From contig CP060222.1 in NCBI GenBank assembly GCA_023898425.1, forward strand, positions 930,001-962,000: a DNA stretch of 32,000 bases, given 5' to 3'. Below, piece by piece: positions 1 through 32,000 of this stretch. The position numbers and the translations under genes were made by a program. Under the pieces are notes generated by a model, which did not search any database, was not told where the DNA came from, and saw only the letters and a program-made list of their open reading frames with translations. Source of the DNA: Candidatus Saccharimonadota bacterium. GTDB lineage: Bacteria > Patescibacteriota > Patescibacteriia > 2-12-FULL-60-25. Every line of letters starts with the position of its first letter. Within the stretch, counting starts at the first letter, position 1.

Positions 1-719
1 TAGATCAGCTTTTGAAACTTCGCTGAGCCCACAGCATCACCCACAGGCGGCCTAATACCTACCTGAGCAATAACAATGGTTGCTACTTCTGGCACAAAAG
101 CGAGTTCTGGATACCGCTCGCGCAACTCCTGCATCGAGGTGCTCTTACCAGAGCATGGCCCACCCGTCAGAACAACCATCGGCAGCGGAGTGACTGACAT
201 GAGCGTAAGAAGCTGGTTTGGATCTACGTTCTCGGTAAGCATGGCGCTTGCTTCGGCGAGGGCCAAATTATTAATCGAATTTGTTACTTCTTGATCCATC
301 TCAAGAAAATCCGGAAAAGGCGGCAGCTCCTCATCTTCTGATAAAAGTTCACGCTCGAGAAGCACAAGACCCTTTAGCGGACCCTCAAAAATATCCAACT
401 CCCAGCCATCAAAAGTATATCTCGTCTTGGACAGGGTAAAGACACAAGCGTCGAGTGCCGCCTTACCGATATTCTCATTTATTACCGTCGTCTCAATCTC
501 GTCTCGCGAGATCCCAGAACCACGTTTTACGGTAAAAATAGTCGTACTATTGTTTTTGATGCGTACTCGCATCGTTTTTCCGGGCAATGAACCAAAGTAT
601 CCTTGCGAAATATGATCCTTGGTACATCCTGACAATGGCTTATTTGTCTTGATGCGCTTCACAAGAAAGCGCCGCTCAATTTCGATACTTGTTTTGCTAC
701 TTGGCGCAGAAGAATCCAC
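1..719 (-). CDS. CYTH (triphosphate-tunnel) domain fused to a P-loop NTPase/kinase-like domain; 3' end runs off the left window edge
   Basis: Absent from the ORF track because there is no stop inside the window. My minus-strand translation from GTG at 719 gives VDSSAPSSKTSIEIERRFLVKR (ExExK-type CYTH N-terminal motif). It continues in frame to MSVTPLPMVVLTGGPCSGKSTSMQELRERYPEL (Walker A). An in-frame stop at 747-749 limits the start. GTG 719 is the first candidate start. Confidence 0.6.
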   Translation of the reverse strand, partial: MDSSAPSSKTSIEIERRFLVKRIKTNKPLSGCTKDHISQGYFGSLPGKTMRVRIKNNSTTIFTVKRGSGISRDEIETTVINENIGKAALDACVFTLSKTRYTFDGWELDIFEGPLKGLVLLERELLSEDEELPPFPDFLEMDQEVTNSINNLALAEASAMLTENVDPNQLLTLMSVTPLPMVVLTGGPCSGKSTSMQELRERYPELAFVPEVATIVIAQVGIRPPVGDAVGSAKFQKLI

Positions 720-882
720 GGCAAACCTCTTTGTGAAAGACCTGGTTCAATCGTAGTCCTCTCGTAAACCATCGTCAAAACTATTAGAGAAAAGTATTTT
801 TCTTTTTGTTATGCACATTTCTTCCACAGCGATGTCAAAAAGTTGACACACTTATACACAGCTGGAAATATCGTGACTAACT

Positions 883-2286
883 ATGGATCTTCAAGCGTTG
901 TGGCAAGCTTCACTAGGTGAACTTGAGCTCTCTCTCACGAAAGCAAATTTCACGACCTGGTTTAAAAATACCTACTTAGCCCAGATCGAAGGCTCAAAAG
1001 CGACCGTTTGTGTCCCAAACACATTCACACAAGCTTGGTTACAAAAGAAATATAACGATCAAATTGTTCGTGCTTTGCGTAATGCGTCCAATCTACCTGT
1101 CCGTGAGATCGTTTATCGCGTTGAGGTGAAAAACACTACTCAAATCGCTTTAGAAAACACCCCCGCACCAACAGCGAGCGGCATGTACAGCGAATCTTCA
1201 CAGGCATTTGCTACCGAAGCCCCTGTATCTACACCACAAACACATTCTTCTAACGATATTGGGCTTAATCCTCGCTATCTTTTTAATGCGTTTATTGTAG
1301 GTAAAGGCAATGAGCTTGCTCATGCCGCCTGCCAAGCCGTTGCAAGTAAAATCGGTGAAGTCTATAACCCATTATTTATCCATGGTGATGCTGGTATGGG
1401 TAAGACACATCTTGTTCAAGCTATTGGGCATCACGTCTTACAAACAAACCCAAATGCGAAAGTTCGTTATGTTTCTTGCGAACGTTTTGCAAATGAATTC
1501 ATTCAATCGGTACGCAGTGGTCGCATGAATGAATTTAAAGATCGTTATCGTTTGGTAGATGTGCTCCTTATTGATGATATTCAATTCTTACAAGGCAAAG
1601 AAGGTACACAAGAAGAGTTTTTCCATACCTTTAACGCACTTCATCAAGCAAATAAACAGATTGTTATTACATCGGATCGTCCACCAAAAGACATTCAAAC
1701 GCTCGAAAGTCGTCTCCAATCGCGTTTTGAATGGGGCATGATGGCAGACATCTCAAAACCTGATTTTGAAACACGTGTGGCAATCTTGCAGGCAAAAACA
1801 CGCGAAAAGAACTATCCACTCTCTGTTGATATTCTTCACACAATCGCAGGATCCATTCAATCAAATATTCGTGAGCTTGAGGGAGCATTAAATAAAATCA
1901 TCGCCTACCATCAATTTAAAAACATTCCTCCAACGCTTGAATCTGTACAGCCATTATTACAGAGCTTCACGCCTACCATTACCAAGCGTTCGATCACTCC
2001 AAAACTTCTTTTAGAGACGGTAAATACCTACTTTGATATCACCATGGAAGAAATGCTTGGTAAAAGCCGTGAAAAGCGCCTCGCTCATCCAAGACAAATC
2101 GCCATGTACATGCTGAGAGAAGAGATTAAGTGCTCTTATCCTGCTATCGGTGACCAGGTTGGTGGACGTGATCACACCACCGCAATGCATGCCTGCGAAA
2201 AAATCACGAACCTCATCAAGACCGATGAGCAACTCAAGCAAGACATCACTCTTCTACGAGAAAAGATCTATAATCAGAGTCATTAA
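883..2286 (+). CDS. dnaA: chromosomal replication initiator protein DnaA
   Basis: 467-aa ORF. The N-terminus (LWQASLGELELSL) is typical of DnaA. It has an AAA+ Walker A (GDAGMGKTHL), a Walker B (LLIDDIQFL) and a C-terminal DNA-binding helix-turn-helix region (HPRQIAMYMLRE ... GGRDHTTAMHA). dnaN lies downstream. Confidence 0.97.
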   Translation: MDLQALWQASLGELELSLTKANFTTWFKNTYLAQIEGSKATVCVPNTFTQAWLQKKYNDQIVRALRNASNLPVREIVYRVEVKNTTQIALENTPAPTASGMYSESSQAFATEAPVSTPQTHSSNDIGLNPRYLFNAFIVGKGNELAHAACQAVASKIGEVYNPLFIHGDAGMGKTHLVQAIGHHVLQTNPNAKVRYVSCERFANEFIQSVRSGRMNEFKDRYRLVDVLLIDDIQFLQGKEGTQEEFFHTFNALHQANKQIVITSDRPPKDIQTLESRLQSRFEWGMMADISKPDFETRVAILQAKTREKNYPLSVDILHTIAGSIQSNIRELEGALNKIIAYHQFKNIPPTLESVQPLLQSFTPTITKRSITPKLLLETVNTYFDITMEEMLGKSREKRLAHPRQIAMYMLREEIKCSYPAIGDQVGGRDHTTAMHACEKITNLIKTDEQLKQDITLLREKIYNQSH

Positions 2287-2665
2287 CATGTTAAGCGGAG
2301 GATAAACCCAGGTTATCCACATTATCTGGGGATAACTATCTGTTTTTCACAAGATTAGACCTCGCGATCAAAGCTTTATTTCTTAAAGCAGTGGTCGCGA
2401 GGTCTTGTGTATAAAGCTGTGTGTTTATGGGTCTAAAGCTTGTGGATGAAGAAAGGATAACTTTGATCACTTTAAATGATGTAGCGACTAGTACACAGCG
2501 AGTCCCTTATAGGTGCACAGAGCTTGTGGGTAAATAAACTTAGATACTTGCCTAAGCATAGCGGTTATTTGAGCTATCCACACTGTCCACACCCCTTACT
2601 ATTACTACTGTTTTTATACATAACTTGATTCTTCTAACCCGGGATGAAAAGATCTTCTTATCGAT
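2287..2665. other. candidate oriC: DnaA-box cluster plus AT-rich stretch in the dnaA-dnaN spacer
   Basis: The perfect box TTATCCACA is at 2313-2321. One-mismatch boxes are at 2406-2414 (tgtgtataa), 2441-2449 (tgtggatga), 2525-2533 (tgtgggtaa) and 2574-2582 (ctatccaca). A 7/9 box is at 2583-2591. An AT-rich run (ttactattactactgtttttatacataacttgattc, about 2596-2633) lies next to dnaN. Confidence 0.6.
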
Positions 2666-3799
2666 ATGCATATAGCTTGTACCCAAGAAAACCTCTTACA
2701 AGGTTTATCACTCGTGAGTCATATCACGGCCAAACAAACAAACCTTCCTATCCTAGGAAATGTCTTATTAAAGACTGAGGGAGGTGGTTTAAAATTATTC
2801 TCTACAAATCTTGAGATGGCGATTAGCGCTCAAGTTCGTGGAGTTGTTGAAGCACAAGGAGAATTTACCGTCCCTGCAAAACTTCTACAGGATTATATTT
2901 CGCTCCTCCCTTCGGGTAAGGTGGAGCTTATTGTGAAGGATGATATTTTAGAGGTACGAGCCCATGGTTCATCAACGACGATGAGGGGGATGCCTAGCTC
3001 TGAGTTTCCACTTATCCCGAAACTCGCTTTAGATGCTGGCTACCAGATCAATGCCGAAGCGCTCAAACTCGCCATTTCGCAAACAGTCTTTGCTGTATCA
3101 GCTTCGGAGGCTCGCCCAGAGCTTGGTGGTGTCGCTTGTTTCTTTAATAGCGAGAACGAAGAAGAGAAAGTGGTTTTTGCTGCCACAGATTCTTATCGTT
3201 TGTCAGAGCGTATTTTTCATATCGAAGGTGGTAGTAAAGAAGCGAAGCACTGTATTGTCCCTTCTCGAGCAATGCAAGAAATGGGACGTATTATCTCTGC
3301 GTATAAAGACGATGTTGATATGCCTGAAACAATCGACTGGTCTATTACAGAAAGTCAGATGGTGATGACCTACGGTAAAGTTGAGCTTATCTCGAGGCTT
3401 ATCGAAGGGAGTTTTCCTCCCTACCGACAAATCATGCCTTCTGAAAGTAAAACAAAATGTATTGTTGCTAAGTCAGAGCTTCAAAAAGCGATTAAAGCTG
3501 CTTCATTATTTGCTCGCCAAGGGGTATTTGATATCCATGTAGAGATCGATGCAACCAAAGGTATGACAATTTCGTCCTCTGATACTGGGACAGGAGCTCA
3601 TAGCTCGACCCTGAAGGCCGATATAAGCGGAGAATCAGTAAACAAGGTAATACTCAACTACAAATACTTCTCAGATGGTCTGAGCGTCCTCACAGGCGAT
3701 CAAGTAGAATTTCAATGTATTGATGGAATGAATCCCGTTACACTCTCAAGTAAAGGCACCGAAGGATTTAGTTATATCATCATGCCTATTCGCTCATAA
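2666..3799 (+). CDS. dnaN: DNA polymerase III beta sliding clamp
   Basis: 377-aa ORF directly after dnaA. The length and sequence pattern fit the beta clamp (LLQGLSLVSHI ... PILGNVLL ... ATDSYRLSE ... EGSFPPYRQIMP). Confidence 0.95.
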   Translation: MHIACTQENLLQGLSLVSHITAKQTNLPILGNVLLKTEGGGLKLFSTNLEMAISAQVRGVVEAQGEFTVPAKLLQDYISLLPSGKVELIVKDDILEVRAHGSSTTMRGMPSSEFPLIPKLALDAGYQINAEALKLAISQTVFAVSASEARPELGGVACFFNSENEEEKVVFAATDSYRLSERIFHIEGGSKEAKHCIVPSRAMQEMGRIISAYKDDVDMPETIDWSITESQMVMTYGKVELISRLIEGSFPPYRQIMPSESKTKCIVAKSELQKAIKAASLFARQGVFDIHVEIDATKGMTISSSDTGTGAHSSTLKADISGESVNKVILNYKYFSDGLSVLTGDQVEFQCIDGMNPVTLSSKGTEGFSYIIMPIRS

Positions 3800-3851
3800 T
3801 GAGCGATATTGATGAGGATAAGTTATCCACTTATACATAAAAAGTTATACA

Positions 3852-3875
3852 CAAAGCCCCCAATTGGGGGCTTTG
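3852..3875. terminator. hairpin between convergent dnaN and the PBP gene (possible bidirectional terminator)
   Basis: caaagccccc aatt gggggctttg forms a perfect 10-bp stem with a GC core. It sits between the two convergent stop codons and is followed by ttatt. Confidence 0.55.
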
Positions 3876-3878
3876 TTA

Positions 3879-6719
3879 TTACGGGGTTATTTTTAGTTGT
3901 TCGGTTACTAAGTCTATAGTTTCACCATCTTTTTGTGTCGCTTCTGCTTCTACCGTGTACTCGCCGGTAGCTGGTCCAGCAGAGAGCGTGAAACCCGTCT
4001 GCTCTTCTGTAGGAAATTGTATCGACCCTACAAGAATACGTTCACTGGTGTCTTTGTTAACTAGAGTGACGGTTATTCTTTGATAGCGCGTTGGTTGATC
4101 CGAGTGAATGATAAATGATCTCGGAAACGAAGACCTAGACCATCGTTCATTTCGTTGTGGTGAAAGAAGATTAAAGCCAGAGAGTGAGGCATCGGGAGCT
4201 GCCGTAAGATTGATTTGAATAACCTTTTCATCAAAGGCGCCCAACTCGTCTTCTGCACGTATCTTTAGTGTTCTGTAACCAGATTCAATGCTATTTGGGA
4301 TTGTTGCGTAAATAGTCCAAGGGTAATTGTTCGCTGTACCAATAAGGATGTCATCTATTGTGACGGATACGGTTTTTATTGTTCTTGGTGATTCTACCGA
4401 GGTTTGTATCGTAAGATTTCGACTCGATATAGTTGTATTATCTTGAGGTGATTGAATGGTGAGATTTGGTTTATTTTCTGGCGTAAATAGATCGTCGCTT
4501 TCTGTTGGTGCTGTTGATGTCGCCATCCATTGTGTCTTTTGTACGTAGGACTGAACACCTGCCTCCCAGTTAACAAATTGCGGATCAGCGGCAGGATTAA
4601 CAGGGTTCGGACCTAGTGGATTGTCTTTATCAATGTAATAAAGAATTGTATGCGCTTCATGTACTAAGCGTTCTTCAACAAGATCAGGAGGGGTAAATTC
4701 GGTTGCGAGTTTATTGTTTAATTTATTTACCTTAACAAGTCTCTCTACGTTTTGACCAAGGATGGCGAGTTTATCGGTATTCGATGGTGCTGGTTTGATA
4801 AACGTTTCTTTTTCCATTCCTTGTGTAGCGCGACGCATATAGTTTTGCCAGATAGGTGCAGCGATAATGGAGCCGTCAGCACCACTCTTCATTTCTTTTC
4901 CGTCGGTATTACCTACCCAGACAACGCTTACGAGGTTTGGTGTAAATCCTGCTGTCCACGCATCTTTATTGTTATTTGTTGTACCAGTTTTAGCTGCCAC
5001 TTGGCGGTCCGGTAAGGTGAGGCTGTTTTTGCTACCAAAGATAAATGTACGAGCATTATTATCGGACATAATATCTGTAAGCAGTCTTGCAACCTGTGGT
5101 TCGACAACCTGTTTTGCTTCGGGGTCTTTCCATTCTTCAAGAACAGTACCATCAGGCTTTTCTACCTTAAGAATGGCAGCGATAGGTTTTTGTTTGCCGT
5201 CTTGAGCAAATGCCGCAAAGGCATTTGCATGCTCAAGAGCCGTAACAGTACCGCCACCAAGTCCAATTGATAAGCCAAAATCAGAACGGTTTTCAAAGGT
5301 GGTATAACCAAGTTTTTCTGCAAAATCGATAACACCGCCTACGCCAACAAGATAGGTTGCTTTTACCGCAGGGATATTAAGTGAACCAGCTAAAGCAGAC
5401 CGTAAGGTAACAGGACCATGCTCTCTAAAGTCATAGTTTTTTGGTTCATAGTTTCCAACGTCTGTTTTAAACGTCGTAAGAACATCCCAGATTTTTGTTT
5501 CTGGAAGGTAGCCTTTCTCAAAAGCTGCAGCATAAATAATAGGTTTAAAGCTAGAACCTGGTTGGCGATTACGACTCAATGTTACGTTTACTTCACCTTG
5601 AATACTTTTATCAAAGTAATCTTTAGAACCAACCATGCTCATGATTTGACCTGTTTTAGGGTCAAGAGCGATAAGTGCTGCATTGCTAAAGTTATAACGA
5701 GCGCCACGACTCTCTACGCCTTTTACAATTTCATCTTCGGCGATTTTTTGTTTATCGTAATCGATCGTTGTGATGACTTTAAGTCCACCGCGTTCTACGG
5801 TGCTGATTCCATATCGTTCAACAAGCTCACCTTTTACATACATCACAAAGTGTGGAGCTTCGATATTGCCAACGGTACGAGGTTTAAGTTTTTTTAATGT
5901 ATCAACAGCAACGTTAGCATCATATTCTTCTTGGTTGATGTAATCTTGTTCTTTCATTTTTTCTAAAACAAGATGTTGTCTATTTTTTAGCGCCTCACGC
6001 TGATCGCCGTAGTAACCGTTGCCATAAGGGTTAAAGTATTCAGGACGCTGAATAATCGCAGCAAGAAAAGCAGATTCATCAATCGTTAAGTCTTTTGCGG
6101 ATTTGCCAAAATATGATTGTGAAGCAGACTCAATACCATAGAGGTTTGAGCCAAACGGAATTTCGTTAAGATAGAGCTGAATGATTTGTTCTTTGCTTAA
6201 CTTGCGTTCGATTTGTAATGAGATGATAACTTCTTTAATTTTTCTGATCCACGAACGTTCGGTAGTAAGAATGGCATTACGTACGAGTTGTTGCGTAAGT
6301 GTTGAAGTACCAGAAATGCGTTGGCCTTTAAGAGTGTTTACGATAACAGCACGCGCTAAGCCAAACCAGTAGATACCATTATGTTCATAAAAGCCACGAT
6401 CTTCGATAGAGATAACAGCTTGATACATTGATTTTGGAATATCTTCATAAGCAATCAATGTTCGTTTTTCATCACCGTGAATTTCGTATAAAAGGTGGGT
6501 TCCGGTGCGATCATAGATCTGCGTGGACTGGGCAACCTCTCTTGTAATCAAAGAATTAGGGTCCGGAAGGTCGCGACTTACCCAAGCAGCGAAAACCGTG
6601 AAAACAAATAATGAAAGCGCGAATAATCCAAGCGCAATAAGGCTAAGAGGTCTGATAATCCGCCAAAACTTGGTCCATTGGCGTCCGGAGGGCTTTTTTA
6701 CGTTCATTTCATTTGGCAT
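3879..6719 (-). CDS. PBP1A-family bifunctional peptidoglycan glycosyltransferase/transpeptidase with a long C-terminal extension
   Basis: 946-aa ORF with an N-terminal membrane anchor. GT51 motifs are present (IEDRGFYEHNG, GTSTLTQQLVRN). Transpeptidase motifs are SSFKP (SxxK), SLN and KTGTT. About 300 residues follow the transpeptidase core. Confidence 0.93.
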   Translation of the reverse strand: MPNEMNVKKPSGRQWTKFWRIIRPLSLIALGLFALSLFVFTVFAAWVSRDLPDPNSLITREVAQSTQIYDRTGTHLLYEIHGDEKRTLIAYEDIPKSMYQAVISIEDRGFYEHNGIYWFGLARAVIVNTLKGQRISGTSTLTQQLVRNAILTTERSWIRKIKEVIISLQIERKLSKEQIIQLYLNEIPFGSNLYGIESASQSYFGKSAKDLTIDESAFLAAIIQRPEYFNPYGNGYYGDQREALKNRQHLVLEKMKEQDYINQEEYDANVAVDTLKKLKPRTVGNIEAPHFVMYVKGELVERYGISTVERGGLKVITTIDYDKQKIAEDEIVKGVESRGARYNFSNAALIALDPKTGQIMSMVGSKDYFDKSIQGEVNVTLSRNRQPGSSFKPIIYAAAFEKGYLPETKIWDVLTTFKTDVGNYEPKNYDFREHGPVTLRSALAGSLNIPAVKATYLVGVGGVIDFAEKLGYTTFENRSDFGLSIGLGGGTVTALEHANAFAAFAQDGKQKPIAAILKVEKPDGTVLEEWKDPEAKQVVEPQVARLLTDIMSDNNARTFIFGSKNSLTLPDRQVAAKTGTTNNNKDAWTAGFTPNLVSVVWVGNTDGKEMKSGADGSIIAAPIWQNYMRRATQGMEKETFIKPAPSNTDKLAILGQNVERLVKVNKLNNKLATEFTPPDLVEERLVHEAHTILYYIDKDNPLGPNPVNPAADPQFVNWEAGVQSYVQKTQWMATSTAPTESDDLFTPENKPNLTIQSPQDNTTISSRNLTIQTSVESPRTIKTVSVTIDDILIGTANNYPWTIYATIPNSIESGYRTLKIRAEDELGAFDEKVIQINLTAAPDASLSGFNLLSPQRNERWSRSSFPRSFIIHSDQPTRYQRITVTLVNKDTSERILVGSIQFPTEEQTGFTLSAGPATGEYTVEAEATQKDGETIDLVTEQLKITP

Positions 6720-6756
6720 ATTTGGCTAACGTTAGCGAAAAAACAGAGGTTTAACC

Positions 6757-6785
6757 TTGACTTTTCTTGTCAAAAATAGTATAAT
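6757..6785 (+). promoter_or_regulatory. sigma70-type promoter for the 3D-domain gene
   Basis: TTGACT (6757-6762), a 17-bp spacer, then TATAAT (6780-6785). It lies 24 nt upstream of ATG 6809. Confidence 0.6.
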
Positions 6786-6808
6786 GATTGTCCCAAATTG
6801 GGAAATCT

Positions 6809-7444
6809 ATGATTAAGCCTACAAACCAAGTGTACCAAACTCCAGTGAAAAAAGCGCTTGTAATTGCTGTTCTTGTCGCGCTTTCTGCTACCGAAGTCCG
6901 CGTTCCGGTTGCTGAGGCAGCATCTTCTCTTCCTAACACTCAAGTTTCAACGATTGATACGGCTATTAATGACAACGTTGAAGAAGCCTCCCTTTACTAT
7001 GCGACTAATATCCATGGTGAAGCAGAAAAAGAAGAAGTAACTCCTGTTAAAACCATGTATATGGATATGACAGCTTATACTTCTGCACCTAATGAAACAG
7101 ACGGTTCTCCGTTTATTACCGCTGATGGTTCAGTTGTTCGTGACGGTATTGTTGCAACAAACGCCTTACCATTTGGAACGAAAGTTCGTATTCCATCCCT
7201 TTTCGGTGATAAGATCTTTACCGTTCATGATCGTATGAATCAACGTTATTACTATCGCGTTGATGTATGGATGACAACAAAAAAAGAAGCTTTTACCTTT
7301 GGTGTAAAGCGTAAAGTCGAAATCGAAGTTATCGAAATGGGTGATGGTAAGAAAAACTGGGATCAATGGAAAAACAAAACCGCTGAGTTAAACCGTGTTG
7401 GTAAATACGGTCCTAAACCAGAAGAAGAAGGTATTTGGTTATAA
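6809..7444 (+). CDS. secreted 3D-domain (MltA/RlpA-like double-psi beta-barrel) cell-wall protein
   Basis: The track ORF starts at TTG 6788. ATG 6809 (MIKPTNQ) is more likely given the promoter position. A hydrophobic signal-like segment (ALVIAVLVALSATEV) is present. The C-terminal 3D-domain pattern is MTAYTSAPNETDGSPFITADGS ... FGTKVRIP ... FTVHDRMNQRY ... VDVWM. Confidence 0.8.
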   Translation: MIKPTNQVYQTPVKKALVIAVLVALSATEVRVPVAEAASSLPNTQVSTIDTAINDNVEEASLYYATNIHGEAEKEEVTPVKTMYMDMTAYTSAPNETDGSPFITADGSVVRDGIVATNALPFGTKVRIPSLFGDKIFTVHDRMNQRYYYRVDVWMTTKKEAFTFGVKRKVEIEVIEMGDGKKNWDQWKNKTAELNRVGKYGPKPEEEGIWL

Positions 7445-7459
7445 GCCATCTACCAAATC

Positions 7460-7488
7460 AAAAAATCCTCCTTTCGGAGGATTTTTTG
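7460..7488. terminator. rho-independent terminator hairpin flanked by A-run and T-run (bidirectional)
   Basis: aaaaaatcctcc tttc ggaggattttttg. It lies between the 3D-domain gene stop and the 3' end of tRNA-Cys. Confidence 0.65.
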
Positions 7489-7489
7489 T

Positions 7490-7564
<75 letters not shown>

Positions 7565-7841
7565 CCGTAAAACAGCTACGCTGTCACGGGGCGGTGCCCC
7601 GATCCCGTGCTTTATAGCTGTTTTTTAAAAGACTCGCAAGATACAAAAACGGCGCATCAGGGTTTAATCCCAGGTGCACCGTTTAAGGCTCGATTCCACA
7701 AGCGAAGTAAGTATATCAAAATCTTGTAAAAGCACGCAAGTTTTCGGGGATGGAATGTGGATAACTTATTATAGTAGGTTTTATATTATTTTTCGTTAGA
7801 GAAACGTTTCTTTTTTTCTCCGCAAACGGCACACTACCTTT

Positions 7842-10523
7842 ATGAGACCAAAGTTATTTTTACTTGATGCAAATGCGCTTTTGCATCGATCGTGGCATGC
7901 AATACGCCCACTCACGAGTCCGGATGGACGCACAGTGAACTGTGTTTACGGTATGACGATGAGCGTGATGAAGCTTATTGAACGCTATAAGCCGGATGCA
8001 TTCGCTGCTTGTTGGGATACAGAAGCACCTACATTTCGACACGAAGCTTATAAAGAATACAAAGGACATCGTAAAGAAAAAGAACAAGATCTTTACGATC
8101 AAATCCCTTGGGTCAAAGAAGGTTTTGATGCATTAGGAATCCCCTCGCTTTTTCTTGATGGATATGAAGCCGATGATTTGCTCGGTACGATTGGTGCACG
8201 TGCGGTCAAAGAAGGTTTTGATGTTACGATTATTACTGGTGATCGTGATGCGCTTCAATTAGTAAGACCACACCTCGAAGTGATGTTATTTGTAAAAGGT
8301 GTTACCGAAGTGAAGATTGTTAATGAAAAGGTTCTGTTAGAAGAATATGGATTTACACCAGAGCAATTTATAGATTTTAAAGCGATTCAAGGTGATGCAT
8401 CAGATAATATCCCAGGAATACGTGGTATTGGTGAAGTTGGTGCAAAATCTCTTTTGAAACATTTTGGTTCTATGGATGGAATCATTAAGGCAGCCCATGA
8501 TCCAATATCAGAGATGCGCGCTAAAAATAGAGAAGCGATACTAAGCGCCGAGAAAGAGATCCCAGCTATTTTGGACCTTGTGAGAATTCGTCTCGATGTT
8601 CCTTATAAATGGGATATTGATAAACATCTATTGCTAAGCAAAAATGCAGAAGCAAGAACTTTTTTGCTATCAATGGGATTTGTTTCTTTGTTAAAACGCC
8701 TTGATGATTTAGAAGGTAAAGGTACTTCGTCTATTAAAGCTGATTCAGAAAAAAAGAAAAAACCATCTAAATCTGTTTTAGCATATGATGCGATGAATGA
8801 ATCTTCTAACGAAGAAAAATCTTTTAAAGCAGAGACAAAAGGTGGTTTATCGATGAATGAAATAAAGAGTCGTTTACAAAAAGCAAAACATATTGCCCTT
8901 GGTATTGTGTGGGAAGATGCATCTATCCCAGCGGTAAAAGCAAAAGCGATGGCATTGTTTTGTACGGATGGTGAATCTACCTTTTTACTACAAGCGAATG
9001 AATTAAAACAAGACCCAGCGTTTTTTTCTGCTTTGGATAAAAAGGTTATTGCTCATGATACAAAAGCCGTGATGCATGGACTACGCATGCTTGGTGTACA
9101 AAATCCTCAATGGGATTTTGATACAATGCTAGCAGCTTATGTGCTGAATGCTGGTGAACGCTCTCATGATTTAAGAACCGTTGCGTTGGCTTATGCGGAT
9201 ATTACTTTAGCAACCGAACCTACAATTGCAGAACAAGTATTAGCCGCCTGGCATTGCACTGAGCCTCTAAAAAAAGCGTTAAAAAATGAGAAATTAACGG
9301 AGGTTTTTGAACGTTTTGAGCTACCTTTGGCGCCTGTGCTTTGTAAGATGGAGGCTGAAGGTATTGAGATAGATACGGTCTATCTACATACGTTGGCAAA
9401 AGAATTACGTACGGAGCAAGAAAAACTCCTTAAGTTGATGCAAAGTATTGCAGGTACAGACTTAAACCCAGCATCACCTGCGCAACTATCACATGTATTG
9501 TTTGAATTACTAGCATTACCAACAAAGGGTATTAAAAAAGGAAAGACAGGATTTTCTACAGCTGCAAGTGAATTAGAAAAGCTTCGAGGGTCACACGAAA
9601 TTATTGAATACATAGAAAACTATCGCGAGGTATCAAAACTGCTTTCAACTTACGTCGAAGTTATCCCTACGCTTGTTGATAAGCATCATCGTTTACACAC
9701 AACCTTTCAACAGGCTGTTGCTGCAACGGGGCGTTTATCTTCTGCAGACCCTAATGTTCAAAACATTCCAATTCGTACCGAACTTGGTCGAAAGGTACGT
9801 ACAGCATTTAAAGCAAAAGAAGGTTTTGAGCTTATTGCATGTGATTATTCGCAAATCGAATTACGTTTAATTGCTTCTCTCGCACAAGATAAACAAATGA
9901 TTGAAGCCTTTAAAAAAGGGTTAGATATTCACACGGCTACCGCTTCGAGAATATGGAATATCCCACTTGATGAGGTTACAAAAGAGCAAAGGCGCTCTGC
10001 AAAGGCTATTAACTTTGGAATTATCTATGGTCAAGGCCCAGTAGGTTTATCGCAAACAGCAGGAATCACGTTTGCAGAAGCTAAACAGTTTATTGCAAAT
10101 TATTTTGAAGCATATCCAGGTATTAAAAAATACTTGGATGAAACAAAGGTGTTAGCAAAGAAGCAGGGTTATATTGAAACAATTTATGGACGTCGTCGTC
10201 CCCTACCTGAGCTAGAATCAGATATGGCGATGTTGCGTGCGTCCGGCGAACGAATGGCAATTAATATGCCTGTACAAGGTACAGCTGCAGATATTATTAA
10301 GTTAGCGATGTTAGAAGTAGATAAAAAATTACCAACGGTATCACCAAAAGCACGTATGCTTTTACAGGTGCACGATGAATTAGTATTTGAAGTGCCTAAA
10401 AACGAACGCGAGCAGGTAGCAACCTTTGTTGTTGATATTATGGAGCATGTTGCAGATGTTGGTGTCCCACTTCTTGTTGAGTCAAAGTATGGCAAGAACT
10501 GGGAAGAGATGATAAAGCTATAA
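7842..10523 (+). CDS. polA: DNA polymerase I
   Basis: 893-aa ORF. The N-terminal 5'-3' exonuclease/FEN region includes LLDANALLHRSWHA and GDASDNIPGIRGIGEVGA. The family A polymerase motifs are DYSQIELRL, RRSAKAINFGIIYG and QVHDELVFE. I could not see a canonical DxE ExoI motif in the middle domain by eye. Confidence 0.95.
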   Translation: MRPKLFLLDANALLHRSWHAIRPLTSPDGRTVNCVYGMTMSVMKLIERYKPDAFAACWDTEAPTFRHEAYKEYKGHRKEKEQDLYDQIPWVKEGFDALGIPSLFLDGYEADDLLGTIGARAVKEGFDVTIITGDRDALQLVRPHLEVMLFVKGVTEVKIVNEKVLLEEYGFTPEQFIDFKAIQGDASDNIPGIRGIGEVGAKSLLKHFGSMDGIIKAAHDPISEMRAKNREAILSAEKEIPAILDLVRIRLDVPYKWDIDKHLLLSKNAEARTFLLSMGFVSLLKRLDDLEGKGTSSIKADSEKKKKPSKSVLAYDAMNESSNEEKSFKAETKGGLSMNEIKSRLQKAKHIALGIVWEDASIPAVKAKAMALFCTDGESTFLLQANELKQDPAFFSALDKKVIAHDTKAVMHGLRMLGVQNPQWDFDTMLAAYVLNAGERSHDLRTVALAYADITLATEPTIAEQVLAAWHCTEPLKKALKNEKLTEVFERFELPLAPVLCKMEAEGIEIDTVYLHTLAKELRTEQEKLLKLMQSIAGTDLNPASPAQLSHVLFELLALPTKGIKKGKTGFSTAASELEKLRGSHEIIEYIENYREVSKLLSTYVEVIPTLVDKHHRLHTTFQQAVAATGRLSSADPNVQNIPIRTELGRKVRTAFKAKEGFELIACDYSQIELRLIASLAQDKQMIEAFKKGLDIHTATASRIWNIPLDEVTKEQRRSAKAINFGIIYGQGPVGLSQTAGITFAEAKQFIANYFEAYPGIKKYLDETKVLAKKQGYIETIYGRRRPLPELESDMAMLRASGERMAINMPVQGTAADIIKLAMLEVDKKLPTVSPKARMLLQVHDELVFEVPKNEREQVATFVVDIMEHVADVGVPLLVESKYGKNWEEMIKL

Positions 10524-10524
10524 T

Positions 10525-11355
10525 ATGCTTATTATTTGCTCAGGAGCTGATAGTTATAAGGCTTTACAAAAGGCTATTGAATTAGAGCATGCCTATAAAA
10601 CAAAACATGATCCAAGCGGACTTTCAATTGAGCGCTGTGAGCCGGGTCAATCCCCTGTCCAGTTTTTGCAAGAACGCTTAGGAGTGGGGTCATTGTTTGC
10701 AAAAAGATCGTTCTTAAGAGTTTCTGGGTTATTAAAAGTAAAAGCATCAGAAAAGAAAATTCTTAAAAAACTATTAGATCATCCAGATGAGATGACGATT
10801 ATTGTTGATCTTGAAGAAGGTTCATTAAAAATGTCTGACGTTGATGGTTTTACAGAAGCTGCAGGTATTGTCCGGTATGACTTTCCAGAAACCAAAGGTG
10901 CGGTTTTTGCAAAGTGGCTTACAGAATATGCATCAACCATTAACGTAGATGATAAGGAGCTAATAAAAAAGATTTCACGAATGTATGATGGTGACTCATG
11001 GGGCGCAATCAACGCTCTCATCCAGGCTTCATGTGGGTATCCTCTTGATGAGATCACACAAGAAGCAGACTCAACCTATCAATATGTTGACGCTGTCTTA
11101 AGAAACCAAAAACAACGGTATCAATACGATGCCTATAAGCAATTTGATAGCGCGACACTGGCGCTTATACTCCAACAAGCCTCTCAAGCAGAACGAATAA
11201 AAAATAATGACAGCACGGGTATTCATCCGTTTGTTGCAAGTAAGTTAAAAACTATCGGTGACTCCTCTGCTCTTGCTTTGATATCAGCGATAGAATCTCA
11301 TGCCTTGGTAAGATCAGGTCATGCGACTGACACCGAAGTAAATACGATGTTTTGA
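10525..11355 (+). CDS. hypothetical protein, possibly a short DNA polymerase III delta (HolA-like) subunit
   Basis: 276-aa ORF whose start lies 1 nt after the polA stop. The N-terminus (MLIICSGADSYKALQKAIELE) resembles the start of delta subunits. The assignment rests on context and weak pattern only. Confidence 0.35.
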   Translation: MLIICSGADSYKALQKAIELEHAYKTKHDPSGLSIERCEPGQSPVQFLQERLGVGSLFAKRSFLRVSGLLKVKASEKKILKKLLDHPDEMTIIVDLEEGSLKMSDVDGFTEAAGIVRYDFPETKGAVFAKWLTEYASTINVDDKELIKKISRMYDGDSWGAINALIQASCGYPLDEITQEADSTYQYVDAVLRNQKQRYQYDAYKQFDSATLALILQQASQAERIKNNDSTGIHPFVASKLKTIGDSSALALISAIESHALVRSGHATDTEVNTMF

Positions 11356-11360
11356 GAAAT

Positions 11361-11392
11361 AAAAAAACCTCCGTTTATCGGAGGTTTTTTTT
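11361..11392. terminator. bidirectional rho-independent terminator
   Basis: aaaaaaacctccg tttat cggaggtttttttt. It lies between convergent gene ends (the 10525-11355 ORF and rpsT). Confidence 0.7.
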
Positions 11393-11394
11393 AT

Positions 11395-11652
11395 TTACTT
11401 TGTTGCAACGGATTTCATTGCAGCGCTTACTAAGCGACGTGCTTTGTTCTTATGGATAACAAAGTTCTTGCTAGCTTTTGCGCTAGCGCTTTGAAGTTTG
11501 ACCACAAGTTCTTTTGTTTGTGGTTCACCTTTCTTAACAGCTTCTTTAAGCTGTTTAGTAAGGCTTTTTACATGGGTCTTCATGCGGGCGTTGCGCACTG
11601 CGCGACGAGCGTTTTTACGAAGATCCTTAATGGCTGCATGCTTTTGTGGCAT
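11395..11652 (-). CDS. rpsT: 30S ribosomal protein S20
   Basis: 85-aa basic ORF with an S20-typical N-terminus (MPQKHAAIKDLRKNARRAVRNARMKTHVKS). Confidence 0.93.
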   Translation of the reverse strand: MPQKHAAIKDLRKNARRAVRNARMKTHVKSLTKQLKEAVKKGEPQTKELVVKLQSASAKASKNFVIHKNKARRLVSAAMKSVATK

Positions 11653-11664
11653 AATGTTAGCGCA

Positions 11665-11693
11665 AAGATAAGTTAAATGTGGGATGATGTCAA
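11665..11693 (-). promoter_or_regulatory. putative rpsT promoter
   Basis: On the minus strand: TTGACA (11693-11688), a 17-bp spacer, then TATCTT (11670-11665). It lies 12 nt upstream of the rpsT ATG, implying a very short leader. Confidence 0.4.
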
Positions 11694-11924
11694 GGATGCA
11701 TCAATTTGTTGACGGTATTTTTCGCTAAACGTACACTCTTTTTTACCTATAACGTGTTTAAATCGTCTCTAAGACTTTTAAAGGTAGTTAACATCCTGTT
11801 TAATTTATCATTTTTTGATTCTGGGTTGGTGTTTAAGATTAGTTAGTGGCTTCTGGTAACTAATAGATTATTTGTACAAGTGTTTTACGACACATAAAAC
11901 AAGACTCATTGTTCGTATATAAAT

Positions 11925-11999
11925 GTTTCTGTAGTTCAATGGATAGAACAAGGGACTCCTAAGCCCTAGATCGTGGTTCGACTCCACGCAGAAACACCA
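11925..11999 (+). tRNA. tRNA-Arg (CCU), CCA encoded
   Basis: GTTTCTG TA GTTC AATGGATA GAAC A AGGGA CTCCTAA GCCCT ... GTGG TTCGACT CCAC GCAGAAAC A CCA. This is a cloverleaf with anticodon CCT preceded by T33. There is one A-G mismatch at the bottom of the anticodon stem. Confidence 0.85.
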
Positions 12000-12002
12000 C
12001 GT

Positions 12003-12032
12003 AAAAACCGTAGCTAAAACCTGCGGTTTTTT
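12003..12032 (+). terminator. terminator hairpin after tRNA-Arg
   Basis: aaaaccgtag ctaaaac ctgcggtttttt: a 10-bp stem with one G-U pair, followed by a T-run. Confidence 0.55.
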
Positions 12033-12090
12033 CGTACGGTTCACGTGGCGTGGCCTGTTGCTCGCTTTTTAAGCATCTAGCAGCAGCTAC

Positions 12091-12119
12091 TTGATTTTTC
12101 TCTTAAAATATGCTATATT
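12091..12119 (+). promoter_or_regulatory. promoter with extended -10 for the small-ORF unit
   Basis: TTGATT (12091-12096), a 17-bp spacer ending in TGc, then TATATT (12114-12119). An imperfect palindrome ttgcta-N9-tagcaa follows at about 12128-12148. Confidence 0.5.
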
Positions 12120-12163
12120 TAAATTATTGCTAAATACTAAATAGCAAAAAACAAATATAAAGT

Positions 12164-12496
12164 ATGGGTATGGAAACATATGCTCAACGACCGGTGATGA
12201 GAGACATGTCTCAACATAAGTCAGGTTCTTCTACAGGTGATCATCGAGAAAAAATAATGGCTCTCGATGGACCAAAGTATCCTGATATGAAGATAGGTAC
12301 ACCATATGATGAATTCGATGATCTTACAGATGCTAAATATGGTGAAGAAAGGCTTTTGAAGCCTGCTAAAACCCCAAAAGAAGAGAGAACCCGCGCGAAA
12401 TATATTCGTGACAACAAAGGGGTTATGAAAGAAATAAAAATAACTCCGTACAGAAGCCATCTCGACAAGCCTCAAAAACCAAGACAGTTAAACTAA
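12164..12496 (+). CDS. hypothetical small charged protein
   Basis: 110-aa ORF, lysine/glutamate/proline-rich, with no hydrophobic segment and no motif I recognise. It lies between a good promoter and the terminator at 12781-12819. Confidence 0.45.
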   Translation: MGMETYAQRPVMRDMSQHKSGSSTGDHREKIMALDGPKYPDMKIGTPYDEFDDLTDAKYGEERLLKPAKTPKEERTRAKYIRDNKGVMKEIKITPYRSHLDKPQKPRQLN

Positions 12497-12514
12497 TACT
12501 AAATACAAAAAGTT

Positions 12515-12649
12515 ATGCCACAAGGATCATTTCATGGCGCAGAATCACTTCACTTGCAGCCAGCTAAAAACATAGCAGGTACAACTGTGCCCGCAGATAA
12601 GGCTATTGAGGATTATCATAAACATCACGGAGATCCATCTAAGGCCTGA
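12515..12649 (+). CDS. very small hypothetical ORF (44 aa), possibly the 5' part of a frameshifted about 85-aa gene ending at 12773
   Basis: My translation is MPQGSFHGAESLHLQPAKNIAGTTVPADKAIEDYHKHHGDPSKA, ending at the stop. A second frame is open from 12576 to 12773 (…DTESDFDPRKLTMVGEGIGKGPNHTFYKVRNFKGKVFAKRF). Both pieces are below the ORF-track size cutoff. Confidence 0.2.
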   Translation: MPQGSFHGAESLHLQPAKNIAGTTVPADKAIEDYHKHHGDPSKA

Positions 12650-12780
12650 TACAGAAAGTGATTTTGACCCACGTAAGTTAACAATGGTGGGTGAGGGTAT
12701 CGGAAAAGGTCCAAACCATACCTTTTATAAGGTAAGAAATTTTAAAGGTAAGGTATTCGCTAAGCGATTCTAGTGGTAGA

Positions 12781-12819
12781 TAAAAAAACAACCGACATGC
12801 TTGTCCGGTTGTTTTTTTG
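12781..12819 (+). terminator. rho-independent terminator
   Basis: aaaaaaaacaaccgaca tgct tgtccggttgtttttttg: a GC-containing stem with one bulge and a T7 run. Confidence 0.6.
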
Positions 12820-13043
12820 TTTTACATGAAACTATCCACAGGTATTTTTGTGTTTCACAAGAAACAAATTCTTTGCAGGTATAAGCTGTGTATACCGAGC
12901 TAAATACAGTCTTAAGTACCATGCTATCTGTGGATATTCATATGATTACGATATACACATGTTGATATCTAGTATATTTTGATCAAGATTTACAATGAAA
13001 GAGGTATTCAGATGTTGGTAAGTACAGAAAAAGTGTATAAACA

Positions 13044-13069
13044 TGTGGATAATGTTTCATATGAAACAA
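13044..13069 (+). repeat. 26-bp direct repeat, copy 1 (DnaA box + 14-bp palindrome)
   Basis: tgtggataatgtttcatatgaaacaa is identical to 13116-13141. It contains TGTGGATAA immediately followed by the perfect palindrome gtttcatatgaaac. Confidence 0.9.
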
Positions 13070-13115
13070 TTTTCATCACTACCAACTGTTGATAAGCATG
13101 TGTACAAATTTAAGC

Positions 13116-13141
13116 TGTGGATAATGTTTCATATGAAACAA
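13116..13141 (+). repeat. 26-bp direct repeat, copy 2
   Basis: A perfect copy of 13044-13069, with starts 72 bp apart. Confidence 0.9.
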
Positions 13142-13590
13142 AAGTTTATATACAAACTTCACGTATTCAGAGCTGGGTTGGTTTTCATATCACATCTACA
13201 AGCGGGTCTTGTTTTCTTTATCAACCGAAATACTGGGTTGTAATCAATCTTATGGATATATGTGTTTGTATTCCCAATCTTTGTTTGTTTGAATATTCGT
13301 TTAAGTTGCTGGATATCAAAAAAAAATAGAACGACCAGACTCGAGTGTTGAGTCTGGCCGTGAGGTGATCATGAAGCGTTGGTAGAACCGATGCCTCAAT
13401 TGCGCTGAGCACGTTCCGTGAGTGGAGGTGCGGCTGTGAGTTCTAGAAGTGTATAACAAGGAGAATAATTGTCAACAAATATACAGTGTGTCTTTGCATA
13501 TAATATTGTACGACGCTAGTAAACTGTGCTAAATAGAGCGAAATTTTTATGAATGGTTAAAAATACTATATAATAGATATATCTTTAACT

Positions 13591-14505
13591 ATGCGTTTTT
13601 TGCATTATTCTCTGAGTGCTCTTGTGAGCGTACTCCTTACCGTCTCGCCAGTCATGGCGATGACGAGTACGAACTATCAAATCAATTGGGATGATATGGC
13701 TGCGGGAGGCGCAGATTTTGGATCCAGTGCCAATTATCTTGTGCATGATACTCTTGGTGATGTTGCTGCAGGCGCTGGTTCTAGTGTGAATTATCGATTA
13801 TCAGCCGGATATCGTATACCAGAAACAACAAATATCTTGGGTTATGAGGTAAAAGCACGATCCGCAAGTCCTTCGACGTCGTGGTCTTCGTTTAATGGAG
13901 TTGATCAGGTGACAGTTGCTTCAGCTGCTGGTTTTTCGATAGGGGATCTTATTGCGGTAATAGAAGATATCGGGCTATCACAACTTGTTGCTATCGGTAG
14001 AATCTCAAATATCGCAGGCACTTTAATAACAGTTGATCGATTTGACGGTGATTCAGGTATTATCTCAGTAGTTTCAGCTGGTGGAGATGATAGAGTTTAT
14101 CGTTTATCTGCAGCATCTCTCGCCTTGGGTTCGGTAACGGATTCTACAGCCGCGGTTGGTGTAGTTGGTACGAATGTGATTTCAAGTGTTCCTACGGGTT
14201 ATTCGCTTTATGTACACGGTAATCATTTAATGCAAAGTGGTGCTGAAACAATCGACGAAGTATTGGATGGGTCAGTCACCGTAGGTTCCGAAGAATTTGG
14301 CGCTAGTGTAACGGGTCCAGGGGCAATAAATGCGGGTACCGATCTTGGAGTCACAACAACATTACGTTTAGTGCAAACAAATGCCGTCGCTACAGGTGGT
14401 GAGGGTGATAAACTTGGTTTCTCGTATAAGCTTACCGTTGCACCAGGTACGGTAAACGGTAGTTATACTCAAGATACGTACTATACCTTGGTAGCAAATT
14501 ACTAG
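13591..14505 (+). CDS. secreted hypothetical protein (signal peptide; Gly/Ser/Thr-rich beta-type sequence)
   Basis: 304-aa ORF with an N-terminal signal-like segment (MRFLHYSLSALVSVLLTVSPVMA). The motif S-x-NY-x-(L/I/V) recurs (TSTNYQI, SSANYLV, SSVNYRL). There is no further hydrophobic anchor. It is the first gene of a tightly packed three-gene unit. Confidence 0.8.
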   Translation: MRFLHYSLSALVSVLLTVSPVMAMTSTNYQINWDDMAAGGADFGSSANYLVHDTLGDVAAGAGSSVNYRLSAGYRIPETTNILGYEVKARSASPSTSWSSFNGVDQVTVASAAGFSIGDLIAVIEDIGLSQLVAIGRISNIAGTLITVDRFDGDSGIISVVSAGGDDRVYRLSAASLALGSVTDSTAAVGVVGTNVISSVPTGYSLYVHGNHLMQSGAETIDEVLDGSVTVGSEEFGASVTGPGAINAGTDLGVTTTLRLVQTNAVATGGEGDKLGFSYKLTVAPGTVNGSYTQDTYYTLVANY

Positions 14506-14506
14506 T

Positions 14507-15412
14507 ATGTTTCACACGCGTTCATTATTTGCATTGATTGTATCGTTTAGCTTTTTATTGGTCATGCCTACAAAGTCTCATGCGCTTACCGTGGGCCCTG
14601 CGATTACAGATATTTCGCTTGATGCAGGGATGGTAACTACTACCAATATCGTTGTGGGTAATAATGACGCAATTTACAAAACATTTGATTTTTCTACGGA
14701 AACATTTGAAGCTGATGGTGATAAGGGTCAATCACGTTTTTTAGGAAAGACTGGCGCTGCCAACTGGTTTATTATGGATGCATCGGTAACCTTGCAGCCA
14801 GGTGAAAATAGAAAAGTACCCATCTCTCTACGTGTTCCTCAAGATGTCACGCCTGGGAGTTATCAAGTTGTTGTTTTTATAACAGAGCGTGGTTCTACCG
14901 AGTCTGGAGTAACAAATCTACAGAGAATCGGTGTCTTATTTTTTCTAATGGTACAAGGTGATACGAATGTTGTTTGGAGTGAGCCAGAGTTTCAGCAAGT
15001 ATTTTCTCAGGTTGTTAGCTTTGGAAATACTTTTCGTGTGGGATTAGAAAATAAGGGTAATACCTACGGTGTACCTTCGGGGACTATTGAGATTGCTTCG
15101 CTCTTTGGCACTTCAAAAAAAATTTCACTTAATCCTCAGCAGGTTCGCGTATTGCCAGGTAGTAAACGGTCGTATGTCGTTGGTTTTGGTGATACTCGTG
15201 CACCTAAAACGTTTGTCGAGCGTATAAAGCAAGAGTGGACGCATTTTGCTATTGGTCCCTATACCGCTAAAATGCAATTAGACGGCTATCCTGAGGTTCT
15301 TGAAACGTCATTTATTGTTTTGCCAACAGCGCTCATAAGTATTTTTACCGGTATCCTTCTATTGTTATTGGTTGTTATTACCTGGGCAAAATACGTGAGA
15401 CGTACTGTTTGA
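14507..15412 (+). CDS. secreted protein with a C-terminal transmembrane anchor; two beta-sandwich-like halves reminiscent of DUF916/DUF3324 cell-surface proteins
   Basis: 301-aa ORF starting 1 nt after the previous stop. It has a signal peptide (FALIVSFSFLLVMPTKSHA). Patterns include VTLQPGENRKVPISLRVPQDVTPGSYQVVVFI and VLPGSKRSYVV ... IGPYTAKMQL. The C-terminal TM segment is LISIFTGILLLLLVVITW followed by KYVRR. The family resemblance is from memory of sequence patterns, not a search. Confidence 0.75.
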   Translation: MFHTRSLFALIVSFSFLLVMPTKSHALTVGPAITDISLDAGMVTTTNIVVGNNDAIYKTFDFSTETFEADGDKGQSRFLGKTGAANWFIMDASVTLQPGENRKVPISLRVPQDVTPGSYQVVVFITERGSTESGVTNLQRIGVLFFLMVQGDTNVVWSEPEFQQVFSQVVSFGNTFRVGLENKGNTYGVPSGTIEIASLFGTSKKISLNPQQVRVLPGSKRSYVVGFGDTRAPKTFVERIKQEWTHFAIGPYTAKMQLDGYPEVLETSFIVLPTALISIFTGILLLLLVVITWAKYVRRTV

Positions 15413-15466
15413 TCAGGTATCAATCCATAAAGAGTTGTCTCAAGTCTTGATGGATGGTTACCCGAT

Positions 15467-18400
15467 ATGAAACATACTTTTTTTCGCTCATTACTGAGCT
15501 CTTTATTGTTACTTGTATTGTCTATTGGCAATGCGACTCCTGTTTTTGCTGCGCAACTCACAGGACGTAGTGATGTAATGACGCGCCAAGCGCCTGCGAT
15601 TGGCTCAGATCATGAGATTCGTTTTATCACGCCTACGGGTGTTGATGCCCCAACGGATACGATCACTTTGCAATTCGCAAGTGACTTTGATCTCACGGGT
15701 ATTACCGCGGCGGACATAGACCTACTTCATGGTCCTATTACCGGCCTTGAAATATCCGAAACGATTGCTGCTGCCGCGGCTGCTGGTGTTTGGGGTGCTG
15801 GCGTTAGTGGTCAAACCATTACTCTTACGGCGCCAACAAATGCAGCAATTGGAGAAATTACCGCAACTCATATCGTAACGATTCGAATCGGAAACAATGC
15901 TGGTGGTGCAAATCAGATCATCAACCCTGGCCCAGGAGCGGGTGGTGCTCCAAGAACCATGTGGATTGCCGGAACATTTGGCGATACAGGAATTATTGAA
16001 ATCCCATTTGCTCAACCTACAAATAATGATGCGATCGCTATAACAGCAACCGTTGGTGCTGTTATTGGCGGCGGTGGAGGCGGCGGTGGAGGGTGTGTTG
16101 GTATTGCCTGCGGTGATACTCAAGGGCCGATTATTTCGAATATTCGCGTTGTAAATATTACGTCGTCAACAGCAATGGTATTGTGGGATACAGACGAGCC
16201 AGCAACGACAGCGTTTTATTATGGATTAACCACAGGTTATACGGGAGGATTTATTGGTGATGGTACGCTAGTAACATCGCATAGTGTTTCGTTAACAAAT
16301 CTTACGCCTGAAACGCTTTATCATTTTCGTATTAATGGTACGGATGGGCTAGGTAATACTTCAGTAACCTTAGATAATACTTTTACAACGCTTGCGCTAG
16401 ATACACCTGTAGAAGCGCTTATTATAAGTAATGTACGCTCAATTCTTATTACGGATAGCACGGCTGCTATTACGTGGAATACAAATATCGCTGCAGATAG
16501 TAAAGTAGATTATGGAATTTCTGATGCCTACGGTTTTGTGGTTGTACGCGGGACACTTGATACCGTTCATCAATTGGATTTGAGTGGTCTCACTCCTAAT
16601 ACGACCTATCATTTTCGAGTCACATCAGAGACGGGGTTATCTAACGCTGTAACGGGAGATTTTATTTTTCAAACACTTGCCGATACAAACCCACCAGCGA
16701 ACCCACAAAATTTTGTTGCTGTAGGAGATTTTCTCCAAAATACCCTTCAATGGGTTAATCCTAATGTAGGCGATTTTTCTCATGTAAGAATTCTTGCGAG
16801 AACAGATAGATATCCGAATAATCCAAATGATGGCGTTTTAGTCTATCAAGGTAATAATCAAAATGCGATTCATAATGGTTTGGTTGCAGGGCAAGTCTAT
16901 TACTATGCGAACTTTGCCTATGATTTGAGTGGTAATCGTTCGTCAGGCGCTTTAGCTCAAGCGACACCGTTTGGTTTAACTGAAACGCCAACCAGTACGC
17001 CGCCTTTACCAACAAATCCTCCAGTCACTGATCCAGGTACTAGTCCTGGAGGTGAGAATCCTACAACAGGCGCCGTAACATCAACGCCAGAAGTACCTAC
17101 CGTTACTACCACCGAACCAGGAACGGATATTACAGATCCAGAAAAGCCAGAAATAACTGAGCCTCCAGTACAACCACCGATTCAGCCACCAGTACGCGAT
17201 ATTGTTATTACGCCAGTATATACTCTTGGTAATGGCTCAGTTGTTTTGGTGCCAAATACCAAGAACGAGATCAATACAGTGCCTGGTCCTGCGATTACGG
17301 TAGTTGTTCGATCAGAAGAGGTGCCAGGTAATCCGGAGACAGCAACGATTCTCGTGGGTAATGATCGATATCTATTAACAAAGCTACCAAACGGTGATTG
17401 GACGGCGAGCTTTGTTCCTGATCGTTCGGGTCAAATGCCTGCGCAAATTACGTTTGGTTATGATGATGGTTCTATCGCTCAAGCAACCACAACGATCATT
17501 ACTGGCGTGCCTGGGCAAGTTATTGAGCGTGATATCCCATTTATCGGGCCTGCGCGCATGGTCGAAGGTGTTCGTATAACCGTTTATCAAAAAGTAGATG
17601 GTGAGTGGATGCAATGGTCGGGTGCTATTACAGGACAAGAACATCCATTCAAGACAAAAGCTGATGGTCTTTGGGGTTTTGTTGTACAAAATGGAGAGTA
17701 TCGCGTTCTTTTTGAAAAAGAAGGATATGATACTGAGGAGAAGATCGTTACCGTTACCAATAACCTGCTTGGTTATCAGGTAGAGATAAACAAACCATTA
17801 CCGGTAGATGTGAATATTATCGGAATCATTACTACAGCTGTTGCGATAGCAAATATCGCGACAGTAGCAAGTCTTTTAAACTATCTTTGGTATCTCTTAA
17901 CGCAGCCATTTCTCATTTTCGGTGCACGTAAGCGAAAAAAGTGGGGTGTCGTCTATAATTCTATTACGAAACAAGGTATTGATTTGGTTGCCGTTCGACT
18001 TGTGCATGCAAAAACAGGTCTAACCTTACAAACGAGAGTAACGGATGAAAAAGGAAGATACTTTTTTCATGTAAAACCTGGTCAATATAAGGTTGTTGCG
18101 GTAAAGGCGGGGTACGTATTTCCGAGTGTCATAGTTAAAGATGTTAAAGAAGACGATGAGTATCTTGATGTTTATCATTCCGAAGAGGTTGCTGTTGAAG
18201 CAGAAGCAGACCTCACGATGAATATCCCAATGGATCCAAACAATAAAGAGGAAACACCGGCCAAAGTTCTCTTTAAGAGTTTCTTGCGTAAGATGCAAGG
18301 ATTTGTCGGTGCCTTATCACTGATTATTACCGGTATAGCCCTCATCCTTGAGCCTGGTTGGATATTGTTAGGGTTATTTTTGTTCCAGCTCGCAACGTAT

Positions 18401-18712
18401 CTCTTGTTTAAAAAGCTTATTGCAAGTCGTAAGCCAAAAAATTGGGGTATTGTCTCTGATGTTGATAATAAGCATCCATTAGAGCGTGTAGTGATGCGTA
18501 TCTATGACAAAAAATACAATAAGTTATTAGAAACACAGGTTACAGATGGCCGTGGGCGTTATGGATTCTTAGCTACGAAGAATACCTACTTTATAACGGC
18601 TGATAAGCCTGGCTATGATCGCTTTACTTCTGATGATATCGATCTTACAAAAGCAAAAGAGCTTGCTGTAGAGAAACCTGTTAAGCTAAAAAAGAAAAAT
18701 ATCCAACAGTAA
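15467..18712 (+). CDS. large multidomain envelope protein: signal peptide, two FN3-like repeats, Pro/Thr linker, carboxypeptidase-regulatory-like domains interleaved with TM segments
   Basis: 1081-aa ORF with a signal peptide (LLLLVLSIGNATPVFA). It contains a Gly8 run. There are two repeats of the type ISN(I/V)R...ITxSTAxxxWxTxxxAxxxxxYG...LTPxTxYHFR. The PT-rich linker lies around aa 505-575. Three units of the type TDxxGRYxF...G.Y...A.K.GY resemble CarboxypepD_reg. Hydrophobic segments lie around aa 790-830 and 955-1000. Confidence 0.85.
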   Translation: MKHTFFRSLLSSLLLLVLSIGNATPVFAAQLTGRSDVMTRQAPAIGSDHEIRFITPTGVDAPTDTITLQFASDFDLTGITAADIDLLHGPITGLEISETIAAAAAAGVWGAGVSGQTITLTAPTNAAIGEITATHIVTIRIGNNAGGANQIINPGPGAGGAPRTMWIAGTFGDTGIIEIPFAQPTNNDAIAITATVGAVIGGGGGGGGGCVGIACGDTQGPIISNIRVVNITSSTAMVLWDTDEPATTAFYYGLTTGYTGGFIGDGTLVTSHSVSLTNLTPETLYHFRINGTDGLGNTSVTLDNTFTTLALDTPVEALIISNVRSILITDSTAAITWNTNIAADSKVDYGISDAYGFVVVRGTLDTVHQLDLSGLTPNTTYHFRVTSETGLSNAVTGDFIFQTLADTNPPANPQNFVAVGDFLQNTLQWVNPNVGDFSHVRILARTDRYPNNPNDGVLVYQGNNQNAIHNGLVAGQVYYYANFAYDLSGNRSSGALAQATPFGLTETPTSTPPLPTNPPVTDPGTSPGGENPTTGAVTSTPEVPTVTTTEPGTDITDPEKPEITEPPVQPPIQPPVRDIVITPVYTLGNGSVVLVPNTKNEINTVPGPAITVVVRSEEVPGNPETATILVGNDRYLLTKLPNGDWTASFVPDRSGQMPAQITFGYDDGSIAQATTTIITGVPGQVIERDIPFIGPARMVEGVRITVYQKVDGEWMQWSGAITGQEHPFKTKADGLWGFVVQNGEYRVLFEKEGYDTEEKIVTVTNNLLGYQVEINKPLPVDVNIIGIITTAVAIANIATVASLLNYLWYLLTQPFLIFGARKRKKWGVVYNSITKQGIDLVAVRLVHAKTGLTLQTRVTDEKGRYFFHVKPGQYKVVAVKAGYVFPSVIVKDVKEDDEYLDVYHSEEVAVEAEADLTMNIPMDPNNKEETPAKVLFKSFLRKMQGFVGALSLIITGIALILEPGWILLGLFLFQLATYLLFKKLIASRKPKNWGIVSDVDNKHPLERVVMRIYDKKYNKLLETQVTDGRGRYGFLATKNTYFITADKPGYDRFTSDDIDLTKAKELAVEKPVKLKKKNIQQ

Positions 18713-18790
18713 TAACAAAGGAGTGAACAAAAAGTTTTCCACTCGACATCACAGAATATCCACAATTTGTACACAATTATACGTTTTTAA

Positions 18791-18818
18791 AAAATCCGCT
18801 TATCATAGCGGATTTTTG
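18791..18818 (+). terminator. rho-independent terminator separating the 3-gene operon from the giant gene
   Basis: aaaatccgct tatcat agcggatttttg. Confidence 0.6.
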
Positions 18819-18868
18819 TTATACGAGACCGCTTTTCCTAAAAAAGAATAGAATAAATACATATAGAT

Positions 18869-21800
18869 ATGCACAAGTTAGCAACGTACTTTTTAGAGGG
18901 AGTAAAATCCGTACTCATCGGTTCTATTGTTTTTATCGTTGCGTCAATAATTTTAGCGCCACCCTCTCACGCCGCCCCCGGCGTCCGTGCTAATGTCACC
19001 TACCAAGCTCGTCTCATGGATGCCTCAGGCTATCCAGTGGTAGATGGTGTCTATCAAATAGAGTTTAGTCTCTATGATGCAGCTGTAGCAGGCAATCGTC
19101 TTTGGTCAGCTAGTGGTACTACAGCTGTCCCTTTGCCTGTTAATGTCACCGTTCAAGATGGTCTCTTTACCGTTCTTCTTGGTGATGGTGTTACTCAACT
19201 CCCATTTACTGATATTGATTGGAACTCAGACAGCCTCTATCTCGGTGTAACTATTGGAGCCGATGGAGAAATGAGTCCTCGTAGACCTATTACAGCCGTC
19301 CCTCAAGCCATTAACTCCGCTCAACTTGGCGGAATGAGTCCTTCTAGTACCGATACCTACGGTGGAGAATCACAATTCACCATCACTCAAGCCTCAACAA
19401 CGGCAGCCACTTCAACCAGAAGTGCTTTAGATGTGAGATCCTATGGCGCAAGTGCAGCAAATGACTTTGCTTTTAGAGCTCTCACCAATGCAGGTACGCC
19501 AGCATTTACTATTACCTCTCAAGGCGTTGTATCAAGCACGAATCTTATCGTTGCTGGTCAGAATGTTTGTTTAGCCGATGGGACGGATTGTTTGCCAGGG
19601 GGTATTGAGTCTGACACCCTTCTCTCCGTTACTAACCGAGGCTCTGTTGCTACAGCAACCCTCACCCTTCTTGGAGGAGCTATTTCTAATACCGTAAACG
19701 TTACAGATACAGCAACGATCGCAAATGCTGTTGTTACGAGTACTCTCACGGTTTCTGGGACAATCTCATCAAATCTTCTTCCAACCACTGACCTTACCTA
19801 TTCTCTTGGTACACCATCTCTACGTTGGAATGGCAGTTTCGGCAATGTGACCATCCTTAATGGCACAACGACCAATGCCACCTCAACGAATTTCTTTGCT
19901 GCGAATGCAGCCTTAGGTTCTTTGATCGCAAACTCCGGCAATATCACAAGTCTTCTTGGTACCAACGCGACCTTTACGAGTGTTACATCAACCAACTTCT
20001 TCGCTTCTCTCGTATCTTCAACGCAAATTATCGTGAATGGCTTTGATGTTTGTACGAGTGATGGCGTGAACTGTCCTGCCGGTACTGGATCATTGCAGGA
20101 TGCTTATGATGGAGGAAGGGCGATTTCATTAAACGATGGTCATATTGAGTTAACTTCGGTTACAGGCACATCAGCCGATGTATTTGCTGACAATCTTGGA
20201 GCTACATTTACGAGAATGATTGGTGGTGGTGTTGCAGGTGTTACAACCACGGGTTTTGATATTCTTGGTTATGATGATGGTTTTGAACGAGGAGTAGTTC
20301 TTTCATTTAGTTTGGATCGTGATGGAATATCAGCGCTTTCGGGCGAAAGCTATTTAAATAGCACCAGCACGGCTAATATTCGCTTTAACGCTGGAGAATT
20401 TTCACAATACTTAGAGCTCAGTAATAATACTTCTTCTTTGTATTTGGCTAACGACTATATTGATTTAGCTATTAATAACGGTTCTGATGCTAAAGCGAAT
20501 ATGTTTGTAGGACCAGACGGAGTTTTCTACTTTTCTGCACAGGGGTCAAATGGTTTTTTTGATCAAACAGGATATGAATTTTATAATGATGTATCTGCCG
20601 CGTCAGTAATGCAGATCATATCTCAAAATGGCGGTAATGGCATTTGGGTTGGTAGTGACAATGATCCTAATACACAAAGTTATTTCCCTGGAGCTATAAG
20701 TGATTTACTTTTTAGACCAAATACAACAGGCGGTCCTGGTACACAACTCTATGTAAATACTGACGGTACTGATACCGGTTGGACGGGTATTGCTACGGTA
20801 GACATGTTAAGCGGTGGGTTGACTGCTACAACACTTTCGCGCGTAGGAACATCTACAAGTCCTCTTGGGGTTGCTTATACAATGGACGTACAAGGTTCAC
20901 TTCTCTTTTCAGTACACAATACCTATTTTGCGAATACGCATGATTGGAAGCTTTGGGATGTGTCCAATAAAGATGTTCCTGTTCAAGTATATGCGACTGG
21001 AAGTAGCGCATTAAACTATGTAAATTCTGGTAAATTAGCAGGTGATCGTTTGTATACGGTAGACACAACTTCTACAAAACTTTCAGTATTTGATATCTCT
21101 AATCCTTCGTTGCCAATTTTACTTGGATCGATGACAGGTACATCAACGCCTCTTTCACTTGAAAAAAAACTCGTTATTGAAGGTTCAAATGTCTACATGG
21201 CATCTGAAATTGGTTTAACGATTATTAATGCTAAAAATCCTGCGGCGATGTCAGTAACGAGTTTTACGAGTGTAGTGACTCCAGGCGGTGGTATTACGCC
21301 TGTACGCATGGATGCGCAGGATGGTTATGTATATCTTTCGACTAAGTTTGGTGTTTCGCAACCAACGTCAACCATTACGATTATCGACGCGCGTAACATC
21401 AATTCACCCTCCGTTGTAGATAGCTTTGAAGTTCCTGCAGCAACTTTTCGTGGGGATGATATAGCGGTTTCTAATGAAAAACTCTATATCTATATCTCTT
21501 CAGGAGGTAGCGAGTATATTCGCCGCTACTCTATTGCAGACCGTGAAAACCCAGTGTTAGAGACAACGTTCCCTGTAAACAATGGCACGGGTGAATTCTT
21601 TGTGAATAAAGGGTTGGTTATTACACGAGACGCTTCATCTATCATGTTATACAACGAAGATGGGCTTCTCATCGATTCGTCTTCAAGCTCGCATTCGGGA
21701 GCAATTACATACGAAGGTGGCCAAATTTATGCTAGTAACTTTGAAGGACCGACGATTAAGCTTGCTGTTTATGATATTGGAGGCGTTAATGTAAATGCCT

Positions 21801-24800
21801 TAAATGTTGCAAATGCGAGCATTGGTTCTGCTACGGTAGCGAATAATTTAACGGTTAACGGCAGATCCAGCTTTGTGAATGGTATTACGGTGCAGGGTCG
21901 TGGTGTTTGTTTGTCGGATGGTACTAACTGTCCTGCCTCTGGTTCAGGCTCCCTTCAGTCTGCATACGATCTTGGCCGAACTGTTACAACAACAAATGGT
22001 GGCATAACACTTCTTTCGCCTACCGTTGGCGGAACGAACCTATATCCAACGGCAGACTTAGATCTAAAAGAAATTATTGGCGGTGGATTTGAGTATGATC
22101 CAAATCAAGGCTTTGGGATTGCTCAATACAGCTCAACAACAGCTGCGGTTTCTAGTGGTACGATGATGTATTTTTCAACAGATCGTAGTAATCCTTTTGG
22201 TCCTTCTGCTACATCAACCTTTATTATATCCGACCTTGAGATTGGAGCGATGTATCTTGGTAATCCGCTAACAGATAACGTACTTTCATTGTATAACGAT
22301 TCTTCAAGTCTAGTATTTGATAACTTTATTACACTTGATGCGCCAACGTTAAACTTCATCGGTGATCTAGATTTACAAGGCACCGTTACAAGTGATATTA
22401 GTCCATTCTCAAGTCTTTCATTTGATCTTGGTATTTCTACTGCTAGATGGAGATTTGGTTATTTTGGAACGGTAAGCAGCACGGCGGTGCAAGCTGGTTC
22501 GGTTACTGTGGGCGGTCAAAGTGTTTGTTTAGCAAATGGTACAAATTGTTTAGCGAATGGGTCACTTCAAAGCGCTTATAATATTGGTAAATCAATTACT
22601 TTAAACAGCGGTCATATCGAATTAACCTCAGTAACGGGCACAAGCTCAGATTTTCTTACGGAGGATTTTGGTGCTACAGCTACTCGAATGATTGGTGGTG
22701 GTATTGCCGGCGTTACGACCACCGGTTTTGATATCATAGGTTATGATACGGGGAACGGTAGAGGCGTAGAGCTCACATTTAGCTCAGATCGTGATGGTGT
22801 GAATGCGCCAGCTGGTCAAAGCTATCTGTACGGTGCAAGCACGGCAAGAATCTCTTATTTAACAGATAAGTTTGATAACCCATCGTTACTTCTCAGCACA
22901 AACACATCTACGATTACGGTTGGTAATGACTATCTTTATTTCTCAGTAGTGGATAATGGCACTAGCGCTGCAAACATGAGCATGGATATCGATGGCCTTT
23001 TCTCGCTCGAAACACAGGTAGGAGGTGGTGTGGATGATGTGGCACCAATTAGGTTCAGTAACGGTGTCGATATTGGAGCGATGATTGAGCTACGCTCTCA
23101 ATTAACAAACGCCTCAATATGGCTTATTGATGATCAAGATCCAAATACGCTTGGTTACACGCCTTCCGCTATTAGTGACTTAATGTTCCGTTCAAATTCT
23201 ACGGCGGGTCCAGGCTCCCAACTTTATGTAAATACTGATGGTACAGATACAGGTTGGACGGGTATTGCTACGGTAGATATGTTAAGCAGCCTCACGCTAC
23301 AGGATGTTTACAATGCAGGCACATCTATTAGTACAGGCTTTGGTCCGGTGGTGCTAAACGCTTCAACCACAGGCCCTGATTTATTCCCTGCTTTTCCATG
23401 GTTAGATTCGTATCGCACTCTTGTTTCTAAAGGTTTTGATGATGACGGTATCGCCTTTAATCATGGCTCTGGTACATGGGACAATCAACATTATATCGAG
23501 TTCTTTAATGATGTATCTTTGCCGCCAATCACTTCTGTTTCTAGCTCATATATTATGGGTGATACTATGGCAGGAACACTTGATTTGGTTGGAGGAAGAG
23601 GTGTTAATATAGGGCTAGGAAATGCAACAACGACATTCAATACAAATGTCATCGTTGCCCCAGGAAAAGGTGTTGCGAGTAACTTCTCACCGTTTTTAAG
23701 CGATACCTATTCAATAGGAGATGCAAGCAAACGATGGGACCGAGGTTTCTTTAATGCGGTAAGTTCAACGCTCCTCGATTTAGTTAGCGGTTCAATTGCT
23801 ATTGGTAATTATGGCGCGTCATCTACGCCTGTACTCTCAGCTTCTCACAACCAAGGTGGTATTGATGGCTTCGATGTCCTTATGCTTAATGATATTGGAG
23901 TGACAGGTACGGCGCTCTTTACAACCGCTGATCGAAGTAAGGGGTTACCATTCCAGAATAACGGTCTAACTAAGACAACTTCTACTGCATTATACAGTTA
24001 TTATACAGATGTTTCTTCAACGTTGATTTTGCTAAACAAGGCAAATGACAATGCATCAATGATTAACATGACGGATAGCAATATTGATATTTCTGCTGCC
24101 GTAGGCACTTCTACAGATGGTCTTATAACTATGAGAGGAGAGTCTATTGGTCCTGCTGTCCGTGTTTCAAACAATAGCTCTTCGTTAGATCAAAGTTGGG
24201 ATCTATTTGCTCGTCGTTTATTAGTGGGTGAAGCTGTAAGCGCGACGGGTACGGCTGATTATAATATGGTGATCAGTTATACAAATGCAGGGCTTTGTTT
24301 GGACGATGTAACCAACGGAGCAACCTGTCCAACATCTGTTGCAGGATCAATCTTTGCAGACGGTACCATCACTTCAGATGCGTTCGATCTTGCCGAAATG
24401 TACAATGTCTCCGGTACGGCCTCAGCTGGTGATCTCGTCAAAATCACAAAAACAGCTACGGCTACCGTAGAAATCACAAATGGTATCGAGTATGACAATG
24501 ACACCATTGGTGTTATCTCCACAAAACCAGGTTTCTTGCTTGGTTGGGAAGGTGACGTTCAAGTAGCTCTTGCTGGTCGAGTCCCTACAAAAGTTTCTGT
24601 AGGAAACGGTACGATTGTAGCGGGTGATCGACTCACTACCTCACCAATCCCAGGAGTAGCCATGAAAGCAACGCGTCCTGGTCAAATCATTGGTATTGCT
24701 CTTGAAGATGCTAATGTTAGCGGAGTAATCGAAGTCTTTATTCAGCCAGGCTTTGATATGAGCTCAGCCTTTGCTGCCGATGGCTCAATGACGCTAGTAA

Positions 24801-25786
24801 ATGAATATGGCTCTACAACATTTTCCGTAAGTGCCGAAGGTGATGCATTCTTCTTAGGCGGTGTTAGTGCAACAAGCTTTACGACACATGCGGCATTTGA
24901 TCTCGCGGAACAATACGTTTCGGCAGATACGCTAGAGCCGGGTGACATTGTTGTTGCAAGTCCAAGCGGTAATCTCATGATTCAGCGTTCTGCTGATGCA
25001 AATACCTTGCCTATGGGTATTATCTCAACAGCTCCAGGGTTTACACTTGGCGCTAAGTCAGAAGGATCATATCCTGTAGCTCTTGCTGGCCGTGTTCCTA
25101 CCAAGGTCTCTACAATTAATGGTTCTATTAAGGCTGGAGACTTGCTCGCACCAACGGATATTCCTGGCGTTGCAGGTAAAGCGGTAGAAGATGGCCCTGT
25201 AGTGGGCATTGCTCTTGAGAGTTATGAAGGTGCTGATACAGGAATGATTGAAGTCTTTGTAAAATCCGTTTGGTATTCGAAGCCTAATCAAACACCAGCG
25301 CAGATTATCGAAAATAACACCTATGTAACAAACATTTCTGAATCTTCGCCAAGTGTTGTTCGTCGCGGCCTCGCCTCTATTGAGTCTGGTGCCGTTAAAG
25401 TCCATGTCTCGTTTGAAACGTTGCTTGGCTACCCATTTGTACAGGTAACACCGCGCGGTCTCATTGTGGGATCATGGTCTACGGATAATTATAGCGATAC
25501 AGGATTTGATATCATCTTAGAGCAACCGCAAACATTTGATGTGATCTTTGGTTGGGAGGCAAGTGCGCTTAGTGGCTCAACCATGATGATGATGTCTGAT
25601 GGAACGAGCTTGCTTGTTGATCCAACGACTGGTCAGGTTATTGTGCAGGAGCCTGAAGAAGAGGTGGTTGATGATACTGAAATTATCACCGATCCTGATG
25701 TAGACGCTCCACAGGTAGATGTAGTAAGTGATCCAACAGTAGTATCTGAAGAAGTTCCTGTGCCAGAGTCTGCTCCTGAAGAGTAA
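18869..25786 (+). CDS. giant (2305 aa) tail-fibre-like surface protein with an N-terminal signal/anchor, LVIVD-like beta-propeller region and tandem C-terminal modules
   Basis: One uninterrupted 6.9-kb ORF. The N-terminal hydrophobic segment is followed by SHA-AP. A fibre-like N-module is present (VTYQARLMDASGYPVVDG...YLGVTIG...RRPITAVPQAINSAQLGG). The motif VC(L/T)xDG(T/V)xC recurs four times, and (D/S)(L/I)Gxx(S/T)x(R/K)RW recurs three times. The stretch aa ~655-1010 looks like LVIVD repeats (LSVFDISNPSLPILLGSM, TITIIDARNINSPSVVDSF). Two ~125-aa modules are of the type FDLAExY...ALAGRVPTKVS...IEVF. The tail is acidic. Confidence 0.9.
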   Translation: MHKLATYFLEGVKSVLIGSIVFIVASIILAPPSHAAPGVRANVTYQARLMDASGYPVVDGVYQIEFSLYDAAVAGNRLWSASGTTAVPLPVNVTVQDGLFTVLLGDGVTQLPFTDIDWNSDSLYLGVTIGADGEMSPRRPITAVPQAINSAQLGGMSPSSTDTYGGESQFTITQASTTAATSTRSALDVRSYGASAANDFAFRALTNAGTPAFTITSQGVVSSTNLIVAGQNVCLADGTDCLPGGIESDTLLSVTNRGSVATATLTLLGGAISNTVNVTDTATIANAVVTSTLTVSGTISSNLLPTTDLTYSLGTPSLRWNGSFGNVTILNGTTTNATSTNFFAANAALGSLIANSGNITSLLGTNATFTSVTSTNFFASLVSSTQIIVNGFDVCTSDGVNCPAGTGSLQDAYDGGRAISLNDGHIELTSVTGTSADVFADNLGATFTRMIGGGVAGVTTTGFDILGYDDGFERGVVLSFSLDRDGISALSGESYLNSTSTANIRFNAGEFSQYLELSNNTSSLYLANDYIDLAINNGSDAKANMFVGPDGVFYFSAQGSNGFFDQTGYEFYNDVSAASVMQIISQNGGNGIWVGSDNDPNTQSYFPGAISDLLFRPNTTGGPGTQLYVNTDGTDTGWTGIATVDMLSGGLTATTLSRVGTSTSPLGVAYTMDVQGSLLFSVHNTYFANTHDWKLWDVSNKDVPVQVYATGSSALNYVNSGKLAGDRLYTVDTTSTKLSVFDISNPSLPILLGSMTGTSTPLSLEKKLVIEGSNVYMASEIGLTIINAKNPAAMSVTSFTSVVTPGGGITPVRMDAQDGYVYLSTKFGVSQPTSTITIIDARNINSPSVVDSFEVPAATFRGDDIAVSNEKLYIYISSGGSEYIRRYSIADRENPVLETTFPVNNGTGEFFVNKGLVITRDASSIMLYNEDGLLIDSSSSSHSGAITYEGGQIYASNFEGPTIKLAVYDIGGVNVNALNVANASIGSATVANNLTVNGRSSFVNGITVQGRGVCLSDGTNCPASGSGSLQSAYDLGRTVTTTNGGITLLSPTVGGTNLYPTADLDLKEIIGGGFEYDPNQGFGIAQYSSTTAAVSSGTMMYFSTDRSNPFGPSATSTFIISDLEIGAMYLGNPLTDNVLSLYNDSSSLVFDNFITLDAPTLNFIGDLDLQGTVTSDISPFSSLSFDLGISTARWRFGYFGTVSSTAVQAGSVTVGGQSVCLANGTNCLANGSLQSAYNIGKSITLNSGHIELTSVTGTSSDFLTEDFGATATRMIGGGIAGVTTTGFDIIGYDTGNGRGVELTFSSDRDGVNAPAGQSYLYGASTARISYLTDKFDNPSLLLSTNTSTITVGNDYLYFSVVDNGTSAANMSMDIDGLFSLETQVGGGVDDVAPIRFSNGVDIGAMIELRSQLTNASIWLIDDQDPNTLGYTPSAISDLMFRSNSTAGPGSQLYVNTDGTDTGWTGIATVDMLSSLTLQDVYNAGTSISTGFGPVVLNASTTGPDLFPAFPWLDSYRTLVSKGFDDDGIAFNHGSGTWDNQHYIEFFNDVSLPPITSVSSSYIMGDTMAGTLDLVGGRGVNIGLGNATTTFNTNVIVAPGKGVASNFSPFLSDTYSIGDASKRWDRGFFNAVSSTLLDLVSGSIAIGNYGASSTPVLSASHNQGGIDGFDVLMLNDIGVTGTALFTTADRSKGLPFQNNGLTKTTSTALYSYYTDVSSTLILLNKANDNASMINMTDSNIDISAAVGTSTDGLITMRGESIGPAVRVSNNSSSLDQSWDLFARRLLVGEAVSATGTADYNMVISYTNAGLCLDDVTNGATCPTSVAGSIFADGTITSDAFDLAEMYNVSGTASAGDLVKITKTATATVEITNGIEYDNDTIGVISTKPGFLLGWEGDVQVALAGRVPTKVSVGNGTIVAGDRLTTSPIPGVAMKATRPGQIIGIALEDANVSGVIEVFIQPGFDMSSAFAADGSMTLVNEYGSTTFSVSAEGDAFFLGGVSATSFTTHAAFDLAEQYVSADTLEPGDIVVASPSGNLMIQRSADANTLPMGIISTAPGFTLGAKSEGSYPVALAGRVPTKVSTINGSIKAGDLLAPTDIPGVAGKAVEDGPVVGIALESYEGADTGMIEVFVKSVWYSKPNQTPAQIIENNTYVTNISESSPSVVRRGLASIESGAVKVHVSFETLLGYPFVQVTPRGLIVGSWSTDNYSDTGFDIILEQPQTFDVIFGWEASALSGSTMMMMSDGTSLLVDPTTGQVIVQEPEEEVVDDTEIITDPDVDAPQVDVVSDPTVVSEEVPVPESAPEE
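18966..19955 (+). repeat. paralogous block 1 shared with 26206-27194 (about 0.99 kb, direct orientation)
   Basis: The base-by-base offset is 7239, changing by 1 at single-base indels. Flanking tracts are identical. A diverged patch (about 19190-19400 / 26430-26640) carries mostly synonymous changes. Confidence 0.9.
22511..24900 (+). repeat. paralogous block 2 shared with 27457-29845 (about 2.4 kb, direct orientation)
   Basis: The offset is 4946, then 4945 after a 1-bp deletion in the downstream copy. Long near-identical tracts are interrupted by a diverged patch (23645-23815 / 28590-28760). Divergence rises after about 24565 / 29510. Confidence 0.9.
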
Positions 25787-25819
25787 AAACAATAAACAGT
25801 TTATACACATTTTATCAAC

Positions 25820-25856
25820 AAGCCCCGTATGATGCGAAAAATGCACATACGGGGCT
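25820..25856 (+). terminator. terminator hairpin after the giant gene
   Basis: aagccccgtatg (25820-25831), a 13-nt loop, then catacggggctt (25845-25856), followed by tgttt. Confidence 0.6.
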
Positions 25857-26110
25857 TTGTTTAGCGAAATATTATAACTTGGCTCATCGATTAGTTAATC
25901 AAAGCTATAATAAAGATAACCATTTGCAGAGTCCTGAATCTCGTTGGGGAATGAGATTCTTGTGATGAGAAGTGGTCAGTATGAAAGATATTTTGTGGGG
26001 TCTGATGTCACTGAAATAATCAGTAACATAAGATAAATGGTCTACTCATAAAATAGAAAATTCCTACCAATATATTATTGGCGGTATTGTTTTTGATATT
26101 GACTACAGCG

Positions 26111-27088
26111 ATGGAGAGTAATCTCTATGAATATTTTGCAAAACGCAAAGCGCACGCTCTTTTTGCCGCAATACTATTTTGCGGTCTCCTTTTTTTCGAC
26201 CTCTGCTCACGCCGCCCCGGCGTCCGTGCTAATGTCACCTACCAAGCTCGTCTCATGGATGCCTCAGGCTATCCAGTGGTAGATGGTGTCTATCAAATAG
26301 AGTTTAGTCTCTATGATGCAGCTGTAGCAGGCAATCGTCTTTGGTCAGCTAGTGGTACTACAGCTGTCCCTTTGCCTGTTAATGTCACCGTTCAAGATGG
26401 TCTCTTTACCGTTCTTCTTGGTGATGGTGTTACTCAACTCCCATTTACCAATATTGATTGGAACTCAGACAGCCTCTATCTCGGTGTAACTATTGGAGCC
26501 GATGGAGAAATGAGTCCACGAAGACCCATTACAGCCGTTCCTCAAGCCATTAATTCTGCTCAACTTGGCGGAATGAGTCCATCTAGTACTGACACCTATG
26601 GTGGAGAATCACAATTCACCATCACTCAAGCTTCAACCACCGCAGCCACTTCAACCAGAAGTGCTTTAGATGTGAGATCCTATGGCGCAAGTGCAGCAAA
26701 TGACTTTGCTTTTAGAGCTCTCACCAATGCAGGTACGCCAGCATTTACTATTACCTCTCAAGGCGTTGTATCAAGCACGAATCTTATCGTTGCTGGTCAG
26801 AATGTTTGTTTAGCCGATGGGACGGATTGTTTGCCAGGGGGTATTGAGTCTGACACCCTTCTCTCCGTTACTAACCGAGGCTCTGTTGCTACAGCAACCC
26901 TCACCCTTCTTGGAGGAGCTATTTCTAATACCGTAAACGTTACAGATACAGCAACGATCGCAAATGCTGTTGTTACGAGTACTCTCACGGTTTCTGGGAC
27001 AATCCATCAAATCTTCTTCCAACCACTGACCTTACCTATTCTCTTGGTACACCATCTCTACGTTGGAATGGCAGTTTCGGCAATGTGA
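26111..27088 (+). pseudogene. fragment 1 of the disrupted tandem paralog of the giant fibre gene (own N-terminal leader + fibre N-module)
   Basis: The track ORF is 26078-27088 and the likely ATG is 26111 (MESNLYEYFAKRKAHALFAAILFCGLLFF). It matches the giant protein from PGVRANVTYQ to TLTVSGTI. A 1-bp deletion relative to 19766 (aatctcatc versus aatccatc at 27004/27005) then shifts the frame, and a stop follows at 27086-27088. Confidence 0.8.
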
Positions 27089-28029
27089 CCATCCTTAATG
27101 GCACAACGACCAATGCCACCTCAACGAATTTCTTTGCTGCGAATGCAGCCTTAGGTTCTTTGATCGCAAACTCCGGCAATATCACAAGTCTTCTTGCAAC
27201 AAATGCGACATTCACAAGCGTTACTTCAACGAATGGCTTCTTCTCAAGCCTTGTTGGCTCCACCTTTGCTGCTGGTTCAGCAACGGTTGGTACTTCAACC
27301 ATCGGTTTCGTGAATGTGACAGGCTCTCTTTTTGCTCCAAGTGGAACGATAACAGATCTTAATGGCTCTGGTCTCGTCTTCTCGAATGCAACCTTTACCA
27401 ATGCGACCGCAACAACCCTCTTTGCTTCTCTTGTTTCTTCCTCTCAAATATTCGTTGGTGGTCAGAGCGTCTGTTTAGCAAATGGTACAAATTGTTTAGC
27501 GGATGGGTCACTTCAAAGCGCTTATAATGCTGGTAAATCCATCACGTTAAACAGCGGTCATATCGAATTAACCTCAGTAACGGGCACAAGCTCAGATTTT
27601 CTTACGGAGGATTTTGGTGCTACAGCTACTCGAATGATTGGTGGTGGTATTGCCGGCGTTACGACCACCGGTTTTGATATCATAGGTTATGATACGGGGA
27701 ACGGTAGAGGCGTAGAGCTCACATTTAGCTCAGATCGTGATGGTGTGAATGCGCCAGCTGGTCAAAGCTATCTGTACGGTGCAAGCACGGCAAGAATCTC
27801 TTATTTAACAGATAAGTTTGATAACCCATCGTTACTTCTCAGCACAAACACATCTACGATTACGGTTGGTAATGACTATCTTTATTTCTCAGTAGTGGAT
27901 AATGGCACTAGCGCTGCAAACATGAGCATGGATATCGATGGCCTTTTCTCGCTCGAAACACAGGTAGGAGGTGGTGTGGATGATGTGGCACCAATTAGGT
28001 TCAGTAACGGTGTCGATATTGAGCGATGA
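27085..28029 (+). pseudogene. fragment 2 of the disrupted paralog
   Basis: The homologous frame is already open from about 27007 (SSNLLPTTDLTYSLG...). This fragment contains a 260-bp segment unique to this copy (27196-27456). It then rejoins the giant gene at its VGGQSVCLANGTNC module. It ends after a 1-bp deletion (tattggagcg versus tattgagcg at 28020/28021). Confidence 0.8.
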
Positions 28030-30029
28030 TTGAGCTACGCTCTCAATTAACAAACGCCTCAATATGGCTTATTGATGATCAAGATCCAAATACGCTTGGT
28101 TACACGCCTTCCGCTATTAGTGACTTAATGTTCCGTTCAAATTCTACGGCGGGTCCAGGCTCCCAACTTTATGTAAATACTGATGGTACAGATACAGGTT
28201 GGACGGGTATTGCTACGGTAGATATGTTAAGCAGCCTCACGCTACAGGATGTTTACAATGCAGGCACATCTATTAGTACAGGCTTTGGTCCGGTGGTGCT
28301 AAACGCTTCAACCACAGGCCCTGATTTATTCCCTGCTTTTCCATGGTTAGATTCGTATCGCACTCTTGTTTCTAAAGGTTTTGATGATGACGGTATCGCC
28401 TTTAATCATGGCTCTGGTACATGGGACAATCAACATTATATTGAGTTCTTTAATGATGTATCTTTGCCGCCAATCACTTCTGTTTCTAGCTCATATATTA
28501 TGGGTGATACTATGGCAGGAACACTTGATTTGGTTGGAGGAAGAGGTGTTAATATAGGGCTAGGAAATGCAACAACGACATTCAATACAAATATTATTGT
28601 AACCCCAGGAAAAGGTATTGCAAGTAATTTCTCACCGTTTTTAAATGATACCTATACTATAGGAGATGCTAGTAAACGTTGGAATCGAGGCTACTTTAAC
28701 GCTGTAAGTTCTACGCTTCTTGATTTAGTTAGTGGTTCAGTTGTTATTGGTAATTATGGCGCGTCATCTACGCCTGTGCTCTCAGCTTCTCACAACCAAG
28801 GTGGTATTGATGGCTTCGATGTCCTTATGCTTAATGATATTGGAGTGACAGGTACGGCGCTCTTTACAACCGCTGATCGAAGTAAGGGGTTACCATTCCA
28901 GAATAACGGTCTAACTAAGACAACTTCTACTGCATTATACAGTTATTATACAGATGTTTCTTCAACGTTGATTTTGCTAAACAAGGCAAATGACAATGCA
29001 TCAATGATTAACATGACGGATAGCAATATTGATATTTCTGCTGCCGTAGGCACTTCTACAGATGGTCTTATAACTATGAGAGGAGAGTCTATTGGTCCTG
29101 CTGTCCGTGTTTCAAACAATAGCTCTTCGTTAGATCAAAGTTGGGATCTATTTGCTCGTCGTTTATTAGTGGGTGAAGCTGTAAGCGCGACGGGTACGGC
29201 TGATTATAATATGGTGATCAGTTATACAAATGCAGGGCTTTGTTTGGACGATGTAACCAACGGAGCAACCTGTCCAACATCTGTTGCAGGATCAATCTTT
29301 GCAGACGGTACCATCACTTCAGATGCGTTCGATCTTGCCGAAATGTACAATGTCTCCGGTACGGCCTCAGCTGGTGATCTCGTCAAAATCACAAAAACAG
29401 CTACGGCTACCGTAGAAATCACAAATGGTATCGAGTATGACAATGACACCATTGGTGTTATCTCCACAAAACCAGGTTTCTTGCTTGGTTGGGAAGGTGA
29501 CGTTCAAGTAGCTCTCGCTGGTCGAGTCCCTACAAAAGTTTCTGTAGGAAACGGTACGATTGTAGCTGGTGATCGTCTCACAACCTCGCCGATTCCAGGT
29601 GTAGCAATGAAGGCAACGCGCCCTGGACAAATCATCGGTATTGCTCTCGAAGACGCTCATGTTAGCGGTGTAATCGAAGTCTTTATTCAGCCTGGCTTTG
29701 ATATGAGTTCTGCCTTTGCTGCGGATGGATCAATGACCCTTACAAATGAATACGGATCAACGACATTCTCTGTAAGTGCCGAAGGTGATGCGTTCTTCTT
29801 AGGCGGTGTTAGTGCAACAAGCTTTACGACGCATGCGGCATTTGATTTGGCTGAACGATATTCTTCGCCAGACAAGCTTGAGCCAGGAGACTTGGTAATG
29901 ATCAATGCAAAAGCGGATATGCAAATGGTACGTACCATGGATGAATCTTCGACGGCCGTTGGTATTATTTACTACTGCCCTGGATTTACCTTGGTGCTGC
30001 TACTGAGGGGACATTCCCGGTTGCCTTAG
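28026..30029 (+). pseudogene. fragment 3 of the disrupted paralog
   Basis: 667 aa, nearly identical to giant-protein residues of about 1405-2020. It ends after an apparent 1-bp deletion in ttggg (29991-29995), because the FTLGAATEGTFPVALAGRVPTKVST reading continues in another frame. Confidence 0.8.
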
Positions 30030-30037
30030 CGGGCCGC

Positions 30038-30670
30038 GTGCCAACCAAGGTGTCTACAATGAATGGCGCTATTGCTTCAGGTGATGCAATTATGGTGTCT
30101 TCTATACCTGGTGTTGGAGTAAAAGCTACTAATGAAGGGATGATTGTAGGGTATGCGTTAGAATCATTCGAAAAAGGTGATATTGGGATGATTGAAGTCT
30201 TTGTCCAACCAGGTTATTGGATGCCTGCGCAAAACAACGCGAAGAATCTTACTGCTGACGTAGCTACCCAATCAGGCGCGCAGCATCAAGGATTCGCTTT
30301 TATTGAGATGGAAGGCACTTCGGTACATGTCTCATATCCGAGTATTCTTGCTTACCCTGTACCTCAGGTGACGGCCCTAACTCATGTAAAGGGAGATTGG
30401 TGGTTAGATAAAATTACCGACGAAGGGTTTGATATTGTTCTTGAAACAAAGCAAGACGTAGATATTCGATTTGCCTGGCAGGTAAATCCAGCTCAAGTTG
30501 GTACGCTTCAGTATCATTCTGATGGCACCTACGGTGAAATTGATCCGCTAACAGGTAAATTAATTGTGATTGAAGAGGATCCTATCGAAGAACCTGTAGA
30601 TGATCCTGCAATAGACCAAATCGAAGAACCTATTGTACCAGAAGTCGTAGTTGAAGAGGTTGTTGAATAG
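30038..30670 (+). pseudogene. fragment 4 of the disrupted paralog (diverged C-terminal module and acidic tail)
   Basis: The homologous frame is open from 29993. The sequence (V)PTKVSTMNGAIASGDAI...MIEVFVQPG...GFDIVLE... parallels the giant protein C-terminus at lower identity. Confidence 0.8.
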
Positions 30671-30687
30671 CGATATTGATCTTAATT

Positions 30688-30714
30688 TAAAAAGCGCACA
30701 ATATGCGCTTTTTA
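30688..30714 (+). terminator. rho-independent terminator after the paralog
   Basis: aaaagcgca caata tgcgcttttt. Confidence 0.6.
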
Positions 30715-30730
30715 AATTGGCCTACGTATA

Positions 30731-30739
30731 TGCTATACT
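30731..30739 (+). promoter_or_regulatory. possible extended -10 promoter element (TGcTATACT)
   Basis: tgctatact at 30731-30739. I see no good -35 element. It lies 95 nt upstream of ATG 30834. Confidence 0.3.
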
Positions 30740-30833
30740 CCACGCATTACTATAAACGCCCTTTTGGTATGTCCAATATTTTTTCTACTATCCAACCCTC
30801 TCCTTCGGTCCAAACGCCTGAACCGGCAAAAAA

Positions 30834-31175
30834 ATGCCAGGTCTCGCGAAGTTTTTAAGTCGCTTTATTGACGGATGTTTGTACCTTTTGGTATTTGCGC
30901 TTCCGCTTATTGCTTGCCAAAGATTTACGGACGCCATTGATTTTAGCAAACAAAGCGTTTTAATCCCGGTTGTTGCTTTTATGCTAGTCGCTTGGATCGC
31001 AAAGGTTGTTGCGGAGCGCAAACTCGTCTTAACACGTCATTGGATGCATGTTGTTGTTGGGTTGTATGGTATCGGGTATTTATTGTCCGCGGCGTTTTCA
31101 CAGGATAGAGCCCTCTCTCGTTTTTTGGAGCTCCGGGGCAGGTTGTTTGGTCGTTTGCAACCGTTATTTCGTTGA
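30834..31175 (+). pseudogene. O-antigen-ligase-like polytopic membrane protein, N-terminal fragment (frame broken near 31110-31126)
   Basis: 113-aa ORF with hydrophobic helices (CLYLLVFALPLIA, VLIPVVAFMLVAWIAKV, VVVGLYGIGYLL). After SQDRA the sensible reading (PLSFFGAPGQVVWSFATVISLIALYFVV) continues in another frame. Confidence 0.55.
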
Positions 31176-32000
31176 TTGCTCTCTACTTTGTCGTTACACA
31201 TCAAGTACGTTCAACGCAAAAGCTTTATGATCTTCTCTTAGCTTATCTAGGAGGCTCTTTGTTTGTTGCTCTATTTGGGTTATTGCAGATTTTTGGCGTA
31301 CATCTCGTTGGTGGTGTTTTTCAAAACAATGGCATAAATACGGTCGGTACAGCATATTCGCTCGCCGCATATCTTGTTGTTCCGTTATTATTGTCCGCTG
31401 GACTCGCTTTTCATGGTTGCCGTAATAAAGTTTGTTTACTTGGTTCAAGTGGCACCGCAGGCAAAGTAGCAAGATTGATTGTATGGACGACGGGCATCGT
31501 ATCACTTGCATACATTCTATTGGTTGATTATTGGCTTACTTGGGCGATTATTTTGGTGGGTGCCATTACGATGGTCGTTATTGCTTTTGCACGTACCAGA
31601 AAAGTAACAAGCCCTGTTAAGCTCGTGATCCCAGGATTGCTTATCCTTCTCTCTGTTGTACTCCTTGCCTTTAAAGTACCTGTTTCATTAAATGTCGCTA
31701 GCGAAGTATCACCTTCGGCAACAGCATCTTATGCCATTGCAAAACAGGCTTTACGTGACAATGTTATCTTTGGCACAGGTCCTGGCACATGGATTTACGA
31801 TTATGCGAAATACCGTAATCAATTGGTAAACCTCTCGCCATTCTGGAATGTACGATTTGATCGTGGGTATTCTGCATTCATGACCTTGCTTGCTACAACA
31901 GGTATTGCTGGCATCTCGTTATGGCTTATTGTTATCTTGTCACTTGCAGTAAAAGCAGTCAGTAGGCTCTTTAAAAGAAAAAAAGATGATGATACGTGGT
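31109..32000 (+). pseudogene. O-antigen-ligase-like membrane protein, continuation in a second frame; runs off the right window edge
   Basis: My translation is open from 31109 to the window end. It shows multiple TM helices and the motif NVIFGTGPGTWIYDYAKYR, typical of Wzy/O-antigen-ligase-like proteins. It is absent from the ORF track because no stop lies inside the window. Confidence 0.6.

Follow-up and report, generated by a model that had tools for sequence, protein, structure and literature searches.

Could a second cluster of DnaA boxes, lying outside the dnaA–dnaN spacer, mark an origin of replication, or does it serve another function? The question is raised by the longest gene-free stretch (12774–13590, 817 bp) in a 32-kb segment of DNA from a Patescibacteria-like bacterium, the whole of which we call the window. 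An initial annotation had rightly singled out this spacer as the largest non-coding stretch, and proposed that it could be the true or a second origin, or a replication-coupled switch for the surface operon that begins at 13591. Our comparisons suggest a different answer. The region 12818–13140 is probably (at about 0.75) an origin-proximal chromosome centromere with four putative parS sites and embedded DnaA boxes, a reading drawn from the sequence.

Results

DnaA boxes and palindromes in a gene-free spacer

Towards the left end of the spacer lies a bidirectional intrinsic terminator hairpin (12782–12818; A-run, stem, T-run), which closes the upstream small-ORF unit. The arms of its inverted repeat (I8) are 13 nt long and 100% complementary, and its T-run shares bases with the left arm of the first palindrome. 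Within the species, the spacer is 95.7–100% identical, a variation too low to inform, and both the spacer and the surface operon are common to all strains compared. Divergence among the strains begins at 12167, which raised the idea of an element integrated at tRNA-Arg; this was rejected, as the allelic segment comprises only the small-ORF part (12167–12780). The species is present in digester and sludge metagenomes. Small ORFs running across the repeats (e.g., 13043–13243) were set aside as repeat artefacts. Rfam returned two tRNAs and nothing more at the gathering thresholds, and permissive E-values over 12600–13700 yielded chance-level matches only, from terminators and hairpins.

Allowing at most one mismatch, we found five DnaA boxes in 300 bp of the spacer, whereas none of 300 composition-preserving shuffles exceeded three per 300-bp window. 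Two of the boxes are perfect (TGTGGATAA, at 13044–13052 and 13116–13124, both on the minus strand). The other three agree at 8/9 positions: CTATCCACA at 12832–12840 on the plus strand, and TGTGGATAT at 12929–12937 and TGTTGATAA at 13087–13095 on the minus strand. About nine further boxes, with 7/9 agreement, are spread over 12887–13469. The second DnaA-box cluster described in the initial annotation is therefore real, and its rating as equal to the dnaA–dnaN spacer is fair, the counts at the same threshold being five boxes (two perfect) and six (one perfect), respectively. The spacer has the DnaA-box cluster expected of a bacterial oriC; it also has the high-affinity cluster outside oriC that characterises loci of the datA or B. 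subtilis DBC type.

Interleaved with these boxes are four TGTTTC-N4-GAAACA palindromes, and the presence of all four, together with the five boxes, inside 323 bp is far above chance. A search of the window for GTTTC-N4-GAAAC with at most one mismatch returned eight matches against 1.33 expected, among them those at 12819, 12852, 13054 and 13126. What are these palindromes? Across phyla, the centromere site parS has the consensus TGTTNCACGTGAAACA (PMC7022226). Compared with the parS sequence TGTTTCACGTGAAACA, the window palindromes agree at 13–14 of 16 positions: parS-1 (TGTTTTACATGAAACT, 12818–12833) at 13, and parS-2 (TGTTTCACAAGAAACA, 12851–12866), parS-3 and parS-4 (both TGTTTCATATGAAACA, 13053–13068 and 13125–13140) at 14, so that the four clustered sites carry 3, 2, 2 and 2 mismatches. 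The arms are intact in parS-2 and parS-3, and the central CG of the latter has become TA. At up to three mismatches, TGTTTCACGTGAAACA occurs five times in the 32 kb, compared with 0.23 expected, and four of these occurrences fall in the 323 bp. As judged by this agreement, the palindromes are variant parS, the putative ParB-binding centromere site.

The central ACGT core of parS is absent from the four sites, which read ACAT, ACAA, ATAT and ATAT at this position. The central CG is nearly invariant in characterised systems, so that the CATATG-centred sites are candidate ParB-binding sites.

The sites parS-3 and parS-4 sit in two identical copies of the 26-mer TGTGGATAATGTTTCATATGAAACAA (13044–13069 and 13116–13141, 72 bp apart), the first 9 nt of each copy being a perfect DnaA box; no further copy was found in the window, even with three mismatches. 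This direct repeat had been reported in the initial annotation, and the coordinates given there for all elements agree with ours. The repeat had been interpreted as a composite site for DnaA plus a second dimeric factor. That reading is supported: the palindrome is a putative dimer-binding site, set directly against DnaA boxes; its identity as parS had gone unrecognised. A related palindrome had been noted upstream of polA, and GAAACGTTTC is indeed present there (7801–7810), together with a perfect DnaA box at 7756, but it is a different motif, with the half-sites in the opposite order (GAAAC|GTTTC).

Canonical parS at the orthologous position in relatives

Relatives were traced via a 276-aa gene beside polA, and a scan of genome contigs with PolA as the query led to a sister species, whose contig ends inside polA, and to distant phyla, short of the locus itself. 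In three more distant relatives, the gene order is kept: polA, the 276-aa gene, rpsT, tRNA-Arg and a gap before the surface operon. We observed perfect copies of TGTTTCACGTGAAACA in the orthologous gap, one in L079, four within 1 kb in L080/L081 (all perfect), and five in L126, where a sixth site with one mismatch completes a 1.5-kb group directly upstream of the homologous surface operon. All 11 parS sites of these more distant relatives have the ACGT centre (0/44 centre changes). LexA-type sites (GAAC-N4-GTTC), NrdR, Fur, CcpA and the HP1021 box (TGTT[TA]C[TA]) had also been considered for the palindromes and were dropped once these canonical orthologues were found.

Two species of the window's own genus, L077 and L083, share the terminator, with an identical core (CCGACATGCTTGTCCGG) and an outer stem in which both strands differ and pairing is kept. 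Directly after it lies the orthologue of parS-1 (TGTTTCGTGTGAAACG in L077 and TGTTTCATGTGAAACA in L083), and further sites are present in both species (TGTTTCGTATGAAACA in L077 and TGTTTCACATGAAACA in L083). The sites of these two species, with the cores ATGT, ACAT, GTGT and GTAT, are intermediate in sequence, standing between canonical parS and the CATATG form of the window. Taken over nine parS sites of the genus, departures from the consensus number 5/108 in the arms and 14/36 in the centre. The arms are conserved in the genus, and the core has moved away from ACGT (to ACAT, ATGT or ATAT).

When the whole spacer was compared with the relatives by BLAST, the only parts that aligned were the terminator with parS-1 and its box, and the box/parS composites; within the interior of the spacer, the island around the parS-3 composite was the only part aligned to L077, L083 and L080. 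The orthologous place in L077 holds 11 DnaA boxes in 380 bp. DnaA boxes are few at this locus in the relatives whose parS is canonical, which indicates that the box cluster is a genus-level addition, and its function may be separable from that of parS.

A DnaA box abuts parS with fixed polarity

At three of the four parS sites in the window, a DnaA box either abuts the dyad at 0 bp (parS-3 and parS-4) or overlaps it by 2 bp (parS-1); parS-2 has no abutting box. The box at 12929 is followed by TCATATGA, which we regard as a decayed remnant of such a composite. DnaA boxes thus lie inside the parS region, as in Caulobacter, and this arrangement is conserved in L077, L083 and L126. The polarity is always parS and then TTATCCACA, and the spacings lie between an overlap of 2 bp and a gap of 2 bp (−2, 0 and 0 in the window; 0 and +1 in L077; −2 and +1 in L083; +2 in L126). 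The orthologue of the parS-1 box is a perfect TTATCCACA at a 0-bp gap in L077 and CAATCCACA (7/9) in L083. The sites parS-3 and parS-4 are a recent duplication and so do not count as independent evidence on spacing.

Could the composite exist beyond this group? A metagenome scan for it returned 110 stretches, which form 47 sequence clusters and range from 22 to 71% in GC content. After one ascertained hit per cluster had been discarded, 13 of 71 further metagenome parS sites had an abutting box, compared with about 0.33 expected from control spacings, an excess that is estimated from ascertained loci; the opposite polarity at 0–2 bp occurred at none of these parS sites. Composites make up 4/4 parS sites in L139, 3/5 in L128 and 3/4 in L120, the flanks of which are unrelated; loci of the L128/L139 type lie downstream of gyrA. 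The composite is accordingly found again in unrelated metagenomic lineages. The free position of the box was G in 61/97 metagenome matches, but other TGTGNATAA sites there were equally biased and provide no clean control. Box offsets in unselected flanks were left aside because of repeated loci in the set.

The unwinding module lies in the dnaA–dnaN spacer

Where, then, is the origin? Both strands of the window were scanned for a DnaA box followed, after no more than 16 bp, by three or more [C/T]TA trios and an AT-rich tract (criteria from PMC8287927). The only module that combines tandem boxes, a GC cluster and DnaA-trios lies at 2574–2616 on the plus strand, inside the dnaA–dnaN spacer, and consists of the boxes CTATCCACA and CTGTCCACA, CCCC, the trios TTA CTA TTA CTA CTG and an AT-rich tract. 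It is 100% conserved in the sister species L007, whereas the rest of the dnaA–dnaN spacer diverges. By the same criteria, no unwinding module was found in 12.8–13.5 kb or in L077. Furthermore, the cumulative GC skew over 41 kb of local sequence reaches its minimum at about 2753, in the dnaA–dnaN spacer and not at the cluster; over the same 41 kb, there is no skew switch at 12.8–13.3 kb, with no inflection and a positive skew on both sides. The earlier interpretation therefore stands as regards a second DnaA-box cluster and falls as regards a true or second origin.

[quoted passage not shown]

Discussion

How would a centromere of this kind work? The comparisons show what the sites are, how far they exceed chance, their orthology to canonical parS, the conservation of the composite and an oriC that lies elsewhere; beyond this, we infer ParB binding, DnaA binding and any coupling of the two along the following lines. 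By analogy with the known ParABS family, ParB dimers would form CTP-dependent clamps on loading at the TGTTTC...GAAACA palindromes and would spread over the flanking 10–15 kb, including oriC, and the resulting partition complex would recruit SMC, together with ParA if the latter is present. Constraint on the four central parS bases would have been lifted in this genus, with the arms fixed. The boxes would be bound by domain IV of DnaA and, because they lie at 0 bp or with a 2-bp overlap and in a fixed polarity, DnaA and ParB would have to touch or exclude each other. Initiator occupancy could in this way be coupled to the partition complex, either when it assembles or when it is released, by analogy with Caulobacter, where centromere movement is licensed by DnaA bound inside parS; we regard such coupling, with modest confidence, as the most likely consequence. 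As a by-product, the boxes may serve as an origin-proximal DnaA sink, like the DnaA-box clusters of B. subtilis. Neither the 41 kb of the species nor the relatives' loci that were read yielded a ParB, ParA or SMC gene, the search for ParB being made with Pfam on the main window ORFs, the relatives' neighbouring ORFs and unannotated ORFs upstream of dnaA. Literature searches on ParB in the candidate phyla radiation/Patescibacteria yielded nothing usable.

A bolder proposal, which we put forward only tentatively, is that the parS-then-TTATCCACA unit (−2 to +2 bp) might be a dedicated, widely recurring cis-module where DnaA and the ParB clamp-loader meet on 25 bp, either arisen independently or retained in Patescibacteria-like, Firmicutes-like and other lineages, with a ParB in this genus that no longer reads the central CG. 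If so, DnaA could control the loading of ParB, block its sliding on one side only, or be brought to the ParB/ParA compartment and regulated in it.

Could the boxes instead be the main purpose of the locus? It might be primarily a DnaA-titration or control locus, like E. coli datA and the B. subtilis clusters, with palindromes that are decaying relics of a centromere and no longer bound by ParB. Dense, high-affinity boxes outside yet close to oriC, expanded in the genus, would fit such a locus, as would the drifted central bases and the lack of a ParB gene in the 41 kb and relatives' loci scanned; in B. subtilis, such clusters hold back initiation, as stated in a passage of PMC3245932. A relic, on the other hand, would decay evenly, whereas the arms of the genus sites are constrained relative to their centres, the changes at sites 3 and 4 keep the dyad symmetry, and footprinting picks out no islands but the palindromes together with their boxes. 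The fixed polarity and the narrow spacing would also be left unexplained. We consider this explanation unlikely; titration is nevertheless compatible with a centromere, as an extra role of the boxes, and a datA/DBC-like side function is possible.

It is quite improbable that the adjacency of box and palindrome is functionless, a product of the recent 26-bp duplication and of chance in a box-rich region. The identity of sites 3 and 4, only 72 bp apart, the lack of a box at parS-2 and a spacing that is not strictly fixed would be in keeping with chance. However, the same adjacency and polarity are found at orthologous and non-orthologous sites of L077, L083 and L126, in flanks that are otherwise unalignable, and they are repeated in unrelated lineages.

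We find it very unlikely that the palindromes are operators of an ordinary dimeric transcription factor, with DnaA as co-regulator, that acts on the surface operon (13591 onwards) or on a small RNA in the spacer. The region is upstream of that operon, a promoter-like match (9/12) overlaps parS-1 and its box, and ParB and DnaA can repress locally in other bacteria, according to passages of PMC5521831 and PMC13438810. The sites are nevertheless 450–770 bp from the operon start, with a minus-strand promoter/terminator pair (13475 to 13331) in between; sigma-70-like promoters in the region number 9 versus 8.8 in shuffles; and the motif is that of pan-bacterial parS, perfect in relatives. Because of this distance, the cluster is unlikely to act chiefly as the suggested replication-coupled switch of that operon.

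It is barely credible that the cluster is the true oriC or the second half of a bipartite oriC, leaving the dnaA–dnaN boxes for dnaA autoregulation alone: the box counts here and in L077 and the size of the spacer would suit an origin, but the sole module with at least three trios within 16 bp of a box is the one at 2574–2616, perfectly conserved in L007, the skew minimum lies near it, and relatives with canonical parS here have almost no boxes.

The putative centromere is thus a parS locus of an ordinary kind; what sets it apart is the conserved fusion of most copies to a DnaA site. What had appeared to be a possible second origin can now be read as an identified centromere, and both oriC and parS are placed in an uncultivated Patescibacteria-like lineage in which neither had been studied. 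To our knowledge, it is essentially in Caulobacter that experiments have revealed crosstalk of DnaA with the centromere. A fixed-polarity sequence module that recurs in unrelated bacteria would be a testable handle on the coupling of initiation and segregation, and the central CG, lost specifically in this genus while the arms were kept, would offer a natural experiment on ParB–parS specificity.

Comparison with known systems

Like the chromosomal ParABS parS sites of B. subtilis, C. glutamicum, P. aeruginosa and other bacteria, the sites described here are 16-bp dyads with TGTTTC/GAAACA arms, form a group of several copies no more than about 10 kb from oriC, and have perfect canonical counterparts at the same syntenic position in relatives. 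Unlike those systems, the central CG is replaced in the window's genus (CATATG, CACAAG, TACATG), and the sites form one 323-bp intergenic cluster instead of being scattered within genes.

Mera, Kalogeraki and Shapiro (2014) reportedly identified a DnaA binding site inside the parS region of Caulobacter crescentus. In the passages of PMC4468827 and PMC6399470 that deal with this bacterium, parS lies within 8 kb of Cori, with a DnaA site needed for partitioning. In both cases, a centromere with DnaA boxes in the parS region lies within kilobases of the origin (8 kb in Caulobacter, 10 kb in the window), and Caulobacter provides the precedent for DnaA at a centromere independent of initiation. The boxes here differ in that they abut or overlap the parS dyad at 3/4 sites with fixed polarity, in an unrelated, Patescibacteria-like lineage.

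The B. subtilis DBCs, as presented in part of PMC3245932, and E. coli datA resemble the cluster in having consensus or near-consensus boxes near but outside oriC, which could titrate or inactivate DnaA; unlike them, the cluster here is interleaved with parS, and it is limited to the window's genus, the wider family being without it. Finally, as at rctA/parS2 of Vibrio cholerae chromosome 2 (PMC3688505, PMC6399470), where ParB and the initiator compete or communicate, a centromere site lies among initiator-binding sites, although there RctB takes the place of DnaA as initiator and the replicon derives from a plasmid.

The Repeat and Its Gene Setting

The 26-bp direct repeat TGTGGATAATGTTTCATATGAAACAA occurs in exactly two perfect copies, at 13044 and 13116, as the initial annotation had stated, and no third copy with up to three mismatches was found in the window. 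Four palindromes of the type TGTTTC-N4-GAAACA (at 12818, 12851, 13053, and 13125, named parS-1 to parS-4 below) lie in the same cluster as five DnaA boxes with at most one mismatch (12832, 12929, 13044, 13087, and 13116). The window contains 31 such boxes compared with 9 expected. Five boxes in 300 bp is a genuine second cluster, as more than three were seen in 0 of 300 composition-preserving shuffles; the count in the dnaA-dnaN spacer reaches 6.

The genes leading to the cluster are dnaA (883-2286), dnaN (2666-3799), a class-A PBP gene (3879-6719, minus strand), tRNA-Cys, polA (7842-10523), an unannotated 276-aa gene (10525-11355), rpsT (11395-11652, minus strand), tRNA-Arg (11925-11999), and several small ORFs (12164-12773). 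Next come a strong bidirectional terminator (12782-12818), 817 bp of gene-free DNA, and, from 13591, an operon of large surface-type proteins. Exact protein matches assign the sequence to an uncultivated species that has also been assembled as GCA_020429715.1, among others. The closest named PolA among species representatives, at 41% identity, is that of a Candidatus Magasanikbacteria MAG, so the organism probably belongs to the Patescibacteria/CPR.

Several other features were observed in this setting. Between tRNA-Arg and the terminator, the stretch with the small ORFs (12167-12780) exists in two allelic forms among strains of a single species, encoding either 110-aa and 69-aa ORFs or a single 164-aa ORF; the two forms are mostly unalignable, while the DNA on both sides is 96-100% identical, and none of the ORFs of either allele had a Pfam match. 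The 17-nt core of the terminator hairpin, CCGACATGCTTGTCCGG, is identical in the window and in the same-genus species L077 (6388-6412) and L083 (2182-2206), whereas the outer stem is AACCG/CGGTT in the window and AGCCG/CGGCT in the other two, both strands changing so that pairing is kept. Such conservation exceeds the needs of a plain terminator. The same spacer also contains a candidate small RNA of ~120 nt on the minus strand (13321-13441), with a sigma-70-like promoter sequence (10/12; 13475..13448), a strong terminator (13361..13331), and a fold z-score of -4.1. It had no Rfam match, and it is kept among strains of the species, whereas in L077, L083, and the more distant relative L126 it is missing or cannot be aligned.

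Further groups of DnaA boxes lie directly 3' of dnaN (three with at most one mismatch, 3813-3853) and directly 3' of a 2305-aa gene (two, 25801-25820). The near-DnaA-box 9-mer TTATCCACT, followed 81 bp on by TCATCCACA, occurs both in the 2305-aa gene (22948/23029) and in a 314-aa gene (27894/27975), which suggests a repeated coding module shared by surface-protein genes. The perfect box upstream of polA (7756-7764) is kept in the sister species (L007, 9913), and L077 has a group of three boxes (200-243) at about the corresponding position; the polA region may be under DnaA control. The palindrome reported beside this box, GAAACGTTTC, is indeed present at 7801-7810, but it is not the same motif as that of the cluster, as its half-sites are reversed, and it is not parS.

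Location of the Origin

Could the second cluster be a second origin, as had been proposed? This reading is rejected on three independent grounds, since the unwinding module, its conservation, and the local GC skew all point to the dnaA-dnaN spacer. The module (2574-2616), which fits published criteria (PMC8287927), consists of the tandem boxes CTATCCACA and CTGTCCACA (2574-2591), a CCCC cluster, five DnaA-trios (TTA CTA TTA CTA CTG; bottom strand 3'-AAT GAT AAT GAT GAC-5'), and an AT-rich tract. When both strands of the 32 kb were scanned for a box with up to two mismatches and, no more than 16 bp after it, three or more [C/T]TA trios, this spacer gave the single site; no module was found in the second cluster, nor in L077 despite its eleven boxes. 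The sister species (L007, 4706-4750; PolA 81%) has the core TATCCACACTGTCCACACCCCTTACTATTACTA with 100% identity, whereas other parts of the spacer have diverged. Finally, the local cumulative GC skew, computed on the window plus 9.1 kb of upstream DNA from contig L001, has its minimum at ~2753 and rises thereafter, with positive skew to either side of 12.8-13.3 kb. The module at 2574-2616 pins the origin in this Patescibacteria-like genome.

Identity of the Palindromes

The palindrome TGTTTCATATGAAACA differs from TGTTTCACGTGAAACA, a parS sequence, only in its two central bases. parS is the ParB-binding centromere, near-invariant over bacterial phyla, with the consensus TGTTNCACGTGAAACA (PMC7022226). 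Five matches to this consensus with up to three mismatches occur in the window compared with 0.23 expected, and four of the five are the cluster palindromes; in parS-3 and parS-4, the central change is symmetric and the dyad is preserved.

Relatives were found through the 276-aa gene, nine homologues of which led to the retrieval of contigs. In three more distant relatives, the order polA, 276-aa gene, rpsT, tRNA-Arg is kept, and the next gap contains canonical parS: one perfect site in L079 (276-aa protein 32% identical to that of the window), four perfect sites in L080/L081 (also 32%), all inside ~1 kb of a gene-free stretch of 1.9 kb, and five perfect sites plus one with a single mismatch in 1.5 kb in L126 (PolA C-terminal region 61%, S20 49%), where the array lies directly 5' of the homologous surface operon. 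In the two closer relatives, the shared terminator is followed by intermediate forms, TGTTTCATGTGAAACA and TGTTTCACATGAAACA in L083 (72% identity) and TGTTTCGTGTGAAACG and TGTTTCGTATGAAACA in L077 (63%). In the genus (nine sites), the 12 arm positions depart from the consensus in 5 of 108 cells and the four central positions in 14 of 36, compared with 0 of 44 central cells in the 11 sites of the more distant relatives. This comparison is decisive: given these canonical and intermediate sites and the arm-versus-centre counts, the cluster palindromes are orthologues of canonical parS; in the genus, the arms are still under selection and the central ACGT is released.

No ParB gene was found in the 41 kb examined for this species, nor in the loci of its relatives. 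Since relatives carry perfect four- and six-copy parS arrays, ParB is almost certainly present in the family; that of this genus would bind CATATG-centred sites.

DnaA Box-parS Composites

The most striking feature of the cluster is, as the initial annotation had noted, that the boxes adjoin the palindromes, with gaps (negative for overlap) of -2 at parS-1, 0 at parS-3, and 0 at parS-4; parS-2 has no abutting box. The gaps are 0 and +1 bp in L077, -2 (a 7/9 box) and +1 bp in L083, and +2 bp at one site in L126, and all composites of these four loci have the polarity 5'-parS-TTATCCACA-3'. When the whole spacer was compared with those of the relatives by BLAST, only the terminator with parS-1 and its box, and the box/parS composites, aligned; these composites are the phylogenetic footprints of the spacer. 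Ten contigs of the species agree in the spacer at 95.7-100% identity, and strain data therefore add little. DnaA boxes are few in the relatives with canonical parS and many in the window, L083, and L077 (11 with at most one mismatch in 380 bp); the box cluster is thus a genus-level elaboration.

We then scanned metagenomes for TGTGNATAA-N(0-2)-TGTTTC-N4-GAAACA. The scan matched 110 stretches, and 80 loci were retrieved, ranging in GC from 22 to 71% and forming 47 sequence clusters. In 97 matches, the free parS centre was ACGT in 73, ACAT in 11, ATGT in 3, and ATAT in 2, the last being the window's own species. The free box position was G in 61 of the 97, a bias also seen at the other TGTGNATAA sites of these loci, which lie near the origin. 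As this bias is shared and a raw count needs the total of parS sites in the collection, one ascertained composite per cluster was discarded and the remaining parS sites were examined. An abutting box was found at 13 of these 71 sites, whereas control spacings of 3-68 bp predict ~0.33, and none had a box at 0-2 bp in the opposite polarity. The excess stems from eight loci, among them L139 (4 of 4 parS sites), L128 (3 of 5), and L120 (3 of 4), whose flanks are unrelated. This is good, though ascertainment-limited, evidence that the pairing of a DnaA box with parS recurs as a module, rather than being an accident of the window.

The arrays of L128 (8060-8940) and L139 (2540-3460), loci unrelated to that of the window, are AT-rich, with parS abutting perfect TTATCCACA boxes and, in the same spacer, interspersed palindromes ATTTCCCGGGAAAT resembling Noc-binding sites, which makes these loci Firmicutes-like. 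The L128 array lies downstream of the gyrA-like gene in the order dnaA, dnaN, recF-like, gyrB-like, gyrA-like, the genes beyond dnaA and dnaN being assigned from ORF sizes and order. Both arrays adjoin an SRP-RNA-like sequence and a tadA-like ORF, identified by eye. In one metagenomic sequence cluster with a GC of 40-46% (L087, L093, L118, L122, L124, L129, L140, L160, and L161), which includes a human-skin sample, an ACAT-centred parS likewise lies beside a perfect DnaA box, so the window's genus is not alone in having lost the central CpG.

Discussion

A parS cluster lies 10.2 kb from oriC, with consensus DnaA boxes fused to parS in a conserved polarity. From its sequence, the locus is best read as a chromosomal centromere in which the parS core is relaxed and DnaA boxes are fused to parS. 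The earlier suggestion of a composite site for DnaA and a dimeric factor is upheld, the factor being, by prediction, ParB at parS. The main value of the locus lies in the apparent recurrence of the fused module among unrelated bacteria.

From parS, where they nucleate, ParB dimers close as CTP clamps and then spread over some 10-15 kb; DnaA binds its boxes through domain IV. Spreading over such a distance from the window's cluster would cover oriC. With a gap of 0 bp or an overlap of 2 bp, DnaA and ParB would have to interact or exclude each other, so that DnaA occupancy could affect ParB. Such occupancy, high when DnaA is abundant, could gate ParB loading, stop ParB sliding on one side, or draw DnaA into the ParB/ParA compartment.

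Among the closest precedents is Caulobacter, in which the start of centromere movement, independently of replication, depends on a DnaA site inside parS (reviewed in PMC6399470 and PMC4468827). Another is V. cholerae chromosome 2, the parS2 of which is embedded in initiator-binding DNA, and PMC7022226 reports direct contacts of ParB with DnaA in V. cholerae and D. radiodurans. In B. subtilis, oriC-proximal box clusters act as a DnaA sink (PMC3245932); a like role is compatible with the window's cluster and may coexist with a role as a centromere.

Follow-up and report, generated by a model that had tools for sequence, protein, structure and literature searches.

The window, a 32,000-nt stretch of contig CP060222.1, encodes three adjacent open reading frames (P1, P2, and P3), all on the plus strand and separated by gaps of 1 nt and then 54 nt. 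The features of this trio and its surroundings, in window positions and with amino acid (aa) ranges in parentheses, are as follows:

12780..12820, plus strand: hairpin of the intrinsic terminator at the end of the upstream unit, forming the 5′ limit of the intergenic region
12832..13141, no strand assigned: cluster of five DnaA-box-like 9-mers, a candidate operator region for the trio operon
13591..14505, plus strand: P1, a secreted PamT-like pilus subunit of 304 aa (NCBIfam models, AF2)
13660..13824, plus strand: N-segment of P1 (aa 24-78), with three S-x-N-Y-x-hydrophobic strand motifs
13825..14085, plus strand: inserted beta domain of P1 (about aa 79-165; AF2 strands at aa 83-148, pLDDT >90)
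14086..14502, plus strand: C-terminal, Pam_pilin_C-like pilin domain of P1 (aa 166-304; NF058581 positions 3-148 of 148)
14507..15412, plus strand: P2, a membrane-anchored two-domain chaperone-like protein of 301 aa with a WxLIP/PapD fold (AF2, Foldseek, profile, hydropathy)
15326..15400, plus strand: C-terminal transmembrane (TM) anchor of P2 (aa 274-298; hydropathy peak 2.66, AF2 helix at aa 274-300)
15467..18712, plus strand: P3, a predicted envelope-spanning stalk/anchor protein of 1081 aa (Pfam domains, hydropathy)
15554..16063, plus strand: conserved N-terminal ecto-domain of P3 (aa 30-199), with a Gly9 run after it (family alignment)
16118..16966, plus strand: three FN3-type domains of P3 (aa about 218-500; Pfam fn3, Pur_ac_phosph_N)
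16967..17800, plus strand: Pro/Thr-rich spacer of P3 (aa 501-578) and two PEGA/transthyretin-like beta domains (aa 579-778), from sequence
17810..18676, plus strand: membrane module of P3 (Pfam CarboxypepD_reg, E 2.5e-16; hydropathy; charge)
18790..18817, plus strand: intrinsic terminator downstream of P3 (-14.4 kcal/mol, z -6.1, U-run)
18869..25786, plus strand: giant secreted tail-fibre-like protein of 2305 aa with an LVIVD/beta-propeller region (Pfam, NCBIfam, PHROG)

The tight packing of the genes and the terminator at their 3′ end had both been proposed in an earlier note on this DNA, and both hold. The upstream hairpin folds at -19 kcal/mol (z -7.3), with a U-run after the stem, and is separated from the trio by ~770 nt of intergenic DNA. 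The length given earlier for this "regulatory region" (770 bp) is correct, and the region contains, in addition, the DnaA-box cluster and a promoter/terminator pair on the minus strand. Within that cluster, a 26-nt unit made up of a TGTGGATAA box and, after it, the palindrome TGTTTCATATGAAACA forms two perfect direct repeats, at 13044-13069 and at 13116-13141. DnaA boxes number 31 in the window, versus 9 expected, and 39 loci together show a ~5-fold enrichment of them within 1 kb upstream of P1; the segment 13012-13068 is 84% conserved in the closest relative, L008. The neighborhood is chromosomal and adjoins PBP1-polA-holA, and no ATP synthase genes were seen near the trio in the window.

P1 has a hydrophobic N-terminal signal sequence and three S-x-N-Y motifs, in line with its earlier description as a signal-peptide protein with an S-x-NY motif. 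It matches the NCBIfam models CPR_pilus_PamT (NF058579; E 5e-9, 35.9 bits, with a curated cut-off of 240 bits) and CPR_Pam_pilin_C (NF058581; E 0.003, 17.7 bits, with a cut-off of 55 bits). Within the P1 family, all 48 members match the PamT model and 37 match Pam_pilin_C, the lowest E-values being 6e-16 and 8.5e-12, respectively, and all matches fall below the curated cut-off. The P1 profile (A1) matches 3134 clusters, 849 of them at E<=1e-10; among the 150 matches listed, the distant clusters are mostly short forms of 210-260 aa in which only the N- and C-parts are matched, and 39 of the 42 short forms tested match the PamT model. The P1 profile has no match in the PDB, P1 has none in PHROG, its sequence contains no cysteines, and the Pfam WxL model is matched by none of 66 P1 relatives.

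The N-segment of P1 begins at the predicted signal-peptide cleavage site (between VMA and MTSTNY), matches PamT model positions 9-84, and is the most conserved part of the superfamily, with invariant and near-invariant columns; its pLDDT in the AF2 monomer is <50 (81.6 for the model as a whole), and it is a candidate chaperone or inter-subunit interface. The domain that follows (~87 aa) is missing from short-form PamT-like proteins of 210-255 aa, in which only positions 1-90 and about 172-305 of the P1 profile are covered; P1 has the appearance of a PamT-like core into which this domain has been inserted. At the C terminus (G290-x-Y292...N-Y304), G290 and Y292 are near-invariant among 66 superfamily members; a Gly 14 residues before the end, together with a terminal aromatic residue, is reminiscent of the motif conserved at the C terminus of chaperone-usher pilins, and serves as a lead only. 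Foldseek searches with the P1 model return weak matches to the pilin domains of CfaB, CfaE (a two-domain tip adhesin), FimG, and PapG.

P2 comprises a signal peptide, two Ig-like domains (aa 27-150 and 157-271), and a TM helix (aa 274-300). Its AF2 model (pLDDT 81.8) has two beta-sandwich domains plus this helix, as the earlier note had envisaged, and the anchor, which is conserved in the family alignment, is followed by a basic tail (KYVRRTV). The best Foldseek match is the Enterococcus faecium WxLIP (9i1y/9i25; DUF916/DUF3324; E 2e-10), followed by the chaperone-usher chaperones CfaA, CsuC, EcpB, Caf1M, FimC, and PapD. The P2-family profile also detects the EfmWxLIP1 sequence (E 5e-8), and Pfam PF06030 (DUF916) gives sub-threshold matches in 10 of 14 P2 relatives. 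The suggested resemblance to WxL-type clusters is thus real homology for P2 only and does not extend to P1, and the reported lack of WxL and LPXTG motifs is confirmed for both proteins.

In P3, Pfam recognizes fn3/Pur_ac_phosph_N and three CarboxypepD_reg stretches, and hydropathy places TM segments at about aa 782-820 and 945-985, as expected from the prediction of an FN3-like and CarboxypepD_reg-like protein with embedded TM segments. An HMM of the N-domain matches P3 homologues only; the FN3 region shares 35% identity (E 6e-24) with a protein (FN3 plus C-terminal TM) encoded in a pam-type, Kaiserbacteria-like operon; the Pro/Thr spacer is poorly conserved; and the beta domains show weak matches to Pfam PEGA and NCBIfam transthyretin-type models. 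The membrane module, which is the most conserved part of P3 (0.6-0.73), is ordered TM (aa 782-820), CarboxypepD_reg-like domain (827-900), TM hairpin (945-985), and second CarboxypepD_reg-like domain (995-1070), and Lys/Arg clusters suggest that both CarboxypepD_reg-like domains face the cytoplasm. A model of P3 as an anchor does not account for this most conserved and apparently cytoplasmic part. Against PHROG, P3 has weak tail matches.

The order P1-P2-P3, usually followed by the giant gene, is kept in 33 CPR species loci and in further contigs with enough flank, with P1 identity as low as 32% across the 33 species; P3 likewise follows a P2 homologue in related loci with enough flank. Conservation of the gene neighborhood, which the earlier note had put forward as a check, is therefore established, and the recurrence of this order in related genomes means that the adjacency of the trio is not due to chance. 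In 13 of these loci, a second gene, PamA/B-like (N-terminal domain plus Pam_pilin_C domain), lies between P1 and P2. No PamA/B/E-type shaft pilin was found in the window, and there may thus be no filament whatsoever. The Kaiserbacteria-like operon combines the FN3 plus C-terminal-TM protein with a P2 homologue, a PamT-like gene, a tail-fibre-like gene (LVIVD plus Peptidase_S74), and ATP synthase genes.

The giant protein has weak matches to Pfam LVIVD and NCBIfam choice_anch_B, as well as PHROG tail-fibre C-terminal matches, and carries its own signal or anchor sequence, as judged by hydropathy. In many loci a homologue of it follows P3, but none was seen in the available flank of several related loci. 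With a strong terminator standing between P3 and the giant gene, co-transcription is not implied: of the link drawn earlier between them, conserved co-location stands and shared transcription does not follow. A tail-fibre-like protein has been reported beside pam operons (bioRxiv 10.64898/2026.03.03.709456).

We consider the trio, with a probability of roughly 0.65, to be a divergent, minimal, shaft-less variant of the CPR Pam pilus superfamily, in which incomplete Ig-like subunits would undergo usher-free chaperone/donor-strand assembly in an ultrasmall, Magasanikbacteria-like bacterium with a single membrane. With P1 placed in this superfamily by NF058579 and NF058581, and with the Pam pilus of Candidatus Mycosynbacter amalyticus examined by cryo-EM (Troman et al., 2026 preprint, bioRxiv 10.64898/2026.03.03.709456), the system can no longer be called uncharacterised, as the earlier note had termed it. 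In that preprint, PamC and PamD are described as chaperones that resemble FimC/PapD and carry a TM helix at the C terminus, PamR is an FN3 plus TM protein, and the role of PamT as a tip subunit without a donor strand is the authors' own AlphaFold inference. The trio would provide the pilin-like subunit, its membrane-anchored chaperone, and a large anchor in the membrane, probably for holding a host cell. All three proteins would be exported via Sec, and P2, held at the outer side of the cytoplasmic membrane by the helix at its C terminus, would work in the manner of PapD/FimC or WxLIP. The last strand of P2 domain 1 (aa 140-149), which is hydrophobic and directly follows a low-confidence loop in the AF2 model (aa 128-139), could complete the open pilin domain at the C terminus of P1 and hold P1 in an assembly-competent state. 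P1 itself would be a PamT-like (tip-type) subunit whose inserted domain may be a binding or docking module. Given that the locus lacks a PamA/B-type shaft pilin, the most likely fate of P1 would be transfer, through strand exchange, onto the long stalk of P3, which consists of the N-domain, the three FN3 domains, the Pro/Thr spacer, both beta domains, and a polytopic membrane base, rather than incorporation into a long filament. We infer that the outcome would be a short stalked adhesin that contacts the host cell alongside the giant tail-fibre-like protein.

The closest solved-structure relative of P2, by both structure and sequence, is WxLIP, for which a role in binding its partner and stabilising it at the surface has been proposed (PMC10599100), the locus encodes no shaft pilin, and the three genes share one operon, as in Csc/WxL clusters. 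These observations would also suit a static surface complex of the WxL/Csc type in place of a pilus, in which P2 forms a permanent, non-covalent platform that keeps P1 at the membrane or wall, with neither strand exchange nor a polymer, and in which P3 is an independent wall-spanning protein. Taken as a whole, we regard this alternative as unlikely, albeit the strongest competitor: the WxL domain is matched by neither P1 nor any of its 66 relatives, P1 matches Pam pilin models instead, an LPXTG protein is absent, the DUF916 matches are sub-threshold, and the PamA/B-like pilin added in sister loci points to a polymerising system within the same family.

More doubtful still is that the trio serves to mount the giant protein, with P1 as adaptor, P2 as chaperone, P3 as membrane base, and the 2305-aa protein as the fibre. 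A giant or tail-fibre-like gene is a conserved neighbor both here and at the Kaiserbacteria-like locus, such a gene is reported to be central in pam neighborhoods (bioRxiv 10.64898/2026.03.03.709456), and a ~98-residue sub-structure of the P1 model resembles part of phage tailspikes/depolymerases in Foldseek (LKA1 gp49, K64-1; prob 0.99-1.0, aligned parts unspecified); however, the giant protein has its own signal/anchor sequence and transcription unit, and it lacks a homologue in the flank available for several related loci. The weak PHROG tail matches of P3 and the giant protein could hint at a degraded prophage tail-fibre region, or the trio could consist of unrelated secreted or membrane proteins that are neighbors by chance, but we deem either highly improbable: the synteny across 33 species already contradicts it, the neighborhood beside PBP1-polA-holA is chromosomal, phage genes are absent, and P1 itself is without a PHROG match.

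Compared with chaperone-usher pili (Pap/Fim, CFA/I, Csu, and Caf1), the shaft-less Pam-like system that we favor shares the PapD-like two-domain chaperone fold of P2 and a weak resemblance of the P1 C-domain to the pilin domains of CfaB, FimG, and PapG. It differs in that there is neither outer membrane nor usher, its chaperone is membrane-tethered, sequence identity is only 9-14%, and P1 carries an N-segment and an inserted domain in addition. [quoted passage not shown]

Relative to the Pam system itself, the trio scores far under the curated cut-offs (PamA/B/C/D/R being compared by models and description only), has a single subunit gene (with the ~87-aa insertion) and no PamA/B/E shaft pilin, and encodes one chaperone instead of two. 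P1 lacks cysteines, unlike PamA and PamB, and P3 contrasts with the small RbmA-like PamR: it has 1081 aa, three FN3 domains, roughly three TM segments, and two CarboxypepD_reg-like domains that apparently lie in the cytoplasm. The trio lies near oriC/polA in a Magasanikbacteria/Uhrbacteria lineage, whereas canonical pam loci lie near ATP synthase genes and occur in Saccharimonadia/Microgenomatia. Both systems are nevertheless CPR-restricted and usher-free with Sec-exported components: P1 joins a PamT-type N terminus to a Pam_pilin_C-type C-terminal domain, the chaperone joins two Ig-like domains to a TM helix at its C terminus, the operon encodes an FN3-containing membrane-anchored protein, and a tail-fibre-like gene adjoins.

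Attachment to a host is the presumed lifestyle of CPR bacteria, and most of the organelles that serve it are, to our knowledge, unknown. The most economical reading of the operon considered here is that it encodes a divergent, shaft-less version of Pam, the CPR surface-pilus system of Candidatus Mycosynbacter amalyticus, operating by chaperone and strand complementation. The operon and its downstream neighbor comprise the following genes:

13591–14505, forward strand: P1 (304 aa), secreted putative PamT-like subunit
14507–15412, forward strand: P2 (301 aa), membrane-tethered chaperone-like protein
15467–18712, forward strand: P3 (1081 aa), putative stalk and anchor with FN3-type domains
18869–25786, forward strand: giant protein (2305 aa), secreted and tail-fiber-like

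ORF calls placed the three operon genes where the earlier note had put them, separated by 1 and 54 nt, and the boundaries that it proposed also held: ~770 nt of intergenic DNA lie upstream of P1, the preceding unit being closed by a hairpin at 12780–12820 (z −7.3), and P3 is followed by a terminator hairpin with a U-tail at 18790–18817 (−14.4 kcal/mol, z −6.1). All four proteins match public records exactly (USN52383–USN52386) and carry N-terminal signal sequences by hydropathy; the NCBI records listed annotate each of them as “hypothetical protein.” Two NCBI records (USN52383.1 and MCA9390634.1) give P1 as 293 aa, 11 aa less than the 304-aa ORF; the upstream ATG (13591–13623) adds MRFLHYSLSAL, and without these residues the n-region of the signal peptide would be cut short. 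The setting is chromosomal, with a GC content of ~42%: dnaA (883–2286) and dnaN (2666–3799) stand at the start of the window, followed by genes for a class A PBP, polA, a holA-like gene, rpsT, and tRNA-Arg, and the other genes in the window are likewise housekeeping genes. Between tRNA-Arg and the intergenic region of the operon lie a 110-aa ORF (12164–12496) and short ORFs reaching to the terminator at 12780–12820; one related contig has a 90-aa gene at a position similar to that of the ORFs at 12164–12773.

A Pfam search with P1 returned nothing, and its NCBIfam matches are to two Pam models, both below the curated cutoffs (240 bits for PamT, 55 bits for Pam_pilin_C): CPR_pilus_PamT (NF058579; E 5e-9, aa 8–81, 35.9 bits) and CPR_Pam_pilin_C (NF058581; E 0.003, aa 174–304, model positions 3–148 of 148, 17.7 bits). 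The same models are matched, again sub-threshold in NCBIfam, by 48/48 (best E 6.4e-16) and 37/48 (best E 8.5e-12) P1 homologs, respectively, and all family matches with listed scores also fall below the cutoffs. An exhaustive search with the P1-family profile recovered 3134 clusters at E ≤ 1e-3, of which 849 reach E ≤ 1e-10, and the superfamily of PamT-like subunits is very large (~3100 clusters at 50% identity). Among the 150 clusters listed, most of the distant relatives are 210 to 260 aa long and match the profile only at ~1–90 and 172–305; of 42 such short forms scanned, 39 match PamT as well, below threshold, and these comparisons indicate that P1 is a PamT-like core with an inserted domain at ~aa 79–165.

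The AF2 model of P1 (pLDDT 81.6) contains two confident beta domains, and pLDDT drops below 50 at aa 19–77. This segment is the best-conserved part of the family and bears three S-x-N-Y-x-hydrophobic motifs, the first of them directly at the predicted cleavage site; low model confidence combined with high conservation would fit a segment that needs a partner in order to fold. Foldseek returned weak but mutually consistent matches of the model to the tip adhesin CfaE and the pilin CfaB (probability of 0.96 to 0.97) and to the pilin domains of FimG, FimA, and PapG. A ~98-residue substructure resembles part of phage tailspikes; apart from this subdomain, a viral fold library yielded weak matches only. 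Searches of the PDB with the single sequences of P1 and P2 gave chance-level matches, and a PDB search with the P1 family profile gave none. The sequence of P1 lacks cysteines as well as WxL and LPXTG motifs, and we reject the identification of P1 as a WxL protein, as the Pfam WxL model was matched by 0 of 66 superfamily proteins.

In the AF2 model of P2 (pLDDT 81.8), a signal peptide is followed by beta-sandwiches at aa 27–150 and 157–271, and a helix at aa 274–300, coinciding with a strong C-terminal transmembrane (TM) segment by hydropathy (aa 274–298). The first-ranked Foldseek matches in the PDB are to Enterococcus faecium WxLIP (E 2e-10; entries 9i1y and 9i25, with a WxL protein bound in 9i25), the DUF916–DUF3324–TM protein of WxL/Csc clusters, followed by the chaperones of chaperone-usher systems CfaA, CsuC, EcpB, Caf1M, FimC, SafB, CupB2, and PapD (E 1e-9 to 1e-6). 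At the sequence level, a 14-member P2-family profile matches EfmWxLIP1 across its DUF916 domain at E 5e-8, and 10 of 14 P2 relatives match PF06030 (DUF916) sub-threshold; P2 itself has no match to PF06030 in Pfam, where it finds weak Ig-like matches only, and none to NCBIfam models.

The PamC/D proteins of the Pam system are FimC/PapD-like chaperones with a C-terminal TM helix (bioRxiv 10.64898/2026.03.03.709456), and by AF2, Foldseek, and hydropathy P2 fits an operon-encoded chaperone of this kind, signal peptide included. A hairpin strand of WxLIP is predicted to complete the beta-sandwich of the WxL protein (PMC10599100), the same logic as in donor-strand complementation. In the P2 model, a low-confidence loop (aa 128–139) is followed by a hydrophobic strand (aa 140–149), and together they would lie where the F1–G1 loop and G1 donor strand of a chaperone are expected. 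The comparison reveals a homology between a Pam-type chaperone and WxLIP; neither WxL nor DUF916 appears in the Pam preprint (bioRxiv 10.64898/2026.03.03.709456).

Contig look-ups and a GTDB species genome scan with a 14-sequence alignment yielded 33 related loci, in MAGs of Uhrbacteria or the “Patescibacteria group” together with ten labeled “uncultured Gammaproteobacteria,” labels that we take to be erroneous; P1 identity across them runs from 70% down to 32%. The gene order is kept in these relatives: wherever a locus extends past P1, a P2 homolog follows directly or one gene downstream, and in loci with more flank a P3 homolog, and often one of the giant protein, comes next. Many of the loci also adjoin PBP1–polA–holA, as in the window. 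Chance adjacency and a phage remnant are both rejected by this synteny and by the chromosomal context.

Thirteen loci (including L019, L021, L027–L030, and L032–L037) carry an extra gene of 217 to 372 aa between the P1 and P2 homologs. Its product has a different N-terminal domain, its C-terminal 130 to 160 aa match the C-domain of P1 (E 1e-12 to 1e-20), and 8/8 proteins scanned match Pam_pilin_C over nearly the full model length (sub-threshold); judged by these matches, the extra gene of these Uhrbacteria/Patescibacteria loci looks like a putative shaft pilin of the PamA/B type. In Pam, which polymerizes into an extracellular filament by donor-strand exchange, the major shaft pilins PamA, PamB, and PamE consist of an N-terminal domain, a linker that acts as donor strand, and a C-terminal domain. 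Among the ORFs of the window there is no shaft pilin of the PamA/B/E type, and the P1-family profile finds P1 only. A more distant, Kaiserbacteria-like module of pam type (L007, 3001–12330; also L006) lies directly after ATP synthase genes:

Genes of the Kaiserbacteria-like locus, in order
Gene 1, after the ATP synthase genes: 1644-aa LVIVD + Peptidase_S74 tail-fiber-like protein
Gene 2: 235-aa secreted protein ending in ...GTYTATGTLTAYLNP
Gene 3: 376-aa P2 homolog with a C-terminal TM segment (BLASTP E 3e-9; family HMM 4e-48)
Gene 4: P0062, 255 aa, a short PamT-like protein
Gene 5: 521-aa FN3 protein with a single C-terminal TM segment, 35% identical to the FN3 region of P3 (E 6e-24)

A PamT-like subunit, a tethered chaperone, an FN3 anchor, and a tail-fiber-like neighbor therefore recur across CPR classes. 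None of the 816 relatives of P0062 bears a Pam name, and among the 120 listed the sole informative name is Candidatus Kaiserbacteria.

In P3, Pfam recognizes fn3/Pur_ac_phosph_N and three CarboxypepD_reg stretches, and hydropathy marks hydrophobic blocks at aa 782–820 and 945–985. From the N-terminus, the protein is organized as follows:

Features of P3 (forward strand)
aa 30–199: conserved N-domain, after the signal peptide
after the N-domain, before FN3: run of nine glycines (Gly9)
aa 218–500: three FN3-type domains
between FN3 and the membrane module: poorly conserved Pro/Thr spacer, then two beta domains
aa 782–1070 (17810–18676): membrane module, consisting of a TM region, a CarboxypepD_reg-like domain, a TM hairpin, and a second CarboxypepD_reg-like domain

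An HMM of the N-domain retrieves P3 homologs only and does not match the N-terminal domains encoded by the extra pilin genes of the thirteen loci. PamR, the possible Pam counterpart of P3, is an FnIII protein with a TM anchor (bioRxiv 10.64898/2026.03.03.709456); P3 combines TM segments with three FN3 domains and is ~4 times the size expected of such an anchor. Its best-conserved part is the C-terminal membrane module, which would not be expected if the protein were a passive anchor. Because both of its CarboxypepD_reg-like domains are flanked by Lys/Arg clusters, the positive-inside rule suggests that these two CarboxypepD_reg/transthyretin-like domains are cytoplasmic. The cytoplasmic side is an unusual location for this fold and hints that P3 may do more than anchor.

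The giant protein has four C-x6-C pairs (aa 234/241, 395/402, 1014/1021, and 1220/1227) in contexts like CL(A/S)DGT(D/N)C, and its C-terminus holds two repeats resembling “AFDLAE.Y ... ALAGRVPTKVS,” with weak matches to PHROG tail-fiber C-termini. Window positions 26078–30670 contain a second, degraded copy of its gene: 26206–27243 is 97% identical to 18966–20002, and 27454–30073 is 94% identical to 22508–25129. The copy lacks ~2.5 kb of the LVIVD/propeller region, its frame is split into four ORFs, and at least one fragment is annotated by NCBI as a gene of its own; possible explanations are a pseudogene, a cassette that recombines to vary the fiber, and assembly frameshifts.

Upstream of P1, five DnaA-box-like 9-mers occur at 12832–13141 (a further one lies at 18756–18764), among them two perfect 26-nt direct repeats, each consisting of the box TGTGGATAA and then the palindrome TGTTTCATATGAAACA. 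The window as a whole has 31 such 9-mers, versus 9 expected, and in a set of 39 loci the density is 1.52 boxes/kb within 1 kb upstream of P1, versus 0.29 elsewhere, with many loci having none. The boxes may reflect control of the operon by DnaA or another regulator, or a DnaA-box cluster near the origin. Another cluster, at 2313–2582 between dnaA and dnaN, coincides with the cumulative GC skew minimum and is the probable oriC, ~11 kb from the operon. An RNA of ~120 nt is bracketed on the minus strand by a sigma-70-like promoter (13475..13448) and, at 13361..13331, a strong terminator hairpin, and the candidate (13322–13445) folds at −39.9 kcal/mol (z −4.45). We dropped this small RNA as a part of the system, as an Rfam search with it gave no match and it is not conserved in L008, the closest relative.

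If the three proteins constitute a shaft-less Pam-type system, P2 would keep P1 assembly competent at the membrane surface, and P1, a tip-type subunit with an extra domain, would be handed to the P3 stalk instead of being polymerized; the P1–P3 assembly and the giant fiber might then serve adhesive contact with a host. Of this picture, the homologies, folds, membrane anchors, and synteny are shown by the results above, and strand exchange, the coupling of P1 to P3, and the adhesive role are inferred. WxLIP being the nearest solved relative of P2, a static WxL-like platform is a plausible alternative, although P1 is not a WxL protein. The trio could also possibly form a mounting device for the giant fiber, against which stands the fact that the trio and the giant gene are separate transcription units. 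The shaft-less Pam-type reading can be extended into a broader one, to which as a whole we give about a three-in-ten chance. Under it, a minimal surface-assembly core widespread in single-membrane bacteria would be formed by a subunit of tip type, a chaperone tethered to the membrane, and a membrane anchor with FN3 domains, from which the CPR Pam pilus and the WxL/WxLIP (Csc) clusters of Firmicutes would both descend, P2 being the sequence-level bridge; the system would work without a shaft pilin in Magasanikbacteria and many Uhrbacteria, with P1 held on the P3 stalk by strand exchange and the conserved cytoplasmic domains of P3 coupling contact at the surface with the inside of the cell.

It was not until 2026 that the Pam pilus was identified, in a single species of Saccharimonadia, Candidatus Mycosynbacter amalyticus, two filaments of which were solved by cryo-EM (bioRxiv 10.64898/2026.03.03.709456); what is known of it comes from this one preprint and the June 2026 release of NCBIfam. 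The present locus suggests that Magasanikbacteria and Uhrbacteria possess a recognizable but strongly diverged, shaft-less version. The homology of P2 and WxLIP suggests that two surface systems of single-membrane bacteria, so far treated separately, could be viewed in one mechanistic frame in which a membrane-anchored chaperone works by strand complementation, and the pairs P1+P2 and P1+P3 are concrete targets for structural and binding tests.

Compared with Pam, whose tip subunit PamT has a single domain (bioRxiv 10.64898/2026.03.03.709456), the window locus differs in subunit architecture, anchor, genomic context, and lineage, and has a single chaperone and no shaft pilin. The Pam system is confined to CPR bacteria, and its neighborhood includes a tail-fiber-like protein and ATP synthase genes; the window locus has a tail-fiber-like giant gene beside it, and the 32-kb window contains no ATP synthase genes, which are present at the Kaiserbacteria-like locus. 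With respect to chaperone-usher systems, neither P1–P3 nor the giant protein has a Pfam or NCBIfam match to an outer-membrane usher, and the other genes of the window are housekeeping genes. As for WxL/Csc clusters, the Pfam WxL domain has no match in P1, P3, or the giant protein, and all four proteins lack the LPXTG-like motif with a C-terminal anchor after it that a small LPXTG protein would have. A sequence scan agreed with the earlier observation that WxL and LPXTG motifs are missing from P1 and P2, and the likeness to WxL clusters proposed alongside it fails for P1 (Pfam WxL, 0/66) and is supported for P2, whose architecture and fold match those of WxLIP, the first-ranked Foldseek match and a profile match at E 5e-8.

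Follow-up and report, generated by a model that had tools for sequence, protein, structure and literature searches.

Why should a Patescibacteria genome encode a 2305-residue protein that resembles a phage tail fibre, and what could its duplicated C-terminal module do? The window, the 32,000-nucleotide stretch of DNA analysed here, contains this protein as a single open reading frame, as the list of frames and their translation bore out (Table 1). Terminator-like hairpins stand on both sides of the gene (upstream, −17.2 kcal/mol, z = −6.1 against shuffles; downstream, −26.3 kcal/mol, z = −6.5), although a simple terminator scan detected neither. The original prediction of a terminator-bounded unit was therefore right about the hairpins but not about a lone unit, since the gene is one of two tandem paralogs in a five-part cluster. 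The encoded N-terminus reads MHKLATYFLEGVKSVLIGSIVFIVASIILAPPSHA, with APG after the predicted cut, and is plausibly a Sec signal peptide; comparable A-x-A sites occur at the N-termini of homologs. The cleavage context had been described as AHA-type. In the giant gene, positions −3 to −1 read S-H-A; an independent assembly shows A-H-A in the paralog that lies downstream. Beyond the signal peptide, residues ~41–145 (nt 18989–19303) form a confidently modelled beta-sandwich (AF2 pLDDT 87–97), and 358 stretches related to the N-terminal region were found in species-representative genomes.

Table 1. Features of the giant fibre gene and of its neighbours, in coordinates of the window.
Feature	Position (nt)	Strand	Basis
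Cluster partner: secreted pilin-like protein, 304 aa	13591..14505	+	Syntenic in 41/78 related loci
Cluster partner: protein with signal peptide and C-terminal TM, 301 aa	14507..15412	+	Syntenic in 42/78 loci
Cluster partner: FnIII / CarboxypepD_reg multi-TM membrane protein, 1081 aa	15467..18712	+	Pfam; syntenic in 53/78 loci
Terminator-like hairpin and U-run, upstream, between FnIII gene and fibre gene	18790..18822	+	Fold energy
Giant fibre gene, 2305 aa	18869..25786	+	ATG start; ORF list and translation
Predicted Sec signal peptide, aa 1–35, cleavage after S-H-A	18869..18973	+	Read from sequence
N-terminal region kept across family, aa 36–400	18974..20068	+	Covered by 31–47/56 homologs
C-x6-C cysteine pair, aa 234–241	19568..19591	+	Cys positions
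LGxxxxRW motif, copy 1, aa 313–320	19805..19828	+	Regex search
Lineage-specific ~283-aa domain, copy A, aa 382–664	20012..20860	+	Self-comparison
Other C-x6-C pairs	20051–20074; 21908–21931; 22526–22549	+	Cys positions
Divergent LVIVD-type beta-propeller region, ~7 blades, aa 665–1005	20861..21883	+	Pfam/TIGRFAM scores, phmmer, repeat pattern
Weak partial third copy of ~283-aa domain, aa 1006–1165	21884..22363	+	Self-comparison, E 1e-13, 35–42% identity
Further LGxxxxRW copies	22427–22450; 23714–23737	+	Regex search
~283-aa domain, copy B, aa 1207–1488	22487..23332	+	Self-comparison
S/T/G-rich stalk region, aa 1489–1824	23333..24340	+	Homolog coverage near nil
C-x9-C pair	24296–24328	+	Cys positions
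gp12/G2-type intramolecular-chaperone module 1, aa 1825–1967	24341..24769	+	HMM E 1.6e-51, gp12 profile, AF2, Foldseek
Module 1 D-L-A-E motif, aa 1840–1843	24386–24397	+	Predicted cleavage between F1839 and D1840
gp12/G2-type module 2, aa 1998–2142	24860..25294	+	HMM E 2.6e-55, otherwise as module 1
Module 2 D-L-A-E motif, aa 2011–2014	24899–24910	+	Predicted cleavage between F2010 and D2011
Conserved C-terminal beta-sandwich, H-type-lectin-like fold, aa ~2160–2255	25346..25633	+	AF2 pLDDT 90–97
Acidic, Pro/Val-rich low-complexity tail, predicted disordered	25634..25783	+	Sequence; pLDDT ~40–53
Terminator-like hairpin and U-run, downstream	25817..25861	+	Fold energy
Second, shorter fibre paralog, read as four ORFs	26078..30670	+	blastn 97.1% and 94.0% identity to giant gene
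Cluster partner: polytopic TPR-repeat membrane protein	30834..32000	+	tblastn; syntenic in 25/78 loci

The two tandem C-terminal modules proposed earlier were recovered by self-comparison, in which residues 1835–1959 and 2006–2132 are 47% identical (E = 3e-26); across the family, module 2 is more strongly conserved than module 1. No function had been named for them, but by profile and fold one can be: each module is an intramolecular-chaperone domain, a divergent one, of the phi29 gp12 type (MEROPS G2 / PF11962). A profile built from 36 family modules matched the phi29 pre-neck appendage protein (6qz9_A, E = 6.9e-4; 3gqh_A, E = 9.7e-4), aligning profile positions 4–73 with gp12 residues 677–745, a sequence match that spans the first half of the module only. 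The second half resembles the base of the phi29 head fibre gp8.5, capsid cement/decoration proteins and DUF2190, in fold and weakly in sequence. Both modules were modelled with AF2 pLDDT > 90, and Foldseek gave as best matches 3suc in the PDB (E = 5.5e-4, probability 1.0, 208 columns) and a ‘Preneck appendage protein’ in BFVD (E = 1.3e-10), where there were 85 matches at E ≤ 1e-3. PF11962 did not match the giant protein at any E up to 10, either over its full length or segment by segment; on homologs, it matched exactly at the module with 24.8, 21.2 and 16.6 bits against a cut-off of 25 bits, and the Peptidase_G2 model gave below-cut-off matches in 6 of the 10 relatives checked. Peptidase_S74 (PF13884), for which the giant protein gave no match, occurs in some relatives only (P0073, P0154 and P0178), in place of or beside the G2-like module. 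With thresholds of E ≤ 1e-3 and E ≤ 1e-10, the family counts 30,673 and 25,390 cluster representatives, respectively, and its best 150 members have two or three modules each.

The D-L-A-E motif of the module aligns on D-F-A-E of gp12 (D692–E695), the first residues of the C-terminal fragment in 3gqh. Cleavage of gp12 falls between S691 and D692, and D692 starts the fragment that is cleaved off. The chain in 3suc, whose entry title calls it ‘pre-mature’ gp12, has Q where 3gqh has E (D-F-A-Q). Among 169 two-module proteins, D, A and E are 97–100% conserved in both modules (D, 99%; E, 99–100%), which marks the D-x-A-E motif as under selection in each copy.

Rather than a single module at the extreme C-terminus, the giant protein has two modules and then ~160 residues that include a folded beta-sandwich; the median remainder after the modules is 218 aa in the 169 relatives. 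Foldseek matched the beta-sandwich to 2ccv, 4q56, 3wmp and 2vm9 with probabilities of 0.72–1.0 and TMt of 0.23–0.56, yet with E of 0.14–0.24; the matches include HPA, SLL-2 and discoidin II (probability 0.99–1.0, TMt 0.52–0.56, E 0.15–0.24). A 29-sequence profile of this domain had no sequence match in Pfam, including the H-type lectin family PF09458, or in the PDB. Two G2-type domains, the H-type-lectin-like beta-sandwich and the acidic tail make up a C-terminal cassette of ~550 aa that is conserved in the family. Homolog coverage showed conserved ends and a variable middle. Minimal members (~870–950 aa) are reduced to the N-domain, two modules and the tail, with the cassette accounting for more than half of the protein, and the full-length relative P0122 (2627 aa) has the order duplicated domain, propeller, duplicated domain, two modules, tail.

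For the middle, an LVIVD-like propeller had been proposed. Its sequence shows ~7 repeats of the form h-x-h-h-D-h-x-x-P and matched TIGR04312 (E = 1.4e-6), and phmmer aligned residues ~650–1010 to homolog regions (E = 5e-13, 6e-12 and 2e-8) that score 102–124 bits for LVIVD (PF08309), in five stretches. The giant protein itself did not reach the gathering score of PF08309 (16.3–16.6 vs. 20.2 bits, a single repeat match). The AF2 model of the region was of low confidence (pLDDT ~32–78), and its Foldseek matches were weak (E of at least 6.8e-3) and all beta-propellers; mean pLDDT was 51.5 where stalk, ~283-aa domain and propeller were modelled. Thus, the repeat pattern and the homology to true LVIVD propellers stand, but the Pfam cut-off was not reached, and the comparison supports a sub-threshold LVIVD relative, mainly through the homologous regions of related proteins that are genuine LVIVD propellers.

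The internal duplication around the propeller was likewise confirmed, with residues 382–664 matching 1207–1488 at 47–70% amino-acid identity (E down to 5e-53) and ~60% nucleotide identity. The identical 22-aa stretch LYVNTDGTDTGWTGIATVDMLS that had been reported is indeed found twice, at residues 627 and 1452, with 61 of 66 nucleotides the same. Queried with copy A, this ~283-aa domain had no match outside the source organism; in wider searches, the sole strong match was P0122, and AF2 confidence for the domain was low. Regex searches found the two recurrent motifs noted before, [LI]G....RW in three copies (residues 313, 1187 and 1616) and VC.xDGxxC in four. All 10 cysteines of the giant protein lie within five C-x6/9-C pairs, and a C-x6-C hairpin precedes each propeller or ~283-aa unit of the middle. 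Family scans gave no match in the S/T/G-rich stalk.

Downstream of the giant gene, four open reading frames hold a second gene copy that the original prediction had missed. This paralog has no region equal to residues ~380–1213 of the giant protein and carries four 1-nt deletions relative to the first gene. At its start, an independent metagenome-assembled genome (MAG) differs from the window solely in homopolymer lengths and has the signal peptide intact; homopolymer errors probably break the second paralog. One might ask whether the 2305-aa frame is itself partly an assembly artefact, in which near-identical paralogs were chimerised across the repeated ~283-aa domain. The two genes do have 94–97% identical stretches in common, the short-read MAG breaks exactly within these repeats and gives no independent support at nt 22988–24326, and homopolymer-type indels of this assembly occur in both gene 2 and the TPR gene. 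However, the giant frame runs uninterrupted across 6.9 kb and has the same domain order as full-length relatives such as P0122, while the MAG confirms nt 12645–22987 (99.1% nucleotide identity), nt 24327–26281 (98.1%) and the junction from gene 1 to gene 2. We consider a chimera very unlikely.

The same kind of question arises over the origin of the gene, which could be a prophage or phage-remnant tail-fibre gene, or a fibre of a CPR phage integrated beside the replication origin. Its C-terminal module, its LGxxxxRW motif and weak PHROG matches are all held in common with phage structural proteins. The module is 38–45% identical to the extreme C-termini of structural proteins from jumbo phages (Pseudomonas PA5oct gp359 ‘virion structural protein’, Agrobacterium Atu_ph07 gp176; also Campylobacter CP220), which have DLAE.Y, GVIST.PG, ALAGRVPVKV and GD.L..S..PGVA in common with it. 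In addition, (I/M)G....(PF/RW)..IY precedes the module in the jumbo-phage proteins, including those of PA5oct and Atu_ph07, as it does in the stalk of the giant protein, which supports the earlier claim that the motifs are of a phage-tail-fibre type. In PA5oct and Atu_ph07 gp176, however, the module is single and at the extreme C-terminus, with DLAE intact, in a virion context adjoining tail-fibre genes, and the jumbo-phage proteins have neither the N-terminal family domain nor the signal peptide nor the lectin-like tail. When every neighbour in the 32-kb window was scanned with Pfam, PHROG and NCBIfam, no phage genes, such as capsid, portal, terminase or integrase, were found, in agreement with what had been noted; the window genes include dnaA, dnaN, PBP1, polA, a holA-like gene, S20 and tRNAs. 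The protein has a predicted Sec signal peptide at its N-terminus, its N-terminal 371 aa had no tblastn match across 50,697 phage genomes, and the cellular cluster flanks the fibre gene in 41–53 of 78 loci from different species. A phage origin of this kind is extremely improbable and already largely refuted. The cellular neighbours, the lack of an N-terminal phage match and the recurrent gene order instead bear out the prediction of a cellular fibre or adhesin, and support a giant surface protein that is encoded by the cell, resembles phage tail fibres, and contains a propeller and a C-terminal module in two copies.

The cluster recurs across dozens of Patescibacteria genomes in the order pilin-like gene, chaperone-like gene, FnIII gene, one to several fibre paralogs and TPR gene; most of the related loci bear the label Uhrbacteria, Magasanikbacteria or just Patescibacteria. 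The pilin-like protein (ORF 13591) matched NF058579 CPR_pilus_PamT (E = 5e-9; 35.9 vs. 240 bits) and NF058581 CPR_Pam_pilin_C (E = 0.003), both far below cut-off. ORF 14507, which had no family or PDB match, may be chaperone-like by its architecture. The TPR gene is frameshifted near nt 31175 and runs past the window end; its product, ~820 aa in relatives, is 53% identical to the L002 protein across two frames by tblastn. The fibre cluster resembles the CPR ‘pam’ pilus neighbourhood, in which a ‘tail fibre-like protein’ is co-localised with pam pilus operons (Troman et al., 2026, bioRxiv 10.64898/2026.03.03.709456). That CPR-specific neighbourhood contains pilin-like proteins that are secreted, PapD-like chaperones anchored by a C-terminal TM helix and the FnIII membrane anchor PamR; the window has neighbours of these kinds by weak matches and architecture, in a conserved order. 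Reports of Pam pilins come mainly from Saccharimonadia and Microgenomatia, in contrast to the window-type loci, which mostly carry other labels; the preprint mentions the tail fibre-like protein in passing, so that its likeness to the window is one of description, not of sequence comparison.

On balance we favour, with moderate confidence, the reading that this Patescibacteria (CPR) bacterium exports the gene product through Sec as a giant, trimeric, self-processing fibre of the cell surface, which is probably an adhesin and works by a gp12-like mechanism. Signal peptide, beta-sandwich and a repeat-bearing stalk together make up the family-conserved N-terminal ~400 aa, and the middle has a putative LVIVD-type propeller with two to three copies of the lineage-specific ~283-aa domain. 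By analogy with gp12, the C-terminal modules of three chains would associate once exported and set the register, the upstream chains would then fold into a trimeric fibre, and the chain would be cut before the Asp of D-x-A-E at one or both of the predicted sites. The models are monomers (pTM 0.38). Known intramolecular-chaperone proteins have a single chaperone as their last domain, and the present arrangement of two followed by a conserved lectin-like domain, which cleavage would discard, speaks against the chaperone reading.

The same surface fibre might instead keep its cassette, with the gp12-like barrels and the lectin-like domain forming a distal ligand-binding or oligomerising head. The barrels would then be relatives of capsid cement proteins and of the bases of phage head fibres, and D-x-A-E would be structural or give a nicked but still associated complex. 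The gp8.5 base, the cement/decoration proteins and DUF2190 are stable structural barrels, and a conserved beta-sandwich comes after the modules. Since the cassette makes up more than half even of minimal members, it is possibly retained and functional, and the tandem layout with distinct conservation profiles of the two modules suggests subfunctionalisation. Autocleavage of gp12 is reportedly ATP-dependent; with no ATP outside the membrane, this counts against gp12-style self-cleavage here. However, D, A and E are near-invariant in both modules exactly on the gp12 cleavage site, and phage versions of the module sit at the extreme C-terminus, the position of an intramolecular chaperone. We therefore regard retention of the cassette as a serious reading but one that is probably wrong. 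A broader proposal, which we hold to be speculative and rather unlikely, is that the cluster specifies an undescribed CPR surface organelle, which would join trimeric fibres derived from phages to a Pam-like assembly module of the donor-strand type. The barrels and lectin-like domain would be retained as a distal head that binds the host, whether or not they are nicked internally, and recombination among near-identical tandem paralogs would swap propeller/novel-domain cassettes and so change host specificity.

Compared with phi29 gp12 (PF11962; 3GQH, 3SUC, 6QZ9), the giant fibre has a homologous barrel by profile and fold, the D-x-A-E motif on D692–E695, and the module downstream of an elongated fibre or spike. 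It differs in that its modules are too divergent for PF11962, lie in tandem rather than singly, and are followed by the lectin-like domain and acidic tail instead of the protein end. It is also cell-encoded with a Sec signal peptide, and its upstream part is a stalk with a propeller and novel domains, not a pectate-lyase-like beta-helix. The Peptidase_S74 domain (PF13884) of endosialidase and the T5 L-shaped tail fibre is likewise a C-terminal self-cleaving trimerisation chaperone on fibres, but its fold is unrelated and its dyad is Ser-Lys. CPR epibionts such as Vampirococcus lugosii also have giant proteins, secreted or associated with the membrane, that contain propeller and adhesion domains and have been proposed to serve host attachment and a fibrous cell surface (PMC8080830). 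The domains described in those proteins are WD40, PKD, integrin and fibronectin, and neither a phage-type intramolecular-chaperone cassette nor a conserved cluster was reported there.

These results name a domain family of great size, which numbers ~25,000 sequence clusters at E ≤ 1e-10 and is reached weakly by the Pfam Peptidase_G2 model, propose for it a mechanism that can be tested, and define a five-part conserved gene cluster. They suggest that cells adopted a phi29-type fibre chaperone domain, in tandem, to end giant secreted fibres that may cleave themselves. CPR/Patescibacteria are believed to live in attachment to other microorganisms, and few of their contact molecules are known apart from type IV pili and the Pam pili described recently. 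An array of paralogs with a swappable middle might diversify binding specificity, and if the fibres recognise hosts, such conserved-end, swappable-middle arrays would offer a simple route to host-range change.

The two tandem C-terminal modules of the giant, the 2305-aa fibre-like protein, are related to the phi29 pre-neck appendage protein gp12. Searches with Pfam (the whole giant and seven segments), NCBIfam and PHROGs gave sub-threshold matches only; phmmer against the PDB found no match for the whole giant and chance matches only (retinol-binding protein) for the module pair. The module has hundreds of close homologs, and a profile of 36 module sequences (A1) matched gp12 in the PDB (6qz9_A, E 6.9e-4; 3gqh_A, E 9.7e-4). 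In this alignment, the invariant D-L-A-E of the modules falls on the D-F-A-E of gp12, residue 1 of the 3gqh chain, the C-terminal fragment released from gp12. The ‘pre-mature’ entry 3suc carries Gln in place of the Glu of D-F-A-E. Several homologs also gave near-threshold matches to PF11962 (Peptidase_G2, the intramolecular chaperone (IMC) autoproteolytic cleavage domain), placed exactly over the module.

Structure prediction agreed with the profile. In an AF2 model of aa 1751-2305 (input alignment of 38 rows), module 1, module 2 and the tail beta-sandwich each reached pLDDT >90 and the acidic end was predicted to be disordered; the relative placement of these domains is unreliable because pTM was 0.38. 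Foldseek of this model against the PDB returned 3suc first (E 5.5e-4, prob 1.0), followed by the phi29 head-fibre gp8.5 base and capsid cement proteins, and the best match in BFVD was a ‘Preneck appendage protein’ (E 1.3e-10; 85 matches at E <= 1e-3). For the tail beta-sandwich, the likeness to H-type lectins is one of fold alone (Foldseek prob 0.99-1.0, TMt ~0.5, E ~0.15-0.24), and a tail-domain profile had no match among Pfam and PDB sequences. Across 169 two-module proteins, conservation of the motif's D, A and E is 97-100% in each module, and module 2 is the more conserved overall. The module family is very large (30,673 cluster representatives at E <= 1e-3; 25,390 at E <= 1e-10), and all of its best 150 members have two or three modules. 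Eight related proteins (P0063, P0073, P0081, P0085, P0089, P0093, P0095 and P0097) have a module interrupted between its halves by an insertion of ~90-115 aa; they include one from a Planctomycetaceae MAG (P0063) and two from a 5.1-Mb contig (P0089, P0093), and P0073 has a Peptidase_S74 domain downstream. In the phages PA5oct and Atu_ph07, a structural protein ends in a single module copy (38-45% identity, DLAE intact), which is preceded by (I/M)G....(PF/RW)..IY, akin to the LGxxxxRW motifs of the giant.

Self-comparison of the giant bore out every repeat that the original prediction had listed. The modules (aa 1835-1959 and 2006-2132) share 47% identity (E 3e-26), and a domain of ~283 aa occurs at aa 382-664 and again at aa 1207-1488, the two copies being 47-70% identical (E as low as 5e-53); aa 1006-1165 hold a third copy, weaker and incomplete. 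The 22-aa stretch LYVNTDGTDTGWTGIATVDMLS occurs twice, and 61 of its 66 coding nucleotides are the same in both copies; judged from its ~60% DNA identity, the large duplication is old. Detectable homologs of the ~283-aa domain were limited to this organism's copies and one JGI protein, a search with the duplicated domain having returned the gene-2 ORF of the window alone, and the domain has no recognisable fold. Ser, Gly, Thr and Asn are abundant in the protein, and all ten Cys lie within five C-x6/9-C pairs. Its N-terminus resembles a Sec signal peptide ending S-H-A/A-P, so that the AHA-type cleavage context claimed earlier has to be corrected to S-H-A. Hairpins followed by U-runs flank the gene on both sides, and both are far more stable than shuffled sequence (z -6.1 and -6.5). 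DnaA-box-like 9-mers with one mismatch each lie beside these hairpins, just beyond the two ends of the gene, possibly by chance.

In a set of 56 homologs (1272-3985 aa, labelled almost entirely Patescibacteria, Uhrbacteria or Magasanikbacteria), the ~400 aa at the N-terminus and the ~550 aa at the C-terminus are the conserved parts, and conservation between them is poor. The module pair is present in about 37 of the 56, with ~90-220 aa more after it, and in some relatives Peptidase_S74 replaces the pair or stands alongside it. The putative propeller region of the giant scored 16.3 bits for LVIVD, just below the 20.2-bit cut-off; phmmer aligns it (E 5e-13 to 2e-8) with stretches of related proteins whose PF08309 scores are 102-124 bits, and about seven blade-like repeats are visible in the sequence. 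An AF2 model of aa 30-1010, made from an alignment of fragments put together by hand, was of low quality (mean pLDDT 51.5) and confident only for a beta-sandwich at aa ~41-145; its weak Foldseek matches were all beta-propellers.

Features of the window discussed in the text
Feature	Position	Strand	Remarks
DnaA-box-like clusters	2313-2582, 3813-3853		six sites in the dnaA-dnaN intergenic region, three after dnaN
218-aa ORF	6788-7444	+	beside the PBP gene
tRNA gene	7493-7564	-	Rfam RF00005, 69 bits
tRNA gene	11925-11996	+	Rfam RF00005, 65 bits
Non-coding gap, 1.1 kb	12496-13591		upstream of the cluster; of note 13044-13141
DnaA-box-like sites, five	12832-13124		
Pilin-like secreted protein	ORF 13591	+	weak NCBIfam CPR Pam-pilus matches
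Protein with signal peptide and C-terminal TM helix	ORF 14507	+	cluster, upstream of fibre genes
FnIII/CarboxypepD_reg multi-TM protein, 1081 aa	ORF 15467	+	cluster, upstream of fibre genes
DnaA-box-like 9-mers	18756-18764, 25801-25820		one mismatch each
Giant fibre ORF (gene 1)	18869-25786	+	ATG start, 2305 aa
Gene 2, four consecutive ORFs	26078-30670	+	single second, shorter fibre paralog
TPR/polytopic membrane protein	30834-32000	+	cluster, downstream of fibre genes; split over two frames near 31175

The fibre genes stand within a gene cluster that recurs in other genomes. A scan of species-representative genomes for the N-terminal domain yielded 358 related stretches when a 15-sequence alignment (A6) was used and no relatives with a single N-terminal protein as query. 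Of the 78 related loci kept, 41-53 share the gene order seen around the fibre genes (13591-18712 and 30834-32000, +): the FnIII membrane protein homolog lies upstream in 53, the pilin-like and chaperone-like (ORF 14507) genes are present as well, with order and orientation unchanged, in 41-42, and the TPR protein lies downstream in 25. The other loci are mostly short contigs or later genes within a paralog array. In relatives, two to three or more giant paralogs stand in tandem, and a TPR membrane protein of ~820 aa comes after them; the arrays in L002, L003, L005, L006 and CAWFIX010000003.1 (L054, L055, L080, L082) have paralogs of 1487-3316 aa, with several separate loci per genome. Minimal family members of ~870-950 aa consist of the N-domain and, within ~1 kb, the module pair and tail, with nothing else.

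This neighbourhood is compatible in architecture with that of the Pam pili as a 2026 preprint describes them (bioRxiv 10.64898/2026.03.03.709456): their parts are pilins, chaperones bearing a C-terminal TM helix and an anchor with FnIII domains, and the pam operon consistently co-localises with a ‘tail fibre-like protein’, mentioned there in passing. The upstream ORFs may belong to such a system; their NCBIfam Pam matches were far sub-threshold, and a PDB search gave no match. NCBIfam scans of the relatives' cluster genes gave generic TPR matches only.

Gene 2 is 97.1% identical in nucleotides to giant nt 18966-20002 and 94.0% to nt 22508-25129, and is diverged at its 3' end; it lacks giant aa ~380-1213, i.e. 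the propeller and one duplicated domain. Its ORF at 27085-28029 is identical to an NCBI protein from a MAG labelled ‘Candidatus Nomurabacteria bacterium’. Four single-base deletions with respect to gene 1, at 26215, 27005, 28021 and 29990, interrupt gene 2. An independent short-read MAG departs from it at three points near the 5' end, each time in the length of a homopolymer (T5/T6, T7/T6, C4/C5), and the MAG frame restores an intact signal peptide (MNILQNAKRTLFFAAILFCGLLFSTSAHA/APG). The TPR gene, whose intact 823-aa ortholog in L002 shares 53% identity with it, is frameshifted too, another sign of indel errors in the assembly. Because of these two observations, we read the breaks in gene 2 as probable assembly or sequencing errors, the MAG comparison covering its 5' end, and rejected a simple pseudogene; phase variation at the homopolymers is possible. 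The same short-read MAG, labelled Candidatus Magasanikbacteria, matches window positions 8764-22987 at 98.5-99.1% and 24327-26281 at 98.1%; with the Nomurabacteria match, this marks the source as a Patescibacteria (CPR) bacterium. An assembly chimera behind the giant ORF is unlikely, with nt 22988-24326 as the stretch to which the support of this MAG does not extend.

The original prediction that the giant is a cellular protein with no phage genes nearby held. Pfam, PHROG and NCBIfam scans found no phage functions among all neighbours in the window, which encodes dnaA, dnaN, a class A PBP, polA, a holA-like gene, S20 and two tRNAs; on this context and the synteny we rejected a prophage origin, which is effectively excluded. 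The 218-aa ORF beside the PBP gene probably encodes a cell-wall hydrolase; it has no Pfam match, and its PHROG matches (E 8e-8 to 4e-5) are to L-alanyl-D-glutamate peptidase-like families. DnaA-box-like matches (<=1 mismatch) number 31 in the window vs. ~9 expected, and the cluster between dnaA and dnaN is likely oriC. The gap upstream of the gene cluster contains a perfect 26-nt direct repeat, TGTGGATAATGTTTCATATGAAACAA, in two copies spaced 72 nt, each with a perfect DnaA box (TTATCCACA, minus strand) and the palindrome TGTTTCATATGAAACA.

If they act as in gp12, the C-terminal modules would align three chains in register and would then cleave ahead of the Asp in D-x-A-E. For the phi29 and K1F tailspikes, taken together, chains expressed without the C-terminal chaperone are reported to aggregate. 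There is a substantial possibility that the cassette (module pair, lectin-like beta-sandwich and acidic tail) is instead kept on the protein as a distal head. We keep this rival because the gp12 analogy is weakened by the tandem arrangement of the modules, by the conserved lectin-like domain downstream of them and by the share of the cassette in minimal members, where it exceeds half of the protein, and also because gp12 cleavage is ATP-dependent, a reaction for which the cell exterior offers no ATP.

Phage IMC domains and the Pam-associated tail-fibre-like protein, mentioned in passing, are already known, as are giant surface proteins of CPR bacteria (PMC8080830). In the literature on Peptidase_G2 and CPR tail-fibre proteins we found no earlier account of a tandem gp12-like cassette with a lectin-like tail, nor of the size of the module family (which is barely modelled) or the conserved five-part cluster. 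The best-supported reading is that the giant is a cell-encoded, exported fibre whose assembly cassette is derived from, or common to, phage fibres.

Follow-up and report, generated by a model that had tools for sequence, protein, structure and literature searches.

What is the second, broken-looking copy of a giant gene that lies directly behind it in the genome of an uncultured ultra-small (CPR) bacterium? The window, a stretch of 32,000 nucleotides, holds both genes on one strand (Table 1), and an earlier note made from the sequence alone had offered three answers: a decaying duplicate, an untranslatable donor of segments for gene conversion, or an assembly artefact. The reading put forward here, with confidence a little above even, is that the copy and the giant gene are tandem paralogs of long standing, between which gene conversion recurs. 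This grade applies jointly to that reading and to the view that the frameshifts in the copy are errors or very recent lesions.

Two paralogs and their mosaic of identity

The giant protein is composed, in order, of a signal peptide, a fibre-like head, module X1, an LVIVD/beta-propeller region with a weak Pfam match, module X2, and a tail. The hairpin behind its gene is strongly terminator-like (dG -26.3 kcal/mol, z = -6.2; 0 of 200 shuffles equally stable on RNA folding), so the giant gene and the copy probably belong to separate transcription units.

A second copy on the same strand is indeed present, but it does not start at 26078, as the earlier note had it. Its true start is the ATG at 26127, in a frame cut off from the rest by the deletion in a C run, with an SD-like GGAG located 10 nt upstream. 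Nor is it colinear with the giant gene: it lacks the 2.5 kb of the LVIVD/beta-propeller part, giant 19996-22507, and to the junction found in its place, relatives in JGI metagenome contigs show just 34% identity. The signal peptides of the two proteins are not homologous. As assembled, the copy consists of four ORFs (26078-27088, 27085-28029, 28026-30029, and 30038-30670) and a detached signal-peptide ORF; once repaired, it is stop-free throughout and begins with a canonical signal peptide, small indels being its sole type of lesion. Terminator-like hairpins flank it on each side. The unalignable signal-peptide regions, the private junction, and the dS of 1.14 between the tails mark the copy as an old paralog. 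It would belong, as a genuine second member, to a tandemly encoded family of giant secreted fibre/beta-propeller proteins.

Table 1. Features of the two paralogs and their surroundings, in window coordinates.
Feature	Position	Strand	Remarks
Giant gene	18869..25786	+	2305 aa; = USN52386.1, H6759_05240; cluster member P0059; from the ORF list
Terminator-like hairpin, then UUUGUUU	25817..25861	+	directly 3' of giant gene
Copy (second paralog)	26127..30670	+	six single-base repairs give one 1515-codon ORF
Signal peptide of copy	26127..26213	+	MNILQNAKRTLFLPQYYFAVSFFSTSAHA, followed by AP; three-frame translation, 5' alignment
Indel 1	26215..26218	+	C4 run vs C5 in giant gene, at signal-peptide cleavage site
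Identical tract 1	26216..26448	+	233 bp; = giant 18977-19209
Divergent patch	26449..26641	+	7.8%; 14/15 differences at third codon positions
Identical tract 2	26642..27196	+	555 bp; = giant 19403-19958; contains 1-bp deletion at 27005
Indel 2	27005	+	deletion of T, within identical tract 2
Divergent patch	27197..27233	+	27%
Copy-specific junction	27234..27453	+	220 bp; ~73 aa, fibre-like, S/T/N/G-rich; replaces giant 19996-22507
Divergent patch	27454..27546	+	11.8%
Identical tract 3	27547..28592	+	1046 bp; = giant 22601-23647; substitution 28442, 1-bp deletion 28021
Indel 3	28021	+	deletion of G, within identical tract 3
Divergent patch	28593..28778	+	15.1%; 28 differences, 19 at third codon positions
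Identical tract 4	28779..29515	+	737 bp; = giant 23834-24570
Divergent patch	29516..29899	+	13.3%
Copy-type C-terminal tail	29900..30670	+	old paralog of giant tail, dS 1.14
Three-indel cluster	29971..29995	+	+A 29971, -1 29979, GGG to GG 29993-29994
Terminator-like palindromic hairpin	30682..30720	+	AAAAAGCGCACAATATGCGCTTTTT; 3' of copy; dG -18.5 kcal/mol, z -4.6
Multi-pass membrane/TPR gene	30770..32000	+	interrupted in window: -1 at ~30828, +2 (CT) at ~31111-31112

In blastn and global alignments, copy 26216-27233 corresponds to giant 18977-19995 and copy 27454-29899 to giant 22508-24954, while beyond ~29900 the DNA similarity fades. These alignments reproduce, almost base for base, the alternating tracts that the earlier note had described, including the substitution at 28442. 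The patches between them are divergent as described, by 7.8-27%. Differences are mostly synonymous third-position changes, again as noted: 85 of the 105 differing codons are synonymous, and third positions take 91 of 115 differing bases. The longest identical run spans 737 bp, against a mean of 132 and a maximum of 354 in 20,000 permutations, and the identical runs of the first block reach P=5e-5 over as many permutations. Judged in the manner of GENECONV, the identical tracts (233-1046 bp) exceed what overall divergence leads one to expect (P<=5e-5). Alignments and permutations together bear out the claim that the copy is homogenised with the giant gene tract by tract.

The idea of a coding paralog under selection, formerly or currently, also holds: beside the synonymous patches, the tail of the copy (computed over 1158 nt at the 3' end of the repaired ORF, about 29516-30670) shows a dS of 0.55, a dN of 0.046, and a dN/dS of 0.08 against the orthologous allele of strain B, relative to which it is under strong purifying selection. 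The left boundary of tract 3 (22601/27547) is the first base past the last giant/copy difference before that tract and coincides with base 1 of the Illumina contig L004, which gives independent support to a tract boundary. Gene conversion with the neighbouring giant gene, putatively homologous (RecA-type), has probably overwritten the head and X2 module of the copy not long ago, in no fewer than four tracts of 0.2-1 kb.

CPR genomes are rich in diversity-generating retroelements (DGRs) aimed at surface proteins, and some of the indels lie in short runs (C5, G3, CTCT). Programmed hypervariation, either by a DGR template/variable repeat pair or by slippage phase variation, can nevertheless practically be dismissed as the source of the differences. 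The spectrum is symmetric (A in the copy at 29 and in the giant gene at 28 of 116 sites) and falls mostly on third positions, classical contingency loci have longer runs than those seen here, and two indels are outside any run. A DGR target/template pair in particular does not fit mismatches that are not confined to adenine, and no reverse transcriptase-like ORF was seen in the window.

Allele sharing between strains

Comparison across strains, a check proposed in the earlier note, revealed a signal of exchange, with differences found only in the blocks that the paralogs share. The other strains are represented by short-read MAG contigs broken within repeats. Relative to the giant gene of the window, L001, one of two nearly identical sister strains, differs at 39 of 1517 sites in copy-shared blocks and at 0 of 2621 in unique sequence (Fisher P=7e-18); the corresponding counts for L002 are 28/2834 and 0/2513 (P=2e-8). 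Within 19300-19402, the giant-like gene of L002 matches the copy of the window at 10 of 10 sites, while L001 is giant-type. Within 19694-19858, L001 and L002 agree with each other and differ at 14 sites from the window's giant gene, which is there identical to the window's copy. This patch-wise sharing of alleles fits no single tree, though short-read contigs may be chimeric. As the sister-strain differences are confined to copy-shared blocks, the comparison implies that exchange may also go into the giant gene, the direction for any one patch being presumptive.

Repeats of kilobase length could further permit unequal crossover, joining the head of the giant gene to the tail of the copy. Chimeric genes of this kind had been anticipated, and contigs of other strains encode one: P0062, in L002, has giant-type sequence to 24570, the 3' end of the 737-bp tract 4, followed by a copy-type tail. 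A jump in short-read assembly may account for this chimera, and the strain patch pattern and the chimera could in part represent assembly chimeras between the two paralogs. Homologous recombination between co-occurring strains could also be a source of the patchy divergence; strain differences in the neighbouring fn3 gene are clustered too.

Assembly has to be considered for the window as well, where the mosaic itself might stem from collapsed repeat nodes, cross-mapped polishing, or a strain haplotype misplaced in tandem. The assembly is a hybrid, its reads were recruited at >=70-80% identity, and strains may be mixed. Moreover, the giant-type tail, the copy head with its signal peptide, and the copy junction were found in no other, independent assembly searched, so the two-gene arrangement rests on one assembly together with synteny in Uhrbacteria. 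An artefactual mosaic is very improbable all the same. Head, junction, and tail of the copy are its own, and between it and the giant gene lies an intergenic stretch that includes a strong terminator. An arrangement of several paralogs is kept in Uhrbacteria, an unrelated Illumina assembly branches at an identical tract boundary, and copy-type alleles are present in sister strains. Collapse might mask some SNPs, yet it could not produce a contrast of 0% versus 8-15%. The artefact considered in the earlier note is a serious alternative for the indels, not for the mosaic as a whole.

Small indels in the copy and its neighbour

All three 1-bp deletions that the earlier note reported, and the resulting four ORFs, were recovered, two of the deletions lying inside identical tracts as it had said. 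The copy, however, carries six small indels in total: the start-cutting C-run deletion and the pair at 29971/29979, which turns STA into YYC, come in addition, the loss of a G at 29993-29994 being the third frameshift already reported. Three fall within 25 bp, the deletions at 27005 and 28021 are outside long homopolymers, and the identical tracts contain 2 indels versus <=2 substitutions. With two more in the next gene, there are 8 indels in 5 kb (26215-31112). Upstream, no coding indels relative to L001 were found over the 14 kb covered (8764-22987). The X2 module of the giant gene, equally repeated, and its private tail are free of frameshifts, so that an artefact would have to start exactly at the start of the copy.

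In all likelihood the window sequence was assembled from Nanopore and Illumina reads with Unicycler, its source being, very probably, the MAG HK-STAS-PATE-2 (Liu et al., 2021). This MAG, at ~0.19% relative abundance, was assembled by Flye and Unicycler; the input consisted of ONT and Illumina reads that had been recruited at >=70-80% identity. Mock genomes in the same study had 0.2-1.8 indels per 100 kb (Liu et al., 2021). Unicycler sequence is normally drawn from the Illumina graph. Given this type of assembly and the low indel rate in mock genomes, the crowding of 8 indels into 5 kb must have some special cause.

It is possible, though rather unlikely, that this cause is genuine decay: the copy would be a recently inactivated pseudogene in which all six indels are real, with the downstream gene decaying too and only occasional conversion keeping the copy similar to the giant gene. 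The indels stand in the deposited sequence and affect only the copy and the gene downstream of it; none occurs in the 6.9 kb of the giant gene or in the 14 kb aligned to L001, and the Illumina-graph pipeline left few indels on mock data. Surface-protein paralogs are, in addition, often inactivated. The frame is disrupted as in a pseudogene (six indels, four ORFs plus the detached signal-peptide ORF), but relaxed selection is not seen. Nonsense codons are absent from the 1515 repaired codons, and dN/dS is not raised, at 0.08 in the tail and 0.04 in the downstream membrane/TPR gene (0.046 past its frameshift). The lesions are all indels, whereas substitutions exceed indels several-fold in bacterial mutation spectra. 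Three of them crowd into 25 bp, and two adjacent conserved genes are affected together, the downstream one being intact in Uhrbacteria and in three sister contigs (821 aa in L002-L004).

A purpose-built silent cassette is a less likely source of the indels than sequencing error or very recent damage. Most probably, the frameshifts would be consensus errors that arose in the hybrid assembly (Nanopore/Illumina) of mixed strains; if real at all, they would be very recent. With the frameshifts so taken, the copy can be read as a gene that is probably expressed now, or was until very recently, and a dedicated silent cassette is not favoured.

Known recombining systems and related loci

Gene conversion is a well-known route for keeping or reshuffling surface-protein paralogs; the mechanism itself is known, and its action on paralogs in CPR bacteria has apparently been unreported so far. 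Concerted evolution by RecA-dependent gene conversion takes place between tufA and tufB in Salmonella and in the babA/babB and sabA/sabB pairs of Helicobacter pylori. The window pair resembles these in its mosaic tracts, strain-specific patches, and chimeric genes, and in that both partners are real genes. Unlike them, its members are giant (1515 and 2305 codons), tandem, and modular, one being without a 2.5-kb module, and they reside in an uncultured CPR bacterium where the role of RecA is putative. The window holds no recA gene.

Silent-cassette antigenic variation is found in Borrelia vlsE/vls, Neisseria pilE/pilS, and Mycoplasma genitalium MgPar. As in these systems, a translatable gene here lies beside a same-strand homologue that is non-translatable as assembled, variable patches alternate with conserved stretches, and variation in the expressed gene occurs only in donor-homologous segments. 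A dedicated silent donor, from which segments are copied unidirectionally into the giant gene, would also agree with the identical tracts that border the patches and could guide recombination, and with the giant-like gene of one strain that has copy-type alleles. In PMC11499132, the vls cassettes are described as arrayed, truncated, and without promoters; they are ~90% identical to the middle of vlsE, and conversion runs in one direction only. The window differs in having one full-length paralog, mostly 100% identical to its would-be recipient and with no diversity to donate over most of the shared sequence; there is no array, and a single homologous copy was found within the 32 kb. The untranslatable cassette of the earlier note gives way to a copy with full gene anatomy, from the ATG at 26127, SD-like GGAG, and signal peptide to a complete tail and flanking terminator-like hairpins. 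Strong purifying selection extends to the private tail, which cannot pass to the giant gene as DNA, and homologous loci hold intact paralogs. A silent cassette is, on these grounds, quite improbable.

The giant tail has two putative Peptidase_G2-like domains. The tails of the window proteins have no Pfam match at E<=1, and the proteins have none among PDB sequences; however, the relatives P0025 and P0030 pass the PF11962 (Peptidase_G2) cut-off, and P0034 that of PF13884 (Peptidase_S74). Both of the window's tail domains ('DLAE.Y ... GRVPTKV ... IEVF') can be aligned, at 35-48% identity, with the stretch of P0025 that matches PF11962 (E 1e-18 to 3e-34). Through these relatives the family resembles phage tailspike and tail-fibre proteins with a C-terminal intramolecular-chaperone domain. 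The window proteins differ from these in being cellular, with signal peptides and no phage context, and autoproteolysis would be putative.

The family's locus appears to be conserved in ABY1-class CPR bacteria (Uhrbacteria/Magasanikbacteria relatives). In a Candidatus Uhrbacteria locus (L005, JAIOPK010000017.1), three paralogs (K8R04_04100/04105/04110) occupy the same position and, like the window pair, share their ends, ~0.7 kb on the N-terminal and ~1.2-1.4 kb on the C-terminal side, but differ in between. Unlike in the window, all three are intact; identity over the shared ends reaches only 77-91%, and no identical run exceeds 92 bp, which suggests that homogenisation in the window is far more recent or intense. 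The flanks also match, with an fn3/CarboxypepD_reg protein and a TPR protein.

A surface-protein locus near the replication origin

The window lies close to the replication origin in the chromosome of a CPR/Patescibacteria member. Downstream of the dnaA-holA genes lies a surface-protein locus, whose first members are two small secreted proteins. By exact cluster look-up, the giant protein is USN52386.1 (H6759_05240) and the 667-aa ORF is USN52389.1 (H6759_05255).

Features of the window and two indel sites in the copy (window coordinates)
Feature	Position	Size	Remarks
dnaA	883-2286		then dnaN, a PBP1-type gene, polA and holA, also in the window
fn3/CarboxypepD_reg protein	15467-18712	1081 aa	
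Giant gene	18869-25786	2305 aa	
Copy segment	26078-30670		the paralog in question
Indel site in the copy	27005		GGGACAATCCATCAAATC vs GGGACAATCTCATCAAATC
Indel site in the copy	28021		ATATTGAGCGATG vs ATATTGGAGCGATG
Membrane/TPR gene	from 30770		downstream of the copy

Pfam returned only a weak LVIVD match for the window proteins (tail, head and X2 module), and a PDB sequence search with them gave no match. Their relatives combine LVIVD/beta-propeller domains with Peptidase_G2 or Peptidase_S74. In one relative, P0025, the part bearing PF11962 aligns with both of the tail domains found in the window proteins, though these have no G2 match of their own. Judged from these similarities, the giant gene and its copy encode predicted tail-fibre-like secreted giant proteins. 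CPR/Patescibacteria are believed to spend their lives on the surface of host cells. Their giant surface proteins are obvious candidates both for recognising the host and for coming under phage or host defence pressure. To our knowledge, almost nothing is known of how the genes for such proteins evolve.

Mosaic identity between the giant gene and its copy

Alignment by blastn and by a global method resolves two colinear blocks, in which copy 26216-27233 corresponds to giant 18977-19995 (block 1) and copy 27454-29899 to giant 22508-24954 (block 2). A per-segment table divides them into four identical tracts of 233, 555, 1046 (with one substitution) and 737 bp, set among patches with 7.8, 27, 11.8, 15.1 and 13.3% substitutions. 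Most changes are silent: of the 105 codons that differ, 85 are synonymous, and third positions account for 91 of the 115 differing bases. When the same number of differences was placed at random in 20,000 trials, the longest identical run in block 2 never exceeded 354 bp, against 737 bp observed; for block 1, the same test gave P=5e-5. The alternation of identical and divergent tracts, which the earlier note had read by eye, is thus reproduced by computed alignment to within a few bases. A DGR is ruled out, since the substitutions are symmetric and fall mostly in third positions.

Homology between the two genes begins only at the signal-peptide cleavage site. Giant 19996-22507 (2.5 kb, the LVIVD/beta-propeller part) is absent from the copy, which has a private 220-bp junction instead. 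An older duplication is visible inside the giant gene, where 20129-20275 and 20693-20812 match 22601-23290 (copy 27547-28232). Module X1 is 77-83% identical at the DNA level to parts of X2, and both open with a 'C-x6-C ... GSLQxAY' motif. This internal duplication indicates a gene family assembled from reshuffled modules.

The earlier note had also allowed for an assembly artefact. For the duplication as a whole this is unlikely, given the private head, junction and tail of the copy, the intergenic terminator, the synteny with Uhrbacteria and an independent boundary in L004, a short-read contig from strain PLR08. L004 begins immediately past the last giant/copy difference, at 22601/27547, and contig ends fall within the shared blocks. 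A start of this kind marks a branch in a de Bruijn graph, meaning that two upstream contexts converge there in independent Illumina data. For the indels, which are clustered and the only kind of lesion, an artefact or very recent damage is the somewhat favoured explanation.

Reading frame and status of the copy

The copy was not originally read in the frame of the TTG-started ORF at 26078. In the neighbouring frame, an ATG at 26127 encodes MNILQNAKRTLFLPQYYFAVSFFSTSAHA/AP, matching the cleavage region ...PSHA/AP of the giant protein (slash, cleavage point), and a C5 to C4 deletion at 26215-26218 severs this signal-peptide frame from the rest of the copy. Three single-base deletions had been proposed previously. 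They are present, the third being GGG to GG at 29993-29994, but the list was incomplete, as six single-base edits are needed in the copy. Among the additional indels are +A at 29971 and -1 at 29979, which turn the GIISTAPGF conserved in orthologous tails of other strains into GIIYYCPGF. After the six edits, the copy is a stop-free ORF of 1515 codons with no nonsense codon.

Lesions continue into the downstream gene, a multi-pass membrane/TPR protein that is intact (821 aa) in three short-read contigs from other strains (L002-L004) and has an 823-aa homologue at the matching position of the Uhrbacteria contig JAIOPK010000017.1. In the window, this gene has a -1 indel at ~30828, where a conserved N-terminal extension of 22 aa meets 'MPGLAKF', and a second, +2 indel (CT) at ~31111. 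In total, eight indels occur in 5 kb (26215-31112), three of them within 25 bp. The identical tracts contain two indels and at most two substitutions. The indels lie either in runs no longer than 5 nt or outside runs altogether, which makes slipped-strand, contingency-locus phase variation unlikely. A window-wide problem of sequencing quality is also rejected, since 14 kb compared with L001 (strain KC662) is free of coding indels and neither the copy nor the downstream gene has a homopolymer of A/T >=8 or C/G >=6.

The probable source of the window is HK-STAS-PATE-2 (class ABY1, 1111 genes, ~0.19% relative abundance), and the sequence itself is probably the hybrid assembly of Liu et al. (2021; PMC8518188). 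To build these MAGs, the authors used Flye, recruited reads at >=70% (long) or >=80% (short) identity, and carried out a hybrid assembly in Unicycler (Liu et al., 2021; PMC8518188). Indel-only clustering in a low-stringency hybrid Nanopore/Illumina assembly fits residual consensus errors better than natural decay. Speaking for real indels, Unicycler sequence usually comes from the Illumina graph, and the giant gene's own repeated module is free of them. Indel rates in the authors' mock were also low (Liu et al., 2021; PMC8518188). A real pseudogene is nonetheless rather unlikely: dN/dS is 0.08 for the copy tail against the orthologous tail and 0.04 for the downstream gene (0.046 past the frameshift), nonsense codons are absent, and the lesions are indels only, locally clustered and spread over two adjacent constrained genes. 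That the frameshifts are real is doubtful, and the balance tips somewhat towards their being mostly artefactual or very recent.

If the frameshifts were real, the copy could be a silenced archive, with a CPR episymbiont varying its giant fibre by segmental conversion from an untranslatable paralog. Such a mechanism would resemble antigenic variation, but outside pathogens and acting on a host- or phage-facing fibre, and unequal crossover would account for head/tail chimeras in sister strains. A dedicated silent donor cassette, which the earlier note had raised as one possibility, is not supported by the locus and is very improbable. There is only one donor, and it has all the parts of a gene, including a signal peptide and an SD-like GGAG; terminator-like hairpins flank it at 25817-25861 and 30682-30720, and its private tail is under selection. 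Moreover, three intact paralogs (2131, 1817 and 3089 aa) stand between the same neighbouring genes in Uhrbacteria, and their ends are 77-91% identical with no identical run above 92 bp. A sigma-70/terminator consensus scan found fewer sites than in shuffles and was uninformative about a promoter upstream of the copy. Indel clusters in repeated, strain-variable surface genes of hybrid long-read MAGs can mimic pseudogenes or 'silent cassettes', and call for caution.

Variation among strains

L001 runs from polA into the giant gene and ends at window position 23006, and L002 (KC582), L003 (KC662) and L004 are mutually 99.65-99.98% identical. Both L001 and L002, short-read contigs that may be chimeras of two paralogs, differ from the window giant gene only in sequence shared with the copy: 39 differences in 1517 bp shared against 0 in 2621 bp unique for L001 (Fisher P=7e-18), and 28 in 2834 bp against 0 in 2513 bp for L002 (P=2e-8). 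These differences occur as patches of 8-16% divergence. At 19300-19402, L002 has the window-copy alleles at 10/10 sites and L001 is giant-type; at 19694-19858, window giant and copy agree and L001 and L002 have a common other allele. In the last 128 bp of L001 (14012-14139, window 22879-23006), 21 differences (16%) are private to it, where window giant, copy and L002 are all identical. This is a third allele at a contig break, possibly from the other strain's second paralog.

On the simplest reading of these comparisons, diverged paralog sequence would have moved repeatedly into and out of the giant gene. The gene-conversion interpretation made earlier is supported and, with the strains, strengthened; a caveat is that inter-strain recombination also acts at the locus, as the clustered fn3 differences described below indicate.

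In L002-L004, a giant-type central region and X2 are followed by a copy-type tail, the change falling at copy ~29516-29900, where the 737-bp identical tract ends on its 3' side. Unequal crossover between the paralogs would put the switch here, and so would a short-read assembler jumping over a perfect repeat. Five further proteins of the same 90% cluster, from other assemblies, include the C-terminal end, and each has a copy-type tail (giant-type, 0/5). From 29516 to the window end, dS between the window and other strains is 0.4-0.55, against ~1% DNA divergence upstream, as if recombination with a distant lineage had replaced the alleles of the tail and downstream gene. The jump relative to L002-L004 begins exactly where the 737-bp tract ends.

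JGI metagenome contigs gave no match to the giant-type tail and only 34%-identical relatives of the copy-specific junction. A GTDB representative-genome search with the copy tail confirmed no relative, the repaired copy found no other close protein cluster, and a contig index held no exact match to the giant protein, the 667-aa ORF or P0059 (the cluster entry matching the giant). These collections thus hold no independent assembly of the copy head, junction or giant tail.

The locus adds a CPR example to a known kind of process, in which tandem surface-protein paralogs evolve in concert and are reshuffled by recombination; a literature search found no description of such exchange in CPR bacteria. 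It offers a concrete, testable case of tandem giant paralogs swapping kilobase tracts, with all strain-level variation of the giant gene confined to modules common to both paralogs. Head/tail chimeras may arise from the repeats.

The fn3/CarboxypepD_reg gene is syntenic with a 1097-aa gene upstream of the Uhrbacteria array, and its protein contains a nine-glycine run (window 16080-16110; VIGGGGGGGGGCVGIACG). Differences between window and L001 bunch here, with ~64 in 3 kb (15000-18000) against 3 in 12645-14999, making this neighbour a strain-variable hotspot as well. Downstream of rpsT, the two strains carry non-homologous sequence at the same place (window 12168-12644, L001 3402-3776): a 110-aa ORF (12164-12496) in the window corresponds to an unrelated stretch with a 164-aa ORF in L001, between flanks that are 98-99% identical.
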